From contig JADJWH010000001.1 of the NCBI GenBank assembly GCA_016716465.1, positions 365,414-429,413 on the forward strand: a stretch of DNA of 64,000 nucleotides. The letters are read 5' to 3'. Positions 1-64,000 of this stretch are shown one piece after another; within the stretch, counting starts at the first letter, position 1, and the number at the start of each line of letters is the position of its first letter. The notes under the pieces were generated by a model that saw only the letters and a program-made list of their open reading frames with translations, searched no databases and had not been told where the DNA came from. Source of the DNA: Gammaproteobacteria bacterium. Its GTDB lineage: Bacteria > Pseudomonadota > Gammaproteobacteria > SZUA-140. Position numbers and translations under genes: made by a program.

Positions 1-543
1 GATCCGGACTTTCAGGGCGCGCCGTTTCAGAAGCTGATCGTGGTGGGCATTTCGGAGGTTGAAGGTAACCGCCGCATCTTCGAGGACGAGTTTTCCACCG
101 CGCTGCGCGCCAAGGGGCTGGAGGCGGTGCAGAGTTACACCCTGCTGCCGGAGACGGCAAAACCCGGCAAGAGCGACCTGGAGGAGGCGGTCAAACAGGT
201 GGGAGCCGACGGCGTGATCATCGCGCGGGTGGTCGACATCAAGCACAAGTCGGAATTCTCGCCGGGCTATGCCACGGTGGTCCCGGTCGCCGGATATCCG
301 TACGGAGTCTATCAATACTATGGTGGCGCGACGATCGTCACGCCTCCCACCGTCTATACTTATGAAGTCGTCCAGGTCGAAACCAGCCTGTGGCGCACCA
401 GTGATGCGAAGCTGGTCTGGTCGGCGACAACCGCCACGACGGATCCCGCCACACTCTCGAAAGAGATCCCCGGCTATACGAAGGTCATCCTCGGCGCCTT
501 GCAGGAGCGCGGACTGATCCCTGGCGGGATCAGTTCGCGTTAA
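1..543 (+). CDS. hypothetical protein, C-terminal fragment (the reading frame is open from base 1; the listed ORF starts at 40)
   Basis: Open frame continues to the window edge. High-GC codon usage matches the core genome. The stop at 543 is followed by a hairpin and T-run. No recognisable catalytic motif. Confidence 0.5.
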   Translation, partial: DPDFQGAPFQKLIVVGISEVEGNRRIFEDEFSTALRAKGLEAVQSYTLLPETAKPGKSDLEEAVKQVGADGVIIARVVDIKHKSEFSPGYATVVPVAGYPYGVYQYYGGATIVTPPTVYTYEVVQVETSLWRTSDAKLVWSATTATTDPATLSKEIPGYTKVILGALQERGLIPGGISSR

Positions 544-619
544 ACGAACCGGGCACGCCGGGTTCAGGCCTTGCCCCTGAGCCTGGCATGATAGGAAGGG
601 AGCGATCGACAAAACGAGA

Positions 620-655
620 GGGGACGGACGGGAAGGTCCGTCCCCTTTTGTTTTT
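620..655 (+). terminator. rho-independent terminator candidate
   Basis: 9-bp stem ggggacgga/tccgtcccc at 620-628 and 637-645, followed by ttttgttttt, about 77 nt downstream of the stop at 543. Confidence 0.5.
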
Positions 656-666
656 CGGGGCGGATG

Positions 667-690
667 GGGACAGATTTAAATCTGTCCCCT
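667..690. repeat. REP-like palindrome GGGGACAGATTT-AAATCTGTCCCC, copy 1
   Basis: Perfect 12+12 inverted repeat. Near-identical copies at 1531-1555 and 1578-1602. Confidence 0.7.
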
Positions 691-693
691 TGT

Positions 694-1518
694 TTAGTTT
701 TCCAGCGGCACCGGCACGTTCAGCAGCAGCGCCGGGTCCACGCGGACGCCGTTCAGGCTCACCCCCCAGTGCAGGTGCGGGCCGGTGGCGCGGCCGGTCT
801 TGCCGACCTTGCCGATCGGGTCGCCGCGCTTCACCGTCTGGCCCGCCTTCACATCGATCTCGCTCAGGTGGCAGTAGAGCGTGATGAGGCCCTGGCCGTG
901 ATCGAGGAAGACGCTGTTGCCGTTGAAGAAGTACTCTCCGGTGTCGGCCACGACGCCGTCGGCGGGGGCGTGGACCAGGGTGCCGGTCGGGGCCGCGAGA
1001 TCAAGCCCGCTGTGAGGTTTGCGCGGCAAGCCATTGAAAAACCTTTGTAGTCCGAAGGGACTGCTCTGCACGCCCGGCACCGGCAGGTCGAAGGCCGGCA
1101 ACCCGAGCGGGCGCTCCTCCCAGCGGTCGTAGATCGCCGTCATATGACGCGTCTCGCCCTCGATGCGCTTCAGATCCTCCGCCAGCGGCTCGACCTTGCG
1201 CTGGTCGGTGATGGTCAGATGCTGGGCGGCGTATTGCTTGCCCTGCACGGTGAAGGCGAGGGTGTTCGCCTTGTCGTCCGGACGGCCGAGGTACAGCCAG
1301 TGTTTGCCTACCTTGGTCTCGAGCGGGAGCCCGACCACGGCGACCCAGTCCTCGCCGTCACGCGCCACCAGCACGCGCCGGCCGGCGTAAAACGCGTGCG
1401 GCGGTTCCGCCGTTTTCGCCGGCAAGGGAATGAACGCGATGCCGCCGGGCACCGGCGCAGTGGCGGGGAGTTCGCGGGCATGCGCGGTGACGGCGATGAG
1501 CAGGGAGAGCAGCAGCAT
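694..1518 (-). CDS. M23-family (LytM-like) metallopeptidase, secreted
   Basis: C-terminal region FLDHGQG..LYCHLSEI..GDPIGKVGKTGRATGPHLHWGV matches M23 HxxxD and HxH motifs. A signal-peptide-like MLLLSLLIAVTAHA follows the ATG at 1518. The listed ORF extends to 1620 across the palindromic repeats, so 1518 is the more plausible start. Confidence 0.8.
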   Translation of the reverse strand: MLLLSLLIAVTAHARELPATAPVPGGIAFIPLPAKTAEPPHAFYAGRRVLVARDGEDWVAVVGLPLETKVGKHWLYLGRPDDKANTLAFTVQGKQYAAQHLTITDQRKVEPLAEDLKRIEGETRHMTAIYDRWEERPLGLPAFDLPVPGVQSSPFGLQRFFNGLPRKPHSGLDLAAPTGTLVHAPADGVVADTGEYFFNGNSVFLDHGQGLITLYCHLSEIDVKAGQTVKRGDPIGKVGKTGRATGPHLHWGVSLNGVRVDPALLLNVPVPLEN

Positions 1519-1530
1519 TAGCAGCGAGAT

Positions 1531-1602
1531 GGGGACGGATTTCAAATCCGTCCCCGTCCACTTCGAAGCAGCCCGCCGGGGACAGATTTCAAATCTGTCC
1601 CC
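1531..1602. repeat. Two tandem copies of the GGGGACRGATTTCAAATCYGTCCCC palindrome (1531-1555 and 1578-1602)
   Basis: Direct reading. They sit between the xseA stop (1613) and the M23 peptidase start. Confidence 0.7.
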
Positions 1603-1612
1603 TTCTTCACGC

Positions 1613-2983
1613 CTACTCATCCCGCGTCTCCTTCACGTCGCACAGCAGCCGGCCGCGGGCGAGGCGCGCCTCGACGCTGTCGCCGACGCCGAGCGTGCGC
1701 GCGTCGCGCACGATGCTGCCGTCGGGGCGGCGCACGATGGCGTAGCCGCGGCCGAGCGTCGCCAGCGGGCTCACGGCGTCGAGCGCGCGGCCGAGGCCGG
1801 TGATGCGGTCGCGATGGCGTTCGAGGCGGCGCCGCAAATGCTCGCGCAGGCGCTGGGCGAGGTGTTCACAGTGCTCGTGCGCGCGCTCGACCCGGTGCAG
1901 CGGCGTATGGCGCAGCAGCCGCGCGAGTCCGTGATCCAGCAACAGAAATCTGCGCCGGATCCCGGACCGCATGCCGCGCAGCAGCCGTTGTTCCAGTTCA
2001 TCAAGGCGCTGGGCCTGCTGGCGCAGACGCTGGCCCGGGTGCTGTTGCTGCAGGCGGCGGACAAGCCACTGCAGCCGCTCGGCGCGGCGCGCGAGACCCG
2101 CGCGCGTCACATCGCCCAGGCGTTCGTCCAGGCGATCCAGCCGGCGCAGCCAGTCGGCGCCGTCGGGGCTGACGCTTTCCGCCGCACCGGAAGGCGTCGG
2201 CGCGCGCAGGTCGGCGGCGAAATCCGCGATGGTGACGTCGACCTCGTGCCCGATGCCGGTGACGAGCGGGATGTCGCAGTCGGCGATGGCGCGCGCGACG
2301 ATCTCCTCGTTGAAGGCCCACAGGTCCTCCAGCGAACCGCCGCCGCGGCACAGGATCAGCACGTCGCACTCGGCGCGCGCCGAGGCCAGCCGGATCATGC
2401 GCGCGATCTCGGGCGCCGCCGTTTTGCCCTGCACCGGCACCGGGTACACCACTACCGGGATGGCCGGGAAACGCCGCCGCAGCACGGTGAGCACGTCGTG
2501 GATCGCCGCGCCCGTCGGTGAGGTGATCACGCCAATGCGGCGCGGCAGCGCCGGAATGGGCTGCTTGCGCTCGGCCTCGAACAGACCCTCGGCGAGCAGG
2601 CGCTGCTTGAGCTGCTCGAAGGCGCGGCGCAGGGCGCCGTCGCCGGCTTCCTCCAGGGATTCGACGATGAGCTGGTAGTCGCCGCGCGCCTCGTACAGGC
2701 TGACGCGCGCCCGCGCCAGCACCTGCATGCCGTCGGCGGGGCGGAAGCGGATCAGCTGGTTGCGGTTACGAAACATCGCGCAGCGCACCTGCGCCGCCGC
2801 GTCCTTGAGCGAGAAATAGAGGTGGCCGGAGGAGGGGCGGGCGAGGTTCGACAGCTCGCCCTCCACCCACAACAGGGGCAGGCCGGACTCGAGCAGCTCG
2901 CGCGCCTCGCGGTTCAGGCGCGAGACCGAATAGACGTCGCGTCCGGGCGTCGCGTCCCCCGGCAAACCGAGTTCTTCATCCAT
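1613..2983 (-). CDS. xseA: exodeoxyribonuclease VII large subunit
   Basis: N-terminal OB-fold region RDVYSVSRLNREARELLESGLPLLWVEGELSN...GHLYFSLKD and overall length match XseA. It is divergent from guaB, as in many proteobacteria. Confidence 0.93.
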   Translation of the reverse strand: MDEELGLPGDATPGRDVYSVSRLNREARELLESGLPLLWVEGELSNLARPSSGHLYFSLKDAAAQVRCAMFRNRNQLIRFRPADGMQVLARARVSLYEARGDYQLIVESLEEAGDGALRRAFEQLKQRLLAEGLFEAERKQPIPALPRRIGVITSPTGAAIHDVLTVLRRRFPAIPVVVYPVPVQGKTAAPEIARMIRLASARAECDVLILCRGGGSLEDLWAFNEEIVARAIADCDIPLVTGIGHEVDVTIADFAADLRAPTPSGAAESVSPDGADWLRRLDRLDERLGDVTRAGLARRAERLQWLVRRLQQQHPGQRLRQQAQRLDELEQRLLRGMRSGIRRRFLLLDHGLARLLRHTPLHRVERAHEHCEHLAQRLREHLRRRLERHRDRITGLGRALDAVSPLATLGRGYAIVRRPDGSIVRDARTLGVGDSVEARLARGRLLCDVKETRDE

Positions 2984-3106
2984 AAGGCGCCATGATACCC
3001 CAGGCGACGGCCAAAAAACGCTTTCGGGCTAAGGATTTGCCGCAGTTTACCCGGCCCCTCCGGATCCTTATAATAGTCAGAATTTTTCTCCGGCAGGCGG
3101 AACGTT

Positions 3107-4567
3107 ATGAAAATCCTGGAAGACGCACTCACTTTTGACGATGTCCTGCTCCTCCCCGACCACTCGACGGTGCTGCCGAAAGAGGTCAACCTGCGCACGC
3201 GCCTGACGCGGACGATCACCCTCAACATCCCGCTGATCTCCTCCGCCATGGACACGGTCACCGAGGCGCGGCTGGCCATCGCGCTGGCGCAGGAGGGCGG
3301 CATCGGCATCGTGCACAAGAACATGCCGGCCGACCAGCAGGCCCAGCAGGTGCGCATGGTGAAGAAGTTCGAGAGCGGGGTCATCAAGGATCCCATCACG
3401 GTCGGCCCCGACACCAGCGTGCGCGACGTGCTGAACCTCACGCGAGAGAACCAGATCTCCGGCGTGCCGGTGGTGCGCGGCGAGGACCTCGTCGGCATCG
3501 TCACGCGGCGCGACCTGCGCTTCGAGACCAATCGCGACCAGCCGGTCTCCGCCATCATGACGCCGAAGGAGCGCCTGGTGACGGTGAAGGAGGGCGCCGA
3601 GCGCGACGAGATCATCCGGCTGCTGCACAAGCACCGCATCGAGAAGGTGCTGGTGGTGAACGACAGGTTCCACCTGCGCGGCATGATCACCGTGAAGGAC
3701 ATCCAGAAGGCGAAGGACTTCCCCAACGCGTGCAAGGACGACTACGGCCGCCTGCGCGTGGGCGCCGCCGTCGGCACCGCCAATGACGAGCGCGCCGAGG
3801 CGCTGGTCGCCGCCGGGGTGGACGTGATCGTGGTCGATACCGCCCACGGCCATTCGCAAAAGGTGCTCGACACGGTGCGCTCGATCAAGAAGCGCTACCC
3901 CGACCTGCAGGTGATCGGCGGCAACATCGGCACCGCCGAGGCGGCGCGCGCGCTGTACGAGGCGGGCGCGGACGCGGTCAAGGTCGGCATCGGCCCCGGC
4001 TCGATCTGCACCACGCGCATCGTGACAGGCGTCGGTGTGCCACAGGTCAGCGCGATCGCCAACGTCGCCAACGCCCTGCGCGGCACCGACGTCCCGCTGA
4101 TCGGCGACGGCGGCATCCGCTTCTCGGGCGACCTCGCCAAGGCCATCGCCGCCGGCGCGCACTGCGTGATGATCGGCAGCATGTTCGCCGGCACCGAGGA
4201 ATCGCCGGGCGAGGTCGAGCTGTACCAGGGCCGCTCCTACAAGTCCTATCGCGGCATGGGCTCGCTCGGTGCGATGGCCGAGGCCTACGGTTCCTCCGAC
4301 CGCTACTTCCAGGATGCCGAATCGGCGGTGGAGAAGCTGGTGCCGGAGGGCATCGAGGGCCGCGTGCCGTACAAGGGCTCGGTGATCGCGATCCTGCACC
4401 AGCTGATCGGCGGCCTGCGCGCCAGCATGGGCTACACCGGTTGCCACAACATCGACGAGATGCGCACCAAGCCGCGCTTCGTCCGCATCACCACCGCCGG
4501 CATACGCGAGAGCCATGTCCACGACGTCAGCATCACGAAAGAGGCGCCGAATTACCGGATCGATTAA
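3107..4567 (+). CDS. guaB: IMP dehydrogenase
   Basis: 486 aa. Tandem CBS domains and catalytic region [31 protein letters not shown]-like sequence upstream. Confidence 0.97.
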
Positions 4568-4595
4568 GGGCGGGACGAGCTGAATTTCGTTCGTC

Positions 4596-4663
4596 ATTCC
4601 CGCGGAGGCGGGAATCCAGTCCGGCCGAGCAGACTGAACCCTGGATCCCCGCTTTCGCGGGGA
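4596..4663. repeat. Pair of 8-bp-stem palindromes (ATTCCCGC-ggag-GCGGGAAT at 4596-4615 and ATCCCCGC-tttc-GCGGGGAT at 4644-4663), REP/BIME-like
   Basis: Read directly in the guaB-guaA intergenic region. The flanks ggaatccag and ctggatcc are also mutually inverted. Confidence 0.55.
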
Positions 4664-4690
4664 TGACAGAAAAAGGCAGAGAACCGTAGG

Positions 4691-6343
4691 GTGGGCAGGG
4701 CGCCCCGTGCCTTGCCCACGGAATCACCACCGCAACCAAAAGAATCGACCGCCTTGGCCACCGCATCTCATCCGAACATCCACGCCGACCGCATCCTGAT
4801 CCTCGACTTCGGCTCGCAGTACACCCAGCTCATCGCGCGCCGCGTGCGCGAGGGCAAGGTCTACTGTGAGCTACACCCCTGGGACATGGATCCGGAGGCG
4901 ATCCGCGCGTTCCGGCCGAAGGGCATCATCCTGTCGGGCGGGCCGGACAGCGTCACCGCGGCGGACACCGGGCGCGCGCCGCCGGTGGTGTTCGAGCTCG
5001 GCGTGCCGGTGCTCGGCATCTGCTACGGCATGCAGACCATGGCCGCGCAGCTCGGCGGCAGGGTGGAGAGCGCGAAGCATCGCGAATACGGTTTTGCCCA
5101 GGTGCGCGCGCGCGGCCATACGCAACTGCTGCGCGACATCGAGGACCATGCCACGCCCGAGGGCTATGGCATGCTCGACGTGTGGATGAGCCATGGCGAC
5201 CATGTGATCGACCTGCCGCCCGGCTTCAAGCTGATGGCGAGCACCGATAATGCGCCCATCGCCGGCATGGCGGACGAGGCGCGGCGCTTCTACGGCGTGC
5301 AGTTCCATCCCGAGGTCACGCACACGCGCCAGGGCCAGCGCATCCTCGAGCGCTTCATGCACGAGGTTTGCGGCTGCGCCGCGCTGTGGACCTCCGGCAA
5401 TATCATCGACGACCTGATTGCGCAGATGCGCCGGCAGGTGGGCGAGGACCACGTCATCCTCGGCCTGTCCGGCGGTGTCGATTCCTCCGTGGTCGCCGCG
5501 CTGCTGCACCGCGCCATCGGCGACCAGCTCACCTGCATCTTCGTCGACAACGGCCTGCTGCGCCTGAACGAGGGCGACCAGGTCATGGCCGTGTTCGCCC
5601 AGCACATGGGCGTGAAGGTGATCCGCGTCGACGCCGAGGCACGCTTCCTCGGCGCGCTGAAGGGACTCAGCGACCCCGAACACAAGCGCAAGGCCATCGG
5701 CAAGACCTTCATCGAGGTGTTCGAGGACGAGGCCGGCAAGCTGAAGAACGCCAGGTGGCTCGCCCAGGGCACCATCTACCCCGACGTGATCGAATCCGCC
5801 GGGGCCAAGACCGGCAAGGCGGCCGTGATCAAGTCGCACCACAACGTCGGCGGCCTGCCCGAGGACATGAAGCTCGGCCTGGTCGAGCCGCTGCGCGAAC
5901 TGTTCAAGGACGAGGTGCGCCGCATCGGCGTCGAACTCGGCCTGCCGTCCGACATGGTCTATCGCCATCCCTTCCCCGGCCCCGGCCTCGGCGTGCGCAT
6001 CCTCGGCGAAGTGCACAAGGAATACGCCGACATCCTCCGCCAGGCCGACGCCATCTTCATCGACGAGCTGCGCAACAGCGGCTGGTACGACAAGGTGAGC
6101 CAGGCCTTCGCCGTCTTCCTCCCCGTCAAATCCGTCGGTGTCATGGGCGACGAACGCCGCTACGACTACGTCGTCGCGCTGCGCGCCGTCGAGACCATAG
6201 ACTTCATGACCGCCCGCTGGGCGCATCTGCCGTACGAACTCCTCGAACATGTTTCCAACCGGATCATCAACGAAGTGCGCGGGATATCGCGGGTGACTTA
6301 CGATATTTCCAGTAAGCCGCCGGCGACGATTGAGTGGGAATGA
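4691..6343 (+). CDS. guaA: GMP synthase (glutamine-hydrolysing)
   Basis: [21 protein letters not shown], glutamine amidotransferase Cys (GICYGMQ), ATP-PPase SGGVDSSV, and C-terminal ...KPPATIEWE. The true start may be later than 4691, for example the in-frame TTG at 4754, because homologues begin near ...[11 protein letters not shown]. Confidence 0.95.
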
Positions 6344-6350
6344 TTCCACG

Positions 6351-6454
6351 TCTGGCACTGGCTGGCACCAGCAGGCACCAAACAGAACATAACACATTGT
6401 ATTTAATAGAATAATCCTATTTATATCTGGCACCTGCTGGCACTGGCAGGCACC
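6351..6454. repeat. Two 29-nt imperfect direct repeats, TCTGGCAC...GCAGGCACC, at 6351-6379 and 6426-6454
   Basis: Read directly just downstream of the guaA stop. Possible att-site-associated or recombination-directionality protein binding repeats. Confidence 0.5.
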
Positions 6455-6471
6455 GCCAAGCAAAGTTTTTT

Positions 6472-6625
6472 AATGGTATAAATCATGGTATCGTCGCCCA
6501 CAGGATCAGGGCTGCGACAAAATACCATGCCATGTTATTCAGTGTATTCATGGTATTAAAAATCATTAAGTACCTGAAAATAAAGAAAAAACACCAGAAA
6601 AATGTACCATGAAATAGCATGGTAT
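6472..6625. promoter_or_regulatory. Cluster of six (C)ATGGTAT / ATACCATG 8-mers upstream of int (putative arm-type or regulatory sites plus int promoter)
   Basis: Copies at 6472, 6484, 6522 (inverted), 6549, 6604 (inverted) and 6618, in an AT-rich ~300-bp leader. RBS GGGGAGGA at 6637. Confidence 0.5.
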
Positions 6626-6647
6626 TTTTTCCCTCAGGGGAGGACTT

Positions 6648-7850
6648 GTGATGCTGACGGATACCAAGCTCCGAAATTTGAAGCCCCAGGACAAGCTCTA
6701 CAAGGTGAACGACCGCGATGGGCTCTATGTGGCGGTGACACCAGCGGGAGGTATCTCCTTCAGATACAACTATTCGATTAGCGGTCGACAGGAGACGCTG
6801 ACGATAGGCCGGTATGGCAAGCGTGGCGTCACGCTTTCAGAAGCGCGAGAACGCGTCAGCGAAGCAAAGAAGATGATTGCGGCAGGGAAGTCACCGGCCA
6901 GGGAAAAGGCGCGTGACAAGAAGCGCGTGAAGAATGCCGAGACGTTCGGTGCATGGGCCGAAAAATGGCTGCGCGGCTATCAGATGGCTGAGTCGACACG
7001 CGACATGCGCAAGTCAGTCTACAACCGTGAGTTGAAGAAGCGGTTTGGCAATCAGAAATTGTCCGAGATTACCCATGAGGATCTCCGGGCAGTGACTGAT
7101 TCCATCGTCGAAAGAGGGGCTCCGGCAACAGCAGTTCATGCTCGTGAAGTAGTGTTGCAGGTTTTTCGTTGGGCAATTGAGCGCGGGCAGAAAGTAGAGA
7201 ACCCGGCGGAACTGGTTCGCCCTACCAGTATCGCCAGATTCGAGCCGCGCGATCGGGCATTGAGTCCTGCTGAAATTGGTCTGATGTATCGGTATATGGA
7301 TCGAGTCGGAACGTCGCCGCAATATAGAGCCGCGATAAAACTGCTGTTGCTGACCATGGTGAGAAAATCCGAGCTGTCCAATGCCACCTGGGCTGAGATC
7401 AATTTCAGCGAGGCTCTTTGGACTATTCCGAAAGAGCGAATGAAGCGCAGAAACCCGCACCTGGTGTATCTGTCACGTCAGGCTCTGGACATCTTTATCG
7501 CTTTAAAGACCTTTGCAGGTGGATCCGTATTTGTGCTCCCCTCGCGCTATGACTCAGACATCCCGATGAGCGCCGCTACCTTGAACCGCGTTCTGGCATT
7601 GACGTATCAGGCGGCCCAGAAAGACGGCGAACAGCTCAGCAAATTTGGCCCGCACGATCTGCGTCGTACAGCCAGCACCCTATTGCATGAAGCCGGCTAT
7701 AACACTGATTGGATTGAAAAGTGTCTTGCCCACGAGCAGAAAGGCGTGCGGGCAATCTATAACAAAGCCGAATACCGGGAGCAACGAGCTGCAATGTTAC
7801 AAGATTGGGCGGATATGATTAACGAGTGGACTAACGTGAAGCGGCAGTAA
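6648..7850 (+). CDS. int: P4-type tyrosine integrase
   Basis: N-terminal DUF4102-like LTDTKLRNLKPQDKLYKVNDRDGLYVAVTPAGGISFRYNY. C-terminal catalytic HDLRRT...IYNKAEY (R-H-R-Y). An ATG at 6651 is also possible as start. Confidence 0.9.
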   Translation: MMLTDTKLRNLKPQDKLYKVNDRDGLYVAVTPAGGISFRYNYSISGRQETLTIGRYGKRGVTLSEARERVSEAKKMIAAGKSPAREKARDKKRVKNAETFGAWAEKWLRGYQMAESTRDMRKSVYNRELKKRFGNQKLSEITHEDLRAVTDSIVERGAPATAVHAREVVLQVFRWAIERGQKVENPAELVRPTSIARFEPRDRALSPAEIGLMYRYMDRVGTSPQYRAAIKLLLLTMVRKSELSNATWAEINFSEALWTIPKERMKRRNPHLVYLSRQALDIFIALKTFAGGSVFVLPSRYDSDIPMSAATLNRVLALTYQAAQKDGEQLSKFGPHDLRRTASTLLHEAGYNTDWIEKCLAHEQKGVRAIYNKAEYREQRAAMLQDWADMINEWTNVKRQ

Positions 7851-8465
7851 ATTTTAGTAACTGAGGCCCGATCAGACACACAATGCCTGATTCCAAAGCG
7901 GACGTAGGCGATCGTCGGCTTTGGGCGGCTGCCGGCCAAAAAGCGACCACTCGGCCGGGAAATCCGAACGTCCGCTTTCCGTCGATGCGGTAACCCTCCA
8001 CCCTACGTGACAACTGCACGATTCCAAGAGGCTTAGCTGCTCGACTCGATGCAGGATGGTAGCGGGGGCAGGATATGCTCTGTTCCGACAGTTCCTATGC
8101 GAATTCATCTAAAGTAACCTCACTCTGTCAATAGACGCAAGCGCACCGGTACGGATTTTTTATCATACAAGACAGTGCACTCCAGATAGTATTTACGCCA
8201 TCAAGGATTGTACAACTTGACCAAAGGCTGAGCGTTCGCGATGTTTGATAACTCTGCGTATTCTTCTCAATTTACGCGCGCAGGCGCAGCGTAGGAGATA
8301 CTCGCCAAAGGCCTAAGTATTCTCGCTATGCAGCAGGAGACGGCTGGAAAACCAATGCAATGTTGGCTCAATATGCAAAAGTGATCGACGCGCTACACGG
8401 TGGTTCTGCGGAACTCGATGAGAAGTGCGGGCGAAGCCTGATCATGAATTAAGGAGAAATACAAC

Positions 8466-11400
8466 GTGAATTTCGGAATCTACCATAAGGCCCTTTTGGC
8501 TACGACCTTTTTGGTTTCTTCATCGGTTCTTGCCGACGATCTTATTCAAGTTGATTTTCCTGCACCCGAATCCTCCTGCTCGTCAGGCGTTGTATGCGGT
8601 TCTCACCGACTTCTTATCCAGTCCCGCTATTCAAGAGATCCTGCGCGATTCAATGTGATGCGCGAACTGTATCGTGGCAACCCCTCACGCGCTCGCGAAG
8701 TAATGATTGGATATCAGGAGTACTACAGCCCATTTCATTTCGAACCGTCGATCTGGGATTTTTATAGTGTAGGGCGAACTATTTTCTCAAAAAATCCTAT
8801 CAAGTCCGGCGCCCCAAAGGCTCTCAGATGGCTAACCACAGACGATGTCTTTCCAGAGGGACAAAGAAAACCGAAGTTTGTTAACCCAGATCAATTCACC
8901 AATCCCGCGATGGAAGGTCGCCCTTTAACGTCCGATCGAATTGAGTATTTGCGTCGAAAGAGGGAGATCCAAGACGATCCAGATACGGGTCGAACCGACA
9001 AACAGTTCCTAAGGTTTTTCGCGACTGATGACGGTGTAATTCAAAGAGACGACGTGTCTGGATATGAACAAGACATACTAATTCTTTCCAGCATACCTGC
9101 CGAAGAGGCCGACAAGCGCCAGAATTACGTCTCCTACATGAATCAAAAGTATGGACACACACCCGAGACGATTGAACAGGGTGTCCTAGTGGCTCGTGAC
9201 TATATTGCCAAAGACTCGAATTCACCCCTTATCGGGCAAGAGGAAGAGGCGTTTCGAAGACTTCGCGAGAACCATGAAGACGAGATAATAGAAATAGAGA
9301 ACAAGATGGCGGGACTCGAGCAGTTGCGCCGCCAAGACGATGCCAATCAACTGCAGATCCAACAATTAGAGAAAGAGATAGCTCAAAAAGCCAGTGCTCT
9401 AGAAGAAAAACTTAGAACCGAACATGCTGAGAGCGGTGAGCAGTTACTATCTGAAGCATCCTCTGACGAAGAGCCAGTCAATCAAGAACAGGAGGCCCCT
9501 CCAGCAGCTGACGAAACGGTTGCAGCACAACCACCAAAAGAGGTAACTCCGAAATGCGGCAAGCATTCTTATGGCGGAGCCCCTCTTTGTTCAGATCACC
9601 ATTATGAGCTTACCGTTTTCGGCCTAACAGGCGAACTTATGGGTAATACTATCATTCTATTTGGCGGTGACGCCGACGTGGCTGCGAAATTTGACGGCTT
9701 TTCGAAAGGAATCATCTACGGAGCGGACGGACTCAGTTATCTAAGTAAGAACGGCTTCGGTGGAGACCCCACGGACGTCCTTACAGCGATGAACTCGGTG
9801 GCTTTTTCGGCGAACCTGCTAATTAGTGTCTTCTCGTCGGGTGAAGAAGATCCTATGCAAGAAGTGTTCGAACAGCTTTTCGCAATTCTCGATGTCCTTC
9901 TCCAGCAACAACAGCAAATACTAGAGAACCAACAGGACATGATCGCCTCACAAGCCTCCATCCTTTATTCCATCGAAACGATTCGATCTGCTCTTCAAAA
10001 TCTGCAAGAGCAGGAGCTCGAACAGCGCGCACTTATCTTGCAACAATTCGCAAACACGAATTCGTTGGTTACGGCATCTTATGTCGATCTCCAATCAAGA
10101 ATCGAAGCGCTACGAGAAGATGTGGCGCTTGCCCCTCTCTATATCGCTATAGATAACCTTCAAGCCGCTTTAAACCTCAATGCCGATGACAACCATGAGT
10201 TGACGCAGGAGTCTCAGGATTTGAGCCAAGCCGTTGCAAGACTGAACATACCTATTCGTCGCTTGCCTCTGAATCCCCCGCAGCTGACCATTCAACAACT
10301 CAAGGACGAGTACAACTCAAATTGGACTGAAAAACGTCGTGCGATTTCCTCTAACGATGCCAGGTTGCATTACTGGGCTTTACTTAGCCCGTTTTGCAAA
10401 GACGAGCTAACCTGTTCCGTCTATAAAGGAGCTCCCGATGTGGAGGGCCTTCAATCCCTAGCAAACACCTACGCGACTGCGGCCGACCTACTCTCTATGA
10501 CACCAGAAGGGCGCGATTTTCTGCAACAAGACATTACCGGTACGTTCGCTGAACTATCCAATGCCATTGAACAACTCAACGCTATCACGCAAGTGGCGCG
10601 TCGCCATTTGCCTCAGATATACGAGAACTACGCGTCATCGATTGAAGAGCTGAGGAGTCTCACCCACCAATACGGTACGGCAGCCTTGGCATCGGTAGGC
10701 GGCACTCAATTCGGCGCCTCTCCTCTACTCCGATATCCCTGGAGAAACTTCCAATCGTTACCCGATGGTACCGCGCCTCGTCAAGTCACGTTTGACCTTT
10801 CCCAAGGTCACCTGGATGAAGTCTTGATTCAACTAATGCAGGAGAATGTTCTTCGACTTGCTCCCGAGGCCCTTGAACAGATGACCGAGGAACAATTGGC
10901 CAATCATTCGATGATGAAGGAGTACCGTTCACTCTATTTGTCCTCTCGGGTCGCTGCGAATCTCGGCCTCGGCATTTTCAGAAAAGACCCATGGCCTCGT
11001 TACGACCAGACTTCTAATCTTCAAAATAACCATGATCGCCGACACTTCCTTCATCTATTTTTGATGGCAGATCCGCTGATGGTTGAAGATGACGCCGTAC
11101 GTGGCCGCCTAGAGTCCCTTATGTCCCGTGAAACAGGAGATAAGGCGATCTACGATGCGGCGATTACCAAAGGGTGGATTACCAATGTCCTCGGCGGTAG
11201 CGCATACGCGTCAAATATGTTCGAAATCTACGATGGTGGAGCGGCGCCTGCTAACAATCCCTATTGCCGGTCATATCAAACATTGGGTATTCCGAGCAGC
11301 ATGTGCGTGGTCAAGGCGGCTGAGCGGTGGATTACAGATCACCCTGTTGAGGTACCAATGAACCAGGAGAGATGGGAGGTGGTCCGTCCTTGCGGCGTCG

Positions 11401-12116
11401 ACCATCAGTACTGGTGTTTCAAATCCAGCCAATCCGACGACCCAGATTATATCAAGAAAGTTATTCGCAAGGAGGTCGACACCATAAACGCCGTTCGTTT
11501 TCGCGCTATTCAACTAGCGTCCCAAGACGTTCTCGGCGTCCTCATGGCCCAATGGAACAGCACCCTCCTGAACGGAATCTCTAACTACGACGCCCTACCT
11601 GCGCCAGTCAACTCAAATAGGCTATCCGAATTAGCAACCGCGCTATATGGCGGGCGCAAGAAACTAGAAGCTGCACGTCTTGCATACATACTCGCCCTTG
11701 AAGTCGCGTACGGTGAGGAATGCATCTATTCCCCACGGGCGCATAAGACCCTGCTCGCCCAAGGCCAACTACTGGCGACTAATCGATTCTTGTCCTCTCC
11801 ATCATTAACGCCAAAGGGTGAAGATAAAGGTCTACTTAAAGATCTAGCTGAGCCTATTCGAATGATGGAATCGTCAATGCATTATGCCGCTGCCATTGAT
11901 CTTTCACAGGAAGGCGCTCTGCCTGAGCTAGCGGACATTAAATATTCTTGCGCCGTAGGACTTGGAGGGGCAGACCGTCTCGCCCAGTATGCATCAGTTC
12001 ATCACGCTTGGGTTTCGAAACATGGCGCTGATCCAGACGCGGTTTTCGACGAGTATCTTCAGGTATTCCGCGACGATACCCCGCCTGACGCTGTTGCTGA
12101 AGAGGCTATTCAGTGA
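8466..12116 (+). CDS. Large secreted protein of unknown function (1216 aa), Sec signal peptide, long coiled-coil/Q-rich central region
   Basis: N-terminus MNFGIYHKALLATTFLVSSSVLADD. ~48% GC, far below the island (~58%) and core (~70%). No catalytic motif recognised. Confidence 0.8.
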   Translation: MNFGIYHKALLATTFLVSSSVLADDLIQVDFPAPESSCSSGVVCGSHRLLIQSRYSRDPARFNVMRELYRGNPSRAREVMIGYQEYYSPFHFEPSIWDFYSVGRTIFSKNPIKSGAPKALRWLTTDDVFPEGQRKPKFVNPDQFTNPAMEGRPLTSDRIEYLRRKREIQDDPDTGRTDKQFLRFFATDDGVIQRDDVSGYEQDILILSSIPAEEADKRQNYVSYMNQKYGHTPETIEQGVLVARDYIAKDSNSPLIGQEEEAFRRLRENHEDEIIEIENKMAGLEQLRRQDDANQLQIQQLEKEIAQKASALEEKLRTEHAESGEQLLSEASSDEEPVNQEQEAPPAADETVAAQPPKEVTPKCGKHSYGGAPLCSDHHYELTVFGLTGELMGNTIILFGGDADVAAKFDGFSKGIIYGADGLSYLSKNGFGGDPTDVLTAMNSVAFSANLLISVFSSGEEDPMQEVFEQLFAILDVLLQQQQQILENQQDMIASQASILYSIETIRSALQNLQEQELEQRALILQQFANTNSLVTASYVDLQSRIEALREDVALAPLYIAIDNLQAALNLNADDNHELTQESQDLSQAVARLNIPIRRLPLNPPQLTIQQLKDEYNSNWTEKRRAISSNDARLHYWALLSPFCKDELTCSVYKGAPDVEGLQSLANTYATAADLLSMTPEGRDFLQQDITGTFAELSNAIEQLNAITQVARRHLPQIYENYASSIEELRSLTHQYGTAALASVGGTQFGASPLLRYPWRNFQSLPDGTAPRQVTFDLSQGHLDEVLIQLMQENVLRLAPEALEQMTEEQLANHSMMKEYRSLYLSSRVAANLGLGIFRKDPWPRYDQTSNLQNNHDRRHFLHLFLMADPLMVEDDAVRGRLESLMSRETGDKAIYDAAITKGWITNVLGGSAYASNMFEIYDGGAAPANNPYCRSYQTLGIPSSMCVVKAAERWITDHPVEVPMNQERWEVVRPCGVDHQYWCFKSSQSDDPDYIKKVIRKEVDTINAVRFRAIQLASQDVLGVLMAQWNSTLLNGISNYDALPAPVNSNRLSELATALYGGRKKLEAARLAYILALEVAYGEECIYSPRAHKTLLAQGQLLATNRFLSSPSLTPKGEDKGLLKDLAEPIRMMESSMHYAAAIDLSQEGALPELADIKYSCAVGLGGADRLAQYASVHHAWVSKHGADPDAVFDEYLQVFRDDTPPDAVAEEAIQ

Positions 12117-12534
12117 GTTCTCGCAATGCACACTCCACTTTCTGACGATCTTCCTCAATGCGTTCTATCGCCTGATTCAGGTTTATAATCTCTTGTTCTT
12201 TGTTTAGCCCATTACCGACCGACACGTCATTTCTTCGTTGCCTGAGCGCTGAGAGTTGACCAGCTACCCCCTCTAGCTGCCACTTTGCTCTTTCGATGTA
12301 TCCATCGATATCGCGCGACTGATTCGGGCTTAGCGATGTTTTCTGTCCGCTCGAGAAAACGTCGAATGAAACACCAGTCAATATCCCGCAATTACTCCAG
12401 GCCTTGTAAACCTTTTCTAAGGTGCCAGGTGTGAAGCTTTCCTCGGCGGACGACACCCCTGCCAATATGACGAACCACACGCATGTAAGAAACAGCTGTT
12501 TCACTCGCATTCCCTCCTCATTAACAAAATACAT
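12106..12534 (-). CDS. Small secreted coiled-coil protein (start probably at the internal Met at 12510)
   Basis: MRVKQLFLTCVWFVILAGVSSAEE signal peptide. Convergent with the 1216-aa gene and overlapping its 3' end by 11 nt. Same low GC. Confidence 0.55.
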   Translation of the reverse strand: MYFVNEEGMRVKQLFLTCVWFVILAGVSSAEESFTPGTLEKVYKAWSNCGILTGVSFDVFSSGQKTSLSPNQSRDIDGYIERAKWQLEGVAGQLSALRQRRNDVSVGNGLNKEQEIINLNQAIERIEEDRQKVECALRELTE

Positions 12535-13131
12535 GTTACATCAATATATTCTTGTGGCCTCACGACTTGATATTTCATTGCCGCAAAATGTATCGGTGCT
12601 CGACTTCGCTTGTCATCCATCGAAACTGGGCCTAGGCAAATCACTTGTTCTGCCCGACGGCCCAGTTCTTTTGTCATACTTCGTCAGGCTATATTTGTAG
12701 CGATGGCGCCGATACGCGAAGCGAAAGCTTACTGTGGGACGGATGTATACTCGCCCGCCAACTCTGACGAAGACCACGGCCAAAATTTGCCGGAGCAAAT
12801 CCGAGGGAAGCCAGGAAGGCTCGAGTAGTCCTACATGATCTGCTTGGGCCGATTTAAAAATCGGGCTGGGTAGGACGGGAGCCGTTGGACCGAATTCGAC
12901 GCCCATCCCGCTGCCCTCTTGAAGAATACGGTCGGAACGAGTGTCGGATCAGACTGTACCGGGGGCCTGATTTGCATCTATCGCGTTCGAGTTGAGTTAT
13001 TGCTGGGCGCAAAAGCGGACGTTCCAAGCACTAGGCCTGAGAGTCGCCTTTGGGCACAAAGGCGACTTAGAGGCAATGTCCGCGTTCCGCCAGTTGAGGG
13101 TGTCAGTTTCGATCCTATCGGCCACTGTCTG

Positions 13132-13401
13132 TCAGATCGGGTCTGAACTTCTACAAGTAAATCTGTTACAAGTAAATCCAGGGCAGTGTGCTCGATCCTC
13201 AGACTCTTTGCGCGACTCAATCCAATCTTCGACCTCGGCTAGGTCCCACGCGACATTGCGGCTTGTCAGTACGATTCGGCGCGGAAAATCGCCGCGTTTT
13301 TCCATGTTGAAAATGGCGCGGTCTGAAAGCGGAATCATCGCCAGCAGTGTTTTCCGGTTTATTAATGCCTTGCTCGGGCGGTTTTGGTTTCCAGCGTCCA
13401 T
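13132..13401 (-). CDS. alpA: AlpA-family phage/ICE transcriptional regulator (HTH)
   Basis: ...MEKRGDFPRRIVLTSRNVAWDLAEVEDWIESRK matches the AlpA/MerR-like consensus (FP.P..L......W...EV..WI). The true start may be the internal Met near 13338. Confidence 0.7.
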   Translation of the reverse strand: MDAGNQNRPSKALINRKTLLAMIPLSDRAIFNMEKRGDFPRRIVLTSRNVAWDLAEVEDWIESRKESEDRAHCPGFTCNRFTCRSSDPI

Positions 13402-13656
13402 TGGCTATCTCTGTTGCCCCTGGCGGTGCCTCTCAGAATCGTGGGTTTGTGATATCTGAACATTAGCACCGTGCAAATCATCTTGGCAAAAGAGAATGTT
13501 TAGCAAAGTGATAAACACCTTGCCGGATCATTCGGTGGTAAGGGTGGATCGGAGTAGGGTGACCGGTCGTGACAGCATGTCACCCGCGACAATCACCTGA
13601 GATTTAGCCCCTGGTTGGGATTCTTCTTGCTCACGTTCTGAGCAGACGAGGATAGT

Positions 13657-14343
13657 TCAGACCACTTCCCCCTTAAAGACGATAACGCCGCAGATTGTGG
13701 CTTCTTCATCAACTTCAATGATGCGATTTGGCCAGTCAGGATTGAGCGCTTTCAGGTACTGCTTTCCGTCTTCGATAATCAGTTGTTTGAACGTTGCTTC
13801 ATTAGATTCATCGAGTCGAACAACCACATACTTGCCGTGATCCGCTGAGACATTGGGATCAACGAAGATCAAGTCACCCTCATGAAATTTTGGCTCCATG
13901 CTGCTTCCTCGAACCCTGAGGACGAAGGATTCCGGGCTGCAACGCACCGGGCAGGGTAAAAGCTCGGCCCCGTACGCCGGAACAAAGCTCTCAGAAACTT
14001 CGTACCAATTCCCGGCCTGAACCCAAGAGATAAGCGGGTGGAGACTGCGCAAATCGGGACCGTCGTGGGCGTTATTTTCTTCGTGTGGCGTGGTCCCCTT
14101 TGCAGGCGGGGTATCCATCCATCCTTGGGGCTTTTTCATTGCCTTTTCCAGTTTTCCCGCCAGTTCGTCTCCGATAGAACGTGGGGTGCCTTTCTTGGTG
14201 GGAAGCTGATTGCGAACCTGGCTGAGATAGGAGCTATTTGTCCCAGCCATGCGTGCCAGCTTGGCGGCCGACCCTGCTTCGGTAATCAGAGCTTCGAGGT
14301 TGTGGAGCCGAATCTGATTGTGTTTTAGCGTCATGCGAAACAA
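13657..14343 (-). CDS. CI/LexA-like repressor with C-terminal S24 peptidase domain
   Basis: N-terminal HTH (AGTNSSYLSQVRN). GSSMEP Ser nucleophile motif and downstream TFKQL Lys. Divergent from a cro-like gene. Confidence 0.85.
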   Translation of the reverse strand: MFRMTLKHNQIRLHNLEALITEAGSAAKLARMAGTNSSYLSQVRNQLPTKKGTPRSIGDELAGKLEKAMKKPQGWMDTPPAKGTTPHEENNAHDGPDLRSLHPLISWVQAGNWYEVSESFVPAYGAELLPCPVRCSPESFVLRVRGSSMEPKFHEGDLIFVDPNVSADHGKYVVVRLDESNEATFKQLIIEDGKQYLKALNPDWPNRIIEVDEEATICGVIVFKGEVV

Positions 14344-14374
14344 TTTAGCAGAATGTTTAGCAGAATGCTAAGCA
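14344..14374. promoter_or_regulatory. Operator-like tandem repeat TTTAGCAGAATG x2 containing palindrome TAGCA-N3-TGCTA, between the divergent cI-like and cro-like genes
   Basis: Read directly. A related ATGTTTAGCA also occurs at ~13495 downstream of alpA. Confidence 0.5.
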
Positions 14375-14399
14375 AAAACCGGAACCGCGTCGTTGTTCA

Positions 14400-14723
14400 A
14401 TGATTCGCTCGGTGCTAATGTTTCTAAGCATGGAGCTAAAGGAATTTCTCAAGATGGCAACCAAGCGGGAACGCGCTGATGTCGCTGTGGCATGCAGTGA
14501 TTCAGTGTCCTACTTGTATCAGATTGCCGGAGAACACCGCTATGCGAGCCCCTGGATGGCGACGCAGATCGAGCGGCAGACGCGTGCTGTGGCCGACCTT
14601 TCCGATGGCCGATTAGAGCCAGTGCCCCGGGCAAGCATGGTCCGTCACCCTGAAATCTTCTACGACGTCGGTCTGCGAGAAAATACTCAAGAAACGGGTG
14701 GAAACGATGACGGCACCCGATGA
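14400..14723 (+). CDS. Cro-like small DNA-binding protein (start uncertain: 14400, 14430 or 14454)
   Basis: Position divergent from the CI-like repressor and ~100 aa size. No strong motif. Overlaps the ParB-like start. Confidence 0.45.
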   Translation: MIRSVLMFLSMELKEFLKMATKRERADVAVACSDSVSYLYQIAGEHRYASPWMATQIERQTRAVADLSDGRLEPVPRASMVRHPEIFYDVGLRENTQETGGNDDGTR

Positions 14724-16239
14724 ATCGGCACAGGTCCACGGAATATCCCGTGTTGACGTCACCCATATCCACCGCTATTCCCGTAATCCCCGGCGACAGC
14801 AGAATCCAGAATACGACCGCATCAAGGCATCGATTCGAGCTGAAGGCTTGGATCAACCACTGGTGATTTCGCAGGAGCCCGGGGCTTCGGACTACGTCCT
14901 CCACAGTGGCGGCAATACGCGGCTGAAGATCCTTAAAGACTTATTTGAAGAGACTGGAGACGATCGTTTCCGCTGGGTCGACTGTGTCATCAAGCCATGG
15001 TCCCAGGAATCCAGTCTGCTTTTTGCCCACCTGCGTGAAAACGAGCTGCGCGGTGGATTGCCATTTATAGATAAAGCCTTGGCTGTTTTTGACGCAAAAG
15101 CCCTTCTGGAAAAAGAGCTGTCTGTCGAGGCCTTGTCCCAGCGTCAATTGGAAGAGCTGTTCAAAGAGCGGGGATTCGGCCTGAGCCACAGCATGATTTC
15201 CAAAATGGGATATGCCGTTGACACATTGTGGCCCGTAATGCCGAAAGCGTTGGCAGCCGGGTTAGGGCGGCCTCAAGTGGAAAAAATCCGTGCCCTTGAG
15301 CGGGCAGCTCACGCGATCTGGGATCGCCGGCAACTGGGTGAAGACATGGACTTCAACGCCGTGTTTCTTGAGCTGTGTCGACGACATGACTGTTCCGACT
15401 GGGATATCCAGCCGTTGCGCGATGCAATAGAAAACGAAATTGCCGCCGAGTCAGAACAGAATCGTCAGGTGGTTTATCTGGAGATGGAGGCGCAGCTATC
15501 TGGCCGACCTTTCGATTTTGCGAGCCAGACTGAAGAAGGTGTGGAAGAAGAGCAAGACGGGTCATCGGACAAGGTCTGCCGGCAGGACAACAGTCAGTCT
15601 GCTGACATAGACCCGGTCAATGGTTCATCGCCCGGCTGCGAGCCGAAGTCTACCCAGCCCGTTGATAACAATACGCCCAATGGGAAATCCAGAACTAAAA
15701 CACCGGTGCCTGAGATCACCCAGAATAGAAAAACGAGTGTTGAGAGCAGGGATCTACGTTCATTGCGCGCTCAGTTGTGGGAGTGCGCTGCCGCCCTGGC
15801 GGAACACCATGGTTTGGGTGAAGCCGTCATTCAACTGCAGGATCAAGGACTCGGACTGCTGTTGGTCGAGGTTCCTCCGCAGGAGCTGGTCGATACGCTT
15901 GACCCGGATATGCTGGGTTTGGTCTCCGCGCTGTGGTGGCAACTGGCTGCTAGCGCAGAATTAACCGTGGCGCCGATTGATATTGTGCTCCATTACCTGA
16001 ACGAATCTTCAGCGCTGTATGAGGCGCTGGCATCGCATGATGCAGGTTTGCTTTTCAGCAGTGTTTGGACACCGGACCCAGGTCATATGAGCAGCTTGCT
16101 CTGGCAACAGCTCAACCCACCGGATTGGCAGGTTTTACTCCGGATGATGGAAACGTACCGAGCCATAAAACAGCTGGCGTACGACACAGGTATCGAATTG
16201 TGGGTACCAGGCGCGGGTGGTGGCAATGTCGTCCAATAA
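14698..16239 (+). CDS. ParB-like nuclease domain protein (ICE-conserved)
   Basis: N-terminus GISRVDVTHIHRYSRNPRRQ...LDQPLVISQEPG...YVLHSGGNTRLKIL resembles the ParB/Sulfiredoxin N-terminal domain. Acidic C-terminal region. Confidence 0.7.
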   Translation: METMTAPDESAQVHGISRVDVTHIHRYSRNPRRQQNPEYDRIKASIRAEGLDQPLVISQEPGASDYVLHSGGNTRLKILKDLFEETGDDRFRWVDCVIKPWSQESSLLFAHLRENELRGGLPFIDKALAVFDAKALLEKELSVEALSQRQLEELFKERGFGLSHSMISKMGYAVDTLWPVMPKALAAGLGRPQVEKIRALERAAHAIWDRRQLGEDMDFNAVFLELCRRHDCSDWDIQPLRDAIENEIAAESEQNRQVVYLEMEAQLSGRPFDFASQTEEGVEEEQDGSSDKVCRQDNSQSADIDPVNGSSPGCEPKSTQPVDNNTPNGKSRTKTPVPEITQNRKTSVESRDLRSLRAQLWECAAALAEHHGLGEAVIQLQDQGLGLLLVEVPPQELVDTLDPDMLGLVSALWWQLAASAELTVAPIDIVLHYLNESSALYEALASHDAGLLFSSVWTPDPGHMSSLLWQQLNPPDWQVLLRMMETYRAIKQLAYDTGIELWVPGAGGGNVVQ

Positions 16240-16828
16240 AGAGGCTGATCTTACGACTGCCGTCCTGCTGTATGCCATGCGCTGTCTGGCGGAAGGGGAC
16301 CAACAGGCGTTGCGGGCCATGAATTTTGGTCCGAAGGAACTGGACGCCTTAAAGGAAATGAATCTGGCAGATATCTATCGAGCTGACGCGTTGCGGGTGC
16401 ACTGTCTGCAGATTGGTCTGAATCGCGATGTCTTCTGGCCGATGCTGGAACACCTGCGCCACCAGCGGGAATCGGAAGACTTGCAGCGAAAACTGCTGGC
16501 CTCCGATGCGCCCTTGGAAATGATGCAGCAACTGTTCGGTTTGAGCTCACGCGAATACACCCGCTGGCGTCGGTTGCTGACGTTGGCGCCCTCGGTGGGA
16601 AGACCGGCGGAGCTGAACGAACCTGATACTCACGCGCTCTGGTATGCCTGGCAGGAGCTGCAAGAAAAGCAAGAGCGCAGCACGCTGTCCGCAGCGGATT
16701 ATCTCGAACTTCAACAGCAAACACACATTGGGCTGCGCGCGATCTGGGTGTTGGTGCAGCGGTGGGAAGCCTATGGCGAAGGAAGTAGCACCGCTCCCAT
16801 AACGCGGGTTGCCGAGCATGGCCGATGA
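16217..16828 (+). CDS. conserved ICE hypothetical protein (DUF2857-like)
   Basis: Position and size match the gene that follows ParB-like in PAPI-1/SPI-7-type elements. No motif. Confidence 0.4.
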   Translation: MVAMSSNKEADLTTAVLLYAMRCLAEGDQQALRAMNFGPKELDALKEMNLADIYRADALRVHCLQIGLNRDVFWPMLEHLRHQRESEDLQRKLLASDAPLEMMQQLFGLSSREYTRWRRLLTLAPSVGRPAELNEPDTHALWYAWQELQEKQERSTLSAADYLELQQQTHIGLRAIWVLVQRWEAYGEGSSTAPITRVAEHGR

Positions 16829-18077
16829 AGACGAAGCACTGCGGCCGGAGACCGTTGCCCTGGATGCGTTAATCAAGGCAACCGTTGCCAAGATTCGGGC
16901 ACAGACTGATCCCTCGCTCCCGGATGCCATGTTGTTTATGGGTAATTGGCACCAGGCCGTTCCAGCTATGGTCATTCAGGATCCGGTGCTGGAACCCGTT
17001 GATAAGCTGGTGTGGATGGTCATCATGCTGCATGCCAGAGAGACTGGCGGTCGAACGGCCTTTCCCGACTACGATACGATCGCCAGTAAAACCAATGTTT
17101 CCTCAACCTCCACGGTCTCACGCGCTATTGCGATCCTGCGTTTGACGCGCTGGCTGACCCTGTGCGCCCGGATCCGGCAAACGAGCGGTCGATTCACGGG
17201 TAACGTCTACATACTCCACGATGAGCCACTGCCACTGGTCGATGCCATCTATCTGGATGATGCCTACATGGCGTTCGTCACCCAATCCCAGGAGCACCAT
17301 CACGCACGTGTCTGCCGAGTGGCGCAGGCTGTGTCAGCAAGTCTCGATATGGATATTCGTCGTGGCGAACATTTGGGGGCGCAGGAATCAGCCATCGAAC
17401 GCCGATTGCAGGCAGTGAAGATGCTGGCAGATACCAGCAGAAATCACGACAACAGCGGTCGCTATTTTACCTTCAACGCAGCGGCACTAAGCCAGCTGAA
17501 AAATCCGTCAGACGCTGGAATTGCAGAGCCATTAGACCAGCACCAAAATTCAAAGGTGGAGCCGAAGACACACTACAGTAGTGGTTGTAGTAGTGATTAT
17601 AAAAAAACAACTACAACAACCACTACACAAAATACCGACATAGAAGAGAACGCATTTCCCGAATCCAGCCAAACAATACCGTTGCCAACGGAGCAAACGC
17701 TGATTTATCCACCACGTTTGTCGGAGAACCAGAAGCTCCTGGCGGATAGGTATCTTGCGATGATTGCACCTGAAGACCGGCAGTTGGTGCTGGATGAACT
17801 GCAAGGGCGGTTGTCCTCTGAGCAAAAGGGTATGAAGCCTGTCTACGACGAGCTGAGGTTTCTGCATTCACTGTGCAAGGCTGCGCAAAAAGATGAATTT
17901 GTGCCTAACCTGGGCATCAAGGTGGCGGAGGCTCGAAAGGAGCGGAGGATTTCTGTTACACCGCCGGAAGATGACGCGCAGAAGGCCAAAACCGAGGAGG
18001 AACGCGAACGTTCCCGGGCCTATGCGCGCGAACAGCTGGCCAAGTTGCGCGCATCGTTGAACATGGACAAAAAGTGA
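16809..18077 (+). CDS. conserved ICE protein (STY4528-like putative replication/regulatory protein) with internal low-complexity Thr run
   Basis: Synteny only. Contains KKTTTTTTTQNT, encoded by an AT-rich patch at 17580-17640. Confidence 0.4.
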   Translation: MPSMADEDEALRPETVALDALIKATVAKIRAQTDPSLPDAMLFMGNWHQAVPAMVIQDPVLEPVDKLVWMVIMLHARETGGRTAFPDYDTIASKTNVSSTSTVSRAIAILRLTRWLTLCARIRQTSGRFTGNVYILHDEPLPLVDAIYLDDAYMAFVTQSQEHHHARVCRVAQAVSASLDMDIRRGEHLGAQESAIERRLQAVKMLADTSRNHDNSGRYFTFNAAALSQLKNPSDAGIAEPLDQHQNSKVEPKTHYSSGCSSDYKKTTTTTTTQNTDIEENAFPESSQTIPLPTEQTLIYPPRLSENQKLLADRYLAMIAPEDRQLVLDELQGRLSSEQKGMKPVYDELRFLHSLCKAAQKDEFVPNLGIKVAEARKERRISVTPPEDDAQKAKTEEERERSRAYAREQLAKLRASLNMDKK

Positions 18078-18256
18078 AACGGAATTGACTAACACCGCCA
18101 CCACCAAGTCAAAGCATTAGAAAAAGCCTCCTTGGGTTCCACTGGAACCATCCGACCATCACAGCAGGAAAACACCGCACCGCCCGGATAGATATTCCGT
18201 GGTCTCAGTTTCCGAATCGTGGATTCATAGCACGTTAGAAATGACGTTTCAGCGGA

Positions 18257-19003
18257 GTGATGTCCATGACTTCAGATGCAAAGCAGTCTTCCGAAACCAC
18301 AGATACCCAGCAGCAAGAGTCCACACCCGGGGCATTGCAGGGTGAAGTCTGGTTGACGATTCAGACTTACCAGGCTCAAAGCCTTATTCATGGCCGGCGA
18401 GCCGTCGATGGCAAGCCGGCGATCATCGGACTTATTGGGTTTGCAGATCGATTGAAGTCCTTATGGCAGGCAATCCGGTTTGACGACCCCTATGCAGACT
18501 GGTGGTTGCTCAAAGTGGAAGAGGGCATTGCCGATACCCGAGCACAGCTGCGCACATTACAGCAACGGATGGAGGGTCTTGTCGCGTCAAACGGTGCGCT
18601 GGAGTTCGCCATTGCGCAATCGAGCCGACCACAGCGTGTGTCCTTGCAGTTTGCCAATCCCTATGCCTTTCGGGCTGCGCAATTGCTGGGTCAGTACGAC
18701 CAGCTGATGTGCACAGACATGACGTTGCGTCACTTGGGCATCGACATACCCGGCGATCTTGTCGACCAGGTGGCCGGCTGCGGTCGCTGGGTGCGCCGTG
18801 TATTTGCCTTGCCTCAGGGGTACCACTGCCTGGAGATTCGCCGTGCTGATATTCGGCAAGGCACGCCGATGGTCGTCAAGGCGCGAGAGCGGATGGGCGA
18901 AATTCCAGAAGACATCCTATGTGGTGCCAGGCTGCCATCCCTGCGCCCAGTGACATTCCAAAAGATTGTTAGTAGCGAGCCTGTAGTGCCAGGTGAGGCG
19001 TAA
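18257..19003 (+). CDS. conserved ICE protein (TIGR03761-like)
   Basis: Synteny and size (~250 aa). Confidence 0.35.
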   Translation: MMSMTSDAKQSSETTDTQQQESTPGALQGEVWLTIQTYQAQSLIHGRRAVDGKPAIIGLIGFADRLKSLWQAIRFDDPYADWWLLKVEEGIADTRAQLRTLQQRMEGLVASNGALEFAIAQSSRPQRVSLQFANPYAFRAAQLLGQYDQLMCTDMTLRHLGIDIPGDLVDQVAGCGRWVRRVFALPQGYHCLEIRRADIRQGTPMVVKARERMGEIPEDILCGARLPSLRPVTFQKIVSSEPVVPGEA

Positions 19004-19008
19004 CTGGG

Positions 19009-19392
19009 ATGGCCAGCACCACGCGACAGCAGATAAGCGTTTCACTGGACACGCGGATTCCGCTCGAGGCGATGGTGTTACAGCGTCTGCACCGACTACC
19101 GAAGGACAGGCGAAACGATTGGTTACGGCAACTGGTGTTGACGGCATTTCAAAGCGAGTGCCATGTGATCAAGTCTGAGCAACGCCAGCCGGGTTTTTCG
19201 AACTCCGTGCGCAAGCCGAATACGACGAGCTACATGTATAGCGGTCACAGCAATCCTATCGCCAAACAGCAACGGACCGAGGCTGTTTCGGTTTCTGCAA
19301 CTTGTCGAGATAGGACCGAAATGCCCAGCCCTTTCCCGGTCAACAAATCACACAAACCTTTTACCCACCTCAGGCAAGTGATCGGTGAGTAA
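19009..19392 (+). CDS. hypothetical protein
   Basis: ORF in operon context. No motif. Confidence 0.35.
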   Translation: MASTTRQQISVSLDTRIPLEAMVLQRLHRLPKDRRNDWLRQLVLTAFQSECHVIKSEQRQPGFSNSVRKPNTTSYMYSGHSNPIAKQQRTEAVSVSATCRDRTEMPSPFPVNKSHKPFTHLRQVIGE

Positions 19393-19422
19393 TGACGAGA
19401 AACCGCTATCAGGACATTCATC

Positions 19423-20514
19423 ATGACAGAATTGACCGACGAAAAAGCTGCCCAGCAGAGACAAGCCGCCATTGCTGGCAATCCGATGCAGGTAGTCCAG
19501 GTGGGGCTGGATGACGGCTACGCCTATACCAAGGTGGCACTGCCGGATGGCCGCCTCGTATCCGTGCCGTCGCGGGCGCGCATAGGAGCGGCAGGTGTGA
19601 CCTGGATTCGGGATGTGGAGCAACGGATTTTCGAGTACGAAACCGCGGGGACAGTGTATTCCGTCGGCGCGGTCGATGGTGAACCGACGCAATTTGATGA
19701 ATACCCAGGCTCCGCACTCAACCGTGTCATTGTCCAGCACGCGTTACAAGAGGCGGGCTTATCGGGCCGCTCTCTCCATATGGTGACAGGATTGCCAGTC
19801 GCAGCATTTTATCGTGGCGATGGTCAGCAACGGCGACAGGCGATTCAAACCAAGCGAGACGGTCTCAAGTTAACGGTCGAGCCTGTCGTGGCCAAGAAGT
19901 CATCGACAAGGCCAGCGCTCAAAGCCAGCATTGCTTTTCACGAGGTTATTCCAGAGGCGCTGGCGGCTTGGTACGACTACGTCATTGTGACCTTGGATGA
20001 TGGCGTAACGCTGGATGCTGACCGACTCAATGCGCCGGTTGCTATCGTTGATATCGGCGGTCGAACCACAGATTACGTTGTCGTGCAGAACCAGGGTGTT
20101 GTCCACGGTTCCTCAGGTTCCCTGAACAGGGGGATGCTCGATGTGAAGCTTCGCGTCGCCAACCTGATCCAGGAACGGTTCGATCTCCACGAGCTCGGTG
20201 AGCAAATCATCAGCCGGGCCGTTGACACTAACCGTTTGCGGTTGCACGGCAAAGATCACGATGTATCCGACATGGTGATGAACGCCAAGCGCGAGCTGGT
20301 AGAGCGACTTTACGCAGAAACCCGCCGCAAACTCGGGCTGGGTGTGGAGCTTGATCGCGTCCTTTTTGTTGGTGGCGGCAGTGCGGCCCTGTCATCAGAC
20401 ATCGCCGACTGGTTCCCCAATCAAACCATCGCTGATCATGCAGCATTCGCCAATGCGCGGGGCATGCTCAAGTACCTACAGTTTGTCTGTGACGATTCTT
20501 CGAAGGAGCGATAG
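19423..20514 (+). CDS. ParM/StbA-like actin-fold segregation ATPase
   Basis: VVQVGLDDGYAYTKVAL (compare ParM IDDGSTNIK), VDIGGRTTDYVVV (phosphate-2), VLFVGGGSAALS (adenosine motif). Confidence 0.7.
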   Translation: MTELTDEKAAQQRQAAIAGNPMQVVQVGLDDGYAYTKVALPDGRLVSVPSRARIGAAGVTWIRDVEQRIFEYETAGTVYSVGAVDGEPTQFDEYPGSALNRVIVQHALQEAGLSGRSLHMVTGLPVAAFYRGDGQQRRQAIQTKRDGLKLTVEPVVAKKSSTRPALKASIAFHEVIPEALAAWYDYVIVTLDDGVTLDADRLNAPVAIVDIGGRTTDYVVVQNQGVVHGSSGSLNRGMLDVKLRVANLIQERFDLHELGEQIISRAVDTNRLRLHGKDHDVSDMVMNAKRELVERLYAETRRKLGLGVELDRVLFVGGGSAALSSDIADWFPNQTIADHAAFANARGMLKYLQFVCDDSSKER

Positions 20515-20703
20515 CGAATTTATACGTGGTCACTGCGGTCTCAGTGACAAGAAAGGTATCGTCGGATTGTGCAATCGATACCGCGGCTCTGCCGTCAATC
20601 CAGTGTCAGGGCTTTCCCTGATTTTACTCACCCTGCCGGGAAACGCCTTCCCGTCAGGGAAACGTGTTCTCCGGCATTTCATTGTGTTCAAGGAGAATAT
20701 GTT

Positions 20704-21132
20704 ATGACCAGTAGACAAACTACCGCTGAAAAGCCGAAGTATTTCGATCTTGATATTCACGGCATCGGTTATCTCAATCGTGTGCGTGAAGTGACGCCAG
20801 AGAATGGATTCCCATTTCTCAGTGTCACTATTGCGGCGCTACGAGGGCCTGCCGAAAACGTCCAGCACACGCATTTCGAATGTGTGGTGGTGGGTGAAGA
20901 AGCGAAGGATTTGGTCCGTCAGCTGACGCCGGCGGTGGAAGCTGACCTGAAAGTTCTGGTGGGTTTTCACCTCAGTGATCTGCAAGCCGAAACCTTCATC
21001 TTCAAAAACGGTAATCGAGCCGGTACGACGGGCATCAGTCTGAAGTCCCGGTTACTGCGGTTCCAATGGATCAAAGTTGAAGGCCAGCCGTTTCCGGCGC
21101 CGACATCTGAGGCCCATAACGCCGTAGCCTGA
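20704..21132 (+). CDS. conserved ICE hypothetical protein (start at MTSRQ; the listed ORF begins at 20569)
   Basis: RBS AAGGAG precedes the ATG at 20704. Confidence 0.5.
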   Translation: MTSRQTTAEKPKYFDLDIHGIGYLNRVREVTPENGFPFLSVTIAALRGPAENVQHTHFECVVVGEEAKDLVRQLTPAVEADLKVLVGFHLSDLQAETFIFKNGNRAGTTGISLKSRLLRFQWIKVEGQPFPAPTSEAHNAVA

Positions 21133-21237
21133 CGACCACATCTGACCGCATCCAACGATGCGGTCAATCTTTAACCCAACGCGAGGGAGACACTCCCTTG
21201 CAGGGCGGTCTCCTCGCATCTTTCAAGGAGAGCGCTT

Positions 21238-21753
21238 ATGGCTTCCAAATCTTCACCTACCCAGGTGATTCCTAAAAACCGTTTTGCACGTGTTCGCATG
21301 GCGTCGCTAAACGATCCTGAAAAGCAATCCCTGCTGGAGCTGGCCTTTGCGGTATTACACGATCTGCACCAGCCGGGCGTCGAGCTGCCGAGCCCCAACC
21401 ATACCCGTGACTTTTTACGGATGTTGTTGGCGGAGCGCAAAGCGGAGGTCTTTGGTTGTTTGTATCTGGATAACCGACATCGAGTGATCGAAACGGTCGA
21501 GTTGTTTCAGGGAACCATTGATGGTGCCTCGGTGTATCCCCGTGTGGTGGTGCAGCAGGCACTTACCGTCAACGCTGCAGCGGTGATGTTTTTTCATAAT
21601 CACCCGAGTGGAGTCGCCGAGCCCAGTAATGCGGACCAGGCGATTACGCGGCGGCTGAAAGAGGCGCTGGCACTCATCGACATTCGTGTGTTGGACCATT
21701 TTGTGGTCACTGCTGGCGAGTCAATTTCGTTTGCCGAACGCGGACTGCTCTAA
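21238..21753 (+). CDS. radC: RadC-like JAB/MPN domain protein
   Basis: HNHPSG...SxADxxxT motif ([23 protein letters not shown]). Confidence 0.85.
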
Positions 21754-21848
21754 AAGACAATTTACTCAACCCATTGGGGAGTCACTGCTTCCCAATGGGA
21801 AGGAGGGACTCCCCGAATATTTTACTCATATCCTCAGGGAGAAACCTT

Positions 21849-22274
21849 ATGAAAAACTCAGAGAAAGCATCGTTGGAAGATATCTTCGGTCCGATCATCT
21901 CATCTTACAGCCGAGCACAGGCGATTGAAGACGGTGTATTGATCGACGTCACGAGTATGGCGCGTGAAGCCGGTTTCAAGTGGCCGGCGGCTCTAACGCA
22001 TGCGGCATGGTGTGATTGTGTCGCCTGGACTGAACGAGATAGCCGGTGTCAGGTACACCAGGATGAGACTGGTCGTTTGTGGGACGTGTTGTTTATGGCG
22101 TTCTATGCGATTCGAACGACCACTGACTCCGGCGATCGACTGCGGTTCTCGCTACATCGGGTGCCCAAAGACGGGCATTCCGTGGAAGCGGAGGAGGTGA
22201 CTTTGAAATTGATGGTGGGTCCCGGCGATGTCGGAGAGCCCGTTATTGCGATCATGTTGCCCAACGAAGATTAA
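21849..22274 (+). CDS. hypothetical protein
   Basis: ORF with RBS. No motif. Confidence 0.4.
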   Translation: MKNSEKASLEDIFGPIISSYSRAQAIEDGVLIDVTSMAREAGFKWPAALTHAAWCDCVAWTERDSRCQVHQDETGRLWDVLFMAFYAIRTTTDSGDRLRFSLHRVPKDGHSVEAEEVTLKLMVGPGDVGEPVIAIMLPNED

Positions 22275-23118
22275 TGACGCCGATCGAATCGGCTCCTTGC
22301 CCTGGCCACTTGGGATAAAGTGGCACTTCTTCGGTCCTCCCCCGCTTTGCTTCCGACGCAACCTGCCCCCGTGAAGTGCCAACACCACATCCAGCTGATA
22401 TTTCTTGCCGGTGGTTCCACTGTAACCACGGCGCGAATGGACCTGCTTATTCGACTGCCATGACAGGTCGAAGACCTGGCGTGGGAGTTGATTCGAACGA
22501 AGCCCTCGTCACTGGCAAGCGAAGCGGGGTAGTGACGAGGGCGGCGCAGCCTCGAACGACAACGGTTTGCGCATGGATTGTTGCGTTCCCGGCGAATTCG
22601 ATCTGGCTATACTGATGGCCATTGATCAATTGCAGAACAAAACGCGGCCACGGCGGTAACGTGGATGGGGGAAGTTGCCCTCGCCATCGAAAATGGCAAA
22701 AACAGCAGTAGCGCCACCAGAGCTTGAAAGGCGCACAGTCTCGGCTGCAGCTCATCTTCAATGCTTTTTCGTCATCGGGACTTTTGTCCTCTCTTCAAAC
22801 TGGCAATCGCCATTTCAAACCCGGCTCGCAAGCAGCCGACTTTCAATGTGCCGTTCACTCGACGGTTTCTTTCAATCTGCGGACTAATGGTTCCGCTTAC
22901 CTAAAAGGAGGTGAAGTACCCACCATTAAAGACGGGCTCTTAGAGCCCATTGGTTTACCTGGCGCCATCTTCAGCAGAAGAGCAGTCAGGTTGCCTGCGA
23001 CCAGGCTTATCAGGTCAAACGGGGAGTAGTGTCCCTTGACCCTTCCGCCTCGGCGGACCCTGTCAGGCTACGTGCCTGCGGTTGGTCATAAACACTTACC
23101 AGAGTTGGAAAGTACACG

Positions 23119-23985
23119 ATGCGAGACCTGAACTACCAATTGAAGCAAATGTGTCAGCGCAACCGGGATGGCAGCTACAGTACCCAGGCCAACCGGGCGC
23201 GTATGCTTAACCAGATCGCCAATCAGTTGCAGGAGATGGGGTACCGGCGCATGACCACGCGATCTCTCAAGCCGAAGCATGTGGACGCGCTTGTCCAGCG
23301 CTGGCTCAGTGACGGTATGGCGGCCGGTACCATAAAGAACCGCATGAATTGTCTGCGGTGGTGGGCCGCCAAAGTGGATCGGCGTAACGTTATCGCACGA
23401 TCAAATGACTTCTACGGCATCCCCGATCGACAATTCGTCAGTAACGATTCCAAGGCGGTTGCTGTTGACGACAATGCACTGTCTAACGTCAAAGACGACC
23501 ATGTACGCATGAGCCTGGAACTTCAGCGCGCCTTTGGCCTGCGCAGAGAGGAGGCAATCAAATTCATGCCAGGTTACGCTGATCAGGGCGATCATGTTCG
23601 CCTGAAGGCCTCCTGGACGAAAGGCGGCAAGGCGCGCGTTGTGCCGGTGCACCACAAGGAACAGCGTGATGTCTTGGATCGAGCCCACCGACTGGTGGGA
23701 TCCGGTTCCCTGATTCCCCCGCAGAAAAATTACATTCAGCAGTTGCGTACCTACGAGCGTCATACCACTCAGGCAGGTTTGTCGAAACTGCATGGCCTGC
23801 GCCATGCGTATGCTCAGTCACGCTATCAGGCGTTGACGGGTTGGGCCTGTCCTGCGGCGGGTGGTCCGACCGCAAAAAGTTTGAGTGCTGAGCAACGACA
23901 GCAGGACCATCAGGCACGACTCACCATCAGTCGCGAATTAGGCCATGTTCGCGAACAGATCAGCGCCGTTTACTTAGGGCGATAA
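23119..23985 (+). CDS. tyrosine recombinase (phage integrase family) internal to the ICE
   Basis: C-terminal HGLRHAYA...AVYLGR. Typical of the XerD-like gene preceding the T4SS region in this ICE family. Confidence 0.7.
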   Translation: MRDLNYQLKQMCQRNRDGSYSTQANRARMLNQIANQLQEMGYRRMTTRSLKPKHVDALVQRWLSDGMAAGTIKNRMNCLRWWAAKVDRRNVIARSNDFYGIPDRQFVSNDSKAVAVDDNALSNVKDDHVRMSLELQRAFGLRREEAIKFMPGYADQGDHVRLKASWTKGGKARVVPVHHKEQRDVLDRAHRLVGSGSLIPPQKNYIQQLRTYERHTTQAGLSKLHGLRHAYAQSRYQALTGWACPAAGGPTAKSLSAEQRQQDHQARLTISRELGHVREQISAVYLGR

Positions 23986-24101
23986 GTTTTGGCAGGTGGA
24001 CGTGTCACAGAAAAGCTCGACATTGATCGAGTGGATTAACCATTCACGCCAGAAGATCACTTGGCGATCATGACGCCATTCATCACGATCAAGGCCAAAA
24101 C

Positions 24102-24596
24102 ATGTCTTCGTCCAAACATCACCCAATGTCACACCTCTTGAGGATGCTGATGTGTTGTTCTGCGGCAGCCGTCGTGAGCCATTCAGCAGTGGCGGAGGAG
24201 CGTCCCGTCACAGCAATCAGCACACTGACTCAAATTAATCGCTATTCAGTGATAGCCGTTCGGCCGACCGCCGGGCAGCGCGATCTGTTGTCCGTGACAA
24301 GAGCGATCACCATTCCAAGCGACATTGAAAGTGTGGGGGAGGCCTTCCACTGGATGTTGCGAGATTCTGGCTATCGCCTGGCGGCCGATGGCGTGCTATC
24401 GGAGGAGGCGAGAGCCATGCTGGAGCTGCCGCTGCCGGCCGTGCATCGCCGCTTTGAGCCCATGCCGCTCGAAACCGTGATGGGACTCTTGAGTGGTCCT
24501 GCTTTTCACCTTATCCAGGATCCCGTTCACCGCCTCATTGCATTCGAGCGTTGCGCGGATATTCCAGACCCCAATGCGACGGGAGGTGTGCAGTAA
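24102..24596 (+). CDS. ICE conjugative-region exported protein
   Basis: Signal peptide. Synteny at the start of the T4SS block. Confidence 0.4.
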   Translation: MSSSKHHPMSHLLRMLMCCSAAAVVSHSAVAEERPVTAISTLTQINRYSVIAVRPTAGQRDLLSVTRAITIPSDIESVGEAFHWMLRDSGYRLAADGVLSEEARAMLELPLPAVHRRFEPMPLETVMGLLSGPAFHLIQDPVHRLIAFERCADIPDPNATGGVQ

Positions 24597-24823
24597 TGGA
24601 AGCCTTTGTCATTGCGATTGTTTTTGTCACCGCATGGGTTATGGGTGCTGAGTCGAGGCAAGTTGATCCGGAACCGCGTGTTGAAAGTGAGGTTGTTTCG
24701 ACGAGCGGGAAGGTAGATGTTCGAGAACCCGCCGTGCCCATTTGTGACCCGGATTATCACCTGATTATTCAGCGCGATCTGACCGTGCGTGTCGATCAAA
24801 AGGTCAATGAAGATGACTATTGA
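24596..24823 (+). CDS. small membrane protein
   Basis: MEAFVIAIVFVTAWVMG TM helix. The ATG at 24596 overlaps the previous stop. Confidence 0.35.
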   Translation: MEAFVIAIVFVTAWVMGAESRQVDPEPRVESEVVSTSGKVDVREPAVPICDPDYHLIIQRDLTVRVDQKVNEDDY

Positions 24824-25631
24824 TTGTCGCGTGAGAAAACCTGGCGTCGGGTTTATCGGGTTCTGCCTTTGCCTCGCGTTGCCTGTTTACGCTGATAGCC
24901 TTCAGACAGCGGAATCGCAATCTTCGAACACACCGGCGATTGAGCAATCCGTGACAGAACGTATTGACTCGCTGGCGTTTCGTGCTAACCAGTGGGGGCT
25001 AGATGAATCGGAATGGCAGCGTTACCAATCCCTGATGCAAGGTGTCCGGGGCAGCGTGAGTCCTGCGACCTTGTCACCCCTCGAAGTGCTGGGCATTCAC
25101 GCGCGTAGTGCTGATGAACGTCGGCGCTACGCAGAGCGATGGGCGGTTATGATGCGAGACGATGCTGAGCGCATTCTGGCGTTTCAGCGGGCCTACGACG
25201 ACGCCCAGCGGCGCTTGTTTCCCAACGGCTTGTTGATCGACCCCGGTGTTGTAGCTTCCACTAAGCCGGATCAAGGTCTGGCTGGAAACTTCGCGTGGCA
25301 GTCGTCTGACCGGGTGTTGTTCTTTACCGATACCCAATGCCCGACCTGCGATGCGGTGCTGGAGCGATTGGTGAGCCAGATCAAACACTTCGCAGGCATC
25401 GATCTGTACCTGATCGATGTGTCCGCCGGTGACGAATTCCGTATACGCGACTGGGCGGCCTCGAAACAGATCGATCCTCAATGGGTCAGCGAGCACAAGA
25501 TTACCCTGAACATTGATGCGGGTGCGCTCAACCAGGTTGCCGGCCACACGGGGCAACAGGGACAGGATTTACCGATACTGATACTACGCCGGGAAGGGCG
25601 ATTGGATCCCTTGCCGGCATCACGATTTTAA
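24807..25631 (+). CDS. ICE conjugative-region periplasmic protein with thioredoxin-like CxxC (TIGR03759-like)
   Basis: Signal peptide GFIGFCLCLALPVYA. TQCPTCD motif. Confidence 0.5.
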   Translation: MKMTIDCRVRKPGVGFIGFCLCLALPVYADSLQTAESQSSNTPAIEQSVTERIDSLAFRANQWGLDESEWQRYQSLMQGVRGSVSPATLSPLEVLGIHARSADERRRYAERWAVMMRDDAERILAFQRAYDDAQRRLFPNGLLIDPGVVASTKPDQGLAGNFAWQSSDRVLFFTDTQCPTCDAVLERLVSQIKHFAGIDLYLIDVSAGDEFRIRDWAASKQIDPQWVSEHKITLNIDAGALNQVAGHTGQQGQDLPILILRREGRLDPLPASRF

Positions 25632-25643
25632 GGAGTAGCGATC

Positions 25644-26207
25644 ATGGCACGCCGGTTAATCACGGTCTGCTTTGTCGGCGTTCTGTGGTGGTCGACGCCC
25701 GCGCAGTCACAATCCGTGCCAGTGGGATATAAGAAAGTCGCGAGCGAATACGGCCTTCCTCCGGCCTTGCTCTATTCGGTCGCCCTGACCGAAAGTGGGC
25801 AAAGCTCGCTTAGCGAAGGACAGCTTCGACCCTGGCCGTGGGCACTCAATATCGACGGCGAAGGGCACTATTTTTCGTCACGTCAGCTGGCATGGCATGC
25901 CCTGCAGGCGGCGTTAACGGAAACGGAAGCCTCGTCGGTGGATGTCGGTCTGATGCAAATCAGTTGGCGCTACCATCGGGCAGACCTGGGCTCATCCTGG
26001 CAGGCGCTGGATCCCTACCACAACTTGCGAGTGGCCGCCGCGATCCTGCGCGACTGCTTTGTCGAACACACCAACTGGATTCAAAGCGCCGGCTGCTATC
26101 ACGCACCGAATGATCCTGCCCGAGCTGACCGCTATGGTCAGCGGGTCAAGGCGCACTGGATGCGGTTGACCGATACACCAACGGAGGTGCACCTTGAGTA
26201 TCCGTAA
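25644..26207 (+). CDS. lytic transglycosylase (SLT domain), T4SS-associated
   Basis: LLYSVALTESG...GLMQI...WRYH fits the SLT catalytic region (E-S, GLMQ). Confidence 0.8.
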   Translation: MARRLITVCFVGVLWWSTPAQSQSVPVGYKKVASEYGLPPALLYSVALTESGQSSLSEGQLRPWPWALNIDGEGHYFSSRQLAWHALQAALTETEASSVDVGLMQISWRYHRADLGSSWQALDPYHNLRVAAAILRDCFVEHTNWIQSAGCYHAPNDPARADRYGQRVKAHWMRLTDTPTEVHLEYP

Positions 26208-26775
26208 ACAACGAATGTTGTCTGTCCTCGTGCCCGCATTGTTACTCGCGATAGGCGGGGGTTCTTCCGCATTGGCGGATCTGACAGTGATTTATGACAG
26301 CGGCCAAACCCAACCTTTGTCGCCGTTACTTGGTCCGTTCCAGGCGGATGAAACGCCGTCGACCGATCCTGCCAAAGCAAGCGAACCGAATCCATCGTCC
26401 AAATCTATGCTCGGCCCAGCAGTATTGAGTAACTTGTTGCCGTTGCACTCACCCGGATTGGAGGTCGGCGATAGTGGTGACACTCCACTGAATCCCGAGG
26501 TGCTGACGCGGCTCGCGCAGGGTAATCCGCGCCCGTTTTTTTTAATCGGATCGGACGCGGTGTCATTGCAGTGGCTGGCCTATCACCGGGACACACTCCG
26601 GCGCCTGGGTGCGGCGGGCATGTTGGTGCAGGCCGATACCGAGGCCGACGTTAGACGGGTTGCCGAGGTGGCGCAGGGCTTATCCATCACCCTGGGTTCA
26701 GGGAGTGATCTGGCCGCGGCGCTGGCTATTCATCATTACCCGGTATTGATTAGCCGTGATGGCATCCGACAATGA
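26194..26775 (+). CDS. ICE conjugative-region protein (TIGR03765-like)
   Basis: Signal peptide. Synteny. Confidence 0.4.
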   Translation: MSIRKQRMLSVLVPALLLAIGGGSSALADLTVIYDSGQTQPLSPLLGPFQADETPSTDPAKASEPNPSSKSMLGPAVLSNLLPLHSPGLEVGDSGDTPLNPEVLTRLAQGNPRPFFLIGSDAVSLQWLAYHRDTLRRLGAAGMLVQADTEADVRRVAEVAQGLSITLGSGSDLAAALAIHHYPVLISRDGIRQ

Positions 26776-28901
26776 GCACGCATCCAATGGAAGCGCTGCT
26801 GCGGCCTCCCGTGGAATTGTGGTCCACCTGTACGGCGTTAGCGGCTGGCACGATGGCCTGGCTCGCCCCTTGGGCCTTGATGATGCCATCGGGTATTGCA
26901 ACTGCTACAAGCCTGACCTTTTTCGGTTTTGGCATGTGGCGTGGGCGCCAGGCATGGCGTGTGCTGCGTTACCAGCACAACATGAAGCGACTGCCGAAAT
27001 ATCAAGTGCGGGCCAACCAGATCCCCGTCAGTCATCATAAGCTGTTTTTGGGCAAAGGCTTTCGCTGGACCCAGCAACACACCCAACGTCTTCGCGATAC
27101 CCTGAAGCCCGAGGTTCAACGTTACGTTCAGCCAGGCACGTACTACCAGTGGGCACGGCAAAAGGAGGTAGCCTGGGAATCGATTCCAATCCTGTCTTTA
27201 CTGGCCAAAGCCCTGCGCAGTCGATCCCGTTGGAACCCGCTGGCACCATTACCTGCCGTCGGCGGCAAGCCCGCACTGCACGCGGTTGATCCTCATGAAC
27301 AGCCCGTGTGGATGGATCTGGGCGAACGGGTTGGACACACGCTGGTGTTGGGTACCACGCGCGTCGGTAAGACACGCCTGGCGGAACTGCTGATTACCCA
27401 GGACATCCGTCGGGGTGATGTCGTCATTGTCTTCGATCCGAAAGGGGATGCCGATCTGTTGCGTCGCATCTACGCCGAGGCAAAGCGGGCCGGTCGTCTG
27501 GACGATTTTTATCTGTTTCATCTCGGTTTCCCCGAATTGTCGGCACGCTACAACGCCATCGGTAATTTCTCCCGCATCACCGAGGTTGCGACCCGTATCG
27601 CCAATCAGTTGCCCAATGAGGGCAACTCCGCTGCCTTCAAAGAGTTCGCCTGGCGTTTCGTCAACATCATTGCGCGATCGCTGGTGGCCCTGAAGCGCCG
27701 ACCGGACTACCAACAGATCCGCCGTTACATCAACGACATTGAACCCTTGTTTGTGGAATATGCCGGCCATTGTGCCGACATTGCTGGCATCGATGCCTGG
27801 GCGTCCCTGGTTGAAGAACGCGCAGCGGATATCAAAGAGCGCAACCTGTCCAATGCACTGCGTGGCCGGTCGATGGAAGCCATAGCGTGTATGCGGTTGC
27901 TGCAGGAGAGAGCCATTTATGACCCCGTCCTGGATGGACTTATTTCCGCATTCAAATACGACAAAACCTATTTCGACAAGATTGTGAGTTCCGTTGGCCC
28001 ACTGATGGAAAAACTGACCACCGGCACCATCGCCGCTCTGATATCGCCTGATTACCAGGATGAACACGATGCCAGGCCGATCTTTGAATGGATGGATGTG
28101 GTGCGCCGCAAGGGCATCGTTTATGTGGGACTGGATGCTCTCACCGATACGACGGTGGCCAGCGCGGTCGGGAATTCCATGTTTGCAGATTTGGTGTCTG
28201 TGGCGGGGCATATCTACAAGCACGGCGTCGCGACTAATGGCGCTGATGCGTCAGAATCAGAACGCCAGCGGCATTCCATCCCCACAATCTCCCTGCATGC
28301 GGATGAGTTCAACGAGTTGATCGGTGATGAGTTCGTGCCGCTGTTGAACAAGGCGGGAGGGGCAGGCTTTCAGGTCACGGCCTACACCCAGACCTGGTCG
28401 GACGTGGAAGCGCGTATCGGCAGTCGGGCCAAAGCGGGTCAGGTGGCCGGCAACTTCAACACAATGCTGATGCTACGAGTAAAGGAGCTGGATACCGCTG
28501 CGATGCTGACCGAGCAGTTGCCGCGGGTTGAAGTCTTCACCCTGATGAGTGTCTCCGGCGTCGATGATTCATCGGATCCCGGTTCCGGGGTCGACTTCAA
28601 ATCCCGCAACGAAGACCGGATCAGTGTTTCGGAAGTGCCGATGCTGACCGCTGCCGATATGGTCACGCTGCCCAAAGGGCAGGCCTTCGCGCTGTTGGAA
28701 GGTGGCCAGCTCTGGAAAATCCGTATCCCGTTGCCGGATAACCGTGAGGATACGGCCATGCCAGGCGATTTTGAGGAGATGGCCGATGCCATGCGTCGCA
28801 GCTACATCACCAACGATCACTGGTATCGAGTCACTGACCACTGGTGGCACGCCGTCTCCGAGGCGACGGTCGAATCTGTAGATCCCGATGTGCAAACCTA
28901 A
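26772..28901 (+). CDS. traD: type IV coupling protein TraD (ICE SXT/TOL-type)
   Basis: N-terminal TM helices. Walker A GTTRVGKT. 709 aa. Confidence 0.85.
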   Translation: MSTHPMEALLRPPVELWSTCTALAAGTMAWLAPWALMMPSGIATATSLTFFGFGMWRGRQAWRVLRYQHNMKRLPKYQVRANQIPVSHHKLFLGKGFRWTQQHTQRLRDTLKPEVQRYVQPGTYYQWARQKEVAWESIPILSLLAKALRSRSRWNPLAPLPAVGGKPALHAVDPHEQPVWMDLGERVGHTLVLGTTRVGKTRLAELLITQDIRRGDVVIVFDPKGDADLLRRIYAEAKRAGRLDDFYLFHLGFPELSARYNAIGNFSRITEVATRIANQLPNEGNSAAFKEFAWRFVNIIARSLVALKRRPDYQQIRRYINDIEPLFVEYAGHCADIAGIDAWASLVEERAADIKERNLSNALRGRSMEAIACMRLLQERAIYDPVLDGLISAFKYDKTYFDKIVSSVGPLMEKLTTGTIAALISPDYQDEHDARPIFEWMDVVRRKGIVYVGLDALTDTTVASAVGNSMFADLVSVAGHIYKHGVATNGADASESERQRHSIPTISLHADEFNELIGDEFVPLLNKAGGAGFQVTAYTQTWSDVEARIGSRAKAGQVAGNFNTMLMLRVKELDTAAMLTEQLPRVEVFTLMSVSGVDDSSDPGSGVDFKSRNEDRISVSEVPMLTAADMVTLPKGQAFALLEGGQLWKIRIPLPDNREDTAMPGDFEEMADAMRRSYITNDHWYRVTDHWWHAVSEATVESVDPDVQT

Positions 28902-28903
28902 GC

Positions 28904-29635
28904 ATGGCGGAACCGACTGATCCCCGCCGGCCCGTCACACGCCCCGGCACATTCTCCCGCTTTTTGACAGGGCTAGCCCAGTGCCTTAAATGGCTGTTTC
29001 TCTCCCTGATATTTTCCGTTCTGATTGAATTGATCGGTATGGTGTTCTGGTGGGAGGAGCAGGGGCTGGATCACAGCCGACAGATGCTGGTGAACGAGTT
29101 GCAGTTCCTCGGCGCAGACTTTCACCGCAGCTGGTTAACGGCTCATCCCATGCAATTCGCCAGTGATTTGTCGGACCGGTTTTACCATATCGCCTTTGAG
29201 TGGACCGGTATTGTCGATCTTATCCAGTGGATTACGCCGGCCCCGGGCCTTGAAGAGTCCGGCGTGCGCCCGGTGCTGCACCGGTTTTACCGGCCGGTTG
29301 CTGACTATGTCCTGGCCGGTATGCAAATCACGCAGGTTTTTGCGGTACGTCTCGCCATCCTGACGCTGGCGACGCCGGTATTTGGACTGTTCACCCTGGT
29401 GGCACTGGTTGATGGTCTGGTGCGGCGGGACCTGCGGCGTTGGGGCGGCGGCAGGGAAAGCTCTTTCGTCTATCACTACGCCAAGAAAGCCGCCATACCG
29501 CTGATCATCATGGCCTGGGTGCTGTACCTGGCGCTACCGTTCAGTTTGCACCCGTCCTGGATCATCTTGCCGTTCGCTCTGGCCTTTGCCTTTGCTGTGA
29601 CCATCACGGCCAGTACCTTCAAAAAGTATCTCTGA
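28904..29635 (+). CDS. ICE integral membrane protein (TIGR03747-like)
   Basis: Multiple TM helices. Follows traD. Confidence 0.5.
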   Translation: MAEPTDPRRPVTRPGTFSRFLTGLAQCLKWLFLSLIFSVLIELIGMVFWWEEQGLDHSRQMLVNELQFLGADFHRSWLTAHPMQFASDLSDRFYHIAFEWTGIVDLIQWITPAPGLEESGVRPVLHRFYRPVADYVLAGMQITQVFAVRLAILTLATPVFGLFTLVALVDGLVRRDLRRWGGGRESSFVYHYAKKAAIPLIIMAWVLYLALPFSLHPSWIILPFALAFAFAVTITASTFKKYL

Positions 29636-29719
29636 TACAGTTGACTGTATCATTACAGTTTGCTAGGCTGTATTTAGGCACTGTAAAAATACAGTTTAAG
29701 TGCTGTTAAGGAGGTAAAC

Positions 29720-30121
29720 ATGATCGCTCAAGCCGAACAACTGCTGCAACGTGGTTCCAGTGTCACCAGTTCACTGCTGCCGGCGATTTTCGCTATTTTC
29801 AGCCAGTGGCGCCTGACCGGCGCCCAGCAGATGACCCTGTTGGGGCTCAGCAACGAGAAGACGCTCTATAACTGGAAGAGCCAGCCGGAAAAGGCCAAGT
29901 TAACCAGGGACCTGCTGGAACGGGCCAGCTATATCCTGGGGATCTACAAATCCCTGCAAATCCTGTTGCCCGATCAGGCGCTTGCCGATCAGTGGCTGGC
30001 TACCCCCAACGACAACCCGTTGTTCAACGGCACGGCCCCGCTGGACCGGTTGCTGGCCGGACAGGTGGTCGATCTGGCCGTGGTCAGGAATTTCCTTGAT
30101 GCGGAGCGGGGTGGCTGGTGA
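29720..30121 (+). CDS. Xre-like antitoxin with DUF2384 (ParS/MbcA-type) domain
   Basis: 133 aa. Its 3' end overlaps the start of the RES gene (GTGA). C-terminal ...LDRLLAGQVVDLAVVRNFLDAERGG typical of DUF2384. Confidence 0.7.
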   Translation: MIAQAEQLLQRGSSVTSSLLPAIFAIFSQWRLTGAQQMTLLGLSNEKTLYNWKSQPEKAKLTRDLLERASYILGIYKSLQILLPDQALADQWLATPNDNPLFNGTAPLDRLLAGQVVDLAVVRNFLDAERGGW

Positions 30122-30810
30122 TCGATATCGATACGCTACCGGGTAGCGAGACAAATGAACCGGTTTATCGGGTCATTCTGTCACGCTATCCGCAGATCCA
30201 CCTGTTCGAGCGGGTCTCCAATCCACAGGATTGGGACGTGCTCTATGCCGTGGAGTCTCTGACCAACCCCAGGTTACGTGATGAGGTGGGTGATATTCGT
30301 CTGGTGCCACCGGAAGATCGGGTGTATGGCGATGGCGCGTCCTGGATAATGGCTGCCTTCACTCACCCGCCGGTGGATGGACGAGGTGGCCGCTTCAATC
30401 GGGATTTCGGTATCTATTATTGCGCCGCGGATGAGACGGTCGCCATCGCCGAATCATCCTTCCATCGGGCACGATTCTTACGTGAATCAAGAATCGACAA
30501 GACCACCCAGGAGATGCGCGTTATCCGCGCGCAGCTGGGGCCGACAACCCTTCACGATGTACGGCACCTGGTCGGAAACGCTATCTACGATCCCGACGAT
30601 TACGGCGAAGCACAGACACTTGGCTATACGCTTCGGGCTGCCAATAGCTTCGGCATTCACTACCAAAGCGTGAGAGCGAAAGGGGAGTGCTACGGGGTGA
30701 TGCGGCCCAAGGCGCTCACCGATGCCATCCACTGGCGCTATCTGCGTTACCACTATGAACAGGGGTCAGTTGTGAATGTTGAATCCCTAGACGGCAGTGG
30801 CAGGAGGTGA
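30118..30810 (+). CDS. RES-domain toxin (ParT/MbcT-like NAD+-targeting)
   Basis: R...E...S signature in GRFNRDFGIYYCAADETVAIAESSFH, plus downstream H/Y residues. Confidence 0.75.
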   Translation: MIDIDTLPGSETNEPVYRVILSRYPQIHLFERVSNPQDWDVLYAVESLTNPRLRDEVGDIRLVPPEDRVYGDGASWIMAAFTHPPVDGRGGRFNRDFGIYYCAADETVAIAESSFHRARFLRESRIDKTTQEMRVIRAQLGPTTLHDVRHLVGNAIYDPDDYGEAQTLGYTLRAANSFGIHYQSVRAKGECYGVMRPKALTDAIHWRYLRYHYEQGSVVNVESLDGSGRR

Positions 30811-31406
30811 TGGCAATGTATAAAGAGCTGCTGTGGATCTTCACCCAACTACCGGACGATTACATCGTCCTAGATACCGAAACCACCGGCCTACCTGACG
30901 AAAACGGACTGCCGGACATCGTGACTCTTGGCATCACCGTGGTGAGCAATCGAGAGATTGCGGAATCCGTCGAGTTCAAGACAAGACCACAAAAACGCAT
31001 TTCAGAAGAAGCGCAGTCGATACACGGCATTACCAACAAACAGGCTGCCGGATTTGAATCCTTCGATTCACAGTGGCAGCAGATTGCTGAATACCTGAAG
31101 GATCAGCTCATAGTCATTCACAATGCCAGTTTTGACTGGCCGATCCTGTTGGATCACGTGGCCAGGTATGGTTTAACAATGCCACCATTACAAGGTGTAT
31201 TTTGCAGCCAGAAAGCAGCTATTCCTTGGGCACAGGCGACCGATTTGCCGTGCAGTTACAGAGGTCCATCGTTAGACACATTAACAAAAGCACTTGGAGT
31301 CGAAGATCTCAGGGTCAAAGAAGATGGGTTACATGGGGCGAAGATTGATAGCCGGCAGTTGGCTCAGATTGTAGAGGTGATGAGTCAAATTGAAAATATG
31401 GAATAG
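30810..31406 (+). CDS. DnaQ-like DEDDh 3'-5' exonuclease
   Basis: Exo I YIVLDTETTG, Exo II IVIHNASFDWPIL, Exo III LHGAKID. Its start overlaps the RES stop. GC ~48%. Confidence 0.85.
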   Translation: MAMYKELLWIFTQLPDDYIVLDTETTGLPDENGLPDIVTLGITVVSNREIAESVEFKTRPQKRISEEAQSIHGITNKQAAGFESFDSQWQQIAEYLKDQLIVIHNASFDWPILLDHVARYGLTMPPLQGVFCSQKAAIPWAQATDLPCSYRGPSLDTLTKALGVEDLRVKEDGLHGAKIDSRQLAQIVEVMSQIENME

Positions 31407-31572
31407 GTCTTAGCCGTGAATCACAGGGGTTAGAAATGTGCATGTAGGTCCGGCTAGAAATGCGGTCTCTCGATTTTCCAACTTAGGATGACCACGATGA
31501 AGAGAACACAGGAATCAACCCAATCATGGTAAGCAGCGGAAGCGGACAACTAGCGAAGGTTTCAAGATAAAG

Positions 31573-34500
31573 ATGCCACAATCACCTGAACTCGCCGGCG
31601 GCGAAGGTTTCACCTTTGAGGGCGATGCGGCTGCATTCTATCTCACCGCGCTGCTAACCGAGGCTTATGCACCCGGCATCGATGATCGAACCGTTGTTCG
31701 AGTTTCGGTCCAGCAACGCGATTTCGGTGAACCACTGGATGATGTGATCGTCGATTTTGAAGATTCCTCAAAGAACCCCGCCCGACTTAGCCTCCAGGTA
31801 AAGCGCTCGCTCACGATCAGCAGTGCAAAAACGAACAAAGACTTTCGCGAAATCATCCGCGACAGTTGGGCAACTCTCAACAAGTCAGACTTCCGCTTAA
31901 ACGTCGACCGCTACGGGGCCGCAGTTGGTACGGTCACCCCTGCCAAAGAACGAGCATTAAAGACCGTTTGCGATTGGGCCCGCGAAAGCCTGACGGCTGG
32001 CCATTTCCACGCTCGCTTTGCGACGGGCGGCTGCGCCAGCGCTGACATCACAATGGTTAAGGACGACGTCGTTACTCTACTGGAAGCATCGAAGGGGGCA
32101 CCATGCACGAGTGAAGAAGAGTATCAGTTCCTTGCTCACCTCGTGCTCATACAATTCGACTTCCTCCGCGAAGGCGCCACTGATCCCTCTGATGCCATTA
32201 ATCGTATTCAGGGTTGCCTCGCGCCCGAAGACGCAGCCAAGGCGCCGCTTGTCTGGTCTAGAACAGTTCAGCTGGCCCGTTCATCAGCTGGCAAATCAGG
32301 TCGGTTTGATCGCATACGTCTTGTTCGCTTGATCTCACCTGTCGCACGACTCCGCGGCGCGACCTCACTACGCTACGACCTCGATAAGTTAACGGAGCTA
32401 GCGAATAGCTACGCGAACCTCATTCCGGACGATATTGGGGGAACAAGACTCGACCGTATCTCGCTCCTTGAGAGCATGGACGCAAAACTCACCACCGCCC
32501 GTGCCGTCCAGGTCCGCGGACTTCCGGGAAGTGGCAAATCGGTCCTGGTGAGGCGAGCGGTGCAGCGTGCGCTAGAACACGGGCCGATTCTCTTCCTCAA
32601 AGCCGAACAGCTCGAAGGGACCAGCTGGATCAGCTATGCGACCTCGCAGGGTTTATCGGGTGCTCACCTAGAGCAACTTCTCGTAGAGATCGGGGCTGCC
32701 GGTACTCCCGTACTCTTTATCGATGCGATCGACCGCATCGACAAAGAACACCAGCCCATTATCGTCGATGTGATCCATGCCATTTTGGAATCACCACTAC
32801 TTGATAACTGGCGCGTCGTCGTTTCCCTTCGCGATACCGGCATTGAGATGCTTCGCAATTGGTTGGGCGAATTCCTCGATGCCCTGAAGGTAGAAACGCT
32901 AAGCGTTGGTCAGTTGAGTGACGATGAGGCCGAGTCGCTTGTAAAAGCCAAGCCACACCTGAGATCGCTTCTGTTCGGATCCGCTCAAGTGCAAGAAATA
33001 GTCCGACGGCCTTTTTTCGCGAAAGTGCTGAACCAGAGCTACATGGCCGACCCCAGCGCTTCGACATTCGTCCCCCAATCTGAAGTCGATTTGATTGAGA
33101 ATTGGTGGCGGCGGGGCGGCTACAATGAAACGGGTCAAAACGCACTTGAACGCCAGCGCGGACTACTCGACTTGGCAAGTGTTCGTGCCCGCCAGCTTAG
33201 CCAACCGATTGCCCTTGGCCAGTTAACTTCAGTCGCACACATCGATGACCTAAGATCAGACGGCATACTCCAAAATGCCCGTGAAGGGGTTTCCGTCAGC
33301 TTCGCCCACGATATCTTTTTCGAATGGGCCTTCTTTCATGTCCTAGCCGATCGCGGACTACACTGGATGGAGATTATCAAGGCCTGCGGCGAGCCACCGG
33401 CAGTCGCGCGCGTCGTCGAACTCACCTCTCAATGGGAGTATACGCAGGGAACAAACTGGCCGGCGTACCTTGCCCAAACGGAGAATTCGGAACTTAGATC
33501 GCAATGGCTGCGAGCGTGGCTGGTTGGTCCCCTCGGAACTGCGAGATTCGAAGTTGATGAAGACCAATTCGCGACGGCTGTCTTTGCCAACGACTTCAGA
33601 CTTTTCAGGAAGACGCTTGTCTGGTTTCAGGCTGAGAAGACCACCCCGAATGAGAATATCCTTACCGGCGGTCTCCCACGGGAACAACGCCAACGGTTCG
33701 CTGATCTTCTCGGATGGCCGTCCGACTTCTCCGCGTGGCGTCGCCTCATCAATTTTATACTGCGGCGCATTGCAGACATTCCGCAGCGGCTTTATCCAGA
33801 GATCGTCTCCATTTTCGAGGTCTGGCAGAATGCCTTGGCCGACCTTCGCAATCCGACGTCTCATGCACTTCTGCAACAATGCGCTGTCTGGCTCGCCGCC
33901 ATAGACGCGATCAGTGCCGCCGATAGACCTGATGAGAACTCTGCTTATTGGGCGGAGGTTCCCGAATTGGGTGCTCTCAGAAAATCGTTGGGCCAGCTCC
34001 TCTTAAGATCATCGAGAGCCGAGCCGTCTCTTGCAGCCGACTATTTGCGACGGGTCACCAGCTCGGAGCGCATCCGAGACGATGCATTCCATGACATCAT
34101 CGCCTACTCACCCATCCTTGCCCCATCGCTGCCCCAGTCAGTGGTCGAGCTTTCACTAGCGTTCCTGCTAGGGGAGCTTCCGGATGAGCAAGTTGCCCGA
34201 GAAAAACAGGAACTTCATGACACGTCTGAGTGGCGCAAAGCAGTTTTAGCAAAGCCGGAAGCCGAACGGACGCGTAAAGAAAAAATGGCGCTTTCGGGCG
34301 GACTATATCTGCGAACCGTCGGCGATTTCAGCTACCACGACTGGGAAAGGCTTTCGATCCACGACGACCACCGAAGCTTCTGGCCCCCTTCGCCACTTCG
34401 AGAGCCATTTCATTCGCTTTTCCAATCATCTCCCGACCATGCACTGCGGCTCCTTCGAGAACTCTGCAATCATTCGATGACCGCATGGCGACAGCTGCAT

Positions 34501-36957
34501 CATCACTCGCGCGACCGTGGAGGTACCCCTATACCGCTCGAACTCACCTTTCCCTGGGGTACCCAAATTTTCTGGGGTACCGATCGAGAGTATCTTTGGT
34601 TTCGGTCGACGTGGGCACCTAAATCTATCGGCAGCGCATTCATGGCGCTCGAGGAGTGGTGCCTCACCCAGCTTGAGCACAGCCGGACTGTTGACGAGCT
34701 GATCAAGCAAATCGTAGAGGGGAACGAGTGCATCGCCATCCTAGGCATGGCATCAATGCTCGCGCTGCACACCGAGCGGGTGTCTGAAACAACATTGCCT
34801 CTGTTCACCTCGCAGCGCCTGTTGGCCGCGGACCATAATCGAATGGTGCAAGACCTTTCGTCAGCGTCGAACCTGATCGGTTTCACGAGTAGTGCTGACA
34901 AACCCCACATTGAAGCAATCCAGACGGCAAATGCTAGGACTGCCCGTAAGACACAGCTTAGTTGGATGGTACCCAGGTTTGTCTTTGCGACGGAGCCCCT
35001 CCGCGATCGAGCACGCGAAGCGATCCTCAATTTCAAGAACGATCTCCCCTTCCAGTACGAAGAACACCGCGACATTCTGGAGGCGCGGGAACACCTCACA
35101 AAGCAGGCACTCGAATATGCCGAGTTGGCAGAGCCGAAAAACTATCAGGCCTACCGCACCGAAGAGGGTTCGGACCAAGTAGCGATTGTCCACGTCAGCC
35201 CATCTGCCGCTCAGCCTGAAAATATCGCCAGGGCCGAAGAGGCTACTAAGTACCTGGGGCTTACCGGCCTTTGGACGTGGGCATCCAAATCATTCGACGA
35301 GAAGACACTGAACGACACCTATACGATCGAGGATGCCATCGTATTGTCCAAGGAAGCGGACACTAGCGACTTATTCGAAAACCCGAACAGCGAGTATGAA
35401 GAGGAACAGATCGGAATGCGGCGGGGTGCAGTCGCCGCCACAGCGGCCATAGCGCTTAACTTCCGAGAAGGGTGTATACACGAAGACCTTGAGTGGGCTC
35501 GTGATGTCCTAGAACGCGCGATCCGTCTGCCAGAAAAGTTCGATCTGATGTGGTCCCCCGGATCTGTCGTCCCGTGGCACCAGGGAATCTATGCGGCCCG
35601 AGGCCTCGCAGCGGATCTCCGGGAAGATACAGCGGCTCGCAGTACGGCTAATGACCTCCTCACGCTGATCGCGCATCCACTTGAAATTGTTGCGTTGACC
35701 GCTTTCGAAGAGGCCTGCAAGCTCTGGCCTAAGGACTCCAAGTTGACTTGGGCCGCGCTGATCTTGGCGTTTTCACTCTGCCGCGTTCCCTCGCGGCCGC
35801 GTGATCAGCCCCGTCAGCACAGTGAAGCACTCCATACATCAACTGAAGCACAAGCCGCTGTCAACGCGGCGCTTGCGTTCTATGAACATGGAAGCGAATG
35901 GGCGCCTCTCCCGTTACCGCCTCCAGCCTGGATGAAGGTCGAACCCGGGAAGGGCCGGCGTGGGCATCAAAGATACGAAGACTACGACGTGGATGATGCA
36001 ACCGACGCTGCTGAGGTATGGGGTGAACCGGATATCTTCTGGCACTCAAAGCAGGCTGCAGAAGTCCTTCAGCGCATCCCTTTCGACGAGGTTCTTAACA
36101 GCAGCGCAAAGAGCGTGCTTCTCGACTTCCTTGCCAGTGTTCTCGACTGGACCAATCAGAAGAATGCGCCACCGTGGGTAAAGCCCGGACGCCGTGATCG
36201 GTCAGCGACACAAATCTTTGAGTGGACGCATACGCTCGGATCAAGGCTGGGGCACGTGGCTGGCCTTATCCCGCTTGCCGACTTTCAGTCCCGCTTCCTT
36301 GACCCGATTTTAGACCTCGAAGGCGACAATTGCTGGGCTCTCCTCTCGCCATTCACGAGCACCTATGTCTGCGCTTACGTGTACGATGCTCCGGTCGTTC
36401 CAGTCGACACAGTTGCGATACTCGATCTCTGTCTCGGACGGCTCCTCCAGGACCCTACCTTCAAGCGCGACACCTACCGGAGCGGAGAATTTTCAGGCTT
36501 CGATCAACCCGAGCTTATTCGCACGTTGATGTTCGTCTCAGTCGAACGCGCGGATTTGGCCGCTCGCTACGTGAATGGCGACTGGTCCGAAATCAACCGC
36601 ATACTGCCCTTGATTGATCGTTTCATTCGCGCTGGCGGATGGGCTGCTTCAGTGGTGGACCCGTTCTTGACGCTATGTGAACGAGCTAGAGCCAGCTACC
36701 CGGCCGAAGCTTTCGCAGAACAAGTGCTCGCAATTATCGGCGACGGTCCCGACAGCCTTAAAGGCTGGCATGGAACATTCATCCCAGCACGTATTGCAGA
36801 GCTGGTGCAACACTTTGCTCATCGCGACGCGCCGATGACGCTGACGGTGGCACAGAAGTTCCTGCGAATCCTCGACATGCTAGTCGACATGGGAGATCGG
36901 CGGAGTGCGGCGCTTCAGCTTGGCGAGGCGTTCCGTGAGATTCGTGTGCCCGCTTAG
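31573..36957 (+). CDS. 1794-aa STAND-type P-loop NTPase with a ~310-aa N-terminal domain and ~1350-aa helical C-terminus (Avs-like architecture)
   Basis: Walker A VRGLPGSGKSVLV, Walker B VLFIDAIDRID about 60 aa later, VVVSLRDTG, LSVGQLSDDEAESLV, RRPFFAKVL (GxP-like). N-terminus has DDVIVD...LQVKRS, a possible PD-(D/E)xK. Confidence 0.7.
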   Translation: MPQSPELAGGEGFTFEGDAAAFYLTALLTEAYAPGIDDRTVVRVSVQQRDFGEPLDDVIVDFEDSSKNPARLSLQVKRSLTISSAKTNKDFREIIRDSWATLNKSDFRLNVDRYGAAVGTVTPAKERALKTVCDWARESLTAGHFHARFATGGCASADITMVKDDVVTLLEASKGAPCTSEEEYQFLAHLVLIQFDFLREGATDPSDAINRIQGCLAPEDAAKAPLVWSRTVQLARSSAGKSGRFDRIRLVRLISPVARLRGATSLRYDLDKLTELANSYANLIPDDIGGTRLDRISLLESMDAKLTTARAVQVRGLPGSGKSVLVRRAVQRALEHGPILFLKAEQLEGTSWISYATSQGLSGAHLEQLLVEIGAAGTPVLFIDAIDRIDKEHQPIIVDVIHAILESPLLDNWRVVVSLRDTGIEMLRNWLGEFLDALKVETLSVGQLSDDEAESLVKAKPHLRSLLFGSAQVQEIVRRPFFAKVLNQSYMADPSASTFVPQSEVDLIENWWRRGGYNETGQNALERQRGLLDLASVRARQLSQPIALGQLTSVAHIDDLRSDGILQNAREGVSVSFAHDIFFEWAFFHVLADRGLHWMEIIKACGEPPAVARVVELTSQWEYTQGTNWPAYLAQTENSELRSQWLRAWLVGPLGTARFEVDEDQFATAVFANDFRLFRKTLVWFQAEKTTPNENILTGGLPREQRQRFADLLGWPSDFSAWRRLINFILRRIADIPQRLYPEIVSIFEVWQNALADLRNPTSHALLQQCAVWLAAIDAISAADRPDENSAYWAEVPELGALRKSLGQLLLRSSRAEPSLAADYLRRVTSSERIRDDAFHDIIAYSPILAPSLPQSVVELSLAFLLGELPDEQVAREKQELHDTSEWRKAVLAKPEAERTRKEKMALSGGLYLRTVGDFSYHDWERLSIHDDHRSFWPPSPLREPFHSLFQSSPDHALRLLRELCNHSMTAWRQLHHHSRDRGGTPIPLELTFPWGTQIFWGTDREYLWFRSTWAPKSIGSAFMALEEWCLTQLEHSRTVDELIKQIVEGNECIAILGMASMLALHTERVSETTLPLFTSQRLLAADHNRMVQDLSSASNLIGFTSSADKPHIEAIQTANARTARKTQLSWMVPRFVFATEPLRDRAREAILNFKNDLPFQYEEHRDILEAREHLTKQALEYAELAEPKNYQAYRTEEGSDQVAIVHVSPSAAQPENIARAEEATKYLGLTGLWTWASKSFDEKTLNDTYTIEDAIVLSKEADTSDLFENPNSEYEEEQIGMRRGAVAATAAIALNFREGCIHEDLEWARDVLERAIRLPEKFDLMWSPGSVVPWHQGIYAARGLAADLREDTAARSTANDLLTLIAHPLEIVALTAFEEACKLWPKDSKLTWAALILAFSLCRVPSRPRDQPRQHSEALHTSTEAQAAVNAALAFYEHGSEWAPLPLPPPAWMKVEPGKGRRGHQRYEDYDVDDATDAAEVWGEPDIFWHSKQAAEVLQRIPFDEVLNSSAKSVLLDFLASVLDWTNQKNAPPWVKPGRRDRSATQIFEWTHTLGSRLGHVAGLIPLADFQSRFLDPILDLEGDNCWALLSPFTSTYVCAYVYDAPVVPVDTVAILDLCLGRLLQDPTFKRDTYRSGEFSGFDQPELIRTLMFVSVERADLAARYVNGDWSEINRILPLIDRFIRAGGWAASVVDPFLTLCERARASYPAEAFAEQVLAIIGDGPDSLKGWHGTFIPARIAELVQHFAHRDAPMTLTVAQKFLRILDMLVDMGDRRSAALQLGEAFREIRVPA

Positions 36958-37264
36958 CGCGATGAGCATGCTTAGTTGGCTTTGTCTGATTGGACCTGGT
37001 TCTGACAAACGTGGCTGTGAGAGTGATCAGTATGTTGAGCGGCAAACTGTAACGGATCGACGATGTTGATAGCGTTCGGAATAACGTTCGTCGGTTTCTA
37101 ATCCCGCCTTTTCGTATGTGAATATCGAATGTCCACTTTTGAACGTGTGACAGACTTTGTGTGACGACTAGAAAACCACCCCACCCACCGAATAGATTTT
37201 CCATCGTCCACCGCCACTAATTCTCGCACTATGCCCCGTAACAACTTACGGGAGCAGCAGTGCC

Positions 37265-37567
37265 ATGAAACGCCAATTCTGGCCATCTACCTTTCTGATT
37301 CTAGGCTTGTGCGTCGCGCCGGCGGCGTTCGCTGATGCAGACGCCGAGCGTGAGGCGCTGGCGAAAATCATCCATGAGCTCAATGCCCTCGAGACGCTAA
37401 TCAATCGCGCTGAGGTCAATGCTGATCGGGATTCCCGTATCCGATTTCGTTATGACTGGCTGCGTCAGGATCTGAAGCAGATCAAGGACGGCATCCAGTC
37501 ACACATCGATTCTCCCCGCGCGCAGCCTCGCTCATTTCCGCCGTTGCGCGGCGATTACCGTCGATAG
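37265..37567 (+). CDS. RAQPRD-family ICE protein
   Basis: Signal peptide plus SPRAQPRSFPPLRGDY. Confidence 0.8.
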   Translation: MKRQFWPSTFLILGLCVAPAAFADADAEREALAKIIHELNALETLINRAEVNADRDSRIRFRYDWLRQDLKQIKDGIQSHIDSPRAQPRSFPPLRGDYRR

Positions 37568-37576
37568 GTCTGGAGC

Positions 37577-37807
37577 GTGACCGCCGCGCAACAAACTGCA
37601 TTCCAGGCCGGTTCCGGTATTACGCCAGCCACCATGCTGACGGCTATCGCGTCGATGATTCTGGTGTTGGCGTTTGTCTGGGTTATCTGGGTGGCGTTAG
37701 GAGTTTTTCGGGCCTGGCAGGAAGGGCAGGCCACGGTCTTCGATCTGACCTGGAGCACTCTGCGAGCAAGCATTGTTTTGATGGTTTTGGGTTTCTATTT
37801 GCGGTGA
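37577..37807 (+). CDS. small ICE membrane protein (TIGR03758-like)
   Basis: Two TM helices. GTG start. Confidence 0.45.
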   Translation: MTAAQQTAFQAGSGITPATMLTAIASMILVLAFVWVIWVALGVFRAWQEGQATVFDLTWSTLRASIVLMVLGFYLR

Positions 37808-37907
37808 GTCAATCGAGAAAGTCCGGTAAGGGCAAACGGCGATGCATCGCAGTGGGATGCGGGGATAGGCCCCCTTTTTATCAGCGTTACAGAAGAGGAC
37901 ATTTGTT

Positions 37908-38285
37908 ATGGGTACATCAAATACAAAAAACGGCACCAACAAAAAATCGGCTGCCAATCGCAAATCGCTATTGGCGGCGGCCGCGGTGCTTTTCCCACTG
38001 CCGCTCTGGGCGGCGTTGCCGACGCCGGTCGCGCCGAGCACCGCTCCGCCGGCCGGTGACTGGATAGGCCTGATTCAGGGCTATATCAAAGATGGCGGTT
38101 TGGTACTCGGACTGGCCATTGCGGTTCTGGGATTTCTCTGGATCGCGTACCTGGGCTTCGCGAAATTCAATGAAGCTCGCCAAGGCAAGGCGGAGTGGGC
38201 TGAAGTCGGTGTCCTGGGGATCGTCGGCGCGATTGTGCTGATCTTCGCCAGCTATCTGCTCACAGAAGCGGCTGGCGTTATTTAA
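37908..38285 (+). CDS. T4SS pilin-like membrane protein (TIGR03745-like)
   Basis: Long leader, then hydrophobic segments, 125 aa. Confidence 0.55.
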   Translation: MGTSNTKNGTNKKSAANRKSLLAAAAVLFPLPLWAALPTPVAPSTAPPAGDWIGLIQGYIKDGGLVLGLAIAVLGFLWIAYLGFAKFNEARQGKAEWAEVGVLGIVGAIVLIFASYLLTEAAGVI

Positions 38286-38323
38286 CTTCCGGCGTCAACA
38301 GCAGCTTGCAGTAGGAGACGCGA

Positions 38324-38704
38324 ATGTCCAACGACCATGAAACACTGGCGGATCGGCTCAATGCCGAGCCCGCCATCTTTAAAGGCTGCTCATCCTCTGA
38401 GCTCGGCATGATTGTGGGGTTGGCCATCGTGGTATGGCTGCCCCTCAGTCTCTTGCTGGCCTGGTTGCTGGGCGCAATCACTATGGGCTTTGGTATCGCC
38501 GGTGTCGGTGTGGTGGCCACAGTCGTGGTTATGGCGACGTTGTTTCAGCGTATCAAACGTGGGCGGCCTGAAGGCTATTACCAACAATGGCTACGTATTC
38601 GTCTGCAAACGATAGGGCTGTATCGCACGCCCTGGGTTTTACGTAGCGGGTCCTGGGACATTGGGAGAACGCACTATGCGCCGCTACCGACTCGAAATCG
38701 ATAA
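38324..38704 (+). CDS. ICE membrane protein (TIGR03750-like)
   Basis: TM helices. Synteny. Confidence 0.45.
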   Translation: MSNDHETLADRLNAEPAIFKGCSSSELGMIVGLAIVVWLPLSLLLAWLLGAITMGFGIAGVGVVATVVVMATLFQRIKRGRPEGYYQQWLRIRLQTIGLYRTPWVLRSGSWDIGRTHYAPLPTRNR

Positions 38705-39353
38705 TGTGCGGTCACATTTGCGCTCCCTGTGGGTCGTGATCGGCTTGCAAGGACTGATCATTCTCGCCCTCTGGATCGGCTGGAGCCAGGCACCCAAGCA
38801 GCTGCGAGTTTATGTACCACCTGATTTGCGCTCGGGCGCTGTGTTGGCCGCAGAGGAAGTGCCTCCAGCGAACGTCTATGCCTTCGCGTTCTACATTTTT
38901 CAGCAGCTCAATCGCTGGCCCGAGAACGGTGCTACAGATTACGGCAATGCGATTTTTCGGATCTCACCTTATCTGACGCCTCGCTACCGCAATGATCTGA
39001 TTGAGGATATGGAGTTGAAGGCCAGACGCGGTGAGCTGGCTTATCGGGTACGCGGTGTTCATGAAGTCCCGGGGCATGGCTACGAAGAACGCCGCGTTGA
39101 TGTCTTGTCCTCCGACGCCTGGATCGTGTGGCTAGATCTGGATTTGCTGGAGTCCGTGAAAGGCATGACTGTTAAGCAGACGACCATTCGATACCCGGTT
39201 CGCGTAGTGCGCCAAGCTATCGATCCAGAAACCAATCCCTGGGGTCTGGCGCTTGATGGGTACGCAAGTGACGGCCCGCGTCGATTAACCGATGCCGAAC
39301 TGTCCGAACCCAGTGCAACCGGCAGCAACACCGGTAAGGAGCCCTCCAAATGA
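38676..39353 (+). CDS. ICE conjugative-region protein (TIGR03746-like); ATG at 38676 after GGGAGA
   Basis: N-terminal TM. Synteny. Confidence 0.45.
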   Translation: MRRYRLEIDNVRSHLRSLWVVIGLQGLIILALWIGWSQAPKQLRVYVPPDLRSGAVLAAEEVPPANVYAFAFYIFQQLNRWPENGATDYGNAIFRISPYLTPRYRNDLIEDMELKARRGELAYRVRGVHEVPGHGYEERRVDVLSSDAWIVWLDLDLLESVKGMTVKQTTIRYPVRVVRQAIDPETNPWGLALDGYASDGPRRLTDAELSEPSATGSNTGKEPSK

Positions 39354-40174
39354 ATGTCACTGATTACTACGTTCCAGCGAAATGGATTGCCCTGCTCTGG
39401 TCATGTTTTCTCGGGTTATGTTTTCCCTTGGTCTCCTTTGCGCAAGTCGATGACGCAACATCGAACCGTCCTGAACGAATTGTCTGGAACAAAGCGCCTA
39501 TTGCTATCCCGCTGGTCGTCAGTGAAGAGCGCCTTGTGCATTTTCCGGATTCGGTGAGCATCGGTTTGCCGCAGTCACTGACACCGTTTCTTCGCAGCCA
39601 AAGCATCAATGGCACCTTATACCTGTTGGCCAGACAACCCTTTGAGACCACCCGTGTCATGGTGCGCTCGGAAACCGATGGCCCGATCTACGTCCTCGAT
39701 ATTTCAGCGTCACCAGGCGGATCAGACAGTCGCTCATTGCCTGATGTGCAGATACTGCTGGAGTCACAGCAAGAGGCCGGTGCCGCTGAGTCGACGTCTG
39801 ACAATCGATCACGGTCTTTGGGTTATGCCTCGTTAACCCGTTATGCCGCTCAACAACTCTACGCGCCAACGCGACTGATCCCGCATCAGTCGGGTGTGGT
39901 TGCCATGCCGGTAAATGCCGAACCGGTCGATCTGTTGCATGGCGCAAAGGTTGAAGCCGTGCCGGTCGCCGCGTGGAAGGTGGGGCTGAAGTACGTTACT
40001 GCCGTAAAACTCACCAATCTTACTCAAAGACCGCTTGTGCTGGATCCGCGCGAACTGCGCGGGTCATGGCTGGCTGCGACGTTTCAGCACAATCGCCTGT
40101 TACCCGCCGGCAATGCGGCCGATACCACGGCCGTCTATCTGGTATCAGATCGGCCCTTCGATGTGGCGCTTTGA
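39350..40174 (+). CDS. ICE conjugative-region protein (TIGR03749-like), secreted
   Basis: Signal peptide. Synteny. Confidence 0.45.
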   Translation: MNVTDYYVPAKWIALLWSCFLGLCFPLVSFAQVDDATSNRPERIVWNKAPIAIPLVVSEERLVHFPDSVSIGLPQSLTPFLRSQSINGTLYLLARQPFETTRVMVRSETDGPIYVLDISASPGGSDSRSLPDVQILLESQQEAGAAESTSDNRSRSLGYASLTRYAAQQLYAPTRLIPHQSGVVAMPVNAEPVDLLHGAKVEAVPVAAWKVGLKYVTAVKLTNLTQRPLVLDPRELRGSWLAATFQHNRLLPAGNAADTTAVYLVSDRPFDVAL

Positions 40175-40193
40175 GAGAGGATAAGAATCAACC

Positions 40194-41615
40194 ATGTCGA
40201 TGGTCACCAGTAATCGTTTGTTACCTATTCTTGCCGGCTCTGTTGTGCTGATGGCAGTGCTAGTTGCGGTGAAGTCCTGCTCCCCGAATGAGGAGCAACC
40301 TCAGCTTTTGGAAGCCGTGCCACAAGCGCCGAAACCGGATGCCGATACACCCGCAGACACCATCAAGACACTGACGGCGAATGTCAGCGCCATGACCTCG
40401 GAACTCAATGCCCTGCGTCGGGATAACACCGCGCTCAAACAGGAGAATCGCGATCTAATCAAAGACAGAAAGCAGATCGAAAACAACGTGCTGTCGAGAG
40501 TGCAGACAGCATTGGAGACAAAGCGCATGGATGCAGCCCCCACCGAAACCACGTCAGCCATCGCTGCGCTGACGGCGAGGGTGGATTCGCTGACTAATCG
40601 GTTTGGGACTTCATCTACGCGGCCGTCGTCTACGGGCTCCGATATTCCGATCGGACTCGGTCTGGATGGCATTGGAACATCGGCCGCGGAATCGGAATCG
40701 CTGGTGTGGGTCAATCCCCTGGAGTTCACGCCATCGCCTGACGGTGATAAGGAGACGTTGCTCAACCGCTTCAGTCGCACCGGCCGCAATGCGTTAGATG
40801 GCACTCGTCCGGAAGTGCAATCGCTTGTGGCGAAAGGATCCGATGCCCTCAATACCGCACTGCCGGTCTACACCGTGCCGCGCAATGCCACGCTGATTGG
40901 ATCCACTGGCATGACCGCATTGGTGGGCAGGGTGCCTATCCAGGGGCAGGTCCGCGACCCCATGCCGTTCAAGGTGATTACCGGCAAGGAAAACCTGGCC
41001 GCCAATGGACTGCGCATTCCAGGCATCGAAGGCATGATCTGGAGTGGCACGGCCATCGGTGACTGGACGCTTTCCTGTGTGACCGGGAAATTGGAATCGG
41101 TGACCTTTGTCTTTGAAGACGGCACCATCCAGACTCTATCCAGTGACGATAACCAGTTGGGTGGTTCCAGTGGAAACAGTGATAGACCACTGGGCTGGAT
41201 TTCCGACGCGCGGGGTATCCCCTGTATCACGGGTGAACGCAAGACCAACGCACCCGCATTCCTGACACAGCGTATTGGCGTGATGGCGCTTGAAGCTGCC
41301 GGCGAGGCAGCGGCCCAGGCCGAAACCACAACGCTGATCAATGACTCTGGCTCGGCCACAAGCGTGGTCTCCGGTGAAACGGGCAAATACGTATTAGGCA
41401 AAACCATCAGCGGCGGCAGTGACGAGGTTGCCCAATGGCTGCGCGAGCGTCAGGCACAAAGCTTTGATGCGGTATTTGTGCCCGCCGGTGTCGAGCTGGC
41501 GATCCATGTCGACCATGAACTTCCCATCGATTTCCATTCCAATGGCAGGAAACTCCATCATGAAACGAATCTTTTCGAACAAGCGACGATTACCACTGGC
41601 TCTGGTCTCGATTAG
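40194..41615 (+). CDS. ICE conjugative-region protein (TIGR03752-like, VirB10-like topology)
   Basis: N-terminal TM, coiled coil, Pro-rich region. Synteny. Confidence 0.45.
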   Translation: MSMVTSNRLLPILAGSVVLMAVLVAVKSCSPNEEQPQLLEAVPQAPKPDADTPADTIKTLTANVSAMTSELNALRRDNTALKQENRDLIKDRKQIENNVLSRVQTALETKRMDAAPTETTSAIAALTARVDSLTNRFGTSSTRPSSTGSDIPIGLGLDGIGTSAAESESLVWVNPLEFTPSPDGDKETLLNRFSRTGRNALDGTRPEVQSLVAKGSDALNTALPVYTVPRNATLIGSTGMTALVGRVPIQGQVRDPMPFKVITGKENLAANGLRIPGIEGMIWSGTAIGDWTLSCVTGKLESVTFVFEDGTIQTLSSDDNQLGGSSGNSDRPLGWISDARGIPCITGERKTNAPAFLTQRIGVMALEAAGEAAAQAETTTLINDSGSATSVVSGETGKYVLGKTISGGSDEVAQWLRERQAQSFDAVFVPAGVELAIHVDHELPIDFHSNGRKLHHETNLFEQATITTGSGLD

Positions 41616-42018
41616 TGTGTTGATGGTCGGCTGCGCCAGCACCAAGGAGTCGGTGTTACCACAGGACGGTCCCACCATGAAGTCCATCTACGATCAGCAC
41701 ATGGTTGATGTTCAGAAACCTGACTATCGACGGGCCATGGGTGGTCAGCCGTTACCTCAAACAGGCATCGATCATTATCGGGGTTTCGTGCGAGAAGCCG
41801 CCAATGAGATCGACACGATATTTCCTCGCCTGCCGAATCCCACCCTGGTGATGTACATCTTTCCTCACCTGTCAGGCAGTGAGCGCACTCCGGTACCGGG
41901 CTATGTCACCACCTTTCCCTTTTACGAGAAGGTGGAGTACGCCTTACCTGGGGAAGTGCCGGGGGAAGTGTCCGGTGAGGTGCCGGCCGCGGTCGTACCT
42001 TCGCCCGACGAGCAGTAG
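41560..42018 (+). CDS. ICE conjugative-region lipoprotein (TIGR03751-like)
   Basis: MKRIFSNKRRLPLALVSISVLMVGCAS lipobox. Confidence 0.55.
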   Translation: MKRIFSNKRRLPLALVSISVLMVGCASTKESVLPQDGPTMKSIYDQHMVDVQKPDYRRAMGGQPLPQTGIDHYRGFVREAANEIDTIFPRLPNPTLVMYIFPHLSGSERTPVPGYVTTFPFYEKVEYALPGEVPGEVSGEVPAAVVPSPDEQ

Positions 42019-42025
42019 GACACTC

Positions 42026-44752
42026 ATGACGAATTCAAAATTCCCGGATAATTCGGACGCTTCGCCCTTAACGTCCGATTCGGTAAAACAGCACTATCAG
42101 CGCCCGCCGTCGTTTACCGACCTGTTGCCCTGGATGGAATACCTCCCCGAGAGCAAAACCTTTCTGTTGGAGGACGGCGTCAGTCTGGGAGCCTTGTTCG
42201 AGGTACTGCCGGTCGGTTGCGAAGCGCGCACGCCGGCGTTTATGACACAGTTGCGCGATGCTATTCAAATCGCTATCAACGAGGCCATTCCCGAGCGCGA
42301 TGATGCGCCCTGGGTGTTACAGATCTATGTGCAAGATGAGCCCAAGCTAACCCAATTGAATGCGTTGCTGGCCAGTTATCCGTCGCCGACGGTTCGTGCA
42401 TCGGATTATTCCCAGCATTACCAGTCGGTGATGTCGAAGCACTTGCAGGCGATTTCTCGACCGGGTGGGTTGTTTGACGATACCACCGTCACCGGTTCGC
42501 GTTGGCAGGGGCAGCAACGTCGGATCCGTGTAGTGCTCTACCGTCGTCTGATAAGTAATGGCAAATCCCCAGCCGCTATAGAGGTGGAGGAGGCGATCAA
42601 CGATGTGGCGACCAAATGGATCGCCTCATTGGCCTCTGCCGGGATAAAGGTCCAGCGTGCCAATGGTCAGGCGTTTTATCAGTGGTTGCTGAGCTGGTTC
42701 AATCCCAATCCACCGTTAGCAGACGGTAATCCGGAAGCACTTCTGCAGTTGGCGCCATACCCGGGCGATGAAAACTTACCGTTCGGCCATGACTTTGCTG
42801 AACAACTGACCCTCTCGATGCCACGCTCCGACGAGGCAACAGCGAGTTGGGTTTTCGATAATATGCCGCACACTGTAGTGACCATCCAAAGCTTACGGCG
42901 GGCACCGGACATTGGGCACTTCACGGCGGAGCGCCAGGCCGGGGATCAGGTGTTTTCGCTATTTGATCGTCTGCCCGAGCACACTATCATGGCGATCACA
43001 CTCACTCTCAAGCCGCAGGACACCACCCGCAATCACATCGCCCAGATCAAACGCGCATCGGTGGGTGATTCCGCTGAAGCGTCGATTACCCGGGAAGATG
43101 CGGAACAGGTGGAGCGGGAGATGGCCCAGGGCAACAAGCTGTATCCCGTGAGCATGGCCTTCTATGTGCGGGGCGATAATCAAAAGGCGCTGCGTAACAA
43201 TTTGAATCGACTCCATGCGCTGCTCTTACCCAATGGCCTGCAGCCCATTGCCCAGGAAGCGGACTTGCTGTCGCTCGACAGCTATATCCGCAACTTGCCC
43301 ATGGCCTATGACGCAGACCTGGACAAATCCCGTCGTCGCTCGCGGCTGATCTTCTCTCGCCACATTGCCAATTTACTGCCGTTCTACGGTCGTTCCCGTG
43401 GGACCGGTCATCCGGGCCTGGTGTTCTACAACCGAGGTGCCGAACCTTTGGTCTTCGACCCGCTGCATCGGGATGACCGTAAGAAAAATGCCCACATGCT
43501 GATCCTGGGGCCGACGGGTGCGGGGAAGTCGGCGCTACTGGTGTATCTGCTGCAGCAGATGATGGCACGGCACCGGCCACGTATTTTTATCATCGAGGCC
43601 GGTGCTTCGTTTTCGCTGTTGGGACAGCATTTTGCGCACCACGGTCTTTCAGTAAACCAGATAACCCTGAACCCCAATGTCGATGTCAGTCTGCCGCCCT
43701 TTGCCGATGCGCTTCGACTGCTAGATCGGCGCCATGCGTTTAATCCGCTTAGTGTCGATGAATCCACAATGGAGGAGACGTTAGACGAAGATGATGAGAT
43801 CGAGGAGGAAGGGGTCGGTCGCGATATTCTCGGTGAGATGGAGATTGCTGCACGTATCATGATTACCGGTGGCGATGAACGCGAAGACGCGCGATTGACC
43901 CGGGCCGATCGACTGCTGATCCGCAATGCCATATTCCTTGCCGCAAAAACCGTGAAAGAGACCAGCCGAACCCAGGTAATTACCCAGGATGTGGTCAACG
44001 CCTTTCAGACCATCGCCACCAACAGGGAATTGCCCGGACACCGGCGTAATCGTGCGCTGGAAATGGGCGATGGTATGGCGCTGTTCTGCTCGGGCCTGGC
44101 GGGCCACTTCTTCAACCGACCGGGACAGTCCTGGCCGGAGGCCGATGTCACTATCCTCGAAATGGGCATGCTGGCCAGAGAGGGCTACGAGGATCAGCTC
44201 ACCGTCGCCTACCTGTCGATGATGAGTCACATCAACGACCTGGTGGAACGTCACCAACACGACGATCGGCCCACACTGGTGGTCACTGACGAAGGGCATA
44301 TCATTACCACCAATCCCTTGCTGGCCCGTTACGTGGTCAAGATTACCAAAATGTGGCGCAAGCTCGGCGCCTGGTTCTGGATTGCCACCCAGAATCTGGA
44401 GGACTTTCCCGATGCCAGCCGCAAGATGCTCAACATGATGGAGTGGTGGCTGTGCCTGGTAATGCCGAAAGAGGAAGTGGAGCAGATTGCCCGCTTTAAG
44501 GACCTCAATGATGAGCAACGCAACTTGCTGCTGTCCGCCCGCAAAGAGCCCGGTAAATACGTTGAGGGTGTTGTGCTGGCCGACAAAGTCGAAGCCCTGT
44601 TTCGCAATGTACCACCAGCTTTGTCACTCGCGCTGGCGATGACCGAAAAGCACGAGAAAGCAGAGCGCGCTGCCATTATGCGAGAGAAAAACTGCTCGGA
44701 GCTGGAGGCCGTTTACGAAATCGCCCGGCGCATCGAACAGGCTCGTGCGTAG
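42026..44752 (+). CDS. traC: conjugative transfer ATPase TraC/VirB4-like
   Basis: Walker A ILGPTGAGKS. ~900 aa. Confidence 0.85.
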   Translation: MTNSKFPDNSDASPLTSDSVKQHYQRPPSFTDLLPWMEYLPESKTFLLEDGVSLGALFEVLPVGCEARTPAFMTQLRDAIQIAINEAIPERDDAPWVLQIYVQDEPKLTQLNALLASYPSPTVRASDYSQHYQSVMSKHLQAISRPGGLFDDTTVTGSRWQGQQRRIRVVLYRRLISNGKSPAAIEVEEAINDVATKWIASLASAGIKVQRANGQAFYQWLLSWFNPNPPLADGNPEALLQLAPYPGDENLPFGHDFAEQLTLSMPRSDEATASWVFDNMPHTVVTIQSLRRAPDIGHFTAERQAGDQVFSLFDRLPEHTIMAITLTLKPQDTTRNHIAQIKRASVGDSAEASITREDAEQVEREMAQGNKLYPVSMAFYVRGDNQKALRNNLNRLHALLLPNGLQPIAQEADLLSLDSYIRNLPMAYDADLDKSRRRSRLIFSRHIANLLPFYGRSRGTGHPGLVFYNRGAEPLVFDPLHRDDRKKNAHMLILGPTGAGKSALLVYLLQQMMARHRPRIFIIEAGASFSLLGQHFAHHGLSVNQITLNPNVDVSLPPFADALRLLDRRHAFNPLSVDESTMEETLDEDDEIEEEGVGRDILGEMEIAARIMITGGDEREDARLTRADRLLIRNAIFLAAKTVKETSRTQVITQDVVNAFQTIATNRELPGHRRNRALEMGDGMALFCSGLAGHFFNRPGQSWPEADVTILEMGMLAREGYEDQLTVAYLSMMSHINDLVERHQHDDRPTLVVTDEGHIITTNPLLARYVVKITKMWRKLGAWFWIATQNLEDFPDASRKMLNMMEWWLCLVMPKEEVEQIARFKDLNDEQRNLLLSARKEPGKYVEGVVLADKVEALFRNVPPALSLALAMTEKHEKAERAAIMREKNCSELEAVYEIARRIEQARA

Positions 44753-44768
44753 CGCGCCTGCTGCCTGC

Positions 44769-45572
44769 TCAGGGTTGCTTCACGACCCCGCGACAGGCCG
44801 GAAAGGTTGCGCATCCCCAAAACGCACTTCCGGCGCTTTTGCCCTTTCTGGCAGTTCTTAGCACCATAGTGCCGCCGCACTTCGGGCACGGCGGTGTCGT
44901 TGGCGGTGCAGTTGGTGGTGAAGGGGTATTCTTCTGGCGCAGATGGCGAACGTGTTGCCGGTTGGTAGTCAGCCCTCGCTGCAATCTCAGTTGCTCGATT
45001 TGTGCAGTCACGGCCTCCACATCGGCCTGGCTGAGCACCACTTCACGCCTGGACTTGATATGACGAATGTAACCCCCGGCATAGGTCACGTTGTCGGGCA
45101 TGTCGGTCTTGAACGTGGAATCTCCGACAAACACCACCAGCGAGTGAATTGCTGAAGCCGGAATATCCAGCAGGGCTTCAACGGTTTTGACGTGCTTGTA
45201 GTTCTGGTGCAGTGGGTTCTGAAACTTGTTGGTGTGCTTGTAGATTTTCTGGGTCCAGGTTCTCTGGTTGGCTGAGCCAAAGATCCAGCCTTTCATGTTT
45301 TTGGTTTCAATCACGAACACGCCATAGCGCGACACAATGATGTGGTCGATCTGTGTGGTGCCATCGTCGGTTGGTAATGTCACATTCCTGATCAGGTGGT
45401 ATTCGTCCTTCGGAAGAAACAGCCGTGCGGCCGTATTCACCAGAAACTCACCAGCAATTCCTTTGAACCAGGGCGATTTGAAAATACCAGCAAGTATCGC
45501 CAGTGGTATGAGGTACCACAGCGCGTTAAAGACTTGTTGGATGATGGGGCTGAAGTCCATTTGCGGATGCAT
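44769..45572 (-). CDS. NERD-domain protein with C-terminal topoisomerase-type C4 zinc finger
   Basis: N-terminal TM, NERD core (TQIDHIIVSRYGVFVIETKNMKGWIF), C-terminus CPKCGGTMVLRTARKG...FWGCATFPACRG. Confidence 0.7.
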   Translation of the reverse strand: MHPQMDFSPIIQQVFNALWYLIPLAILAGIFKSPWFKGIAGEFLVNTAARLFLPKDEYHLIRNVTLPTDDGTTQIDHIIVSRYGVFVIETKNMKGWIFGSANQRTWTQKIYKHTNKFQNPLHQNYKHVKTVEALLDIPASAIHSLVVFVGDSTFKTDMPDNVTYAGGYIRHIKSRREVVLSQADVEAVTAQIEQLRLQRGLTTNRQHVRHLRQKNTPSPPTAPPTTPPCPKCGGTMVLRTARKGKSAGSAFWGCATFPACRGVVKQP

Positions 45573-45723
45573 TCGACGTAGTCAATTTGCCCCATTATAG
45601 AAATCTCCGCATCGCTCGACCAGAAACATCGACCAACCCTGTCTGAATAAACCGTTTTGCCAGAATCCAGAATCGAGCAGGATCATTATCTCATCAACAT
45701 TATTTGGTTCTGGATGGTCGTCA

Positions 45724-46161
45724 GTGAATGCCGCAAAGGTCTATTTCATTATCTCGATGGTTCTAACGGGCACGCTAAGTGCGCCGGCCATAGCCGGCGA
45801 GGCAGCACCTGCGATTGAGGTATTTACCGATTCGACGTTTCAGGTTGTCAGTGTTTCCGACAATACAACCGTCTATGTTATGGACCGCATTAACCAGCTG
45901 CAGCAAGCACTCTCCGAGGACTTGCCGAGTGACCCGGAAAATGCCAAACAGTTGGTCCTGGCGAGATTTCAACGAATGGATGCCCAGCTCAGTAGTGAAC
46001 TCGAGAACGCTGCCAAGGGACTGGCGCAGGCGATGCAGTACGGCATCAATCGATACCCGGCCATCGTCTTCGATGGTGACGCGGTGGTTTACGGCGTGAC
46101 CGATGTCACAGCCGCAACCCAGATCTATCAGCGATGGCAGACAAGGGGAGCGCGGCAGTGA
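45724..46161 (+). CDS. ICE conjugative-region periplasmic protein (TIGR03757-like)
   Basis: Signal peptide. Synteny. Confidence 0.45.
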   Translation: MNAAKVYFIISMVLTGTLSAPAIAGEAAPAIEVFTDSTFQVVSVSDNTTVYVMDRINQLQQALSEDLPSDPENAKQLVLARFQRMDAQLSSELENAAKGLAQAMQYGINRYPAIVFDGDAVVYGVTDVTAATQIYQRWQTRGARQ

Positions 46162-47180
46162 AAAAATGTTTGCGTTACGGTGCATTGATCCTGCTGCTGT
46201 GGATGCCGCTGATTGGCAACACGGGCACAATCACCACGCCGCAAATCATCGCGCAAACTACGAGCGCGGCACTGAGCTGTATGCGCTGGATGCCGGTGGG
46301 TATCTGCTTCTGGCTGCGTTGTTCTTTGTCCGGTTGCAGTGTCGAAACCTCTCTCAAAGTCGGCCACTACCAGCCGGACGCTGTGGTAAGCAGCTATAAC
46401 GAACTCGGTGGTAATCCCTGGGTCGAGATTCGCAGTACTCTGGGTGTAGCGCAACAATCAGCGGCTAACGGGCTGTTGGGAAGCTTGTTACCCGTACCCA
46501 TTGACAGTGCCGGCAACAGAACGGAAGGCGGGCAGGGCAACAAGGATCACCGCAATCTGGTTTTCCGGGAAACGGATGTGATCGGCCACCCGGTCAGCTC
46601 CCTGTCGAGCATCGTTGCCAGTACGGGTTATCTTTGCAATTCACAAACCACGTCATTCTTCCCGTATTTTCTCTCTGGCCTTGATGCGCTCTCCTGGCGG
46701 ATGGAAATCCCGGAGATGTTCTATCCCGCGAGCCTGATACCCGGTTTGCGTGAGATCGGCACCTGGCCACTGCAGACCTGGGGCGGCGTCTATCCCCGCA
46801 CCGGCTGGACCACCCAGTCCGAAGAGCCGAAGGCGGCGGCCATCAATGCGCAACGGGCGGGTGACATCGCGACCCGCACCGGCCAACCCCATATCTACGT
46901 GGCGATAACCGGTGGCTCCAGTTCCGGCCAAAGAGTCTGGCCGCCAGGCCCTCTGGTCGAAGACGATCCCGCTACGGGTGAGTGGCAGATGCTGCTTCCC
47001 AAGTCGGAAGCGACCTGCAAGGTGTTCGGTACCAACGATCTGGCCAGTCTCAGTGGCTGGGGTGGTGGTCGTGTCGACGCCCAAGGCGATTACGCCTGGA
47101 ACCTGTGGCGCCCCTACAGCTGCTGTCAGGATCGCGGCATCTTTCTGTTCAACGTTGACTGGATCAATTACCCACCATGA
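46134..47180 (+). CDS. TraU-like conjugative protein (TIGR03756-like)
   Basis: Signal peptide, Cys-rich, size ~340 aa. Synteny. Confidence 0.5.
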   Translation: MADKGSAAVKKCLRYGALILLLWMPLIGNTGTITTPQIIAQTTSAALSCMRWMPVGICFWLRCSLSGCSVETSLKVGHYQPDAVVSSYNELGGNPWVEIRSTLGVAQQSAANGLLGSLLPVPIDSAGNRTEGGQGNKDHRNLVFRETDVIGHPVSSLSSIVASTGYLCNSQTTSFFPYFLSGLDALSWRMEIPEMFYPASLIPGLREIGTWPLQTWGGVYPRTGWTTQSEEPKAAAINAQRAGDIATRTGQPHIYVAITGGSSSGQRVWPPGPLVEDDPATGEWQMLLPKSEATCKVFGTNDLASLSGWGGGRVDAQGDYAWNLWRPYSCCQDRGIFLFNVDWINYPP

Positions 47181-48517
47181 TCAAACGATACGTATTTCAT
47201 GTGCTGATGCTGTCATCGGTCTTATTCGTCATTCACAGTGGAAACGCTGCTCAAGGACCCACCGAAGATGGCTTGTGGTACTACGAAATCGGTGGAGCGG
47301 AACCCGTCTCTGTGCCCGCCAATCCGTCGGTAGTCTCCGTCACCCTGGGTGGATCCGCCCAATTGGGGCTTGGATACAGTTGCGGCAAGTTCGATCCGGT
47401 GGCGGCGGTTACCAATACCTTGAACGACATCGGTGCCGGTGTCGACAACATGATGAACGCGATGACGGCAGCCGCCACCAGCGCCATAGCAGCCTTGCCG
47501 GCTCTGATACTGCAACGGGCCAATCCCGGCCTGTACGACCTCTTTCAAAATGCCCTGATCAAAGCTGAAGAAACCATGCAACTGGCCACCAAATCCTGCG
47601 AACAGATGGAGACGGAAATCGCCCAGGGCAAGAACCCGTACGCGGATTTGATTACCTTGTCCAAGGGCAATGACTGGAAGGTGCAGATGGGTGTCGGTGG
47701 CAACGATGCCGTCACCGCTAAAACCACCGTGGAGTCGTCCAATGGCGATAACGGTGTGCCCTGGATCGGCGGGCAGGCCGGTGGCAGCGGGCAGCCGGTG
47801 CTGGAGTTCACTGGCGATATCGTCGAAGCCGGTTACAACATCAATATGAATCGTGCCGTCACTGATGCAAGCCCGGTACCGGCAGCGTCGTCGACACGTT
47901 TATCCGAGATCTGGCCATCCCCGGCCGATGCGCGTGACTGGACGGTGGATGTGGTGGGCGAGAACATCGTCACCACCTGCGATACCTGCCGTAAGGACAG
48001 CATTCCCGGTACCGGGCTGTTACCCAAGCTCTACCAGGAGTCCGCTACCGTCACCACCGACATCCAGAATCTGGTTAGCGGTGCGACACCACTTACCCTG
48101 ACTAACCTCGACCAGATCACCGCGCCCGGCGTGGCCATCACCCGACAAGTGATCGAAGCGATCCGCGAGATGCCGGGCTCGGAACAGAGCCTGATCATGG
48201 GCCGCCTGGTGTCTGAAATCAGTACCGCGCGCACGGTAGAGAAGGCGCTATTTGCCCGAAGACTACTACTTTCAGGACGACAAGTACCCGAGGTATATGC
48301 CACCGAAGTCGCTCGCGAGCACGCCGACACCTCCATAGCCGAGCTCGACAAAGAAATCGAAAACCTGCTGTTTGAAACGCGTGTGCGCAAGGAGGTGGTT
48401 TCTGACACGGTTACCACATTACTCGAACGGGCAGCTGCCAGACGACAGAGTTCCCTTACCGTGCCGGAAGTGCCGACCCTCGATCCCAACCCTTTGCGAG
48501 GTGGGCGTGTTCAATAA
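47177..48517 (+). CDS. ICE conjugative-region protein (TIGR03755-like)
   Basis: Signal peptide. Synteny. Confidence 0.45.
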   Translation: MIKRYVFHVLMLSSVLFVIHSGNAAQGPTEDGLWYYEIGGAEPVSVPANPSVVSVTLGGSAQLGLGYSCGKFDPVAAVTNTLNDIGAGVDNMMNAMTAAATSAIAALPALILQRANPGLYDLFQNALIKAEETMQLATKSCEQMETEIAQGKNPYADLITLSKGNDWKVQMGVGGNDAVTAKTTVESSNGDNGVPWIGGQAGGSGQPVLEFTGDIVEAGYNINMNRAVTDASPVPAASSTRLSEIWPSPADARDWTVDVVGENIVTTCDTCRKDSIPGTGLLPKLYQESATVTTDIQNLVSGATPLTLTNLDQITAPGVAITRQVIEAIREMPGSEQSLIMGRLVSEISTARTVEKALFARRLLLSGRQVPEVYATEVAREHADTSIAELDKEIENLLFETRVRKEVVSDTVTTLLERAAARRQSSLTVPEVPTLDPNPLRGGRVQ

Positions 48518-48881
48518 CCTCCGGGCTAAGCGAAAAGGCTTTCTGCTATTGACTAGCTTGGCCGCCCTGTTGACAGGGCTGGTCGGTTTTCTACTCATGC
48601 ACCGGCTGCAGACTGAATCCGTGCAATCCGTCCAGCACAGTCTCGATGTCTGGCGGATGGCTTTGATGCTTATTCGCTGGACATTGATCACCCTTGTTGC
48701 ACTCAGTTGGAATCATCTTATTGGTTGGTTGGCGAGTGTAGGCACGATCAACCGCGAGAAAGTTGCTTCACTAACAGAGATGCGCTGGCGCGCCGTCACC
48801 TGGCTGGTGTTATTGGAACTGGTGTTAGGGCAGGGGGTGCTGGTTAAGGCAGTGAGCCTGGCACTTGGAGCAGTGCCATGA
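48501..48881 (+). CDS. small ICE membrane protein
   Basis: TM helices. GTG start overlapping the previous gene. Confidence 0.35.
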   Translation: MGVFNNLRAKRKGFLLLTSLAALLTGLVGFLLMHRLQTESVQSVQHSLDVWRMALMLIRWTLITLVALSWNHLIGWLASVGTINREKVASLTEMRWRAVTWLVLLELVLGQGVLVKAVSLALGAVP

Positions 48882-50443
48882 GCGTCGACAGCTATCTGGA
48901 ACTCTTTACTTCCCTTTTCGGTTGGACCTTCTACGGCATTCTCTGGGATGTGTTGGTCGGTACCGGCATCGTCTATTTGCCGTTCCTGGGGATTCTGATC
49001 GACAACTGGCGCGAACCAGCGCAGGGCGGTGAGGTCGGTCATGCCAGCGGTCTCTCGCTGCGGCGCATGGAGATCGAGCTGTTTATCGCGTTACTGGTGG
49101 TGGTGCTGGCCGGGCAACCCGCTGCCCTCACGCCACTCAATGCCGGCACCTTGTCCTATTCCCCACCACCAACGCTATTGGATCCAACGCCGGCTGCAGC
49201 GACGGTGGCTGTTCCGCAGAGCACCTACGGCACAACGGGCTTCACCGGTACCGCCGCAACCGTTAATGTTCCCGTCTGGTGGTACGGGGTGATTGCACTC
49301 AGCTCGGGCTTAAATCACGCCATTGTCGAAGGCCTGCCGACCGTGGCGGATATGCGGACGTTCGAGCAGCAGGCGCATTTGGCCACCATTGCTGATCCAC
49401 GCCTCAGGCAGGAAGTGAGCGAGTTCTTCAGCCAGTGCTACATTCCGGCGCGTTCCAAATACCAGGCTGAACGACCAAACACAGCGGCCATCAATGGCAT
49501 TCTCACCACGTACGGGGTCGATGACCCGGATTGGATGGGCTCCCACGTCTATCGGGACACCTCGGGCTATTACGACACCCTGCGCCCAGCCAGCCCAATC
49601 ACTGGATGGGCATACATCGCGGCCAGAGATACGGAGTATGACGCCACCTCCCCACCGGCCTGGGGCAAACCCCACTGCAAACAGTGGTGGGAAGACGCGG
49701 CCATTGGATTGCGGGGAAAGCTGGTTACTGAGGCAGATGCCACCTCGGCCGGCTTCTCCGGACTGGTAGTCGCCATCGCGCCCGCTCTGGCCAGCGAACA
49801 GCAAAACGACGCCGTCGCCAAAACCGTACTGACCAACGCGCCGCCCTCCTGGTCGAACAATGAGTTAATCGCCAACAACGCATCCGGAGCAGGGTTGGTC
49901 AACACCGCCGGATCTATCATCAAAGGTGGTCTCGCCACCGGTGGTGTGATCACCGCATCAGCCCTGTTTTCCGTAACCATGACGGCCGTCTTACAATCAC
50001 TGCCCATGGTGCAGGCCATTATGCTGTTGGGTATCTATGCACTGCTGCCATTGGTGGTGGTTTTGTCCCGCTACTCCATTGCCATGATGGTGGTGGGCGG
50101 CATGGCCATCTTCACCATCAAGTTTTGGACGGTACTTTGGTACCTGGCAATGTGGGTGGATCAAAACCTGATTCTGTCCATGTATCCCGACGTTAACGTT
50201 TTCCTGCAGATCTTCGCCAACCCTGGCGAACACGATGCCAAGCGCATGCTGCTGAATATGATTACCACCAGCCTCTATCTGGGACTGCCGCTGTTGTGGA
50301 GTGGGATGATGGCGTGGGCGGGGGTGAAAGTCGGTAGGTCGATTGAGTCGGCAGCGAACCCGATCAAGGCGCCAGCGCAGGATGCTGGCAATCAGGGAGG
50401 AAGTATCGGCAAGATGGTGCTGACCAAAGGTAAGAAACGTTAG
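48878..50443 (+). CDS. traG: TraG N-terminal-domain conjugal transfer protein
   Basis: Multiple TM helices. Synteny as the last T4SS gene. Confidence 0.55.
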   Translation: MSVDSYLELFTSLFGWTFYGILWDVLVGTGIVYLPFLGILIDNWREPAQGGEVGHASGLSLRRMEIELFIALLVVVLAGQPAALTPLNAGTLSYSPPPTLLDPTPAAATVAVPQSTYGTTGFTGTAATVNVPVWWYGVIALSSGLNHAIVEGLPTVADMRTFEQQAHLATIADPRLRQEVSEFFSQCYIPARSKYQAERPNTAAINGILTTYGVDDPDWMGSHVYRDTSGYYDTLRPASPITGWAYIAARDTEYDATSPPAWGKPHCKQWWEDAAIGLRGKLVTEADATSAGFSGLVVAIAPALASEQQNDAVAKTVLTNAPPSWSNNELIANNASGAGLVNTAGSIIKGGLATGGVITASALFSVTMTAVLQSLPMVQAIMLLGIYALLPLVVVLSRYSIAMMVVGGMAIFTIKFWTVLWYLAMWVDQNLILSMYPDVNVFLQIFANPGEHDAKRMLLNMITTSLYLGLPLLWSGMMAWAGVKVGRSIESAANPIKAPAQDAGNQGGSIGKMVLTKGKKR

Positions 50444-50670
50444 TCGTTTTCGTACCAGCCGGTAGCATCGGTGCCGTCATCGAGTTTCCCTGTTCTGTAA
50501 TTCAGGGCTCCGCCTCGAACAGCACTGGAGACTGCATCATCAGACGTGGTGTCAGCGCTTTCAGCCAGCATACCAAGCATACTGCGCAGTAACTGGCCGA
50601 CCGCTGCAAAAATAGCGAAGACGGCTAGCAATATCTTTTGCAAACGAGGCCTTTCTTTTACTGTTGTCAC
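50440..50670 (-). CDS. small single-TM protein, last gene of the minus-strand defence operon
   Basis: Its ATG overlaps the stop of the DUF499 gene (ATGA coupling). Hydrophobic helix [15 protein letters not shown]. Confidence 0.45.
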
Positions 50671-53516
50671 GACTCTTCCTCAAATTCCGCAGAGCTAAAT
50701 TTCAACACATTACAATTCTCTTTGACAGTTCGCTGCATTGATTCATTGAATCCGTCCTGGCTATTGGCCTCAATCTCCACGGATATCCTGACATTCACGC
50801 CGAGCTTGGCAGTGAACTGCTGTACGACTTCATCCATGATGGTGGCAAAGTCCATTTTGGCTTTGACCGGGTCGAGCGAAATAGTGCCGTAGAACTGCTT
50901 CTTGGTTGCTGGTGGTGTAGTTGTGCCCGCACCTCCTGACCCACCGGGCGATGGGGTTGGTGTTCCCGTGCCGCCCGTTCCACCAGCTGGTGTTGTTGTG
51001 CTTCCGGATTCACCGCCCACACCACCGGGCTCAGGGCTAGGCTGAGGTGCTTGTTGCGTACGCTCGCGGTAAGCGACGGCTGTCTCGCGATCTATCAAGA
51101 GAGAAGATTCATCCACTGTGGCTATAGAACTACGTCCGAACGTGAACCCGAGGTAACGGTCGCCTTCCTTGGCGGAGGCGAAGGCAAAGTAGTCTTCGCT
51201 TTCCACGCCCTGGGTGATGGCATTACGGAAAACGCTATCGTTAACAAGCCGTGGCAGGTACAGGTAGTGACAACAGTCCTGCCAGACCTTCAACGCACTG
51301 ACGTCGTTTATGCCTTCTTTCAGGTACCATTGCTTAAGTACATTGCGAAGGTGAATAGGAGACCACTCGTAGATCATCCACTCCTCTTCCCGCAATTTCT
51401 CCTCGATCGCCTGAATCAAGTTGGGCGCTGCGGGGGAGACGGAAACGACTTCCCAATTGAGAGTCGGCTTGCCCTTTATGAACTCTTCTACGGGGGCGAT
51501 TAACCATTTGTAAGTTTCACGCACCAGTTGGGCAAGCGACTGATCTGCACCATCGCGGTTACGCTTGGCCTGATTCAAATGAGACAAATCCTGATTCAAG
51601 TGGCCATTTTCGATATCTGTGGCAATGGACTGCCACGCCAGGAAAATGCGGGCCTGCTCCTTGAGCCGGCCAACCACATCGTAGTCGGGAGCGAGGAAAA
51701 TCAGGCGATTTTGTTTCTGCCGTGGTTGATCGCCGCGGTTGCGCAAAATCTCTTCTGCGGCAGAAAATGCCTGGTTGGTCTCACTGCGACTGTAGGCCGT
51801 GTTTGTCGGCAACACGACCAGTCGCGGGCCCGTGCCATAGTCATCTGGGACATCGACGGACGGTGTAAAGACATGCACGCCACCGAACTGATGATTGCGC
51901 CCGAAAACCTGGGTGACTCGTGTTTTTAACAATGGCAAAAGTTCATCACGTTCGTTGATGTTCTGCTTGCGGCTCTCCATTTCCCGGCGCAGGTTGGGTT
52001 TGGTATCCAGCCAGAATCGGTCTTTGTCGGAATAAAGATAATGCAGTCGATCACGTAAGCGCTTGAGCACGTCTTCAAATACACCGAGCGTTTGACCGGG
52101 TTGTGCCGCGCCCAGCAGGATGCGTTCGACCTGAACGCCGCGAATCATTTGCTCAGTGGTTGATGGTGCGCTGCCGAGAAAAATGGTCCGGGCAGTGCGG
52201 CGTGCGGCTTGCACGCTGCCGAACAGGGTGTGGTGGCCATCGATGTCATAGGGCGCCGAGCGGGTGCCATCCACTTCCCGTTCAATCACGGGCTCCCACC
52301 CTTGAGGAAGGTAGTGAATGCTCTTGTTGCGCACGTTGCCATCTTCCAGTGGTAATGAGCCAGGCATGATCAGCGCGTCTTTGTTATCTGAATTCCATAG
52401 GCGGTGGATAACAATGGCCATATATTGAAGTACGCCACGGGTGCGCTGGAATTTTTCAAGTGTGGACCAGTCCTCGTACAAGCGATCGAAAATCTCCGGG
52501 TGGATCGGGTAAGACCGGCAAAGGCGCTCAAAGTACTCGTTGGATTGTGTTTCGACTGGAAACTTTTCGGCGTTCTGACGATAAAAGTCAGAGAACTGAC
52601 GGCTGATACCCTCCACCTCTGCGCGTTCACCCGGGTTCTCAAACAATCTGCGACGCACAATCTCGAACGCTTCCTCGGTGCCTACCGGCTTCCAGACGGA
52701 CTCAACTCGTGCGAAGTACTTCTCCAGCGAGTTAAGGGCGCGCTGGCCCATGGTGCCTCCGGCTTCCACCTCCGATTCAGGCAGTGAGGCTAATAGAATG
52801 GCGTTGGGCACAGCCTTCAGGGCTTCGGTGAGCGCCTGGATAAAACTGACGTTGCTATCGAATGTGCCAGCCTTATATTGCTTGCCAAGCTCCAGTTGGC
52901 GAATAAACGCCACCAGCTCATCCACCAGAATCACGCATGGGGCTGCCTTGCTGATCAACTCGGTGAGAACCTCTTTTCCGGGAGAGGTGCCGTCAGCGTC
53001 GCTGTCGGCGACCATCTGATAACCCTCATCCCCCAGCAGTTGCCAGGCCAGCTCGCCCCACAGTGTGTTGGCCGTTACGCTCCCGTACTTCCTGGGCTGG
53101 CTGGGCGACAGTTTTATGCCGTCGATTACCGCCACTCTGGCCGAGGGAAGACTCTGAATACCTGCTTCGTCCAATACCGGAGGAATGCCCGTGAGTTTGT
53201 CGGTGCCCACCTTGCGCGAGGCCAGGTGAAACACGGCCAACAAGGTATGGGTCTTGCCGCCACCGAAGGCTGTTTGCAATTGAATGACCGGGTCGCCACC
53301 AAGCCCGGCCAACCGCTGCGCTACGGAGATGAGCAACAGGCGCATGCCTTCAGTGATATAGGTGCGTGAAAAAAACATCTCCGCATCCTGATACTCTGCA
53401 GTGGCTGTGCCATTGGCTACCTGAGTGATGTCAGCCGCAAACTCGGACTGCTTGAAGGTGCCTTCCAGAACATCCTTGTGCGGTGTGGCAATTTCTCGCC
53501 AGGGTTTCAAACTCAT
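50667..53516 (-). CDS. DUF499 (COG1483) AAA-type ATPase
   Basis: N-terminus [30 protein letters not shown]-loop [13 protein letters not shown]. 949 aa. Confidence 0.8.
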
Positions 53517-53526
53517 GCTTTAGTCC

Positions 53527-56436
53527 TCAAAAATCCAGTCCGAGCTCGGCTTGCGAGCCGCTGTGGCCAACCTCGTGGGAGGCGGTGACAATGGCGTGCC
53601 AGGAACCGATCAATTCGTTGTAGGCGCGGGCATCTTCGGCCCACTTTTTGCGTTCGCACAGGGTGTACAGGTGATAGGCGAGCTGTCGAATGGGTTCGCC
53701 TTTCTCTGGCATCTTGGCCAGTAGTTCGCCAGCGGCGGATTCACCTTGGTTATTAAGACTGCGAATCATCTGGTGGCAGGCTTCCCAGACAGGGGTGCGG
53801 TTGTCTGTAATGGGGTCCCAGTCGGCTTCGTACTCCGCCCATTTCAACAGGCGAACCTTGCCGCCACCGGAATCGACGACCCCGGCTGTATCTACGCCAT
53901 CTACCGTTGTGCCCTTTGCTTGCGCCAGCACGTTCGCTTCACCAAAGGGGCCAATACTCCAGCCGTACTGATCGAACCAGCTGGAGCAGAATTGTGTGTC
54001 GGCATCGAAGCTGCCGGAATCCGGGCTGAGATATTCCGTGATGGCGCGATTTATCAGGATGAGTGCATCATGTACGCTCATCCGTGAGCCATCCTGGTTC
54101 AGTACGGCTTCGTATTTAGAGTAGATGGCCATACCTGGTCCAATCGCGGCCTGGGCTAAATCCACGGGAGCGATGGGTGTGGTACCTGTTTCTCCGCCAA
54201 TCATGGCTTCTAATGCGTCGGGCATCTGTTCACGCAGTTCACGTTGGAAGTCGCGGCGTGAAGCAGAGTCGGCTTCGATTTCACGTTTTTTACATACCAA
54301 AACAACAGATGAAGCGAGAGCATTGGCGCCCGATCCGACCATTCGATTTGCCATTTCAGTGCGCATGGGCCAAGTACCATCAATGGAGAAGCCTGCGCGA
54401 ATAACCGCTTCCAAAAAGGTTTCCCAACCTGTACTTGCAGTGCTGCCTTCTTTGGTTTCCGCCTGCTTAAAAGCGTAATAAATAGTGACGGGAAAGGCCG
54501 GATGACCTTTCTCCGCCAAATTGTGTATTGCCAGAGTCATACCATCTAAAAAGAAGGTTTCAGCCTTTTCTTTGCTTCCGTGCCGATATGGCGTGGCTAC
54601 TAATTCTTCAGCTTTTGGCACGGCCATAGTTAAAAACAAGTCAGGATAAATGGCCCTTAACGACCGGCGCATCCATACATAGAAAAAGTCGGACAAATCT
54701 GCATAACCAATATTGTCATAGTAGGGTGGGTCGGTTGAGATGATTTTATTAATGCTAGTGTTCTGTGTGGCGGCGTCTTGCTGATGAGCGAAACCAAGAC
54801 TATTGGCTGGAGTGTTCGCTAATGCCTTAGATGTCCAATCCGTCATTGCAATCCAATTTCCTGAGGAGTTGCAAAAGGGGTTAGCTTCAACGTAATCCCA
54901 AGTCATGGGAATAGCCTGCCTGCCGAAAGTATTTCGAATAAGTTCTTTGCTCGAGTGCCAGCTACAAATTGATGACCAATAATCTGAAACTTTGTCTGAT
55001 ACAAAGCCCAAATAAACAGCCAAAGCATCTCCGTAAGCGGTCGCACCTTTGCCTCCAGCATTAATACCTATTCCATCGTCTGTCATGCCGGTTGCTTTGG
55101 CATCAGCGATGGCTTTATCGCGGGCTTCCTGCACCAGGTCGGAGAAGGTAGTCAAGGCCACCAGTTGGCGGGGTGTGAAGAGGTCGCCGTATTTACTCAA
55201 ACCATACAGTTGAGTTCTGATATCTCGTGGATTGTGGTTAATCTCAGTTTCCGGTCGCCAGCTTGGCATTGCAGAATTAGCAACTGCTTCTATCTCATCT
55301 GTTGGAGATAGATAGACCCGACCAGATTTTCCTTCCACGACGATCGCCATCAATCGTTGTTTAAATGTGCCTGCCTGCCCCTGTCTTCTGATCTCGGTTA
55401 CGGGGATGGGTGTTTCTGAGACAAGACATTTGAAGTTGCCGCCACGCCCAATTTTTGTACCATCTTTGGCCTCCGCTGGCGGCTTTCCTGCCCGTACCTT
55501 AAAAACATAGCTGTCACTCTCAACTACAGGCACCACATAGGCTTCGTTACCTTTTTTGCTCGATAGAACGAAACTGGAGGCCAGAGGCACATCCACGTGG
55601 CTGAAAGCCGGGTTAGGGCTTTTTACGGTTCTGGCCCAGAGCCAGGCGATAACAGTCAGTACCTGTCCCTGATAAGGTTTCAGGTCGGGTCGTTCAGCGA
55701 CCATCTCTGGCGTGATCTTGATCGTGGGGTAGAGATTACCGATACGCCTGAACGCTTCCTCCCGCATCCAGTGGCCGTAACGACGCACATCCTCGGCCAT
55801 TCCTCTGGCGCCTGACCAGTCATCCATCAGGTTGTCTTGCTTCTCGCCTTTGGGCGGAGGACCTACTGGTCCTTGCCCGGCAAACTTCGGTGGGATCTCA
55901 ATCATGGCTTTGTTGATCATCACGGCCACTGGATTTAAGTCACTGGCATAGCTTTCTAATCCCAGTCGCTGCGCCTCCAGTGGGATCGCCCCTCCGCCGG
56001 CAAATGGATCATGAAAGGCCGGGAGTTTGTCCGGGTTGAACAGTTCTGCTGCTTGGGGGTGATTGCGGTTTAGATAACACGTTTCACGCCAGCTTTCCCA
56101 TATCGCGTCACGAGCCCGACTCAGTACTTCCTGATTATTGATGTTTTCCCACTTCACCAGGTCACGGATTATCTGAAAGAGCTTCTCGCGTTTGATCTCG
56201 GCCTCTTTCTTGTTAACCCCATACTTGAAGCCTTCTCCCTGCTGGTATCCGGGATCATTGACCATTTGCGCAAACAACACAGCCCTTGCTGCTGCCAAAG
56301 GTCGGCGCGCCCACCACAGATGTAAGGTTGATGGATGACCGTGCCGAATTGACTTTTCTCGCGCGGCCGCTGCATTGATGTCATCCAGCGGAAGTGCGAC
56401 CTCAATCAGTTTTTTTGGTGTTTTTATTTCGGCCAT
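53527..56436 (-). CDS. DUF1156-domain N6-adenine DNA methyltransferase (COG1743)
   Basis: N-terminus [36 protein letters not shown]. Motif I DPFAGGGA, motif IV DPPY. Confidence 0.85.
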
Positions 56437-56445
56437 TGATAAACC

Positions 56446-60017
<3,572 letters not shown>

Positions 60018-60021
<4 letters not shown>

Positions 60022-60923
60022 GAGCCCTCCGTGGCGACGCGGTTGTTCTGGTTGTAGCCGGGAGCGATGATCAGATTTTCCACGCCGTACAGCGCTTGTC
60101 TGTTCTTGAGCCAGAGGTGGTACTCCGGGCCTTCCAGGCTATGCTCTGCTGAGCAATCGACATTCCAGCGCCGGAGGACGTAACCGGCAACGGCAGCCCG
60201 AACATTGACCTTCAGTACGCCGTTTTCCATGGCGTAATCTGTTTCGATGGTCTTCGGGTGTTTCAGGCTGGGATGGGGGACGATTTCCAGCTCGACCACG
60301 CGATTCCATTGGATGTCGGATTCCCGACCTTCGTGCTCTTTTACCGGCCCGTCCAGAATTTCCGGATCTGAGATGCGGGTGACAACAAAATCCGCGAATC
60401 TTGACTGCTTCCGGTCATAGCCACGGACATGCCAGCGCAAACCATTGTCAACCAATACGAAGGGTACGATCTCGCGCGTAGTTCGGCCGCTGCTCAGAGA
60501 GCGATACACGATTTTGCTCGGCTTGTGCTGATGAATGGCGCGGGTCAGTGCTGACAAGGTATTCAGGTCAGGGTGATTGAGCTGCGCCGGGGCTTCACAA
60601 GCCACCAGCGCCTTGTGCTTCCCCACGAAGTCGTCGCCGAACCCATATGCGAGCGCTGCCATGGCCTGGCTGGGCGAATAATCGAACAACGGCTCAAAGG
60701 ATGTGCCCCGTATGTAGACCTTGGCCTTGGTGTCATATTCCAGATTTTCCGGGGCGAGATCCTTGTACAAAGTGATGTCTCTGGTTGCCGCAGCCTCCTT
60801 GATGCCGAAGCGGCTCACGAGGTCGTTTCGGCCAATAGTCCCCAAGAAATGCGCCTTGAAATCGATGTGCGATAGCCGCTCTTTTTGCGTTTGGTTGATA
60901 TCCAATGGGATGGCCTTGGGCAT
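60018..60923 (-). CDS. WYL-domain protein (BrxR/CapW-like putative regulator), first gene of the cassette
   Basis: [48 protein letters not shown] fits the WYL consensus. Its stop overlaps the helicase start. Confidence 0.6.
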
Positions 60924-60968
60924 GCTTGCTTCCGGTGTGGCTCGATTCGGATTCAGTCTTGCGCCTAT

Positions 60969-61030
60969 GATATTAAAGATATTAGAAGCATGTCAATATG
61001 ATTTGTTGACATCATCAATATGATTATGAT
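60969..61030. promoter_or_regulatory. Divergent promoter region with direct repeats TCAATATGATT (60993 and 61015) flanking TTGACA, and GATATTA x2
   Basis: Read directly. Lies between the WYL operon and the KAP NTPase gene. Confidence 0.4.
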
Positions 61031-61282
61031 CAAATACGCGGGATTATCTGTTGCGTTTAGCCGGGCGCTAAAGGTCACCCGACTGATTTTTCCTGGGGCG
61101 AGTTATGAGTTTTCGAGAGGCGAGCGGAGGGGCAAGAAAAGGTTGGCGGGCAGCGCAGTGGGTGCGCTCACGTTCTACTTGTCCCCGCTCCATTGTGACT
61201 AGCAACTGCTGTTGTGTATAGCATCGTTGGCGTGATCGTCGGTAGTTCATACGAACCTGATTAATCAATAGGAATTGCATGG

Positions 61283-63130
61283 ATGTGGCCAGATAACGAA
61301 ACAGAACGTGATTACCTGAATTTCGGTGGGGTGGCCGAGACGGTTGCTGAAATCACCGTGCAGGCCCAAGGCAGGCCGATTTCTATTGGAGTATCTGGCG
61401 CTTGGGGCGTTGGCAAATCATCAATGATAAAGCTGATTCGCACTGCCCTTACCGAAAAGGACAAAAGTGAGCCAGCCCGATTTATCTATGTGGAGTTCAA
61501 TGCGTGGCTTTATCAAGGCTACGACGATGCCCGAGCAGCGCTACTTGAAGTTATTGCAACTAAATTAAATGAAGAAGCTGAAAAGCGAAAAAGCGGTGTC
61601 GACAAGGCGAAAGAGCTTTTGCATCGCGTCAACTGGCTGCGCGCAGCCAAACTGGGCGCTGGTTCAGCGCTCGCACTCGCGCTGGGGCTCCCACCAACAG
61701 GCTTGATCGGTGACGTAGTTAGAGTTGGCCGGAAGGTGATTGGAGAAGGGGCCGGTGCAGAAGAAGCACAGGAAGCGGCCGACGCAGTATCAGAAGTAAT
61801 TACGACTACAGAAGGCCTAATCAAGGCGAAGCCAGAACTGTCTCCGCCGCGCGAGATCCATGCTATTCGTGAATGCTTTGAGCAGACGTTAGCCGAGATG
61901 GGGGTAACGCTCGTTGTGCTCATCGACGACCTGGATCGCTGTCTTCCACCTACCACGATCTCCACGCTCGAAGCTATTCGGCTGTTTCTCTTCCTGGACA
62001 ACACGGCATTTGTAATCGCAGCCGACGATGCAATGATTAAACATGCGGTCCGACAGCATTTTGGGGAAGTTGATGACGACTTGGTTATTAACTATTTCGA
62101 CAAGCTTATCCAGATCCCCATCCGTGTTCCTCCTCTTGGTACGCAGGAAGTTCGAGCCTATATGATGCTTCTGTTTATCGAGACTACCGATATAGACGAT
62201 ACCCTCAAGGAAGGAATCCGTGAGGCGGTTTGTTCCCAACTTGCCAAAAGTTGGCGTGGCGAGCGTGTAGACCGGGCATTCATTCAGTCAGTTTATAAAG
62301 AAGCGCCGCCGGAGCTGGTGGCGCGTTTTGACACTGCCGATCGCCTCGCTCCCATCATGGTTAGCGCCAGTCAAATCTCTGGAAACCCACGATTGGTCAA
62401 GCGTTTTCTAAACGCGCTCTCAATCAGAATGGCAATCTCGCGTGCTCATGACGTAGGCGTTGATGAAGCGGTATTGGCGAAGATGTTGCTGTTCGAGCGC
62501 TGCGGTAATCCCAAGGCTTACGATGCTTTGATCGCAGCTGTGAACAATGATCCCGAAGGCAAGCCGGTCTTCCTGGCTGAATGGGAGCAGAAAGCTACTT
62601 CTGGCGCAGAGGTTGAGCTGGAGCCGCTTTGGAACGATCGCTTTATTCGAGAATGGCTCACGATCACACCACCGCTCGCTGACACAGATCTGCGAGGAGT
62701 GCTTTATGTCAGCAGAGAGCATGCACCACTGATTACACCGGAAGACCGGTTGTCATCAGAAGGAGCAGAACTACTAACGGCTATCCTCACAAGTCCTGAT
62801 ATGGCGGCGAGTCTGCATGATCGTCTTGCGGTGCTGGCACGTCCAGAGACCACCGTAATTATGGACCGCATACTCGAACAGGCGCGGCGCGAGCAGGAAT
62901 GGGGTACGCCGGCGATCCTGGATGCGTGTATCGCCGTTGCCAAGGCCGATCCGTCACTTGGGACGCGCGTCGCAGGCTTCTTGAGCGAGCGACCTCTTGG
63001 CCAAATTAAGCCAGGTATCGTACCCAAAATCAGCGACCAGCAGTGGGTTGCTGAAGTGTTTGCGCGATGGAAGGACGCTGACGTGAGCGCTCCCGTTAAA
63101 AAGGCAATTGAAGCTGTGGAGAAGAGCTGA
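61283..63130 (+). CDS. KAP-family P-loop NTPase
   Basis: Walker A GVSGAWGVGKSS. Hydrophobic insert GAGSALALALGLPPTGLIG between A and B. Walker B LVVLIDDLDRC. Confidence 0.8.
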   Translation: MWPDNETERDYLNFGGVAETVAEITVQAQGRPISIGVSGAWGVGKSSMIKLIRTALTEKDKSEPARFIYVEFNAWLYQGYDDARAALLEVIATKLNEEAEKRKSGVDKAKELLHRVNWLRAAKLGAGSALALALGLPPTGLIGDVVRVGRKVIGEGAGAEEAQEAADAVSEVITTTEGLIKAKPELSPPREIHAIRECFEQTLAEMGVTLVVLIDDLDRCLPPTTISTLEAIRLFLFLDNTAFVIAADDAMIKHAVRQHFGEVDDDLVINYFDKLIQIPIRVPPLGTQEVRAYMMLLFIETTDIDDTLKEGIREAVCSQLAKSWRGERVDRAFIQSVYKEAPPELVARFDTADRLAPIMVSASQISGNPRLVKRFLNALSIRMAISRAHDVGVDEAVLAKMLLFERCGNPKAYDALIAAVNNDPEGKPVFLAEWEQKATSGAEVELEPLWNDRFIREWLTITPPLADTDLRGVLYVSREHAPLITPEDRLSSEGAELLTAILTSPDMAASLHDRLAVLARPETTVIMDRILEQARREQEWGTPAILDACIAVAKADPSLGTRVAGFLSERPLGQIKPGIVPKISDQQWVAEVFARWKDADVSAPVKKAIEAVEKS

Positions 63131-63975
63131 TGGGCACTTCGTCGTCGAGCTCCGGCTCTCCTTCTGGCACGCCTATGGTGCCGCCTTGGGTGCCAGACCC
63201 GGTGCCACCTGTCGATGGCCCCGGTGATGACGAGAGTGCGCCGCCGGAAAGCGACGCGCCAGATGAGGCAGTGCAGCAGCCAGCCCAGCCTGTACCCATA
63301 GCCCCTCCTGCACGTTTTGGCGGTGCGCGCACTAGGCTCGGCCGCTTTGCTCGCACAGGCTTAGCCGACGATATGCGAAAAGGCGTAGGGCACTACGTCC
63401 ACAAAGGGCTGGGTGGTAGTGGCACGGCAGTGCGCCGCCTTGGTGGTACCGCCCGCACTGCCGGCACGCTGTTTGGTGCGTTATCAGCGGCAGCCGCAGG
63501 CCAGGCATCAGGCCCGGGAAATGAGCTGAACCCGACTGTTCTCGCTGGTCGCAGTGCTGACGAAATAATGAGCGCCGTCGTTGAGGCTGTGCGTCCCGTA
63601 GACGGCACGCAAGACGGTGAGGCCAGTCGCGCCGCTATCGGCAAAGCACTTTCCGAGCTGCTTACACAGTTTCCGGACGCCGACCTGCTCAACCTGTCAG
63701 AGACGCAACGGGTGCTTGCAGTTGAGCGCTTTATTGCATGGGACGTGTTCAACCGATTTGAGCTTGATCTTGGCAAGACGATTCAGGAAAAAGCACCAAG
63801 TGTTGCGAGCGCTCTTTCCCGCCTTAAAGAAGTGAGGGACTTCATTACGCAAACGGTCGCAGCGAGTTTCAGAAAGCTGTCGACCGACGCAACCGCTCTT
63901 GGCAGCAACAAGGTTGCCGCAATTGTCCGAGATGCACTAGGGCTGGCAATTGGTGTATTCGAGGGGTATCTGTAA
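63130..63975 (+). CDS. hypothetical protein translationally coupled to the KAP NTPase, disordered Ser/Pro-rich N-terminus
   Basis: Its ATG overlaps the KAP stop (TGATG). No motif. Confidence 0.5.
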   Translation: MGTSSSSSGSPSGTPMVPPWVPDPVPPVDGPGDDESAPPESDAPDEAVQQPAQPVPIAPPARFGGARTRLGRFARTGLADDMRKGVGHYVHKGLGGSGTAVRRLGGTARTAGTLFGALSAAAAGQASGPGNELNPTVLAGRSADEIMSAVVEAVRPVDGTQDGEASRAAIGKALSELLTQFPDADLLNLSETQRVLAVERFIAWDVFNRFELDLGKTIQEKAPSVASALSRLKEVRDFITQTVAASFRKLSTDATALGSNKVAAIVRDALGLAIGVFEGYL

Positions 63976-64000
63976 ATGAGAATTATCTGTGGTCCCTCCA

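Follow-up and report, generated by a model that had tools for sequence, protein, structure and literature searches.

The window analysed here, a stretch of 64,000 nucleotides from a gammaproteobacterial MAG, contains an ICE with TraD, TraC and TraG_N. Its integrase, which follows guaA, is 86.6% identical in amino acids, over 99% of its length, to the integrase that pAB3 and other plasmids carry. Four copies of a CTGGCAC-type repeat between the two genes probably serve the element as att or arm-type sites. Its alpA homologue shares 74% identity with that of pAB3 and lies on the opposite strand. Between the integrase and alpA are two convergent genes, a large one and a small one, whose features are collected in Table 1. 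Beyond alpA, the S24 repressor gene is flanked by operator-like palindromes (TTAGCA-N3-TGCTAA) at 13463-13514 and 14325-14439; eight matches were found where 1.3 were expected, and seven of the eight lie here. Control of the two genes by the ICE repressor was considered and rejected, since the palindromes surround only the repressor gene and none lies upstream of either gene. The window contains no Rfam family and no tRNA, and no direct or inverted repeats were found to bound the two-gene region.

Table 1. Features of the locus, by position in the window.
Feature	Position	Strand	Remarks
guaA	4691-6343		
29-nt repeat, CTGGCAC type, four copies	6351..6464	.	between guaA stop and int; short blastn matches upstream of GIsul2 integrase
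Tyrosine integrase, GIsul2 type	6648..7850	+	Pfam Phage_integrase, Arm-DNA-bind_3, Phage_int_M; left boundary; specific for guaA 3' end
Leader of large gene	7851..8465	+	non-coding, 615 nt; carries AAGGAG 8451-8456
Large gene	8466..12116	+	1216 aa; MBK9130361.1 in NCBI annotation of the MAG, same start
Signal peptide of large protein	8466..8534	+	aa 1-23; predicted cleavage between VLA and DD; sequence reading
First E/Q/K-rich helical, coiled-coil-like stretch	9228..9470	+	~aa 255-335; composition, heptad score, long helices in both AF2 models
Gly/Ala/Ser-rich hydrophobic region, conserved	9603..9845	+	aa 380-460; contains hydrophobic helix aa 438-456
DPMQE motif, then long Q-rich heptad-repeat helix	9846..10250	+	aa 461-595
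Invariant C-x5-C pair	10395..10415	+	C644/C650; invariant alignment columns
C-terminal motif R-x(6)-AL-x-LGYG-x-DC	11676..11723	+	aa 1071-1086; R1071, Y1082, G1083, C1086 invariant
Motif C-x-x-G-x-x-G	11949..11969	+	C1162 and G1165 invariant
Overlap of the two 3' ends	12106..12116	.	11 nt, CTATTCAGTGA; identical in L001
Small gene	12106..12504	-	132 aa from GTG 12504; NCBI call identical
Sigma-70-like promoter match	12587..12616	-	ATGACA-18-TACATT, 83 nt upstream of small-gene start; consensus match only
alpA-family gene	13132..13401	-	Pfam Phage_AlpA; right boundary; inverted relative to int
S24 (LexA/CI-like) repressor gene	13657..14343	-	flanked by operator-like palindromes

The sequence-only reading had described the region between integrase and alpA as a separately acquired low-GC sub-island, with 48% GC against 58% in the ICE and 70% in the core. 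The lower GC content is real, but the figures have to be corrected to 50.3% (7851-13131), 55.4% for the ICE and 67.0% for the core. The dip is modest, the lowest 5.28-kb window in the remaining ICE having 52.5% (sd 1.2 points), and it continues into alpA (51.1%) and the gene for the S24 repressor (52.5%), so that the proposed sub-island has no sharp right edge. The related genes described below lie 4-11 GC points under their flanks in five of the six other loci. Low GC thus travels with the gene family, and a separate acquisition does not follow from base composition alone. An insertion or rearrangement between int and alpA is likely, judging from the GIsul2 gene layout, relative to which alpA is inverted and 5.3 kb away.

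The large gene is real. It has full-length distant homologues, an unbroken 3.65-kb ORF, a dN/dS of about 0.25 and a strong Shine-Dalgarno sequence, AAGGAG, 9 nt upstream of its GTG start. In the leader, no Rfam family and no promoter resembling the sigma-70 consensus were found. The N-terminus of the protein, MNFGIYHKALLATTFLVSSSVLA followed by DD, reads as a Sec signal peptide with n, h and c regions in order, and the mature protein has a mass of ~133.5 kDa and a pI of 4.8. The coiled-coil centre noticed earlier was recovered by heptad scoring, with heptad or coiled-coil-like stretches at about aa 276-322 and 464-595, and so was the richness in Q and E, which together reach 21-25% within aa 201-400. 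The absence of a recognisable enzyme motif was likewise borne out, and there is no match in Pfam, NCBIfam, PHROG or PADLOC. The cysteines fall in six close pairs, and C1086 and C1162 are likely to form a disulfide. Lipobox, LPxTG motif and C-terminal hydrophobic segment are all absent from the protein, in which no outer-membrane anchor or secretion signal was seen.

The small gene exists as a convergent ORF at 12106..12534 on the reverse strand, whose 142 aa are a mechanical maximum. Its most likely start is GTG 12504, which is preceded by GAGGAGGG at 12519-12512 with a 7-nt spacer. The product begins with a putative signal peptide, MKQLFLTCVWFVILAGVSSA followed by EE, which is its sole hydrophobic segment. 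The mature protein (~12.6 kDa) is acidic, contains two Cys and is helical in its C-terminal half. It has no match in the family libraries (Pfam, NCBIfam, PHROGs, PADLOC) and none in the PDB by phmmer. Its only other copy, 96% identical in amino acids and with a dN/dS of 0.24, is found in L001, a 97%-identical metagenomic copy of the locus, against which the large gene has a dN/dS of 0.25 over the last 103 codons. Both genes are thus real, judging from purifying selection relative to L001 and strong Shine-Dalgarno sequences, and both products appear to bear Sec-type signals. The 11-nt overlap of the 3' ends was stated exactly and is kept in the L001 copy. Short convergent gene overlaps are not rare in bacteria, and the suggested interference between the two transcripts is speculative.

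An exhaustive phmmer search over 1.84 billion representatives placed the large protein in a family of seven clusters, the query included. The six distant homologues have 1140-1281 aa and are 17-25% identical over the aligned length. All seven members have a hydrophobic, signal-like segment at the N-terminus. The cysteines C644/C650 and C1086/C1162 are invariant and C38/C44 nearly so, and the Cys count is even in six of the seven. The invariant positions include no D, E, H, S or K, the maximum being D421 in six of seven members. Conservation within the family is highest in the windows covering aa 401-500, and in all members a hydrophobic helix precedes a long heptad helix. At the aligned position of the former, Kyte-Doolittle peaks of 1.4-1.9, spanning ~15-19 residues, occur in 7/7 members. 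A hydrophobic helix of ~15-19 residues could also be merely a buried core helix.

Relatives are rare in every collection searched. With tblastn the large protein matched nothing among 72,556 plasmids and 50,697 phages, and neither megablast with the region nor tblastn with P0006 or the small protein gave a match in the plasmids. Pattern scans with tblastn confirmation detected no relative in the GTDB genome set, viral contigs or JGI metagenomes, and an exact 35-mer across the overlap is absent from the JGI metagenomes. A word-indexed search of 5.8 billion proteins, with the family profile included, returned self matches only, candidate selection having probably been swamped by low-complexity words. 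Pfam searches with all seven members yielded coiled-coil noise only. Among PDB sequences, phmmer with each protein found no match and the family profile found only coiled-coil matches at E 0.02 or weaker. The AF2 models of the large protein are poor (mean pLDDT 38.8 and 45.1), and fold searches are therefore uninformative; with these low-confidence models, Foldseek gave no match at E <= 1e-3 in the PDB and none in BFVD.

Several specific identities were considered and set aside. For helical pore-forming toxins (ClyA/Hbl/Nhe, XaxAB/YaxAB) and IpaB-type translocators, the PDB profile search listed only the IpaB coiled coil, at E 1.4-2.7. A phage tape-measure protein would be expected neither from PHROGs, where no match is significant, nor from BFVD, where Foldseek reached E 0.16 or weaker, and there are no tail genes nearby. 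For anti-phage defence proteins in PADLOC-DB, the best values were E 0.56 for the large and 0.048 for the small protein, both non-significant.

At most loci the family gene is a single gene on a mobile element. It is accompanied by ArdA, KlcB, a PLD nuclease, RadC and a coupling protein in L002, and by two Replic_Relax genes, a resolvase, a type I R-M system and SSB in L004 and L005. In L007 its neighbours are an IS1595 transposase on one side and a weak IS200-like match on the other, and in L003 it belongs to a variable region that also contains a YcaO RiPP cluster, a reverse transcriptase and SIR2. The link of the family to defence or anti-defence neighbours is based on three to four loci. 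The view of the large and small genes as a pair was not sustained by the refuting check that the sequence-only reading had itself named, as the two occur together solely in copies of this one element that are nearly identical. A conserved partner was rejected after phmmer comparison with all nearby ORFs, since none of the six homologue loci has a small-protein homologue or a shared neighbour, and Pfam analysis of small genes next to the homologues gave no support for one. To judge from gene content, the small gene would be a lineage-specific neighbour and not a proven partner of the large protein. The large gene is probably solitary mobile-element cargo, encoding an exported, probably non-enzymatic envelope protein of a previously undescribed family.

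The reading favoured here, to which a probability of about 35% is given, is that the locus encodes two Sec-exported proteins, the large one being an exported, disulfide-stapled, helical and apparently non-catalytic cargo protein of the mobile element with a role in the envelope. The precursor of the large protein would be exported via Sec and its signal peptide removed, and five to six disulfides would form in the periplasm. The protein might then act within the envelope through binding or insertion and not through catalysis, a view suggested because D, E, H, S and K are all missing from the invariant residues and no family or PDB match exists. The active part is likely to be the Gly/Ala-rich hydrophobic helix region at aa 380-460, where conservation in the family is strongest, together with the adjoining heptad helix, which exceeds 90 residues. 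The most tentative step is the last one, in which the large protein would serve the mobile element as an envelope-level barrier, excluding incoming DNA or phage or giving some similar protection. The small protein may bind or modulate the large one in this particular element. To be set against the barrier function, there is no homology or fold match for any function and PADLOC is empty. The large protein is also unlike the exclusion proteins known from Gram-negative bacteria, which are small lipoproteins or reside in the inner membrane.

A rather unlikely alternative is that the large protein is a membrane-active, bacteriocin-like toxin that would damage competitors' membranes through its hydrophobic and heptad region, with the small exported protein as the immunity protein neutralising it in the periplasm of the producer. 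A convergent immunity gene downstream of the toxin gene is typical of membrane-acting colicins (pore formers) and of colicins M and Z (PMC6668396). Both products here would be sent to the same compartment, the hydrophobic block is conserved in the family, and carriage on mobile elements with a patchy, rare distribution would fit a toxin. Immunity proteins are often non-homologous between relatives, and genes for unrelated membrane or exported proteins lie just downstream of the family gene in L008 (201 aa) and L006 (272 aa), but several loci (L002, L004) offer no candidate partner. Moreover, Pfam and the PDB profile search revealed no Colicin, ClyA/Hbl or other toxin domain, conservation covers the full length including the C-terminus, unlike the swapped tips of polymorphic toxins, and nothing indicates how the protein would cross the outer membrane. 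Apart from its signal peptide, the small protein lacks transmembrane segments, in contrast to the immunity proteins of pore formers. Colicins are generally known to lack a signal peptide and to require a lysis gene, and neither applies here.

It is improbable that the large protein is an adhesin of the cell surface, or a matrix or structural protein of the envelope, carried by the ICE for attachment or aggregation and perhaps aiding mating pairs. Its size, export, Cys-pair stabilisation and coiled-coil richness would suit such a function, as would a MAG host annotated by NCBI as a gammaproteobacterium. Against it, an outer-membrane anchor, an autotransporter barrel, a lipobox, a T1SS/T9SS signal and repeat domains are all absent; the protein is modelled as helical and not as rich in beta-repeats, and most loci of the family are not linked to conjugation genes.

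More speculative still, and very improbable, is that the family represents a new class of membrane-engaging exported proteins carried by mobile elements, in which the hydrophobic segment and the heptad helix would operate by a spring-loaded or insertion mechanism, similar to that of viral class I fusion or penetration proteins, to remodel or fuse envelopes for DNA transfer, or to keep rival elements and phages from entering at the envelope. An ordinary periplasmic protein with a housekeeping function, or ORFs that are spurious or decaying in a spacer richer in AT, could be invoked from the absence of annotation and of a consensus promoter upstream of the large gene, but this is scarcely credible and is largely refuted by purifying selection on both genes, by conserved motifs in full-length homologues, by an uninterrupted reading frame with a strong ribosome-binding site and by the restriction of the family to seven clusters, mostly on mobile elements.

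If the reading as an envelope protein is right, an undescribed family of large exported proteins is carried as a single gene by mobile elements of distant bacteria, and no relative of it is detectable among the toxins, adhesins, exclusion proteins and defence proteins known so far. Such families are a likely source of new envelope-level conflict mechanisms, including conjugation or phage exclusion and membrane-active toxins. If the spring-loaded or insertion mechanism were true, it would amount to a conflict system of a new kind, acting at the envelope and unrelated to the known toxins, exclusion proteins or defence systems. The novelty lies in a family that is unassignable to anything known; at present it is a well-characterised 'hypothetical protein', and no new mechanism is claimed. 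The family is small and has a clear core of Cys pairs, hydrophobic helix and heptad helix, which makes it easily tested.

Among known systems, PrgA of pCF10 limits unwanted conjugation at the envelope (bioRxiv 10.1101/2020.06.18.156562). The large protein resembles PrgA/Sea1 of enterococcal conjugative plasmids in general shape only, both being large, encoded by a conjugative element and provided with a signal peptide and a long helical coiled-coil stalk. Unlike PrgA/Sea1, the large protein has no CAP or protease domain in Pfam, and no family member has an LPxTG anchor. Foldseek, run with a low-confidence model, listed the PrgA structure 6z9l as a non-significant hit (E 0.28, probability 0.07), the PDB profile search gave no sequence match to it, and PrgA comes from Gram-positive bacteria, unlike the large protein.

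Class I viral fusion glycoproteins such as coronavirus S2 share the succession of signal peptide, N-terminal region, hydrophobic Gly/Ala-rich segment and Q/N-rich heptad repeat. Spike HR1 fragments are the only PDB profile matches in the heptad helix, at E 0.08-8, which is the level of coiled-coil noise and not significant. In contrast to these proteins, no member of the family has a C-terminal membrane anchor, a second heptad repeat was not identified, and no PDB or BFVD fold match was obtained.

Pore-forming colicins have a ten-helix C-terminal pore domain with a hydrophobic hairpin of ~40 residues, are made without a signal peptide and are released by a lysis protein. Like them, the large protein is sizeable, is encoded on a mobile element with a small gene behind it in opposite orientation, and has a multi-domain layout in which one segment is helical and hydrophobic. 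It differs in that none of the seven members has the Colicin domain of Pfam, the PDB profile search gives nothing below E 0.02 and the hydrophobic peak is ~15-19 residues long. All members have a Sec-type N-terminus, and there is no lysis-like small lipoprotein ORF within 7851-13131. The orientation of the small gene matches that of a colicin immunity gene, whose product is a multi-pass inner-membrane protein, whereas the small protein appears soluble and exported, with one hydrophobic segment. A partner gene of this colicin-like kind, encoding the small protein, was not found at other family loci.

The closest relative of the element itself is GIsul2, with which it shares the integrase, alpA and the same site directly downstream of guaA, at the identities given above. 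In the pAB3 copy of GIsul2, alpA follows int on the same strand after 147 nt, whereas here it is inverted and the 5.3-kb two-gene region lies between. The backbone of GIsul2 is small, and the rest of the present element is a large conjugative element.

Two real genes lie beside the integrase of the ICE, and the sequence-only reading, which had described a large Sec-secreted protein and a convergent small secreted protein with overlapping 3' ends, was largely right; its weaker points were the pair as a conserved unit and the argument from base composition. The large ORF opens with a GTG 9 nt past AAGGAG, and the same start is used in the NCBI annotation of this MAG (MBK9130361.1, 'Gammaproteobacteria bacterium', contig of 1.52 Mb). 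Another gene caller picked an internal ATG, giving 1152 aa (P0001), with which the signal peptide would be lost; the long form is favoured by its ribosome-binding site and by the signal-like N-terminus that every homologue has. The start of the small gene is most likely the GTG at 12504, 7 nt past GAGGAGGG. Both N-termini have the layout of a cleavable Sec signal peptide, with cleavage between SSSVLA and DD in the large protein and between AGVSSA and EE in the small one, and neither contains a lipobox. A metagenome contig from ENA (L001, 828 nt) has the small gene, 96% identical in amino acids, and the final 103 codons of the large gene, with the 11-nt overlap unchanged. The pN/pS ratios against this contig, 0.24 for the small and 0.25 for the large gene, derive from only 23 nucleotide differences and point to purifying selection on both. 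Distant full-length homologues further support the large gene as real.

The large protein marks out a family that is unannotated, very rare and assignable to no known kind. No significant match was found in Pfam, NCBIfam, PHROGs, PADLOC or PDB sequences. An exhaustive phmmer search over 1.84 billion cluster representatives returned P0001, the shorter call of the same gene, and six distant relatives of 1140-1281 aa (P0006, E 1e-88; P0007-P0011, E 4e-33 to 6e-7), 24-28% identical across the matched stretches. Relatives were absent from PLSDB plasmids and INPHARED phages by tblastn, and from GTDB representative genomes and JGI metagenomes by pattern scans confirmed by tblastn. In the full-length alignment of the seven sequences, identity to the query is 17-25% and every member has a hydrophobic signal-like N-terminus. 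The cysteine pairs C644/C650 and C1086/C1162 are invariant and C38/C44 nearly so; the 12 cysteines of the query form six close pairs, and all but one of the seven members have an even count, as would be expected if folding takes place outside the cytoplasm. A hydrophobic block rich in Gly, Ala and Ser (aa 380-460) includes a hydrophobic helix that aligns at one position in all seven; immediately after the block come the motif DPxQE and a long heptad helix rich in Q (aa 461-595). Conservation is highest over aa 401-500. The C-terminal motifs are ALxLGYGxDC and CxxGxxG. The absence of a recognisable enzyme motif, noticed earlier, was borne out: none of the D, E, H, S and K residues is invariant in the alignment, and R712 and R1071 are the only invariant charged residues, which makes a catalytic role unlikely.

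The structure predicted by AF2 is mostly helical, apart from a small beta region around aa 915-985, and its confidence is poor (mean pLDDT 38.8 from the single sequence and 45.1 from the seven-sequence alignment; pTM 0.36). Foldseek searches of PDB and BFVD with this low-confidence model returned only generic long-helix proteins, all at E > 1e-3, among them MukB, PrgA and tape-measure proteins. The family profile found only coiled-coil-level matches among PDB sequences. Within the heptad helix, at aa ~472-565, the sole matches were coronavirus spike HR1 fragments, which were not significant (E 0.08-8, best 0.077).

The relatives are encoded in diverse, often mobile surroundings. P0006 (L002) lies with ArdA, KlcB, a PLD nuclease, RadC and a T4SS coupling protein, P0011 (L004/L005) with two Replic_Relax genes, a resolvase, type I R-M and SSB, and P0007 (L007) with an IS1595 transposase and a weak IS200-like match. 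P0009 (L003) belongs to a variable part of the chromosome, along with a YcaO/TfuA RiPP cluster, a reverse transcriptase and SIR2, and P0010 and P0008 lie on short contigs (L006, L008). A T9SS-tail protein and a GC content of 37% in L006 suggest that members probably occur in two phyla or more. Beside none of the relatives is there a small-protein homologue or another common neighbour, so the pairing proposed from the window is not a conserved one.

The low-GC island described earlier corresponds to a real dip, the lowest equal-sized window across the rest of the ICE reaching 52.5%, but it is smaller than claimed, runs on through alpA and the gene for the S24 repressor, and has no bounding repeats. 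GC3 is 0.49 in the large gene against 0.60-0.71 in the transfer genes. Of the six other loci, five (L002, L003, L004, L007, L008) have a family gene that falls 4-11 GC points under its flanks, with GC3 of 0.29-0.47. Low GC is thus a trait of this gene family wherever it is located, and not of an insertion in the window alone. This weakens the deduction of a separate acquisition from GC, though gene order still makes an insertion or rearrangement likely. The integrase shares 86.6% identity with the guaA-specific integrase of GIsul2 type on pAB3 and other plasmids, which occur in Acinetobacter, E. coli, Morganella and Providencia. In pAB3 (L009 9001-10572) int is followed after 147 nt by alpA on the same strand; in the window the alpA homologue, at 74% identity, lies 5.3 kb from int in the opposite orientation. 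The interval between them, with the two genes, therefore reads as a rearranged or inserted segment within an int-alpA module. A GIsul2-like integration module appears to have recombined onto a large conjugative element, which sits just 3' of guaA and encodes a TraD-type coupling protein, TraC, TraG_N and a ParM-like protein.

Features of the window and their base composition
Feature	Position	Strand	Remarks
Core	1-6343		67.0% GC
ICE outside 7851-13131			55.4% GC
29-nt CTGGCAC-rich repeat, four copies	6351-6464		between guaA stop and int; probably att or arm-type sites
Short matches to sequence upstream of GIsul2 integrase	6351-6464, 6522-6594		
Integrase (int)	6648-7850		
Low-GC region	7851-13131		50.3% GC
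AAGGAG	8451-8456		
Large gene	8466..12116	+	1216 aa
Stretch of heptad helix with spike HR1 matches	~9880-10160		not significant
3' overlap	12106-12116		11 nt
Small ORF, longest extent	12106..12534	-	
Small gene	12106..12504	-	132 aa
alpA	13132-13401	-	
Palindromes (seven of eight)	13463-13514, 14325-14439		flank S24/LexA-like repressor gene
Recombinase-like gene, second in ICE	23119-23985	+	Pfam Phage_int_SAM_2, Integrase_1
1794-aa ORF in transfer region	31573-36957	+	sole match a weak AAA ATPase
Gene cluster	50667-60923	-	DUF499 ATPase, DUF1156 methylase-like, SNF2/ResIII helicase with NOV_C domain, WYL regulator
KAP-family NTPase gene	61283-63130	+	adjoins the cluster; together they look like defence-type cargo of the ICE

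The mature small protein is acidic, about 12.6 kDa, with two cysteines and a helical, heptad-like C-terminal half. Its only homologues are near-identical copies, and Pfam, NCBIfam, PHROGs, PADLOC and PDB gave no match. The gene shares its strand with alpA and the S24 repressor gene, and a sigma-70-like match lies 83 nt upstream of its start; as no terminator-like site was found between alpA and the small gene, read-through from alpA is possible. The palindrome TTAGCA-N3-TGCTAA occurs eight times in the window against 1.3 expected by chance; it clusters nowhere but around the repressor gene, where seven of the eight lie, and is absent upstream of both the large and small genes. The ICE repressor probably uses these seven sites as operators to control alpA and the divergent promoter region.

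The descriptive part of our reading can be held with considerable confidence: real genes, export signals, conserved cysteine pairs, a hydrophobic-plus-heptad core, no catalytic signature, a solitary large gene on mobile elements, and extreme rarity. The large protein would be exported by Sec, form disulfides and act in the envelope through contact with the membrane or another protein. In the weakest step, it would protect the mobile element there, by exclusion or defence; with this role included, we put the whole reading at about 0.35. Protection is preferred because most loci carry the gene alone, its conservation extends over the whole length, and defence or anti-defence cargo is often found around it. 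A toxin with immunity and an adhesin are both judged somewhat less likely than element protection, on the basis of a handful of loci and not of homology. The large protein is a reasonable, though not urgent, target, as its family can be assigned to no known kind.

Among known systems, the large protein lacks the defining features of ClyA-type and IpaB-type toxins, tape-measure proteins and PADLOC defence families. Class I fusion proteins were likewise rejected: the hydrophobic Gly/Ala-rich segment precedes the heptad helix as the fusion peptide precedes HR1 in coronavirus spike, but the C-terminal anchor of such proteins is absent. Membrane-acting colicins, whose defining features are also missing, are resembled only in the convergent small downstream gene (PMC6668396). 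PrgA is likewise exported, encoded by a conjugative element and equipped with a long helical stalk (bioRxiv 10.1101/2020.06.18.156562); the defining features of its family are lacking, and the large protein resembles such surface-exclusion proteins in general form only.

Follow-up and report, generated by a model that had tools for sequence, protein, structure and literature searches.

Among the toxin-antitoxin systems that target NAD+, Xre-RES pairs are one of the better-understood groups, and they have been treated as two-gene modules. In the 64,000-nucleotide stretch of DNA analyzed here (the window, to which all positions refer), such a pair is followed directly by an exonuclease gene, and the question is what that third gene is doing there. 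The three open reading frames lie on the forward strand at 29720–31406 and encode an Xre/DUF2384 antitoxin, a RES toxin, and an epsilon-like DEDDh 3′–5′ exonuclease. With a probability of roughly 0.6, positions 29641–31406 constitute one self-contained three-gene operon in which a type II Xre-RES pair is combined with a dedicated epsilon-type exonuclease. We found no published description of an Xre-RES-exonuclease trio.

Gene identities and operon layout

The antitoxin gene (29720–30121, forward strand) is preceded by the Shine-Dalgarno sequence GGAGG (29710–29714) and encodes 133 amino acids containing an Xre-like HTH (PF20432, 2.9e-11) and a DUF2384/Xre_MbcA_ParS_C toxin-binding domain (PF09722, 1.1e-9); its match to the NCBIfam Xre_ParS_antitoxin model is weak. 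Identity is 92–99% in most related loci. The toxin gene (30118–30810, forward strand) begins with GTG and encodes a 230-amino-acid protein whose sole Pfam match is the RES domain (PF08808, 1.8e-28). Its catalytic residues R92 (30391–30393), E112 (30451–30453), and S184 (30667–30669) are invariant in alignments of 12–14 diverse sequences. The best match to a solved toxin in a profile search of the PDB was NatT (8QNL, 1.8e-5); a single-sequence search of the PDB with RES gave no match, and PADLOC none for the RES toxin. Judging from what is known of the family, RES would target NAD+, perhaps as a NADase, an NAD+ phosphorylase, or an ADP-ribosyltransferase, and Xre would both repress the operon and neutralize RES.

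The third gene (30816–31406, forward strand; the longest reading frame begins at GTG 30807) encodes a stand-alone epsilon-like DEDDh 3′–5′ exonuclease of 196 amino acids. The reading frame at 30807–31406 matches Pfam RNase_T/DEDDh (1.8e-16), PADLOC DEDDh (3.7e-25), and phrog_192, DNA polymerase exonuclease subunit (1.3e-32). Exo I (D20/E22), Exo II (D107), and Exo III (H173-x4-D178), in the numbering of the 196-residue protein, are invariant in alignments of 27–28 sequences. An AlphaFold2 model reached a pLDDT of 94.4 when built on a more diverse alignment (68 for the first model), and its best Foldseek match is the exonuclease domain of Pol III epsilon, 1J53 (TM-score 0.75 query-normalized and 0.83 target-normalized, rmsd 2.7 Å). 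Profile searches of the PDB gave PolC exonuclease at 6e-26 and epsilon at 9e-24 versus 5e-6 for ISG20 (1WLJ); Cas2-DEDDh (8FY9) scored 1.2e-4. By sequence profile, PolC and epsilon are thus far nearer to the exonuclease than either ISG20 or RNase T is. The identities given in the initial annotation – Xre(DUF2384), RES, and a DEDDh exonuclease with all three Exo motifs, including H-x4-D – agree with the Pfam matches and the intact catalytic residues.

The protein is not a Pol III epsilon subunit. It stops at residue 196 with the exonuclease domain, and so has neither a C-terminal tail for binding the alpha subunit nor a clamp-binding motif; the alignment with epsilon covers only residues 8–178 of the 243-residue chain, and the NCBIfam dnaQ score of 76 bits falls far under the cut-off of 222.7. 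It belongs to a small, isolated subfamily, with 23 representatives at E ≤ 1e-30 among 1.84 billion proteins, beyond which scores fall sharply to generic DnaQ. A nearly invariant N-terminal helix bearing the motif LLWxFxxLP, absent from Pol III epsilon, distinguishes the subfamily. Some distant members (P0258, P0265, and P0280) have lost catalytic residues; all three-gene loci examined keep these residues without variation, which indicates that exonuclease catalysis is under selection there. Plasmid and phage matches are generic DnaQ-like genes at 27–37% identity and say little about this subfamily.

The antitoxin stop and toxin start overlap in GTGA (30118–30121), as the initial annotation had reported, and the overlap is kept in most of 78 loci. 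The toxin-exonuclease junction had also been described as an overlap, on the basis of GTGATG with AGGAGG just upstream. Both sequences are present (GTGATG at 30807–30812; AGGAGG at 30802–30807, abutting GTG 30807), but the overlap itself does not hold up. Because the ATG at 30816 is conserved among relatives, GTG 30807 and ATG 30810 are not kept in relatives such as L004, L007, L021, L045, and L057, and gene callers begin the exonuclease 5 nt past the RES stop, the true start is most likely ATG 30816, with a 5-nt gap instead of an overlap. The AGGAGG (forward strand), 8 nt before this ATG and within the 3′ end of the RES gene, then serves as the likely Shine-Dalgarno sequence. Coupling of the two genes is kept tight in related loci, either as the 5-nt gap with a GGAGG-like motif, which most loci retain at the Shine-Dalgarno position, or as an ATGA or TGATG overlap, found in four of the most diverged loci of the genome scan (L073, L075, L079, and L080).

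The lower GC content of the exonuclease gene (~47–50% versus ~58% for the toxin-antitoxin genes), pointed out in the initial annotation, recurs in 71 related loci (0.50 versus 0.57). A recent insertion of the exonuclease gene, as its low GC might suggest, was rejected on the constancy of this offset and on purifying selection; the family has carried its lower GC stably for a long time.

A putative sigma-70 promoter (29641–29669, forward strand) lies upstream, with TTGACT at −35 (29641–29646), a 17-nt spacer, and TAGGCT at −10 (29664–29669). A generic promoter scan did not flag 29641–29669, owing to the weak −10 hexamer; the block is conserved in 75 aligned upstream regions, including those of loci outside conjugative elements. 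Two palindromes are candidate Xre operators: O1, ACTGTAtcatTACAGT (29644–29659), overlaps the −35 hexamer and spacer, and O2, ACTGTAaaaaTACAGT (29680–29695), lies 3′ of the −10 hexamer. The pattern ACTGTA-N4-TACAGT has two matches in the 64 kb, against 0.05 expected. Both palindromes are conserved in relatives at this conserved promoter-like site, and in the distant three-gene lineages other palindromes occupy the corresponding position. The gammaproteobacterial LexA consensus is CTGT-N8-ACAG; the palindromes read CTGT-N6-ACAG, and a LexA/SOS box was rejected. The trio is thus a discrete unit of ~1.8 kb with its own putative promoter and two palindromes. A scan found no intrinsic terminator 3′ of the exonuclease gene, so read-through into downstream cargo is possible. 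Rfam gave no match over 28500–38000.

Recurrence and genomic setting

In 77 of 78 genome loci and all 18 metagenome loci, the gene pair immediately preceding the exonuclease is Xre-RES, and both RES-anchored look-ups found the exonuclease downstream of RES. Six of seven deeply diverged exonuclease lineages (42–54% identity) again have the order Xre-RES-exonuclease, with Xre at 42–56% and RES at 36–44% identity to the window proteins, in ordinary chromosomal neighborhoods outside conjugative elements. In one distant lineage, P0256 (L170), the exonuclease is followed by an Xre-like gene, and no RES is visible on the short contig. This is the co-occurrence for which the initial annotation had proposed to look; absence of the exonuclease from RES loci elsewhere, which it had raised as the contrary outcome, was not seen in these same sets. 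Apart from Xre-RES, the exonuclease subfamily was found only in a decayed fragment (L066) and on the ambiguous contig L170, and it was thus seen essentially only in the Xre-RES context.

The close loci belong to one spreading element family and are therefore not independent samples; the independent support amounts to about three deep lineages. The three-gene form extends over several hundred to ~900 protein clusters at 90% identity, in at least three deep lineages. The metagenome scan, made with an eight-sequence alignment, reached only the close family and generic dnaQ genes, and the distant lineages were reached by individual look-ups. A search of plasmids for near or distant DNA matches gave only weak partial ones, and neither E. 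coli genomes nor IMG/VR viral contigs gave any.

Purifying selection acts on each of the three genes (dN/dS 0.06 for Xre, 0.08 for RES, and 0.12 for the exonuclease), and the distance matrices of their products correlate pairwise (Mantel r 0.47–0.68, p = 0.001). In loci without conjugation genes, nucleotide homology to the window runs from ~29,500–29,640 to ~31,350–31,425, that is, from the promoter through the exonuclease stop. The linkage of the three genes is well supported. We give practically no credence to chance adjacency or to a third reading frame that is no real gene: the compositional difference is all that speaks for it, and against it stand recurrence in more than 100 loci, which takes the adjacency far beyond chance, the low dN/dS of the exonuclease, its invariant catalytic residues, and its high-confidence model.

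A truncated exonuclease beside intact Xre-RES is seen in L062 and L070, and a disrupted RES beside an intact exonuclease in L003 and L074; all four are metagenome-assembled genomes in which assembly errors are possible. At face value, the exonuclease and Xre-RES are not strictly interdependent for viability. The closest RES relatives outside the trio group (~45% identity) belong to two-gene Xre-RES pairs on sphingomonad plasmids. The existence of such pairs indicates that a toxin-antitoxin system can work as such without the exonuclease, and it bears out the initial remark that a three-gene RES module with a nuclease is non-standard.

The trio is the first cargo in the traD/TIGR03747–RAQPRD hotspot of a guaA-integrated integrative conjugative element of the PFGI-1/ICEclc class. 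On the left, the slot is bounded (26772–29635, forward strand) by the TraD coupling protein (26772–28901; NCBIfam TIGR03754, score 1079.7) and a TIGR03747 membrane protein (28844–29635; 6.5e-90). On the right, we read a 100-amino-acid ORF (37265–37567, forward strand) as a RAQPRD-family gene from where it lies and how long it is, on the model of pKLC102 and a Methylophaga plasmid. It is followed by a 76-amino-acid ORF from the ORF list (37577–37807), TIGR03758-like by position only, again by analogy to pKLC102, and by a TIGR03745 gene (37908–38285) with a confirmed family match. Both pKLC102 and the Methylophaga plasmid agree with this order of TraD/TIGR03747 upstream and the RAQPRD-like ORF, placed by position, and TIGR03745 downstream. 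In these related elements the slot is empty or otherwise filled, and a core conjugation gene was rejected on that ground; the trio is accessory cargo, not conjugation machinery.

The second item in the slot is a 1794-amino-acid Avs4-like STAND NTPase (31573–36957, forward strand), identified with NCBIfam and PADLOC. It matches NCBIfam Avs4 at 1.4e-30, well under the model cut-off of 1500 bits, and PADLOC Avs4, DUF626_VIII, and PDC-M54A, and among related loci it is found only in L017, L018, and L024. The cargo downstream of the trio is variable and rich in GajA, AriA, PtuA, Old, PifA, KAP NTPase, and Avs-like genes. In 35 of 80 loci from the genome scan, the trio lies inside a conjugation cluster (TraD/TIGR03747 upstream or TIGR03745 downstream, within 8-kb flanks). 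It is also retained beside guaA in decayed element remnants; in one of these, L043, an N-terminal integrase fragment and a 3′ fragment of the TIGR03747 gene are left. Of the complete loci of this kind, 38 of 42 have Xre, RES, and exonuclease genes that are all intact. [quoted passage not shown] A term search of the main text of that paper found neither “exonuclease” nor “DnaQ.”

Proposed mechanism and alternatives

We propose that the trio is probably a tripartite toxin-antitoxin/abortive module in which the exonuclease is a co-expressed second enzyme. Xre would bind the two ACTGTA-N4-TACAGT palindromes over the promoter, repressing its own operon, and its C-terminal domain would block RES. 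When Xre is not replenished, as could happen if the element is lost or if host expression shuts off in the course of an infection, free RES would attack NAD+ or ADP-ribosylate a target, and the cell would arrest or die. The ribosome-binding site inside the RES gene and the start 5 nt past its stop may fix the ratio of exonuclease to RES by translational coupling, and the exonuclease, as the second enzyme of the module, would act on free DNA 3′ ends. Its role is speculative. As a guess, we favor a role in rendering the loss of NAD+ irreversible: NAD+-dependent ligase would fail, nicks would stay, and the exonuclease would widen them; it might also degrade invading DNA. The case for abortive infection, which the initial annotation had suggested, or for defense is only circumstantial, drawing on the position at the head of a defense hotspot and on aRES, which sets the precedent that phage can be stopped when a RES protein depletes NAD+ (bioRxiv 10.64898/2026.01.28.702374). 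A role in plain addiction or stabilization is supported at least as well as defense, since the trio is retained in decayed element remnants.

A stricter arrangement would pair RES obligately with the exonuclease as the two enzymes of a suicide or immune module, with an exonuclease subfamily consisting solely of RES partners; it seems to us rather unlikely. In one version, RES would starve the NAD+-dependent DNA ligase and the exonuclease would make lethal gaps of unsealed nicks, turning an otherwise reversible metabolic arrest irreversible. In another, the exonuclease would dock on Xre-RES through its N-terminal helix, sense free DNA 3′ ends arising when a phage or plasmid replicates, and free the toxin; if true, nucleic acid would gate this toxin-antitoxin system.

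That the exonuclease is instead an independent passenger, for example a stand-alone antiviral or anti-plasmid nuclease sharing the promoter of a toxin-antitoxin pair that stabilizes and regulates it, is unlikely, though its different composition, the two-gene Xre-RES pairs that work without it, the few loci that tolerate loss of RES or exonuclease alone, and the place of the trio in a defense hotspot adjoining pilus genes would all fit. On a pilus-making element, such a passenger could protect from pilus-specific phages, as TONDO DEDDh exonucleases act against MS2 and Qbeta; DEDDh exonucleases that stand alone or come as two-gene systems are a defense against RNA phages, and conjugative pilus genes or IncF-like plasmids are the setting of some of them (PMC13344964). 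A free-standing defense gene would, however, be expected to travel alone, and this subfamily is found apart from Xre-RES only in the decayed fragment and the ambiguous contig noted above. Its coupling to the RES stop is kept down to 42% identity, also where there is no conjugative element or pilus gene, and by sequence as well as by fold it groups with DNA proofreading exonucleases and not with the ISG20 clade.

It is quite improbable that the exonuclease serves the conjugative element, made in a burst in a repressor-free recipient and there aiding strand processing or countering recipient defenses. The operator-promoter layout would permit induction on entry, and many loci of the genome scan do have the trio in a conjugation gene cluster; distant DEDDh exonucleases (28–31% identity) lie among small unknown genes, one of them near RadC and a methyltransferase, and their hosts are a conjugative Burkholderia plasmid and an Aeromonas plasmid typed as non-mobilizable with MPF_F genes. 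Yet the six distant three-gene lineages lie in chromosomal neighborhoods without conjugation genes, the exonuclease is intact in decayed, non-transferable remnants, related elements wholly lack the trio, and the slot is reported to hold defense genes without known anti-defense genes (PMC12629846). A similarly improbable option is that the exonuclease is a regulator or sensor, binding RES or Xre via the LLWxFxxLP helix and releasing the toxin on free 3′ ends, or a second antitoxin. The near invariance of that helix, its absence from Pol III epsilon, and a fixed ratio of co-expression with RES would fit a stoichiometric partner, and the loss of catalytic residues in P0258, P0265, and P0280 would fit a binding role. 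Against it, those residues are invariant throughout the three-gene loci, and Xre-RES remains intact where the exonuclease is truncated, which argues that the exonuclease is not an essential antitoxin.

If our reading of the trio as a tripartite module is correct, a widespread three-gene form would give the Xre-RES family a new architecture and a dedicated exonuclease subfamily, and would tie NAD+ depletion to DNA-end processing, a combination that, to our knowledge, has not yet been described for toxin-antitoxin or defense systems. The trio lends itself to testing whether toxin-antitoxin units that head the defense hotspots of conjugative elements serve defense, lock the hotspot in by addiction, or do both. 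That decayed remnants retain it suggests that it helps to fix defense islands beside guaA.

Comparison with known systems

The known Xre-RES systems include MbcTA of M. tuberculosis, ParST of Sphingobium, NatRT of P. aeruginosa, SlvTA of P. putida pTTS12, and KnaAT of K. pneumoniae. With these the trio shares an antitoxin-first order with Xre HTH and DUF2384 domains, the R/E/S residues of RES, a 4-nt gene overlap, palindromes over the promoter, and carriage on mobile elements, where Xre-RES pairs act as stabilizers (PMC7301842, PMC10896132, PMC6436930). It departs from them in having a third gene that encodes an epsilon-like exonuclease and is both coupled to the toxin gene and conserved with it, and its RES protein is only remotely similar to any solved toxin. 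Domain order, catalytic residues, and the tight gene overlap are those of Xre-RES, the two-gene architecture is not, and the conserved third gene makes the trio a variant instead of a canonical member.

The trio RES also shares a RES catalytic domain and defense-gene surroundings with aRES, a stand-alone two-domain protein of 300–600 amino acids that combines RES with a PF18870 N-terminal domain and has no antitoxin or operon partner (bioRxiv 10.64898/2026.01.28.702374). Membership in aRES was rejected, as the toxin is a single-domain protein of 230 amino acids with an Xre antitoxin and an exonuclease partner.

For the exonuclease, the best matches in sequence and structure are DnaQ epsilon, the PolC exonuclease domain, the DinG N-terminal exonuclease, and ExoX, with which it has the DEDDh fold and the five catalytic residues in common; it differs in its extra N-terminal helix and in residing in a toxin-antitoxin operon, not among replication or repair genes. 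TONDO and ISG20-like proteins are likewise small DEDDh exonucleases on mobile elements, sometimes beside pilus genes, and some TONDOs need an adjacent partner gene (PMC13344964). Here the partner is a toxin-antitoxin pair, not an auxiliary domain, and this clade was rejected on profile scores (5e-6 for ISG20 1WLJ versus 1e-23 to 1e-26 for epsilon and PolC; the ISG20 structure was compared directly and the TONDOs by description). Cas2-DEDDh was rejected as well: despite the PADLOC DEDDh match, there is no cas gene in the operon or slot, and 8FY9 scores far lower.

GI-Hotspot 8 is the same traD-to-RAQPRD slot with variable defense cargo; the marine gammaproteobacterial elements studied here differ in that they nearly always begin the slot with Xre-RES-exonuclease. 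In actinomycete integrative elements, DEDD deoxydinucleotide nucleases adjoin HipA-type kinase genes (PMC11706625), which likewise places a DEDD-superfamily nuclease gene beside a toxin-type gene on an integrative element; those nucleases are of the NrnC-like branch, the toxin family and host phyla are others, and PMC11706625 holds no evidence of a three-gene operon for these pairs. Toxin-antitoxin-chaperone systems, paaR-paaA-parE, and omega-epsilon-zeta resemble the trio in having a type II pair and a conserved third gene in one operon. The third gene of such three-component systems encodes either a chaperone or a separate repressor, whereas that of the trio encodes a nuclease and follows the toxin.

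Architecture and expression signals of the three-gene unit

Comparative analysis establishes the unit as a predicted autonomous operon with a canonical Xre-RES core. It is composed of three forward-strand genes, each an ORF with a domain match: an Xre-like HTH antitoxin gene carrying a DUF2384/Xre_MbcA_ParS_C domain (29720–30121), a gene for a RES-domain protein (30118–30810), and a gene for an RNase_T/DEDDh exonuclease (longest ORF, 30807–31406). Residues D20, E22, D107, H173, and D178 of the exonuclease are invariant in family alignments, as are R92, E112, and S184 of the RES protein across 12–14 diverse sequences, and together with the domain matches these catalytic residues confirm the three gene identities proposed in the initial annotation. 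The NCBIfam models nearest to the third ORF are those of dnaQ and of PolC exonuclease domains, with scores well short of every equivalog cut-off; in PADLOC it matches a generic DEDDh model and PDC-S48 only, and the Xre and RES proteins have zero PADLOC matches. All three genes are under purifying selection (dN/dS of 0.06 for Xre, 0.08 for RES, and 0.12 for the exonuclease). The lower GC content noted initially for the exonuclease gene (~48%, against ~58% for the toxin-antitoxin genes) was measured here at 47–50% versus ~58%, and because the offset is constant across related loci (0.50 versus 0.57) it is an old feature.

The antitoxin stop codon overlaps the GTG start of the RES gene in the sequence GTGA, as first read at position 30118, and this overlap is kept in most of 78 related loci. 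A second overlap, GTGATG, had been proposed between the RES stop and the exonuclease start; this sequence is present, but it is probably not where translation begins. The AGGAGG at 30802–30807 leaves no usable spacing to GTG 30807, 2 nt to ATG 30810, and 8 nt to ATG 30816; the last of these is conserved in relatives whereas the other two are not, and gene callers in public assemblies place the exonuclease start 5 nt past the RES stop. On these grounds the exonuclease most likely spans 30816–31406 (196 aa) and is most likely coupled to RES through a ribosome-binding site within the RES gene and a 5-nt gap. In four of the most diverged loci of a genome scan the two genes truly overlap, as ATGA or TGATG, and still more distant lineages have overlaps of 1–11 nt in some cases and gaps of 9–12 nt in others. 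Judged by these spacings, tight coupling of the two genes is conserved and its exact form is variable.

A putative promoter could be read upstream of the antitoxin gene, with a −35 hexamer (TTGACT, 29641–29646) and a −10 hexamer (TAGGCT, 29664–29669) on the forward strand, separated by a 17-nt spacer. Two perfect palindromes, ACTGTA-N4-TACAGT, lie at 29644–29659 and 29680–29695; these are the only two sites with this pattern in the 64 kb, versus 0.05 expected. The promoter-palindrome block is kept throughout an alignment of 75 upstream regions, regardless of the DNA further upstream. In distant three-gene lineages the palindromes found at this position have other sequences, as would be expected if each Xre recognizes its own operator. 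A reading of the palindromes as LexA boxes was rejected on their spacing, since gammaproteobacterial LexA boxes are spaced differently. A search 3′ of the exonuclease gene, including the stretch before the downstream Avs4-like gene, gave no intrinsic terminator, and the operon region contains no match to an Rfam family.

An AlphaFold2 model of the exonuclease, built from a diverse alignment (pLDDT 94.4, pTM 0.90), has as its top Foldseek match the E. coli Pol III epsilon exonuclease domain (1J53; TM 0.75 query-normalized and 0.83 target-normalized, rmsd 2.7 Å), followed by the DinG exonuclease, ExoX, PolC, and a CRISPR-associated DnaQ domain. The family profile is likewise closest to PolC (6e-26) and epsilon (9e-24), with RNase T (~1e-6) and ISG20 (5e-6) behind, and PHROGs returns a match to “DNA polymerase exonuclease subunit” (1.3e-32). 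Pol III epsilon has a C-terminal polymerase-binding tail, whereas the exonuclease of the unit does not. The structural and profile matches and the missing tail argue for a free-standing exonuclease of the DNA-type, predicted to act 3′–5′; activity on RNA is also possible. For the RES protein, the best solved relative is NatT (8QNL; 1.8e-5 by profile), a toxin that depletes NAD and NADP (PMC11535050).

Linkage of the exonuclease to Xre-RES pairs

The exonuclease has 922 database relatives, of which the best 120 are 82–100% identical to it. A scan of one genome per species yielded 80 loci, 78 of them with enough upstream DNA, and in 77 of these 78 Xre and RES genes lie directly upstream of the exonuclease gene. 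The sole exception, L066, has an N-terminally truncated exonuclease fragment beside a chromosomal transporter gene and TIR-like genes. At 8121–12452 of that locus, the fragment is followed by several ORFs with TIR-like N-terminal motifs, read from their translations, and by a 673-aa ORF; the surroundings look like a defense island. Co-occurrence of RES and exonuclease genes, suggested in the initial annotation as a check, is thus borne out by the genome scan as well as by a metagenome collection (RES upstream in 18 of 18 family loci having upstream sequence) and by RES-anchored look-ups (exonuclease downstream in 2 of 2), these ~100 loci of the close family, many from metagenome-assembled genomes, representing one spreading element lineage and not being independent. 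Pairwise protein distances of the three genes are correlated (Mantel r 0.47–0.68, p = 0.001). In loci lacking conjugation genes, nucleotide similarity to the window runs from ~29,500–29,640 to ~31,350–31,425, so that the conserved block, as delimited by alignment, spans the promoter to the exonuclease stop, with variable DNA right after. The association of the exonuclease with Xre-RES is robust. Searches of phage, plasmid, and E. coli collections did not recover the unit.

A search of 1.84 billion representative proteins revealed a small and sharply bounded exonuclease subfamily, with 23 representatives at E ≤ 1e-30 followed by generic DnaQ scores; every member is too short for a fusion with RES. 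An N-terminal helix with the motif LLWxFxxLP is nearly invariant in the subfamily, whereas epsilon is without such a helix. Three distant members (P0258, P0265, and P0280) keep an LLWxFxxLP-type helix and have substitutions in catalytic residues of Exo I or Exo II (e.g., LNVATTG, IHSAAFHW), and may be inactivated variants.

Of seven lineages examined, with exonucleases 42–54% identical to that of the window, six have the full Xre-RES-exonuclease arrangement, with genes overlapping or nearly abutting, in unrelated chromosomal neighborhoods that include glycosyltransferases, a lipase, a group II intron, and a lytic transglycosylase. In these distant three-gene loci the proteins are 42–56% (Xre), 36–44% (RES), and 42–54% (exonuclease) identical to those of the window. 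In the seventh lineage, L170 (2769–3907), the exonuclease gene is followed by a 142-aa Xre/DUF2384-like gene, and the 4.4-kb contig shows no RES gene. In individual loci, Cas9 is encoded 1.9 kb upstream of the unit (L088, 1–1694), or the unit has a group II intron reverse transcriptase as its immediate downstream neighbor (L171, 2446–3774).

The RES proteins of three-gene loci form at least three deep lineages, 32–49% identical to each other, and are equally far (41–48%) from the RES proteins of two-gene sphingomonad plasmid loci. These plasmid relatives are plain Xre-RES pairs, that of pSPHCH01 adjoining partition genes. The arrangement was initially described as non-standard, a description upheld by these two-gene pairs. 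Early gain of the exonuclease, with later loss in some branches, is one possible history and repeated capture the other; either would imply a functional affinity. Its conservation across loci establishes an exonuclease that is predicted to be catalytically intact, co-inherited, and translationally coupled.

A cargo site in a guaA-integrated conjugative element

Genes for guaB (3107–4567), guaA (4691–6343), and a P4-type tyrosine integrase (6648–7850) stand in a row, an order that places the integration site of the conjugative element at the guaA 3′ end. Near this integrase end, a 1216-aa ORF (8466–12116, forward strand) has no NCBIfam match at 1e-5. The cargo slot of this PFGI-1/ICEclc/pKLC102-type (MPF_G) element is bounded on the left, upstream of the unit, by genes for TraD (TIGR03754) and a TIGR03747 membrane protein. 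Directly after the unit, in the same slot, is a forward-strand gene for an Avs4-like STAND NTPase (31573–36957, 1794 aa), which matches Avs4 in NCBIfam at 1.4e-30, far below the model cut-off, as well as DUF626_VIII and PDC-M54A in PADLOC, and is 92% identical in L017 (Pseudohalioglobus lutimaris). The right boundary, 3′ of this gene, is formed by a putative RAQPRD-like ORF, so read by us, then a small ORF and a TIGR03745 gene. In relatives the same slot is empty (a Methylophaga plasmid) or holds other genes (pKLC102), a comparison that marks the unit as accessory cargo. The slot corresponds to GI-Hotspot 8 of Pseudomonas islands, which extends from traD to RAQPRD and carries varied defense systems (PMC12629846).

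Of the 80 loci, 35 have the unit in this slot, as recognized from conjugation genes to its left, its right, or both in the flanking DNA. In the 28 loci with a TIGR03745 gene visible downstream, the unit is followed by 2.3–7 kb of variable cargo. When the loci are compared, Gabija, PARIS, Septu, Old, PifA, KAP NTPase, and Avs-like genes are abundant in this cargo. A complete guaA lies 0.1–4 kb upstream of the unit in at least nine additional loci, directly abutting in some, with only fragments or short ORFs in most of these intervals; such proximity indicates, from gene order, large internal deletions of the element. One of them, L043, keeps an N-terminal fragment of the integrase and a 3′ fragment of TIGR03747, so the guaA-proximal loci are decayed elements that retained the unit. 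All three genes are intact in 32 of 34 complete loci in the conjugative slot and in 38 of 42 complete loci elsewhere. Gene order across these loci thus firmly places the unit at a predicted defense hotspot and in remnants of the element.

Within the first ~60 nt past the exonuclease stop, a conserved stretch, CCTTGAGTCATGAT ... GGAATAG, often followed by a GTGTCCGG/CGGACAC hairpin, is present in at least 11 loci with different cargo (L009, L019, L021, L031, L034, L040, L048, L053, L055, L057, and L072), and is a candidate 3′ UTR element or recombination boundary. The corresponding sequence in the window is different, and is common to the loci carrying an Avs-like gene. Further along the window, a reverse-strand block of four genes (50667–60923) encodes DUF499 (949 aa), DUF1156 (969 aa), a DrmD-like SNF2 helicase (1191 aa), and a protein of 301 aa that matched no family, and resembles a DISARM-like or DUF499/DUF1156 antiphage system. 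On the forward strand, a QatA ATPase gene (615 aa; 1.4e-136) and a 281-aa ORF (61283–63975) are probably the start of a Qat defense system running off the window.

Possible roles of the exonuclease

By analogy with its family, Xre would repress the promoter and block RES, and RES, once released by loss of Xre, would modify a target or deplete NAD+ (PMC6436930, PMC11535050). More speculatively, the exonuclease could serve as a second effector, complementing the loss of NAD+ through its action on DNA 3′ ends, for instance by widening nicks that an NAD+-dependent ligase can no longer seal.

The exonuclease might instead be an independent antiviral passenger, for which the TONDO DEDDh exonucleases, active against pilus-specific RNA phages, provide a precedent (PMC13344964); the near absence of its subfamily outside Xre-RES loci makes such independence unlikely. 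A role in the service of the conjugative element, in establishment or anti-defense, is improbable given the distant three-gene loci that lie outside conjugative elements. A third alternative, about as improbable, is that it partners the toxin-antitoxin pair in sensing or regulation.

In full-text literature searches, no account of an Xre-RES-exonuclease module was found; among the nearest published items are the account of GI-Hotspot 8 (PMC12629846), the DEDD dinucleotide nucleases encoded beside HipA genes in actinomycete elements, and aRES, a RES defense protein that stands alone.

Follow-up and report, generated by a model that had tools for sequence, protein, structure and literature searches.

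What does the 1794-aa open reading frame embedded in a conjugation operon of the window (the whole stretch of 64,000 nt analyzed here) encode, and does it act together with the DEDDh exonuclease gene that directly precedes it? The initial annotation read the pair as a candidate uncharacterised two-gene defence module, an exonuclease plus an Avs-like STAND protein. Both ORFs and all of the quoted motifs lie in the sequence as described, but the spacer between the two genes measures 166 nt rather than 167. We consider it probable that the giant gene is instead a self-contained, single-gene Avs-type sensor, one of the exchangeable cargoes of the traD-RAQPRD defence hotspot in an ICE of the ICEclc/PAGI-2 type.

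Architecture of the giant protein

The protein has three parts, an N-terminal nuclease fold, a STAND NTPase and a long all-alpha C-terminus, mapped as follows (evidence in parentheses).

31573..36957, + strand: probable Avs-type STAND defence protein of 1794 aa, encoded by a single gene (ORF, Avs4 and PDC-M54A profile matches, 757 homologues)
31573..32337, + strand: N-terminal PD-(D/E)xK nuclease effector domain of the Cap4/DUF4297 type, residues ~1-255 (AF2, Foldseek, PADLOC)
31738..31803, + strand: catalytic motif D56-D57...D61...Q75-V-K77, located on beta2 and beta3 in the core of the nuclease (invariance)
32446..33342, + strand: STAND NTPase module spanning residues ~292-590 and holding both Walker A (GLPGSGKS, 316-323) and Walker B (FIDAID, 382-387) (alignments, invariance)
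33370..36954, + strand: all-alpha, Trp-rich C-terminal sensor region, residues 600-1794 (predicted helical solenoid, invariant Trp)
34348..35538, + strand: part of the C-terminus with homology to the sensor of EcAvs4; residues 926-1322 correspond to EcAvs4 771-1177 (phmmer, family profile, NCBIfam)

Judged by its 757 database homologues, the best 120 of which share 76-91% identity with it from end to end, the ORF is far beyond what chance would produce. The earlier assignment to the antiviral STAND proteins is borne out by profile matches to Avs4 (1.4e-30 for the NCBIfam model, 9.5e-23 for that of PADLOC) and by similarity to the sequence of the EcAvs4 structure.

The N-terminal domain gave a confident AF2 model (pLDDT 89.8) with secondary structure alpha-beta-beta-beta-alpha-beta, whose Foldseek matches in the PDB were LmuA (1.4e-6), Cap4 (2.2e-6), HamA (3.9e-6) and SeAvs3 (6.5e-5). 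The guess that IVD (at 59) and QVK (at 75) belong to a PD-(D/E)xK site proved correct: besides the fold, D56, D57, D61, Q75 and K77 are invariant among 38 N-terminal sequences and among 17 full-length ones whose identity falls as low as 41%. The motif reads QxK instead of (D/E)xK, a variant also found in active nucleases of the Mrr/Cap4 type. The effector is modular; in some relatives (L023, L026, L033 and L043) the Cap4 head is exchanged for another domain of ~185 aa, while the NTPase and sensor are 68-80% identical to those of the window protein.

In the NTPase module, GSGKS lies at 319 and DAID at 384, 62 aa past K322, followed by SLRDTG at 418, LSDDEAESL at 448 and PFFAKVL at 480. G316-K322, D384, D387, R420 and D421 do not vary, even in homologues of 41% identity. 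Pfam AAA_16 and NACHT gave sub-threshold matches only, and the module could be aligned to EcAvs4 209-479.

The C-terminal region contains 38 Trp (3.2%), many of them invariant in the family, and is predicted to be all-alpha. Its model is a low-confidence helical solenoid (pLDDT 63.9), and a fold search with this low-confidence model returned generic alpha-solenoids only. Segment 926-1322 matches the EcAvs4 chain 8dgf by phmmer (5.7e-6), improving to 4.1e-14 with a family profile, and it corresponds to positions 767-1167 of the NCBIfam Avs4 model. For residues 1325-1794 no relative was detected outside the protein's own family.

The cargo slot and its left border

The genes around the giant ORF are those of ICE conjugation: TraD (TIGR03754), TIGR03747, RAQPRD (TIGR01690), TIGR03745, TIGR03750 and TIGR03746. 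Comparison with ICE relatives that carry other cargo delimits a slot of extremely variable content that lies between traD/TIGR03747 and RAQPRD, with a gene trio as its left edge.

29720..30121, + strand: Xre-family antitoxin, first gene of the trio, outside the STAND system (Pfam Xre-like-HTH and Xre_MbcA_ParS_C)
30118..30810, + strand: RES-domain toxin, second gene of the trio (Pfam RES, 1.8e-28)
30816..31406, + strand: DEDDh (DnaQ-like) 3'-5' exonuclease, third gene of the trio (Pfam RNase_T, 1.8e-16)
31407..37170, no strand: variable cargo slot, comprising the STAND gene with 166 nt of spacer upstream and ~213 nt downstream (homology breakpoints among ICE relatives)
37171..37264, + strand: conserved flank on the right of the slot, consisting of the 94 nt that precede the RAQPRD gene at 37265 (sharp conservation onset)

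Homology to these relatives ends no more than 17 nt past the DEDDh stop codon and restarts 94 nt upstream of the RAQPRD ATG, a right-flank boundary that is sharp across loci with unrelated cargo. Among 65 related loci the slot holds Avs3 (3053 bits), Avs2, an Avs1b-like STAND, Mokosh, Tmn, DRT3, several Gabija, Qat and Shango, and in just four of them a STAND gene of the window type. [quoted passage not shown] The window shares with that hotspot the same backbone gene families and a stretch of changing content, rich in defence genes, that separates traD from a RAQPRD-family ICE gene. It differs in coming from a lineage of marine Gammaproteobacteria, in the trio fixed at the left edge of its slot, and in its cargo: Avs, Gabija, DRT3 and Qat are frequent here, while CBASS type III predominates in the Pseudomonas islands (PMC12629846).

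The exonuclease is the third gene of this conserved toxin-antitoxin trio, coupled to RES and not to the STAND gene. Its ORF was called at 30807-31406 (+), but the true start is likely the ATG at 30816, giving 196 aa, because an AGGAGG lies at 30802-30807 and a 100%-identical database protein (P0381) has 196 aa. That Shine-Dalgarno sequence sits within the 3' end of RES, with a spacing of 5 nt. The DEDDh motif set is complete (DTETTG 23, HNASFD 105, HGAKID 176). RES is directly upstream of the exonuclease in 75 of 75 loci, and Xre is present in all 52 with sufficient upstream DNA. RES-Xre pairs are ordinary type II toxin-antitoxin modules, and the one in the window conforms in placing an Xre antitoxin, with Xre-like-HTH and MbcA/ParS C-terminal domains, directly before the RES toxin; it departs from them in its invariably attached, translationally coupled exonuclease. 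Plasmid relatives carry the annotation RES family NAD+ phosphorylase. No description of the trio was found in the literature searched.

The exonuclease, or the whole trio, might be a generic hotspot helper for whichever cargo lies downstream, by driving cargo transcription, as an addiction module stabilizing the slot, or by processing DNA ends left by nuclease-type cargo. We regard this as unlikely, though it fits the invariable linkage just described, the constant position of the trio immediately upstream of co-oriented cargo, and an exonuclease conservation (77-95%) about equal to that of ICE backbone genes. The trio also persists in decayed chromosomal remnants that lack TraD and TIGR03747 (L058, L059, L084-86, L092-98), but one of these, L086, retains it beside an empty slot. 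Moreover, it is known, or was shown in this analysis, that the STAND gene and other types of cargo (among them Avs3 and Gabija) occur and function without such a trio, neither Xre nor RES matches any PADLOC model, and the Xre-RES pair itself is of a commonplace type.

Independence of the STAND gene

A single defence system made up of both genes, in which the exonuclease would serve the STAND protein as co-effector or regulator, has far less in its favor. The two genes are adjacent and co-oriented in the window, the same order recurs in L008, L057, L059, L060 and L061, and the 166-nt spacer showed no promoter-like site, so transcription of the STAND gene in this ICE may be readthrough from the trio operon. 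However, when conserved pairing was sought in other genomes, as the initial annotation had proposed, it was absent. We recovered 56 genome loci of the STAND gene from many phyla, 41 of them with upstream DNA; the exonuclease adjoins it in one of the 41, which is the same ICE, and no exonuclease-like ORF was found beside it elsewhere (phmmer, E<=0.01). Conversely, the four exonuclease loci with a STAND gene downstream stand against ~35 different, unrelated cargo sets in the rest of the 65, and translation of the exonuclease is coupled to that of RES. This lack of co-occurrence essentially refutes the two-gene system, and the exonuclease is unnecessary for explaining the STAND protein.

The STAND gene travels alone between phyla, and also occurs outside ICEs. 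No neighbor family is common to more than five of the 56 loci, and homology to the copies elsewhere begins no more than 19 nt before the ATG and stops at the stop codon.

Relation to known Avs proteins and probable action

EcAvs4 (AVAST type 4; PDB 8DGF), an Mrr nuclease-STAND-sensor protein solved with phage portal, is likewise a single gene with a nuclease N-terminus. Its domain order is collinear with that of the window protein, the sensors are homologous over the segment given above, and the NTPases are alignable, weakly. The window protein differs in having a Cap4/DUF4297 effector fold rather than Mrr, in being 207 aa longer, and in scoring 105 bits against the curated Avs4 cutoff of 1500 bits, with detectable similarity limited to ~400 of ~1200 sensor residues, about a third.

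SeAvs3 (PDB 8DGC) and SeAvs7 (PDB 9N00/9N01/9YIX), Cap4 nuclease-STAND-TPR sensor proteins, share its three-part architecture and effector fold, and linker plus NTPase align to SeAvs7 (9n00) 150-396 at 7.6e-7. Avs3 senses terminase, and Avs7 the major capsid protein and EF-Tu; the window protein has no sequence match to either sensor and no PADLOC Avs3 hit. Proteins of this Cap4-STAND-sensor type are already characterised structurally and functionally, so "uncharacterised" no longer applies: on trigger binding, SeAvs3 and SeAvs7 form tetramers and cleave dsDNA (PMC13581612; bioRxiv 2026.08.25.746987). Among PADLOC candidates, the nuclease matches PDLC02918 ('DUF626_VIII', 7.8e-27), and the nuclease and NTPase together (residues 11-590) hit PDC-M54A (8.5e-13). 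Both models are unvalidated candidates that leave the window C-terminus without a match, and PDC-M54 is listed as multi-gene whereas the window gene travels alone.

The giant protein is thus best read as a further Avs protein. By analogy, it probably acts through trigger-induced oligomerisation and DNA cleavage, and the SeAvs3/SeAvs7 mechanism is its best model. In a resting, ADP-bound state, sensor and NTPase would keep the nuclease inactive, as in SeAvs3, EcAvs4 and SeAvs7. During infection the C-terminal sensor would bind a conserved phage structural protein, for which the Avs4-like segment suggests the phage portal as a best guess. ATP-dependent oligomerisation, probably to a tetramer, would then unite the Cap4 domains, and the assembled nuclease would degrade dsDNA indiscriminately, aborting the infection.

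The weakest alternative, a non-immune NTPase that serves the ICE in regulation or maintenance, for example a signal-transducing regulator of the MalT STAND type, could appeal to the non-defence STAND clades interspersed among defence clades (PMC13581612) and to the sub-threshold Pfam matches, but is most improbable for a protein with a nuclease fold typical of defence effectors and no DNA-binding output domain, a sensor homologous to that of EcAvs4, and a gene that is found outside ICEs in many phyla and replaced by known defence systems in most ICE copies.

With the STAND gene read as a further Avs protein, the newer leads from this locus are the conserved trio and some of the slot cargo that lacks annotation.

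The exonuclease and STAND genes and the element around them

The initial annotation had proposed that a DEDDh exonuclease and a giant STAND NTPase encoded just downstream form one defence module. Both ORFs are real, and the gap between them is confirmed, at 166 nt where 167 had been given. The features of the window that matter here are:

6648-7850, tyrosine integrase
26772-28901, TraD (TIGR03754), upstream of the variable cargo region (the slot)
29720-30121 (+), Xre
30118-30810 (+), RES
30807-31406 (+), DEDDh exonuclease
31573-36957 (+), STAND protein, 1794 aa
37265-37567, RAQPRD (TIGR01690), downstream of the slot

The neighbourhood of both ORFs is an integrative conjugative element (ICE), with TraD and TIGR03747 genes upstream and RAQPRD, TIGR03745, TIGR03750 and TIGR03746 genes downstream. 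Its left end probably lies ~6 kb into the window, where G+C falls from ~0.66-0.70 to ~0.50-0.57 beside the tyrosine integrase. The window yielded no tRNA gene. Two integrase-proximal ORFs, at 8466-12116 (1216 aa) and 14698-16239 (513 aa), have no Pfam match at E ≤ 1e-5. The same ICE bears a second defence-like cluster: 50667-60923 (-) encodes a DUF499 protein (949 aa), a DUF1156 protein (969 aa), an SNF2/ResIII helicase with NOV_C (1191 aa) and a WYL regulator (301 aa), and is followed by a KAP-family NTPase (615 aa) at 61283-63130 (+).

The proposed pairing fails across genomes. Of the STAND loci, 41 keep the N-terminus intact and extend 1 kb or more upstream; a single one of these, in Pseudohalioglobus lutimaris, which carries the same ICE (locus L008), has an exonuclease homologue adjoining the STAND gene. 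In the converse test, on 83 loci encoding close relatives of the exonuclease, the STAND gene lies downstream in 4 of 65. Co-occurrence is thus not conserved, and we reject an exonuclease-STAND system, removing a false lead; the two genes are taken separately below.

An Avs-type STAND with an exchangeable head

Family models, nuclease fold and linker/NTPase alignment identify the 1794-aa protein as an Avs-type antiviral STAND, and the gene is now filed as an Avs-type immune sensor. The earlier description of it as an Avs-like nuclease sensor is borne out by the Avs4 models, the Cap4-type fold and the alignment to SeAvs7. It has the general defining features of the Avs group: an N-terminal effector of a defence type fused to the NTPase, a STAND P-loop NTPase with intact Walker motifs, a large C-terminal sensor of putative repeat type (at least 400 aa), and association with a defence hotspot. 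Every motif first noted in it was found, spaced as expected (positions are STAND residues):

59, IVD
75, QVK
316-323, Walker A, GLPGSGKS
382-387, Walker B, FIDAID
418, SLRDTG
448, LSDDEAESL
480, PFFAKVL

The predicted model of the N-terminal 300 residues (pLDDT 89.8) has an alpha-beta-beta-beta-alpha-beta core, whose best structural matches are Lamassu LmuA, CBASS Cap4, Hachiman HamA and the Cap4 domain of SeAvs3 (1e-6 to 7e-5). Residues D56, D57, D61, Q75 and K77 are invariant among relatives down to 41% identity. Because of these fold matches and invariant residues, the tentative assignment of IVD...QVK to the PD-(D/E)xK nucleases proves correct; Pfam searched with the N-terminal 310 aa alone gives zero matches even at E ≤ 10. 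The effector of this STAND family is modular. Proteins encoded at four loci lack the Cap4 head (residues 1-~262) and begin instead with an unrelated ~185-aa domain, which is helical with a hydrophobic N-terminus and has no Pfam match; their NTPase and sensor are still 68-80% identical to those of the window protein. The replacement resembles an effector swap, the new effector being an uncharacterised one:

L023, 9332-14581, head-swapped STAND
L026, 21-5102, head-swapped STAND
L033, 1470-6611, head-swapped STAND
L043, 9455-14590, head-swapped STAND

Walker A and Walker B are invariant family-wide, and the NTPase region can be aligned to the NTPases of EcAvs4 and SeAvs7. Linker and NTPase together match SeAvs7, a Cap4-STAND whose apo structure is entry 9N00 (PMC13581612), at 7.6e-7, while Pfam AAA_16/NACHT matches to the NTPase are sub-threshold only. 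The sensor, ~1200 aa and predicted all-alpha, is matched by the NCBIfam Avs4 (1.4e-30) and PADLOC Avs4 (9.5e-23) models, both on residues 926-1319 (Avs4 ~760-1165). The sequence of the EcAvs4 structure (8DGF) matches the window protein at 5.7e-6, and matches a profile built from 17 diverse members of the family at 4.1e-14 (residues 928-1325 against 771-1177). This homology to the EcAvs4 sensor is significant yet partial, covering ~400 residues, with no detectable match for the rest of the sensor. The AF2 model of residues 600-1794, built from a shallow alignment of 41 sequences that are 75-87% identical, has a pLDDT of 63.9, and Foldseek with this low-confidence model returns only generic HEAT/ARM solenoids (TM ≤ 0.23); Pfam searched with the C-terminal 1194 aa alone gives zero matches even at E ≤ 10.

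Judged by the curated model (NCBIfam NF041815), the window protein is not an Avs4: it scores 105.4 bits against a cutoff of 1500, over profile positions 767-1167 only. The PADLOC Avs4 model gives it 77.5 bits, over positions 757-1155 of 1570, so that both models pick up this protein only partially, and the effector of EcAvs4 is different. The terminase- or MCP-binding TPR sensor of Avs3/Avs7 has no match in the window protein, nor does the PADLOC Avs3 model, which gives 3053 bits to a true Avs3 found in the same slot, and common ground with SeAvs7 is limited to linker and NTPase. A 2026 catalogue, drawn from 359,879 representative STAND sequences, lists 90 or more Avs families that differ in structure (PMC13581612); the survey includes a STAND tree of 589 clades and 684 structural clusters. 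This STAND family is very likely already within it; a full-text search of that survey for accessions of family members found none.

By analogy with SeAvs3, EcAvs4 and SeAvs7 (PMC13581612; bioRxiv 2026.08.25.746987), binding of a phage protein to the C-terminal sensor would relieve autoinhibition, the ATP-bound NTPase domains would then oligomerise, and the assembled Cap4 domains would cut dsDNA, aborting infection. As part of the sensor is homologous to that of EcAvs4, our best guess for the trigger is the portal protein, though it is less likely than not to be the right one. Alternatively, the unmatched C-terminal extension of ~470 residues might sense some other trigger.

The traD-RAQPRD slot and its Xre-RES-DEDDh trio

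The slot runs from the exonuclease stop codon to the last 94 nt before the RAQPRD gene, where conservation sets in sharply. Lying between traD and RAQPRD and variable in 65 related loci, it corresponds to GI-Hotspot 8, the traD-RAQPRD hotspot of PAGI-2-type ICEs in Pseudomonas islands (PMC12629846). In related ICEs it is about 2.7 to 7.6 kb long and holds at least about 35 different gene sets, nearly always co-oriented with the upstream Xre, RES and exonuclease genes (the trio). These sets include known defence systems, and the STAND gene is, as first suggested, defence cargo itself. PADLOC recognised Avs2, a full-length Avs3 (3053 bits) and another Avs3-like protein, a STAND resembling Avs1b/LmuA, Mokosh MkoA, Tmn, DRT3 (Drt3a and Drt3b), Gabija pairs of four or more kinds, QatA and QatC from a four-gene set, Shango SngC, PDC-S06, PDC-S73, PDC-M65B and a CARF-PD-DExK protein. 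Three further occupants are candidates for undescribed defence genes, with no PADLOC match at E ≤ 1e-3 except for a marginal TmtA match to one of them:

L068, 1617-4880 (also in L069), 1088-aa protein
L130, 2990-7318 (also in L134), 1443-aa protein
L114, 10869-13562, 898-aa protein

Several states of the slot were seen. At L131 (896-1234) the exonuclease is directly followed by what is left of a STAND N-terminus, 113 codons at 93% identity, which gives way to unrelated minus-strand genes; this looks like cargo replacement caught midway. At L086 (2179-2453) the slot is empty, with ~180 nt from the exonuclease stop to a RAQPRD remnant. Near guaA, Porticoccus-type chromosomes carry islets in which a hypothetical gene of ~210 aa accompanies the trio, some cargo and ~30 codons left over from RAQPRD, with TraD and TIGR03747 absent; these islets look like decayed ICE remnants (islet and remnant loci L058, L059, L084-L086 and L092-L098).

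In 30 of 84 loci the exonuclease stop is followed by a semi-conserved element of ~70 nt ending in a short hairpin, GTGTCCG...CGGACAC (for example L086:2184-2252 and L068:1479-1545); in the window itself this element is diverged. A profile of this left element finds second copies just after the cargo only at E ~0.2 (L068/L069, L093/L094/L098), which is not significant, and local alignment of left to right cargo ends in 31 loci gives z ≤ 2.5 against shuffles. We therefore reject, as unsupported, site-specific insertion through a hairpin-like element at both cargo ends, and since the ends carry no significant repeats, cargo exchange is most simply explained by homologous recombination between the conserved flanks. 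In a scan of 29.6-37.4 kb, promoter and terminator sites were no more numerous than in shuffled sequence.

The exonuclease, already assigned to the DnaQ family, has the complete DEDDh motif set (DTETTG at 23, Exo I; HNASFD at 105, Exo II; HGAKID at 176, Exo III) and matches Pfam RNase_T (1.8e-16) and DnaQ/PolC exonuclease domains in the PDB (7e-11 to 2e-9). Its true start is probably ATG 30816, because the 3' end of RES contains an AGGAGG and the database includes a 100%-identical protein of 196 aa. Directly upstream of RES, and overlapping it by 4 nt, is an Xre-HTH gene with an MbcA/ParS C-terminal domain (Pfam above gathering cutoffs); the predicted pair fits the domain order of RES-Xre type II toxin-antitoxins. 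Wherever enough upstream DNA is available, RES lies directly upstream of the exonuclease (75/75 loci) and Xre is present (52/52), so Xre-RES-DEDDh is a conserved unit. PADLOC has no match for the trio, a literature search found no description of it, and it is absent from the plasmid collection. G+C is 0.48 in the exonuclease gene and 0.47 in the spacer after it (30807-31572), against 0.56-0.60 in the neighbours.

The exonuclease would, on one reading, work with the RES NAD+-targeting toxin in a new three-component module, either a tripartite toxin-antitoxin or abortive-infection system or an anchor stabilising the defence-cassette slot, and the survival of the trio in decayed ICE remnants would then be explained. 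Taken jointly, this module and a non-portal trigger for the STAND are improbable.

Distribution and lone travel of the STAND gene

With each species represented by one genome, a scan found 56 STAND-encoding loci, in Gamma-, Beta- and Alphaproteobacteria, Desulfobacterota, Acidobacteriota, Nitrospinota, Nitrospira, Verrucomicrobiota and Campylobacterota. The best 120 database matches are 76-91% identical to the window protein and range from Nitrosomonas to Desulfurispirillum, Acidobacteriota and Nitrospinota; by these identities, cross-phylum conservation of the family is unusually high. More distant relatives, 40-57% identical, are encoded at L030, L031, L038, L042, L051, L052 and L054. Clustering of flanking ORFs found no gene family common to more than five loci, and nucleotide homology to the window starts at most 19 nt before the STAND ATG and ends at the stop codon; the STAND gene therefore travels alone. 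It was found in no phage genome, plasmid relatives are at most 40% identical, and the exact window protein is absent from the contig index. One homologue (75% identity), on the Salinicola tamaricis chromosome (L045:10001-15375), has 26 stop codons in its single-frame translation and is probably a frameshifted pseudogene.

The traD-RAQPRD hotspot, published for Pseudomonas islands, thus extends to marine ICEs, and its slot is a practical hunting ground for new defence genes, since several of its large cargo proteins have no PADLOC match. The near-identical STAND copies in distant phyla offer a handy test of the breadth of one sensor specificity, and are useful for studying the transfer of bare defence ORFs from one genome to another.

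What the first reader, a model, noticed from the sequence alone, without database searches (positions are those of the whole stretch)
61283..63975. KAP-family NTPase translationally coupled to a disordered-N-terminus partner: a possible second uncharacterised defence pair
The KAP hallmarks are present: Walker A GAWGVGKSS, a hydrophobic insert between Walker A and B, and Walker B VVLIDDLDRC. The downstream 281-aa protein starts at the KAP stop (TGATG). It has a Ser/Pro/Asp-rich N-terminal ~70 aa and no identifiable domain. KAP NTPases occur in several predicted immune systems. This pair is next to the R-M-like cassette at the cargo end of the ICE.
Basis: partly seen in the sequence, partly recalled or inferred. 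Interest (0 to 1): 0.6.

Follow-up and report, generated by a model that had tools for sequence, protein, structure and literature searches.

The report
First half of QatABCD phage defence
The two genes are qatA and qatB, the first half of the already described four-gene QatABCD anti-phage system, whose third gene (qatC) starts in the last 25 bases of the window, so this is an ordinary copy of a known system and not a new two-gene defence pair.

Summary
They are not an uncharacterised pair. The 615-aa protein matches PADLOC QatA end to end (E 1e-149). The 281-aa protein passes the NCBIfam QatB cut-off and matches the crystallised QatB proteins of P. aeruginosa and E. coli (E about 3e-17). Its N-terminus, MGTSSSSSGSPSGTPMVPPW, carries the MGTS/Gly2 motif and the Pro/Trp positions shown to be essential for Qat defence. 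A third ORF starts at 63976, directly after the qatB stop (TAAATG). It reads MRIICGPS, which is the QatC N-terminus. Nitrosococcus oceani ATCC 19707 has the same locus (QatA 614/615 and QatB 279/281 identical, DNA 96.8%), followed by qatC and qatD, both above the NCBIfam cut-offs. Of 48 related genome loci with enough downstream DNA, 44 keep the order A-B-C-D. QatB's documented functional partner is QatC, a QueC-like enzyme that takes QatB's N-terminal glycine into its active site, not QatA. The neighbouring "R-M-like cassette" is a complete HmaABC system with a BrxR-type WYL regulator. Verdict: already known, low interest.

The parts
61283..63130 (+). qatA, 615 aa: KAP-family P-loop NTPase (residues 16-383) plus a QatA-specific C-terminal domain (residues 384-615)
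   Evidence: Pfam KAP_NTPase 1.2e-64. PADLOC QatA PDLC02210 at 1.1e-149, covering 1-589 of the protein and 1-591 of 593 profile positions. NCBIfam QatA 456.7 bits, below the 600 cut-off. 614/615 identical to N. oceani ABA57180.
61397..61420 (+). Walker A, GAWGVGKS (residues 39-46, Lys45)
61637..61720 (+). Ala/Gly/Leu-rich stretch LRAAKLGAGSALALALGLPPTGLIGDVV inside the roughly 165-residue segment between Walker A and Walker B. It is moderately hydrophobic and not a clear transmembrane helix.
   Evidence: Kyte-Doolittle 19-residue maximum 1.48. P. aeruginosa QatA was purified as a DNA-binding hepta- or octamer (PMC13279940).
61913..61930 (+). Walker B, VVLIDD (residues 211-216)
63128..63132 (+). 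TGATG: the qatA stop overlaps the qatB start by one base
   Evidence: Start/stop overlaps of 1, 14, 20 or 23 nt occur in most related loci.
63130..63975 (+). qatB, 281 aa: disordered N-terminal tail plus an alpha-helical domain
   Evidence: NCBIfam QatB 141.4 bits, above the 100 cut-off. PADLOC QatB 1.4e-36. PDB 9zee_A QatB 2.9e-17 and 9vll_A 3.2e-17. 279/281 identical to N. oceani ABA57181.
63130..63141 (+). MGTS motif. Gly2 is the expected acceptor after Met1 removal.
   Evidence: Read directly from the sequence. Among 59 related loci where a QatB start could be called, 50 read MGTS and three more carry MGTS at an internal Met just downstream of the start the script picked. G2D abolishes defence in the P. 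aeruginosa and E. coli systems.
63178..63189 (+). VPPW (residues 17-20). It aligns with the conserved Pro16/Trp18 segment of P. aeruginosa QatB, whose deletion abolishes defence.
   Evidence: Alignment. Conservation across loci (VP[MLI]VP[PS]W). PMC13279940.
63130..63315 (+). Pro/Ser/Asp-rich tail of about 60 residues, predicted to be disordered
   Evidence: Composition. No secondary structure for residues 1-60 in the low-confidence model. The homologous tails are unresolved in the crystal structures.
63976..64000 (+). First 8 codons of qatC (MRIICGPS), cut by the end of the window. The ATG follows the qatB TAA directly.
   Evidence: Logan contig L001 (7 mismatches in 1281 nt) extends it to MRIICGPSNSKFGRLR. 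N. oceani QatC begins MRIICGPSNSKFERLR and scores 342 bits against NCBIfam QatC, cut-off 280.

Best explanation
The region holds qatA and qatB, genes 1 and 2 of a canonical qatABCD anti-phage operon carried as cargo on an integrative conjugative element. qatC starts at 63976, and qatC and qatD lie beyond the window. The working model comes from the characterised P. aeruginosa and E. coli homologues and is transferred here by homology. QatB loses Met1. [quoted passage not shown] This mirrors the Cap9-catalysed deazaguanylation of the CD-NTase in type IV CBASS. The helical domain of QatB holds QatC, and QatB also tethers the TatD-family nuclease QatD. QatA is a KAP NTPase that forms a DNA-binding hepta- or octamer. 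It is not part of the QatBCD complex. It widens the range of phages restricted, or is required outright, depending on the system and the phage. It most likely acts as an NTP-driven sensor or effector on DNA. Shown here: gene identities, motifs, operon packing and conserved gene order. [quoted passage not shown] How modified QatB stops the phage is unknown in the field.
For: QatA: PADLOC QatA 1.1e-149 over the full length and Pfam KAP_NTPase 1.2e-64. QatB: above the NCBIfam equivalog cut-off, hits the PDB QatB chains 9zee_A and 9vll_A at about 3e-17 with the N-termini aligned from residue 1, and carries the MGTS and VPPW motifs. The qatC start is in the window and is extended by the near-identical contig L001. 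The N. oceani ATCC 19707 locus is 96.8% identical in DNA over window 58702-64000, with QatA 614/615 and QatB 279/281 identical. It continues with a 425-aa QatC (342 bits, cut-off 280; PDB QatC 9vlk_A at 1.6e-63) and a 242-aa QatD (322 bits, cut-off 230). 44 of 48 related genome loci with a full QatA and at least 3.4 kb downstream are colinear A-B-C-D. A published survey found 98.1% of 631 qat clusters to be full qatABCD (PMC13434339). Mechanistic data: a 1:1 QatBC complex, essential G2, and an NDG-modified GTSKAY peptide found by LC-MS/MS. QatA binds ssDNA and dsDNA and forms a hepta- or octamer.
Against: qatC beyond codon 8 and all of qatD are outside the window, so completeness of this particular copy is inferred. 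QatA scores below the NCBIfam equivalog cut-off (456.7 against 600), and RefSeq names the N. oceani protein only 'P-loop NTPase fold protein'. Several QatC-contact residues of P. aeruginosa QatB (I164, V168, Q171, N175, D181, E182) differ here, and only E179 is kept, by my reading of the alignment. QatC activity has not been reconstituted in vitro, and intact-mass analysis did not detect the modification, so the chemistry is still provisional. No experiment exists on this clade.
Confidence: 0.93

Rival explanations
1. This is a self-contained two-gene defence system (KAP NTPase plus a disordered-tail partner) that works without other genes.
For: The two genes overlap (TGATG). KAP NTPases occur in other defence candidates, and this protein gives weaker PADLOC hits to PifA (6.5e-29) and PDC-S20 (1e-21).
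Against: A third ORF follows with no gap and has the QatC N-terminus. 44 of 48 relatives carry qatC and qatD directly after qatB, and the exceptions look like decay: L029 has a truncated qatB, L034 has qatC deleted, and L011 has a truncated qatD. L048 has qatA alone. No clade with only A and B was seen. In the published survey no qatAB-only form is listed. In experiments QatB needs QatC, not QatA.
Confidence: 0.02
2. The qat operon in this genome is a decayed or truncated remnant. qatC or qatD would be interrupted or lost just beyond the window, so the pair seen here would not function.
For: 4 of 48 related loci show such decay. In N. oceani the neighbouring hmaA is split by an IS630-family insertion. 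The window itself carries a decayed HNH gene remnant just upstream of qatA.
Against: qatA and qatB are intact and full-length, and almost identical to the N. oceani copies, whose qatC and qatD are intact. The first 8 codons of qatC (16 in L001) are intact.
Confidence: 0.04
3. QatA of this clade is a membrane-inserted KAP NTPase, as in the classical KAP architecture, and it anchors or signals at the membrane instead of acting as a soluble DNA-binding oligomer.
For: An Ala/Gly/Leu-rich stretch of 28 residues lies between Walker A and Walker B, where KAP proteins carry their transmembrane inserts (the family feature is from my own knowledge of Aravind et al. 2004).
Against: Its hydropathy maximum of 1.48 is below the usual transmembrane threshold, and there is only one such stretch where KAP inserts normally have two or four. 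P. aeruginosa QatA was purified and measured by mass photometry as a DNA-binding oligomer.
Confidence: 0.1

Closest known systems
QatABCD anti-phage system (Gao et al. 2020; E. coli NCTC9009 and P. aeruginosa systems; PDB 9zee/9zef and 9vlk/9vll)
   Same: The gene order is the same: qatA (KAP NTPase), qatB, qatC, and, in the near-identical N. oceani locus, qatD. The genes are packed the same way, overlapping or abutting. QatB has the MGTS N-terminus, a disordered tail of about 60 residues with the conserved Pro/Trp segment, and a helical C-terminal domain. QatA has the KAP domain plus the QatA C-terminal domain.
   Different: This is a different clade from the crystallised proteins. The QatB match to the PDB chains is only E about 3e-17, and QatA falls below the NCBIfam equivalog cut-off. 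QatC is 425 aa here, against about 465 aa in the crystallised proteins. Here the system sits on an ICE next to Hma. No phage data exist for this clade.
Type IV CBASS Cap9-CdnD deazaguanylation (Wassarman et al. 2025, as described in PMC13279940 and PMC13376578)
   Same: A QueC-family enzyme takes the flexible N-terminal Gly2 of a partner protein into its active site. The N-terminal motifs are alike: MGTS here and MGGS in the CD-NTases.
   Different: QatB shares no fold with CD-NTases. There is no cyclic-nucleotide signalling, no Cap10, and the complex is 1:1 instead of 2:2. QatC replaces the nucleobase-recognising Tyr/Asp with Thr, so the group it attaches may differ.
Other KAP-NTPase defence proteins (PifA of the F plasmid; PADLOC candidate PDC-S20)
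   Same: They share the KAP P-loop domain (PADLOC PifA 6.5e-29 and PDC-S20 1e-21, over about residues 6-293 only).
   Different: The matches cover only the NTPase domain. The C-terminal domain and the operon partners are specific to Qat.

Membership tests
QatA (QatABCD component 1) | KAP-family P-loop NTPase domain with intact Walker A and Walker B | tested here: met
   Pfam PF07693 1.2e-64 over residues 16-383. GAWGVGKS at 39-46 and VVLIDD at 211-216.
QatA (QatABCD component 1) | Full-length match to a QatA profile, including the QatA-specific C-terminal domain | tested here: met
   PADLOC PDLC02210 497.8 bits, protein 1-589 against profile 1-591 of 593.
QatA (QatABCD component 1) | Score above the NCBIfam NF041923 equivalog cut-off (600 bits) | tested here: not met
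   456.7 bits over 1-585. The alignment is end to end but the clade is divergent. This is why RefSeq calls the N. oceani protein (614/615 identical) 'P-loop NTPase fold protein'. It is a curated naming threshold and not a structural feature. Membership rests on the PADLOC match and the operon context.
QatA (QatABCD component 1) | Encoded directly upstream of qatB in a qatABCD operon | tested here: met
   TGATG overlap with qatB. 44 of 48 relatives are colinear A-B-C-D.
QatB (QatABCD component 2) | Score above the NCBIfam NF041924 equivalog cut-off (100 bits) | tested here: met
   141.4 bits. PADLOC QatB 1.4e-36. PF28083 QatB on record for this exact protein.
QatB (QatABCD component 2) | N-terminal MGTS motif with Gly2 | tested here: met
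   MGTS at 63130-63141. It aligns from residue 1 with the PDB QatB chains.
QatB (QatABCD component 2) | Disordered N-terminal tail of 30-90 residues with the conserved Pro/Trp segment | tested here: met
   About 60 residues with 24% Pro. VPPW at 17-20 aligns with P. aeruginosa P16/W18.
QatB (QatABCD component 2) | Globular ten-helix domain with the QatB fold | tested here: inconclusive
   The single-sequence AlphaFold2 model is all-helical after residue 60 but unreliable (mean pLDDT 44.5, pTM 0.28), so no fold search was run. Sequence homology to the crystallised QatB covers residues 1-266.
QatB (QatABCD component 2) | Forms a complex with QatC, with Gly2 in the QatC active site | not testable with these tools
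   Known only for the P. aeruginosa and E. coli homologues.
QatABCD system | QueC-like qatC immediately downstream of qatB | tested here: met
   Only 8 codons lie in the window (MRIICGPS). These are identical to the start of N. oceani QatC, which scores 342 bits against a cut-off of 280. L001 extends the reading to 16 codons.
QatABCD system | TatD-family qatD downstream of qatC | not testable with these tools
   It lies outside the window, and the source contig was not retrievable. It is present in the 96.8%-identical N. oceani locus at 322 bits, cut-off 230.
QatABCD system | Confers resistance to phage | not testable with these tools
   Shown for the E. coli, P. aeruginosa and A. baumannii systems, not for this clade.
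KAP NTPase family (Pfam PF07693) | Transmembrane helices inserted within the P-loop domain (typical of the family but not universal; from my own knowledge of Aravind et al. 2004) | tested here: not met
   There is one moderately hydrophobic stretch, with a Kyte-Doolittle maximum of 1.48. This does not affect domain membership, which is met by the Pfam score.

The most novel reading that the evidence does not exclude
The BrxR-family WYL regulator (60018-60923, minus strand) may control both divergent operons, hmaABC on one side and (HNH)-qatABCD on the other. It would act through the conserved 44-nt element at 60992-61035, which holds two TCAATATGATT repeats. Hma-BrxR-Qat would then be one co-regulated, co-inherited defence island that moves between Nitrosococcus, Sedimenticolaceae and related Gammaproteobacteria. 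The evidence does not exclude this, but the only support is that the arrangement is conserved in two other genomes and that the element is 84% identical where the surrounding intergenic DNA has decayed.
Probability: 0.2. Interest if true: 0.3.

Novelty: already known. Interest (0 to 1): 0.1.

Why it matters
It matters little as a discovery. It corrects an annotation gap: GenBank calls these exact proteins 'ATPase' and 'hypothetical protein', and RefSeq annotates the N. oceani QatB as a 200-aa protein. That version lacks the N-terminal tail and the essential Gly2, which is the start-site error noted in PMC13279940. The locus adds a divergent, environmentally widespread Qat clade and shows Qat travelling on an ICE beside Hma. 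It could serve as a comparison for the open questions in the field: what QatC attaches to QatB, and what QatA does.

Tried and rejected
1. Retrieving the source contig to see qatC and qatD directly failed.
   - There was no megablast match in the E. coli genomes or in the plasmids.
   - The exact QatA protein had no gene position on record.
   - The exact QatB protein gave only a 1.3-kb Logan contig.
   - An exact 32-nt scan of metagenome contigs across the qatB/qatC junction found nothing.
   - The cluster look-up did name the proteins (MBK9130407.1 and MBK9130408.1, from a Gammaproteobacteria MAG) and led to the N. oceani locus, which I used as a stand-in.
2. The single-sequence AlphaFold2 model of QatB was too poor (pLDDT 44.5) to justify a fold search. 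I ran no further search on a better alignment, because the sequence matches to solved QatB structures already settle identity.
3. QatA has no solved homologue by sequence.
4. The local Pfam-A copy gave no hit for QatB, although PF28083 is on record for the protein.
5. I considered and rejected a transmembrane reading of the QatA insert and a general Hma-Qat linkage. Only L002 among the 72 QatA-related genome loci, plus the N. oceani locus fetched separately (L074), carry Hma next to Qat.
6. No tRNA gene lies in the window to mark an ICE boundary.
Full report
**Observation**

The two ORFs exist exactly as described: 61283..63130 (+, 615 aa) and 63130..63975 (+, 281 aa). The stop of the first and the start of the second share one base (TGATG, 63128-63132).

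The 615-aa protein has Walker A GAWGVGKS (residues 39-46) and Walker B VVLIDD (residues 211-216). It matches Pfam KAP_NTPase over residues 16-383 at E 1.2e-64.

The 'hydrophobic insert' is a 28-residue Ala/Gly/Leu-rich stretch (residues 119-146). Its best 19-residue Kyte-Doolittle mean is 1.48, short of the usual 1.6 for a membrane helix.

The first 70 residues of the 281-aa protein are 24% Pro, 13% Ser and 9% Asp.

With ORFs this long and matches this strong, chance is not an issue.

**What it is**

- **QatA.** The 615-aa protein matches the PADLOC QatA profile end to end (E 1.1e-149; protein 1-589 against profile 1-591 of 593).
  - It aligns over 1-585 with NCBIfam QatA at 456.7 bits, below that model's 600-bit naming cut-off.
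- **QatB.** The 281-aa protein is not domain-less.
  - It scores 141.4 bits against NCBIfam QatB (cut-off 100) and E 1.4e-36 against PADLOC QatB.
  - It is recorded under Pfam PF28083 QatB.
  - It matches the two crystallised QatB proteins, 9zee_A (P. aeruginosa) and 9vll_A (E. coli), at about 3e-17, with the alignments starting at residue 1.
- **qatC start.** Directly after the qatB stop (TAAATG) a third ORF begins at 63976 and runs off the window. It reads MRIICGPS.
  - A Logan contig with 7 mismatches in 1281 nt extends it to MRIICGPSNSKFGRLR.

**Related loci**

The exact window proteins are GenBank MBK9130407.1 ('ATPase') and MBK9130408.1 ('hypothetical protein'), from a Gammaproteobacteria MAG.

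Nitrosococcus oceani ATCC 19707 carries the same locus.
- DNA is 96.8% identical without gaps over window 58702-64000. QatA is 614/615 identical and QatB 279/281.
- There qatB is followed by a 425-aa protein beginning MRIICGPSNSKFERLR. It passes the NCBIfam QatC cut-off (342 against 280) and matches PDB QatC 9vlk_A at 1.6e-63.
- Next comes a 242-aa protein that passes the QatD cut-off (322 against 230).
- By my reading of the sequence printed, this QatC keeps the SGGLDS PP-loop, the cysteine cluster (SCG...HCGRCFPC) and the STRTTH segment. That segment corresponds to T278/R279/T280/H282 of the P. aeruginosa enzyme.

A scan of one genome per species returned 72 loci with relatives of this QatA.
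- Of the 48 loci with a full-length QatA and at least 3.4 kb downstream, 44 have QatB, QatC and QatD colinear on the same strand.
- The four exceptions are one locus with a truncated qatD (L011), one with a truncated qatB and no qatC or qatD (L029), one with qatC deleted (L034), and one with qatA alone (L048).
- Among 59 loci where a QatB start could be called, 50 read MGTS. Three more carry MGTS at an internal Met just downstream of the start my script picked, two read MGTN and one MGTL. Nearly all continue with VP[MLI]VP[PS]W.
- Overlap between the qatA stop and the qatB start (1, 14, 20 or 23 nt) is the rule.
- A published survey reports that 98.1% of 631 qat clusters are full qatABCD and lists no qatAB-only form (PMC13434339).

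**How it most likely works (transferred by homology)**

- P. aeruginosa QatB and QatC form a 1:1 complex. QatB and QatC alone defend against lambda-vir.
- The QatB tail (65 residues there, about 60 here) is disordered.
- G2D, or deletion of residues 16-22, abolishes defence. Deletion of variable tail residues does not (PMC13279940).
- In the E. coli system Met1 is removed, and Gly2 sits in the QatC active site at the position of the CdnD Gly2 in Cap9 (PMC13376578; PMC13639016).
- LC-MS/MS found an NDG-modified GTSKAY N-terminal peptide. Intact-mass analysis did not detect the modification, and in-vitro reconstitution failed.
- QatB also binds the TatD nuclease QatD, giving a 1:1:1 QatBCD complex. 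QatA binds none of the others.
- P. aeruginosa QatA binds ssDNA and dsDNA and forms a hepta- or octamer. It is dispensable for some phages and needed for others. All four E. coli genes are needed against lambda.
- The window QatB has every feature these papers identify as essential: Gly2, the MGTS motif, the Pro/Trp segment (VPPW at residues 17-20) and a long tail.

What modified QatB does to the phage, and what QatA senses or does, remain open in the field.

**Caveats**

- qatC beyond codon 8 and all of qatD lie outside the window. I could not retrieve the source contig, so completeness here is inferred from N. oceani and the family statistics.
- The single-sequence AlphaFold2 model of QatB was unreliable (pLDDT 44.5). 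It shows coil for residues 1-60 and helices after that, which agrees with the crystal structures but proves nothing.
- Several QatC-contact residues of P. aeruginosa QatB are not conserved in this clade (my reading). That is unsurprising at this distance.

**Context**

- The window carries an integrase (6648..7850) and T4SS genes: TraD-like 26772..28901, TraC 41879..44752, TraU 46134..47180 and TraG_N 48878..50443. This fits an ICE.
- The 'R-M-like cassette' is a complete Hma system:
  - HmaC 50667..53516, 1605 bits
  - HmaB 53527..56436
  - HmaA 56446..60021, 2221 bits
- Hma is preceded by a WYL regulator (60018..60923). Its N. oceani counterpart is typed WHD_BrxR/WYL/BrxR_CTD.
- The same Hma-WYL-Qat arrangement occurs in N. 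oceani and in a Sedimenticolaceae MAG (L002), but in none of the other loci retrieved through QatA. The linkage is therefore a local island and not a rule.

**Verdict**

This is a correctly observed but already known system, cut in half by the window edge. Novelty: already known. Interest: 0.1.

Noticed in passing
window 61115-61264 (+): A decayed 3' remnant of an HNH-endonuclease/glycine-zipper gene lies just upstream of qatA. The gene is intact (144 aa) between the WYL gene and qatA in the Sedimenticolaceae locus L002 (9545..9979). The tblastn match is 50% identical over 50 aa, with an in-frame stop in the window.
   Followed up: partly
window 60992-61035: A 44-nt element in the divergent WYL/qatA intergenic region is 84% identical to L002, although the DNA around it has diverged. 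It holds two exact 11-nt direct repeats, TCAATATGATT, 22 nt apart. It overlaps a minus-strand sigma-70-like promoter (60996 to 60967, 11 of 12 matches). It is a candidate operator of the BrxR-type WYL regulator.
   Followed up: partly
window 50667-60923 (-): The 'R-M-like cassette' is a complete Hma system (HmaC, HmaB and HmaA, each near full length against its PADLOC profile). It is led by a BrxR-family WYL gene that overlaps the hmaA start by 4 nt. In N. oceani the orthologous hmaA is split by an IS630-family insertion.
   Followed up: partly
window 31573-36957 (+): A 1794-aa ORF sits among the conjugation genes. It has a weak AAA_16 match and PADLOC matches to DUF626_VIII (7.8e-27), Avs4 (9.5e-23) and PDC-M54A. 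It may be an Avs/STAND-like defence NTPase inside the ICE backbone.
   Followed up: no
window 8466-12116 (+): A 1216-aa ORF lies next to the integrase (6648..7850) and has no Pfam or PADLOC match at the thresholds used.
   Followed up: no
window 44769-45572 (-): A 267-aa ORF between the T4SS genes, on the opposite strand, has a partial match to the N-terminal (kinase) part of PADLOC PglW (3.9e-10).
   Followed up: no
L002 14709-17809 (+): In the Sedimenticolaceae MAG, qatD is followed directly by ZacA (DUF6361) and ZacB (PLD-like). That makes the island Hma-WYL-HNH-Qat-Zac.
   Followed up: no
L074 (N. oceani CP000127.1) 10001-10846, and RefSeq WP_211138768.1: RefSeq annotates the N. oceani QatB as a 200-aa protein, while GenBank has 281 aa. 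The short version lacks the N-terminal tail and the essential MGTS/Gly2. This is the start-site misannotation that PMC13279940 describes for QatB.
   Followed up: yes
window 54013-58703 versus 58702-64000, compared with L074: DNA identity to N. oceani changes from 86.9% (hmaB and the 3' part of hmaA) to 96.8% with no gaps (the 5' part of hmaA through the qatC start). The change falls at the position of the N. oceani IS630 insertion, which suggests a recombination breakpoint inside hmaA.
   Followed up: no
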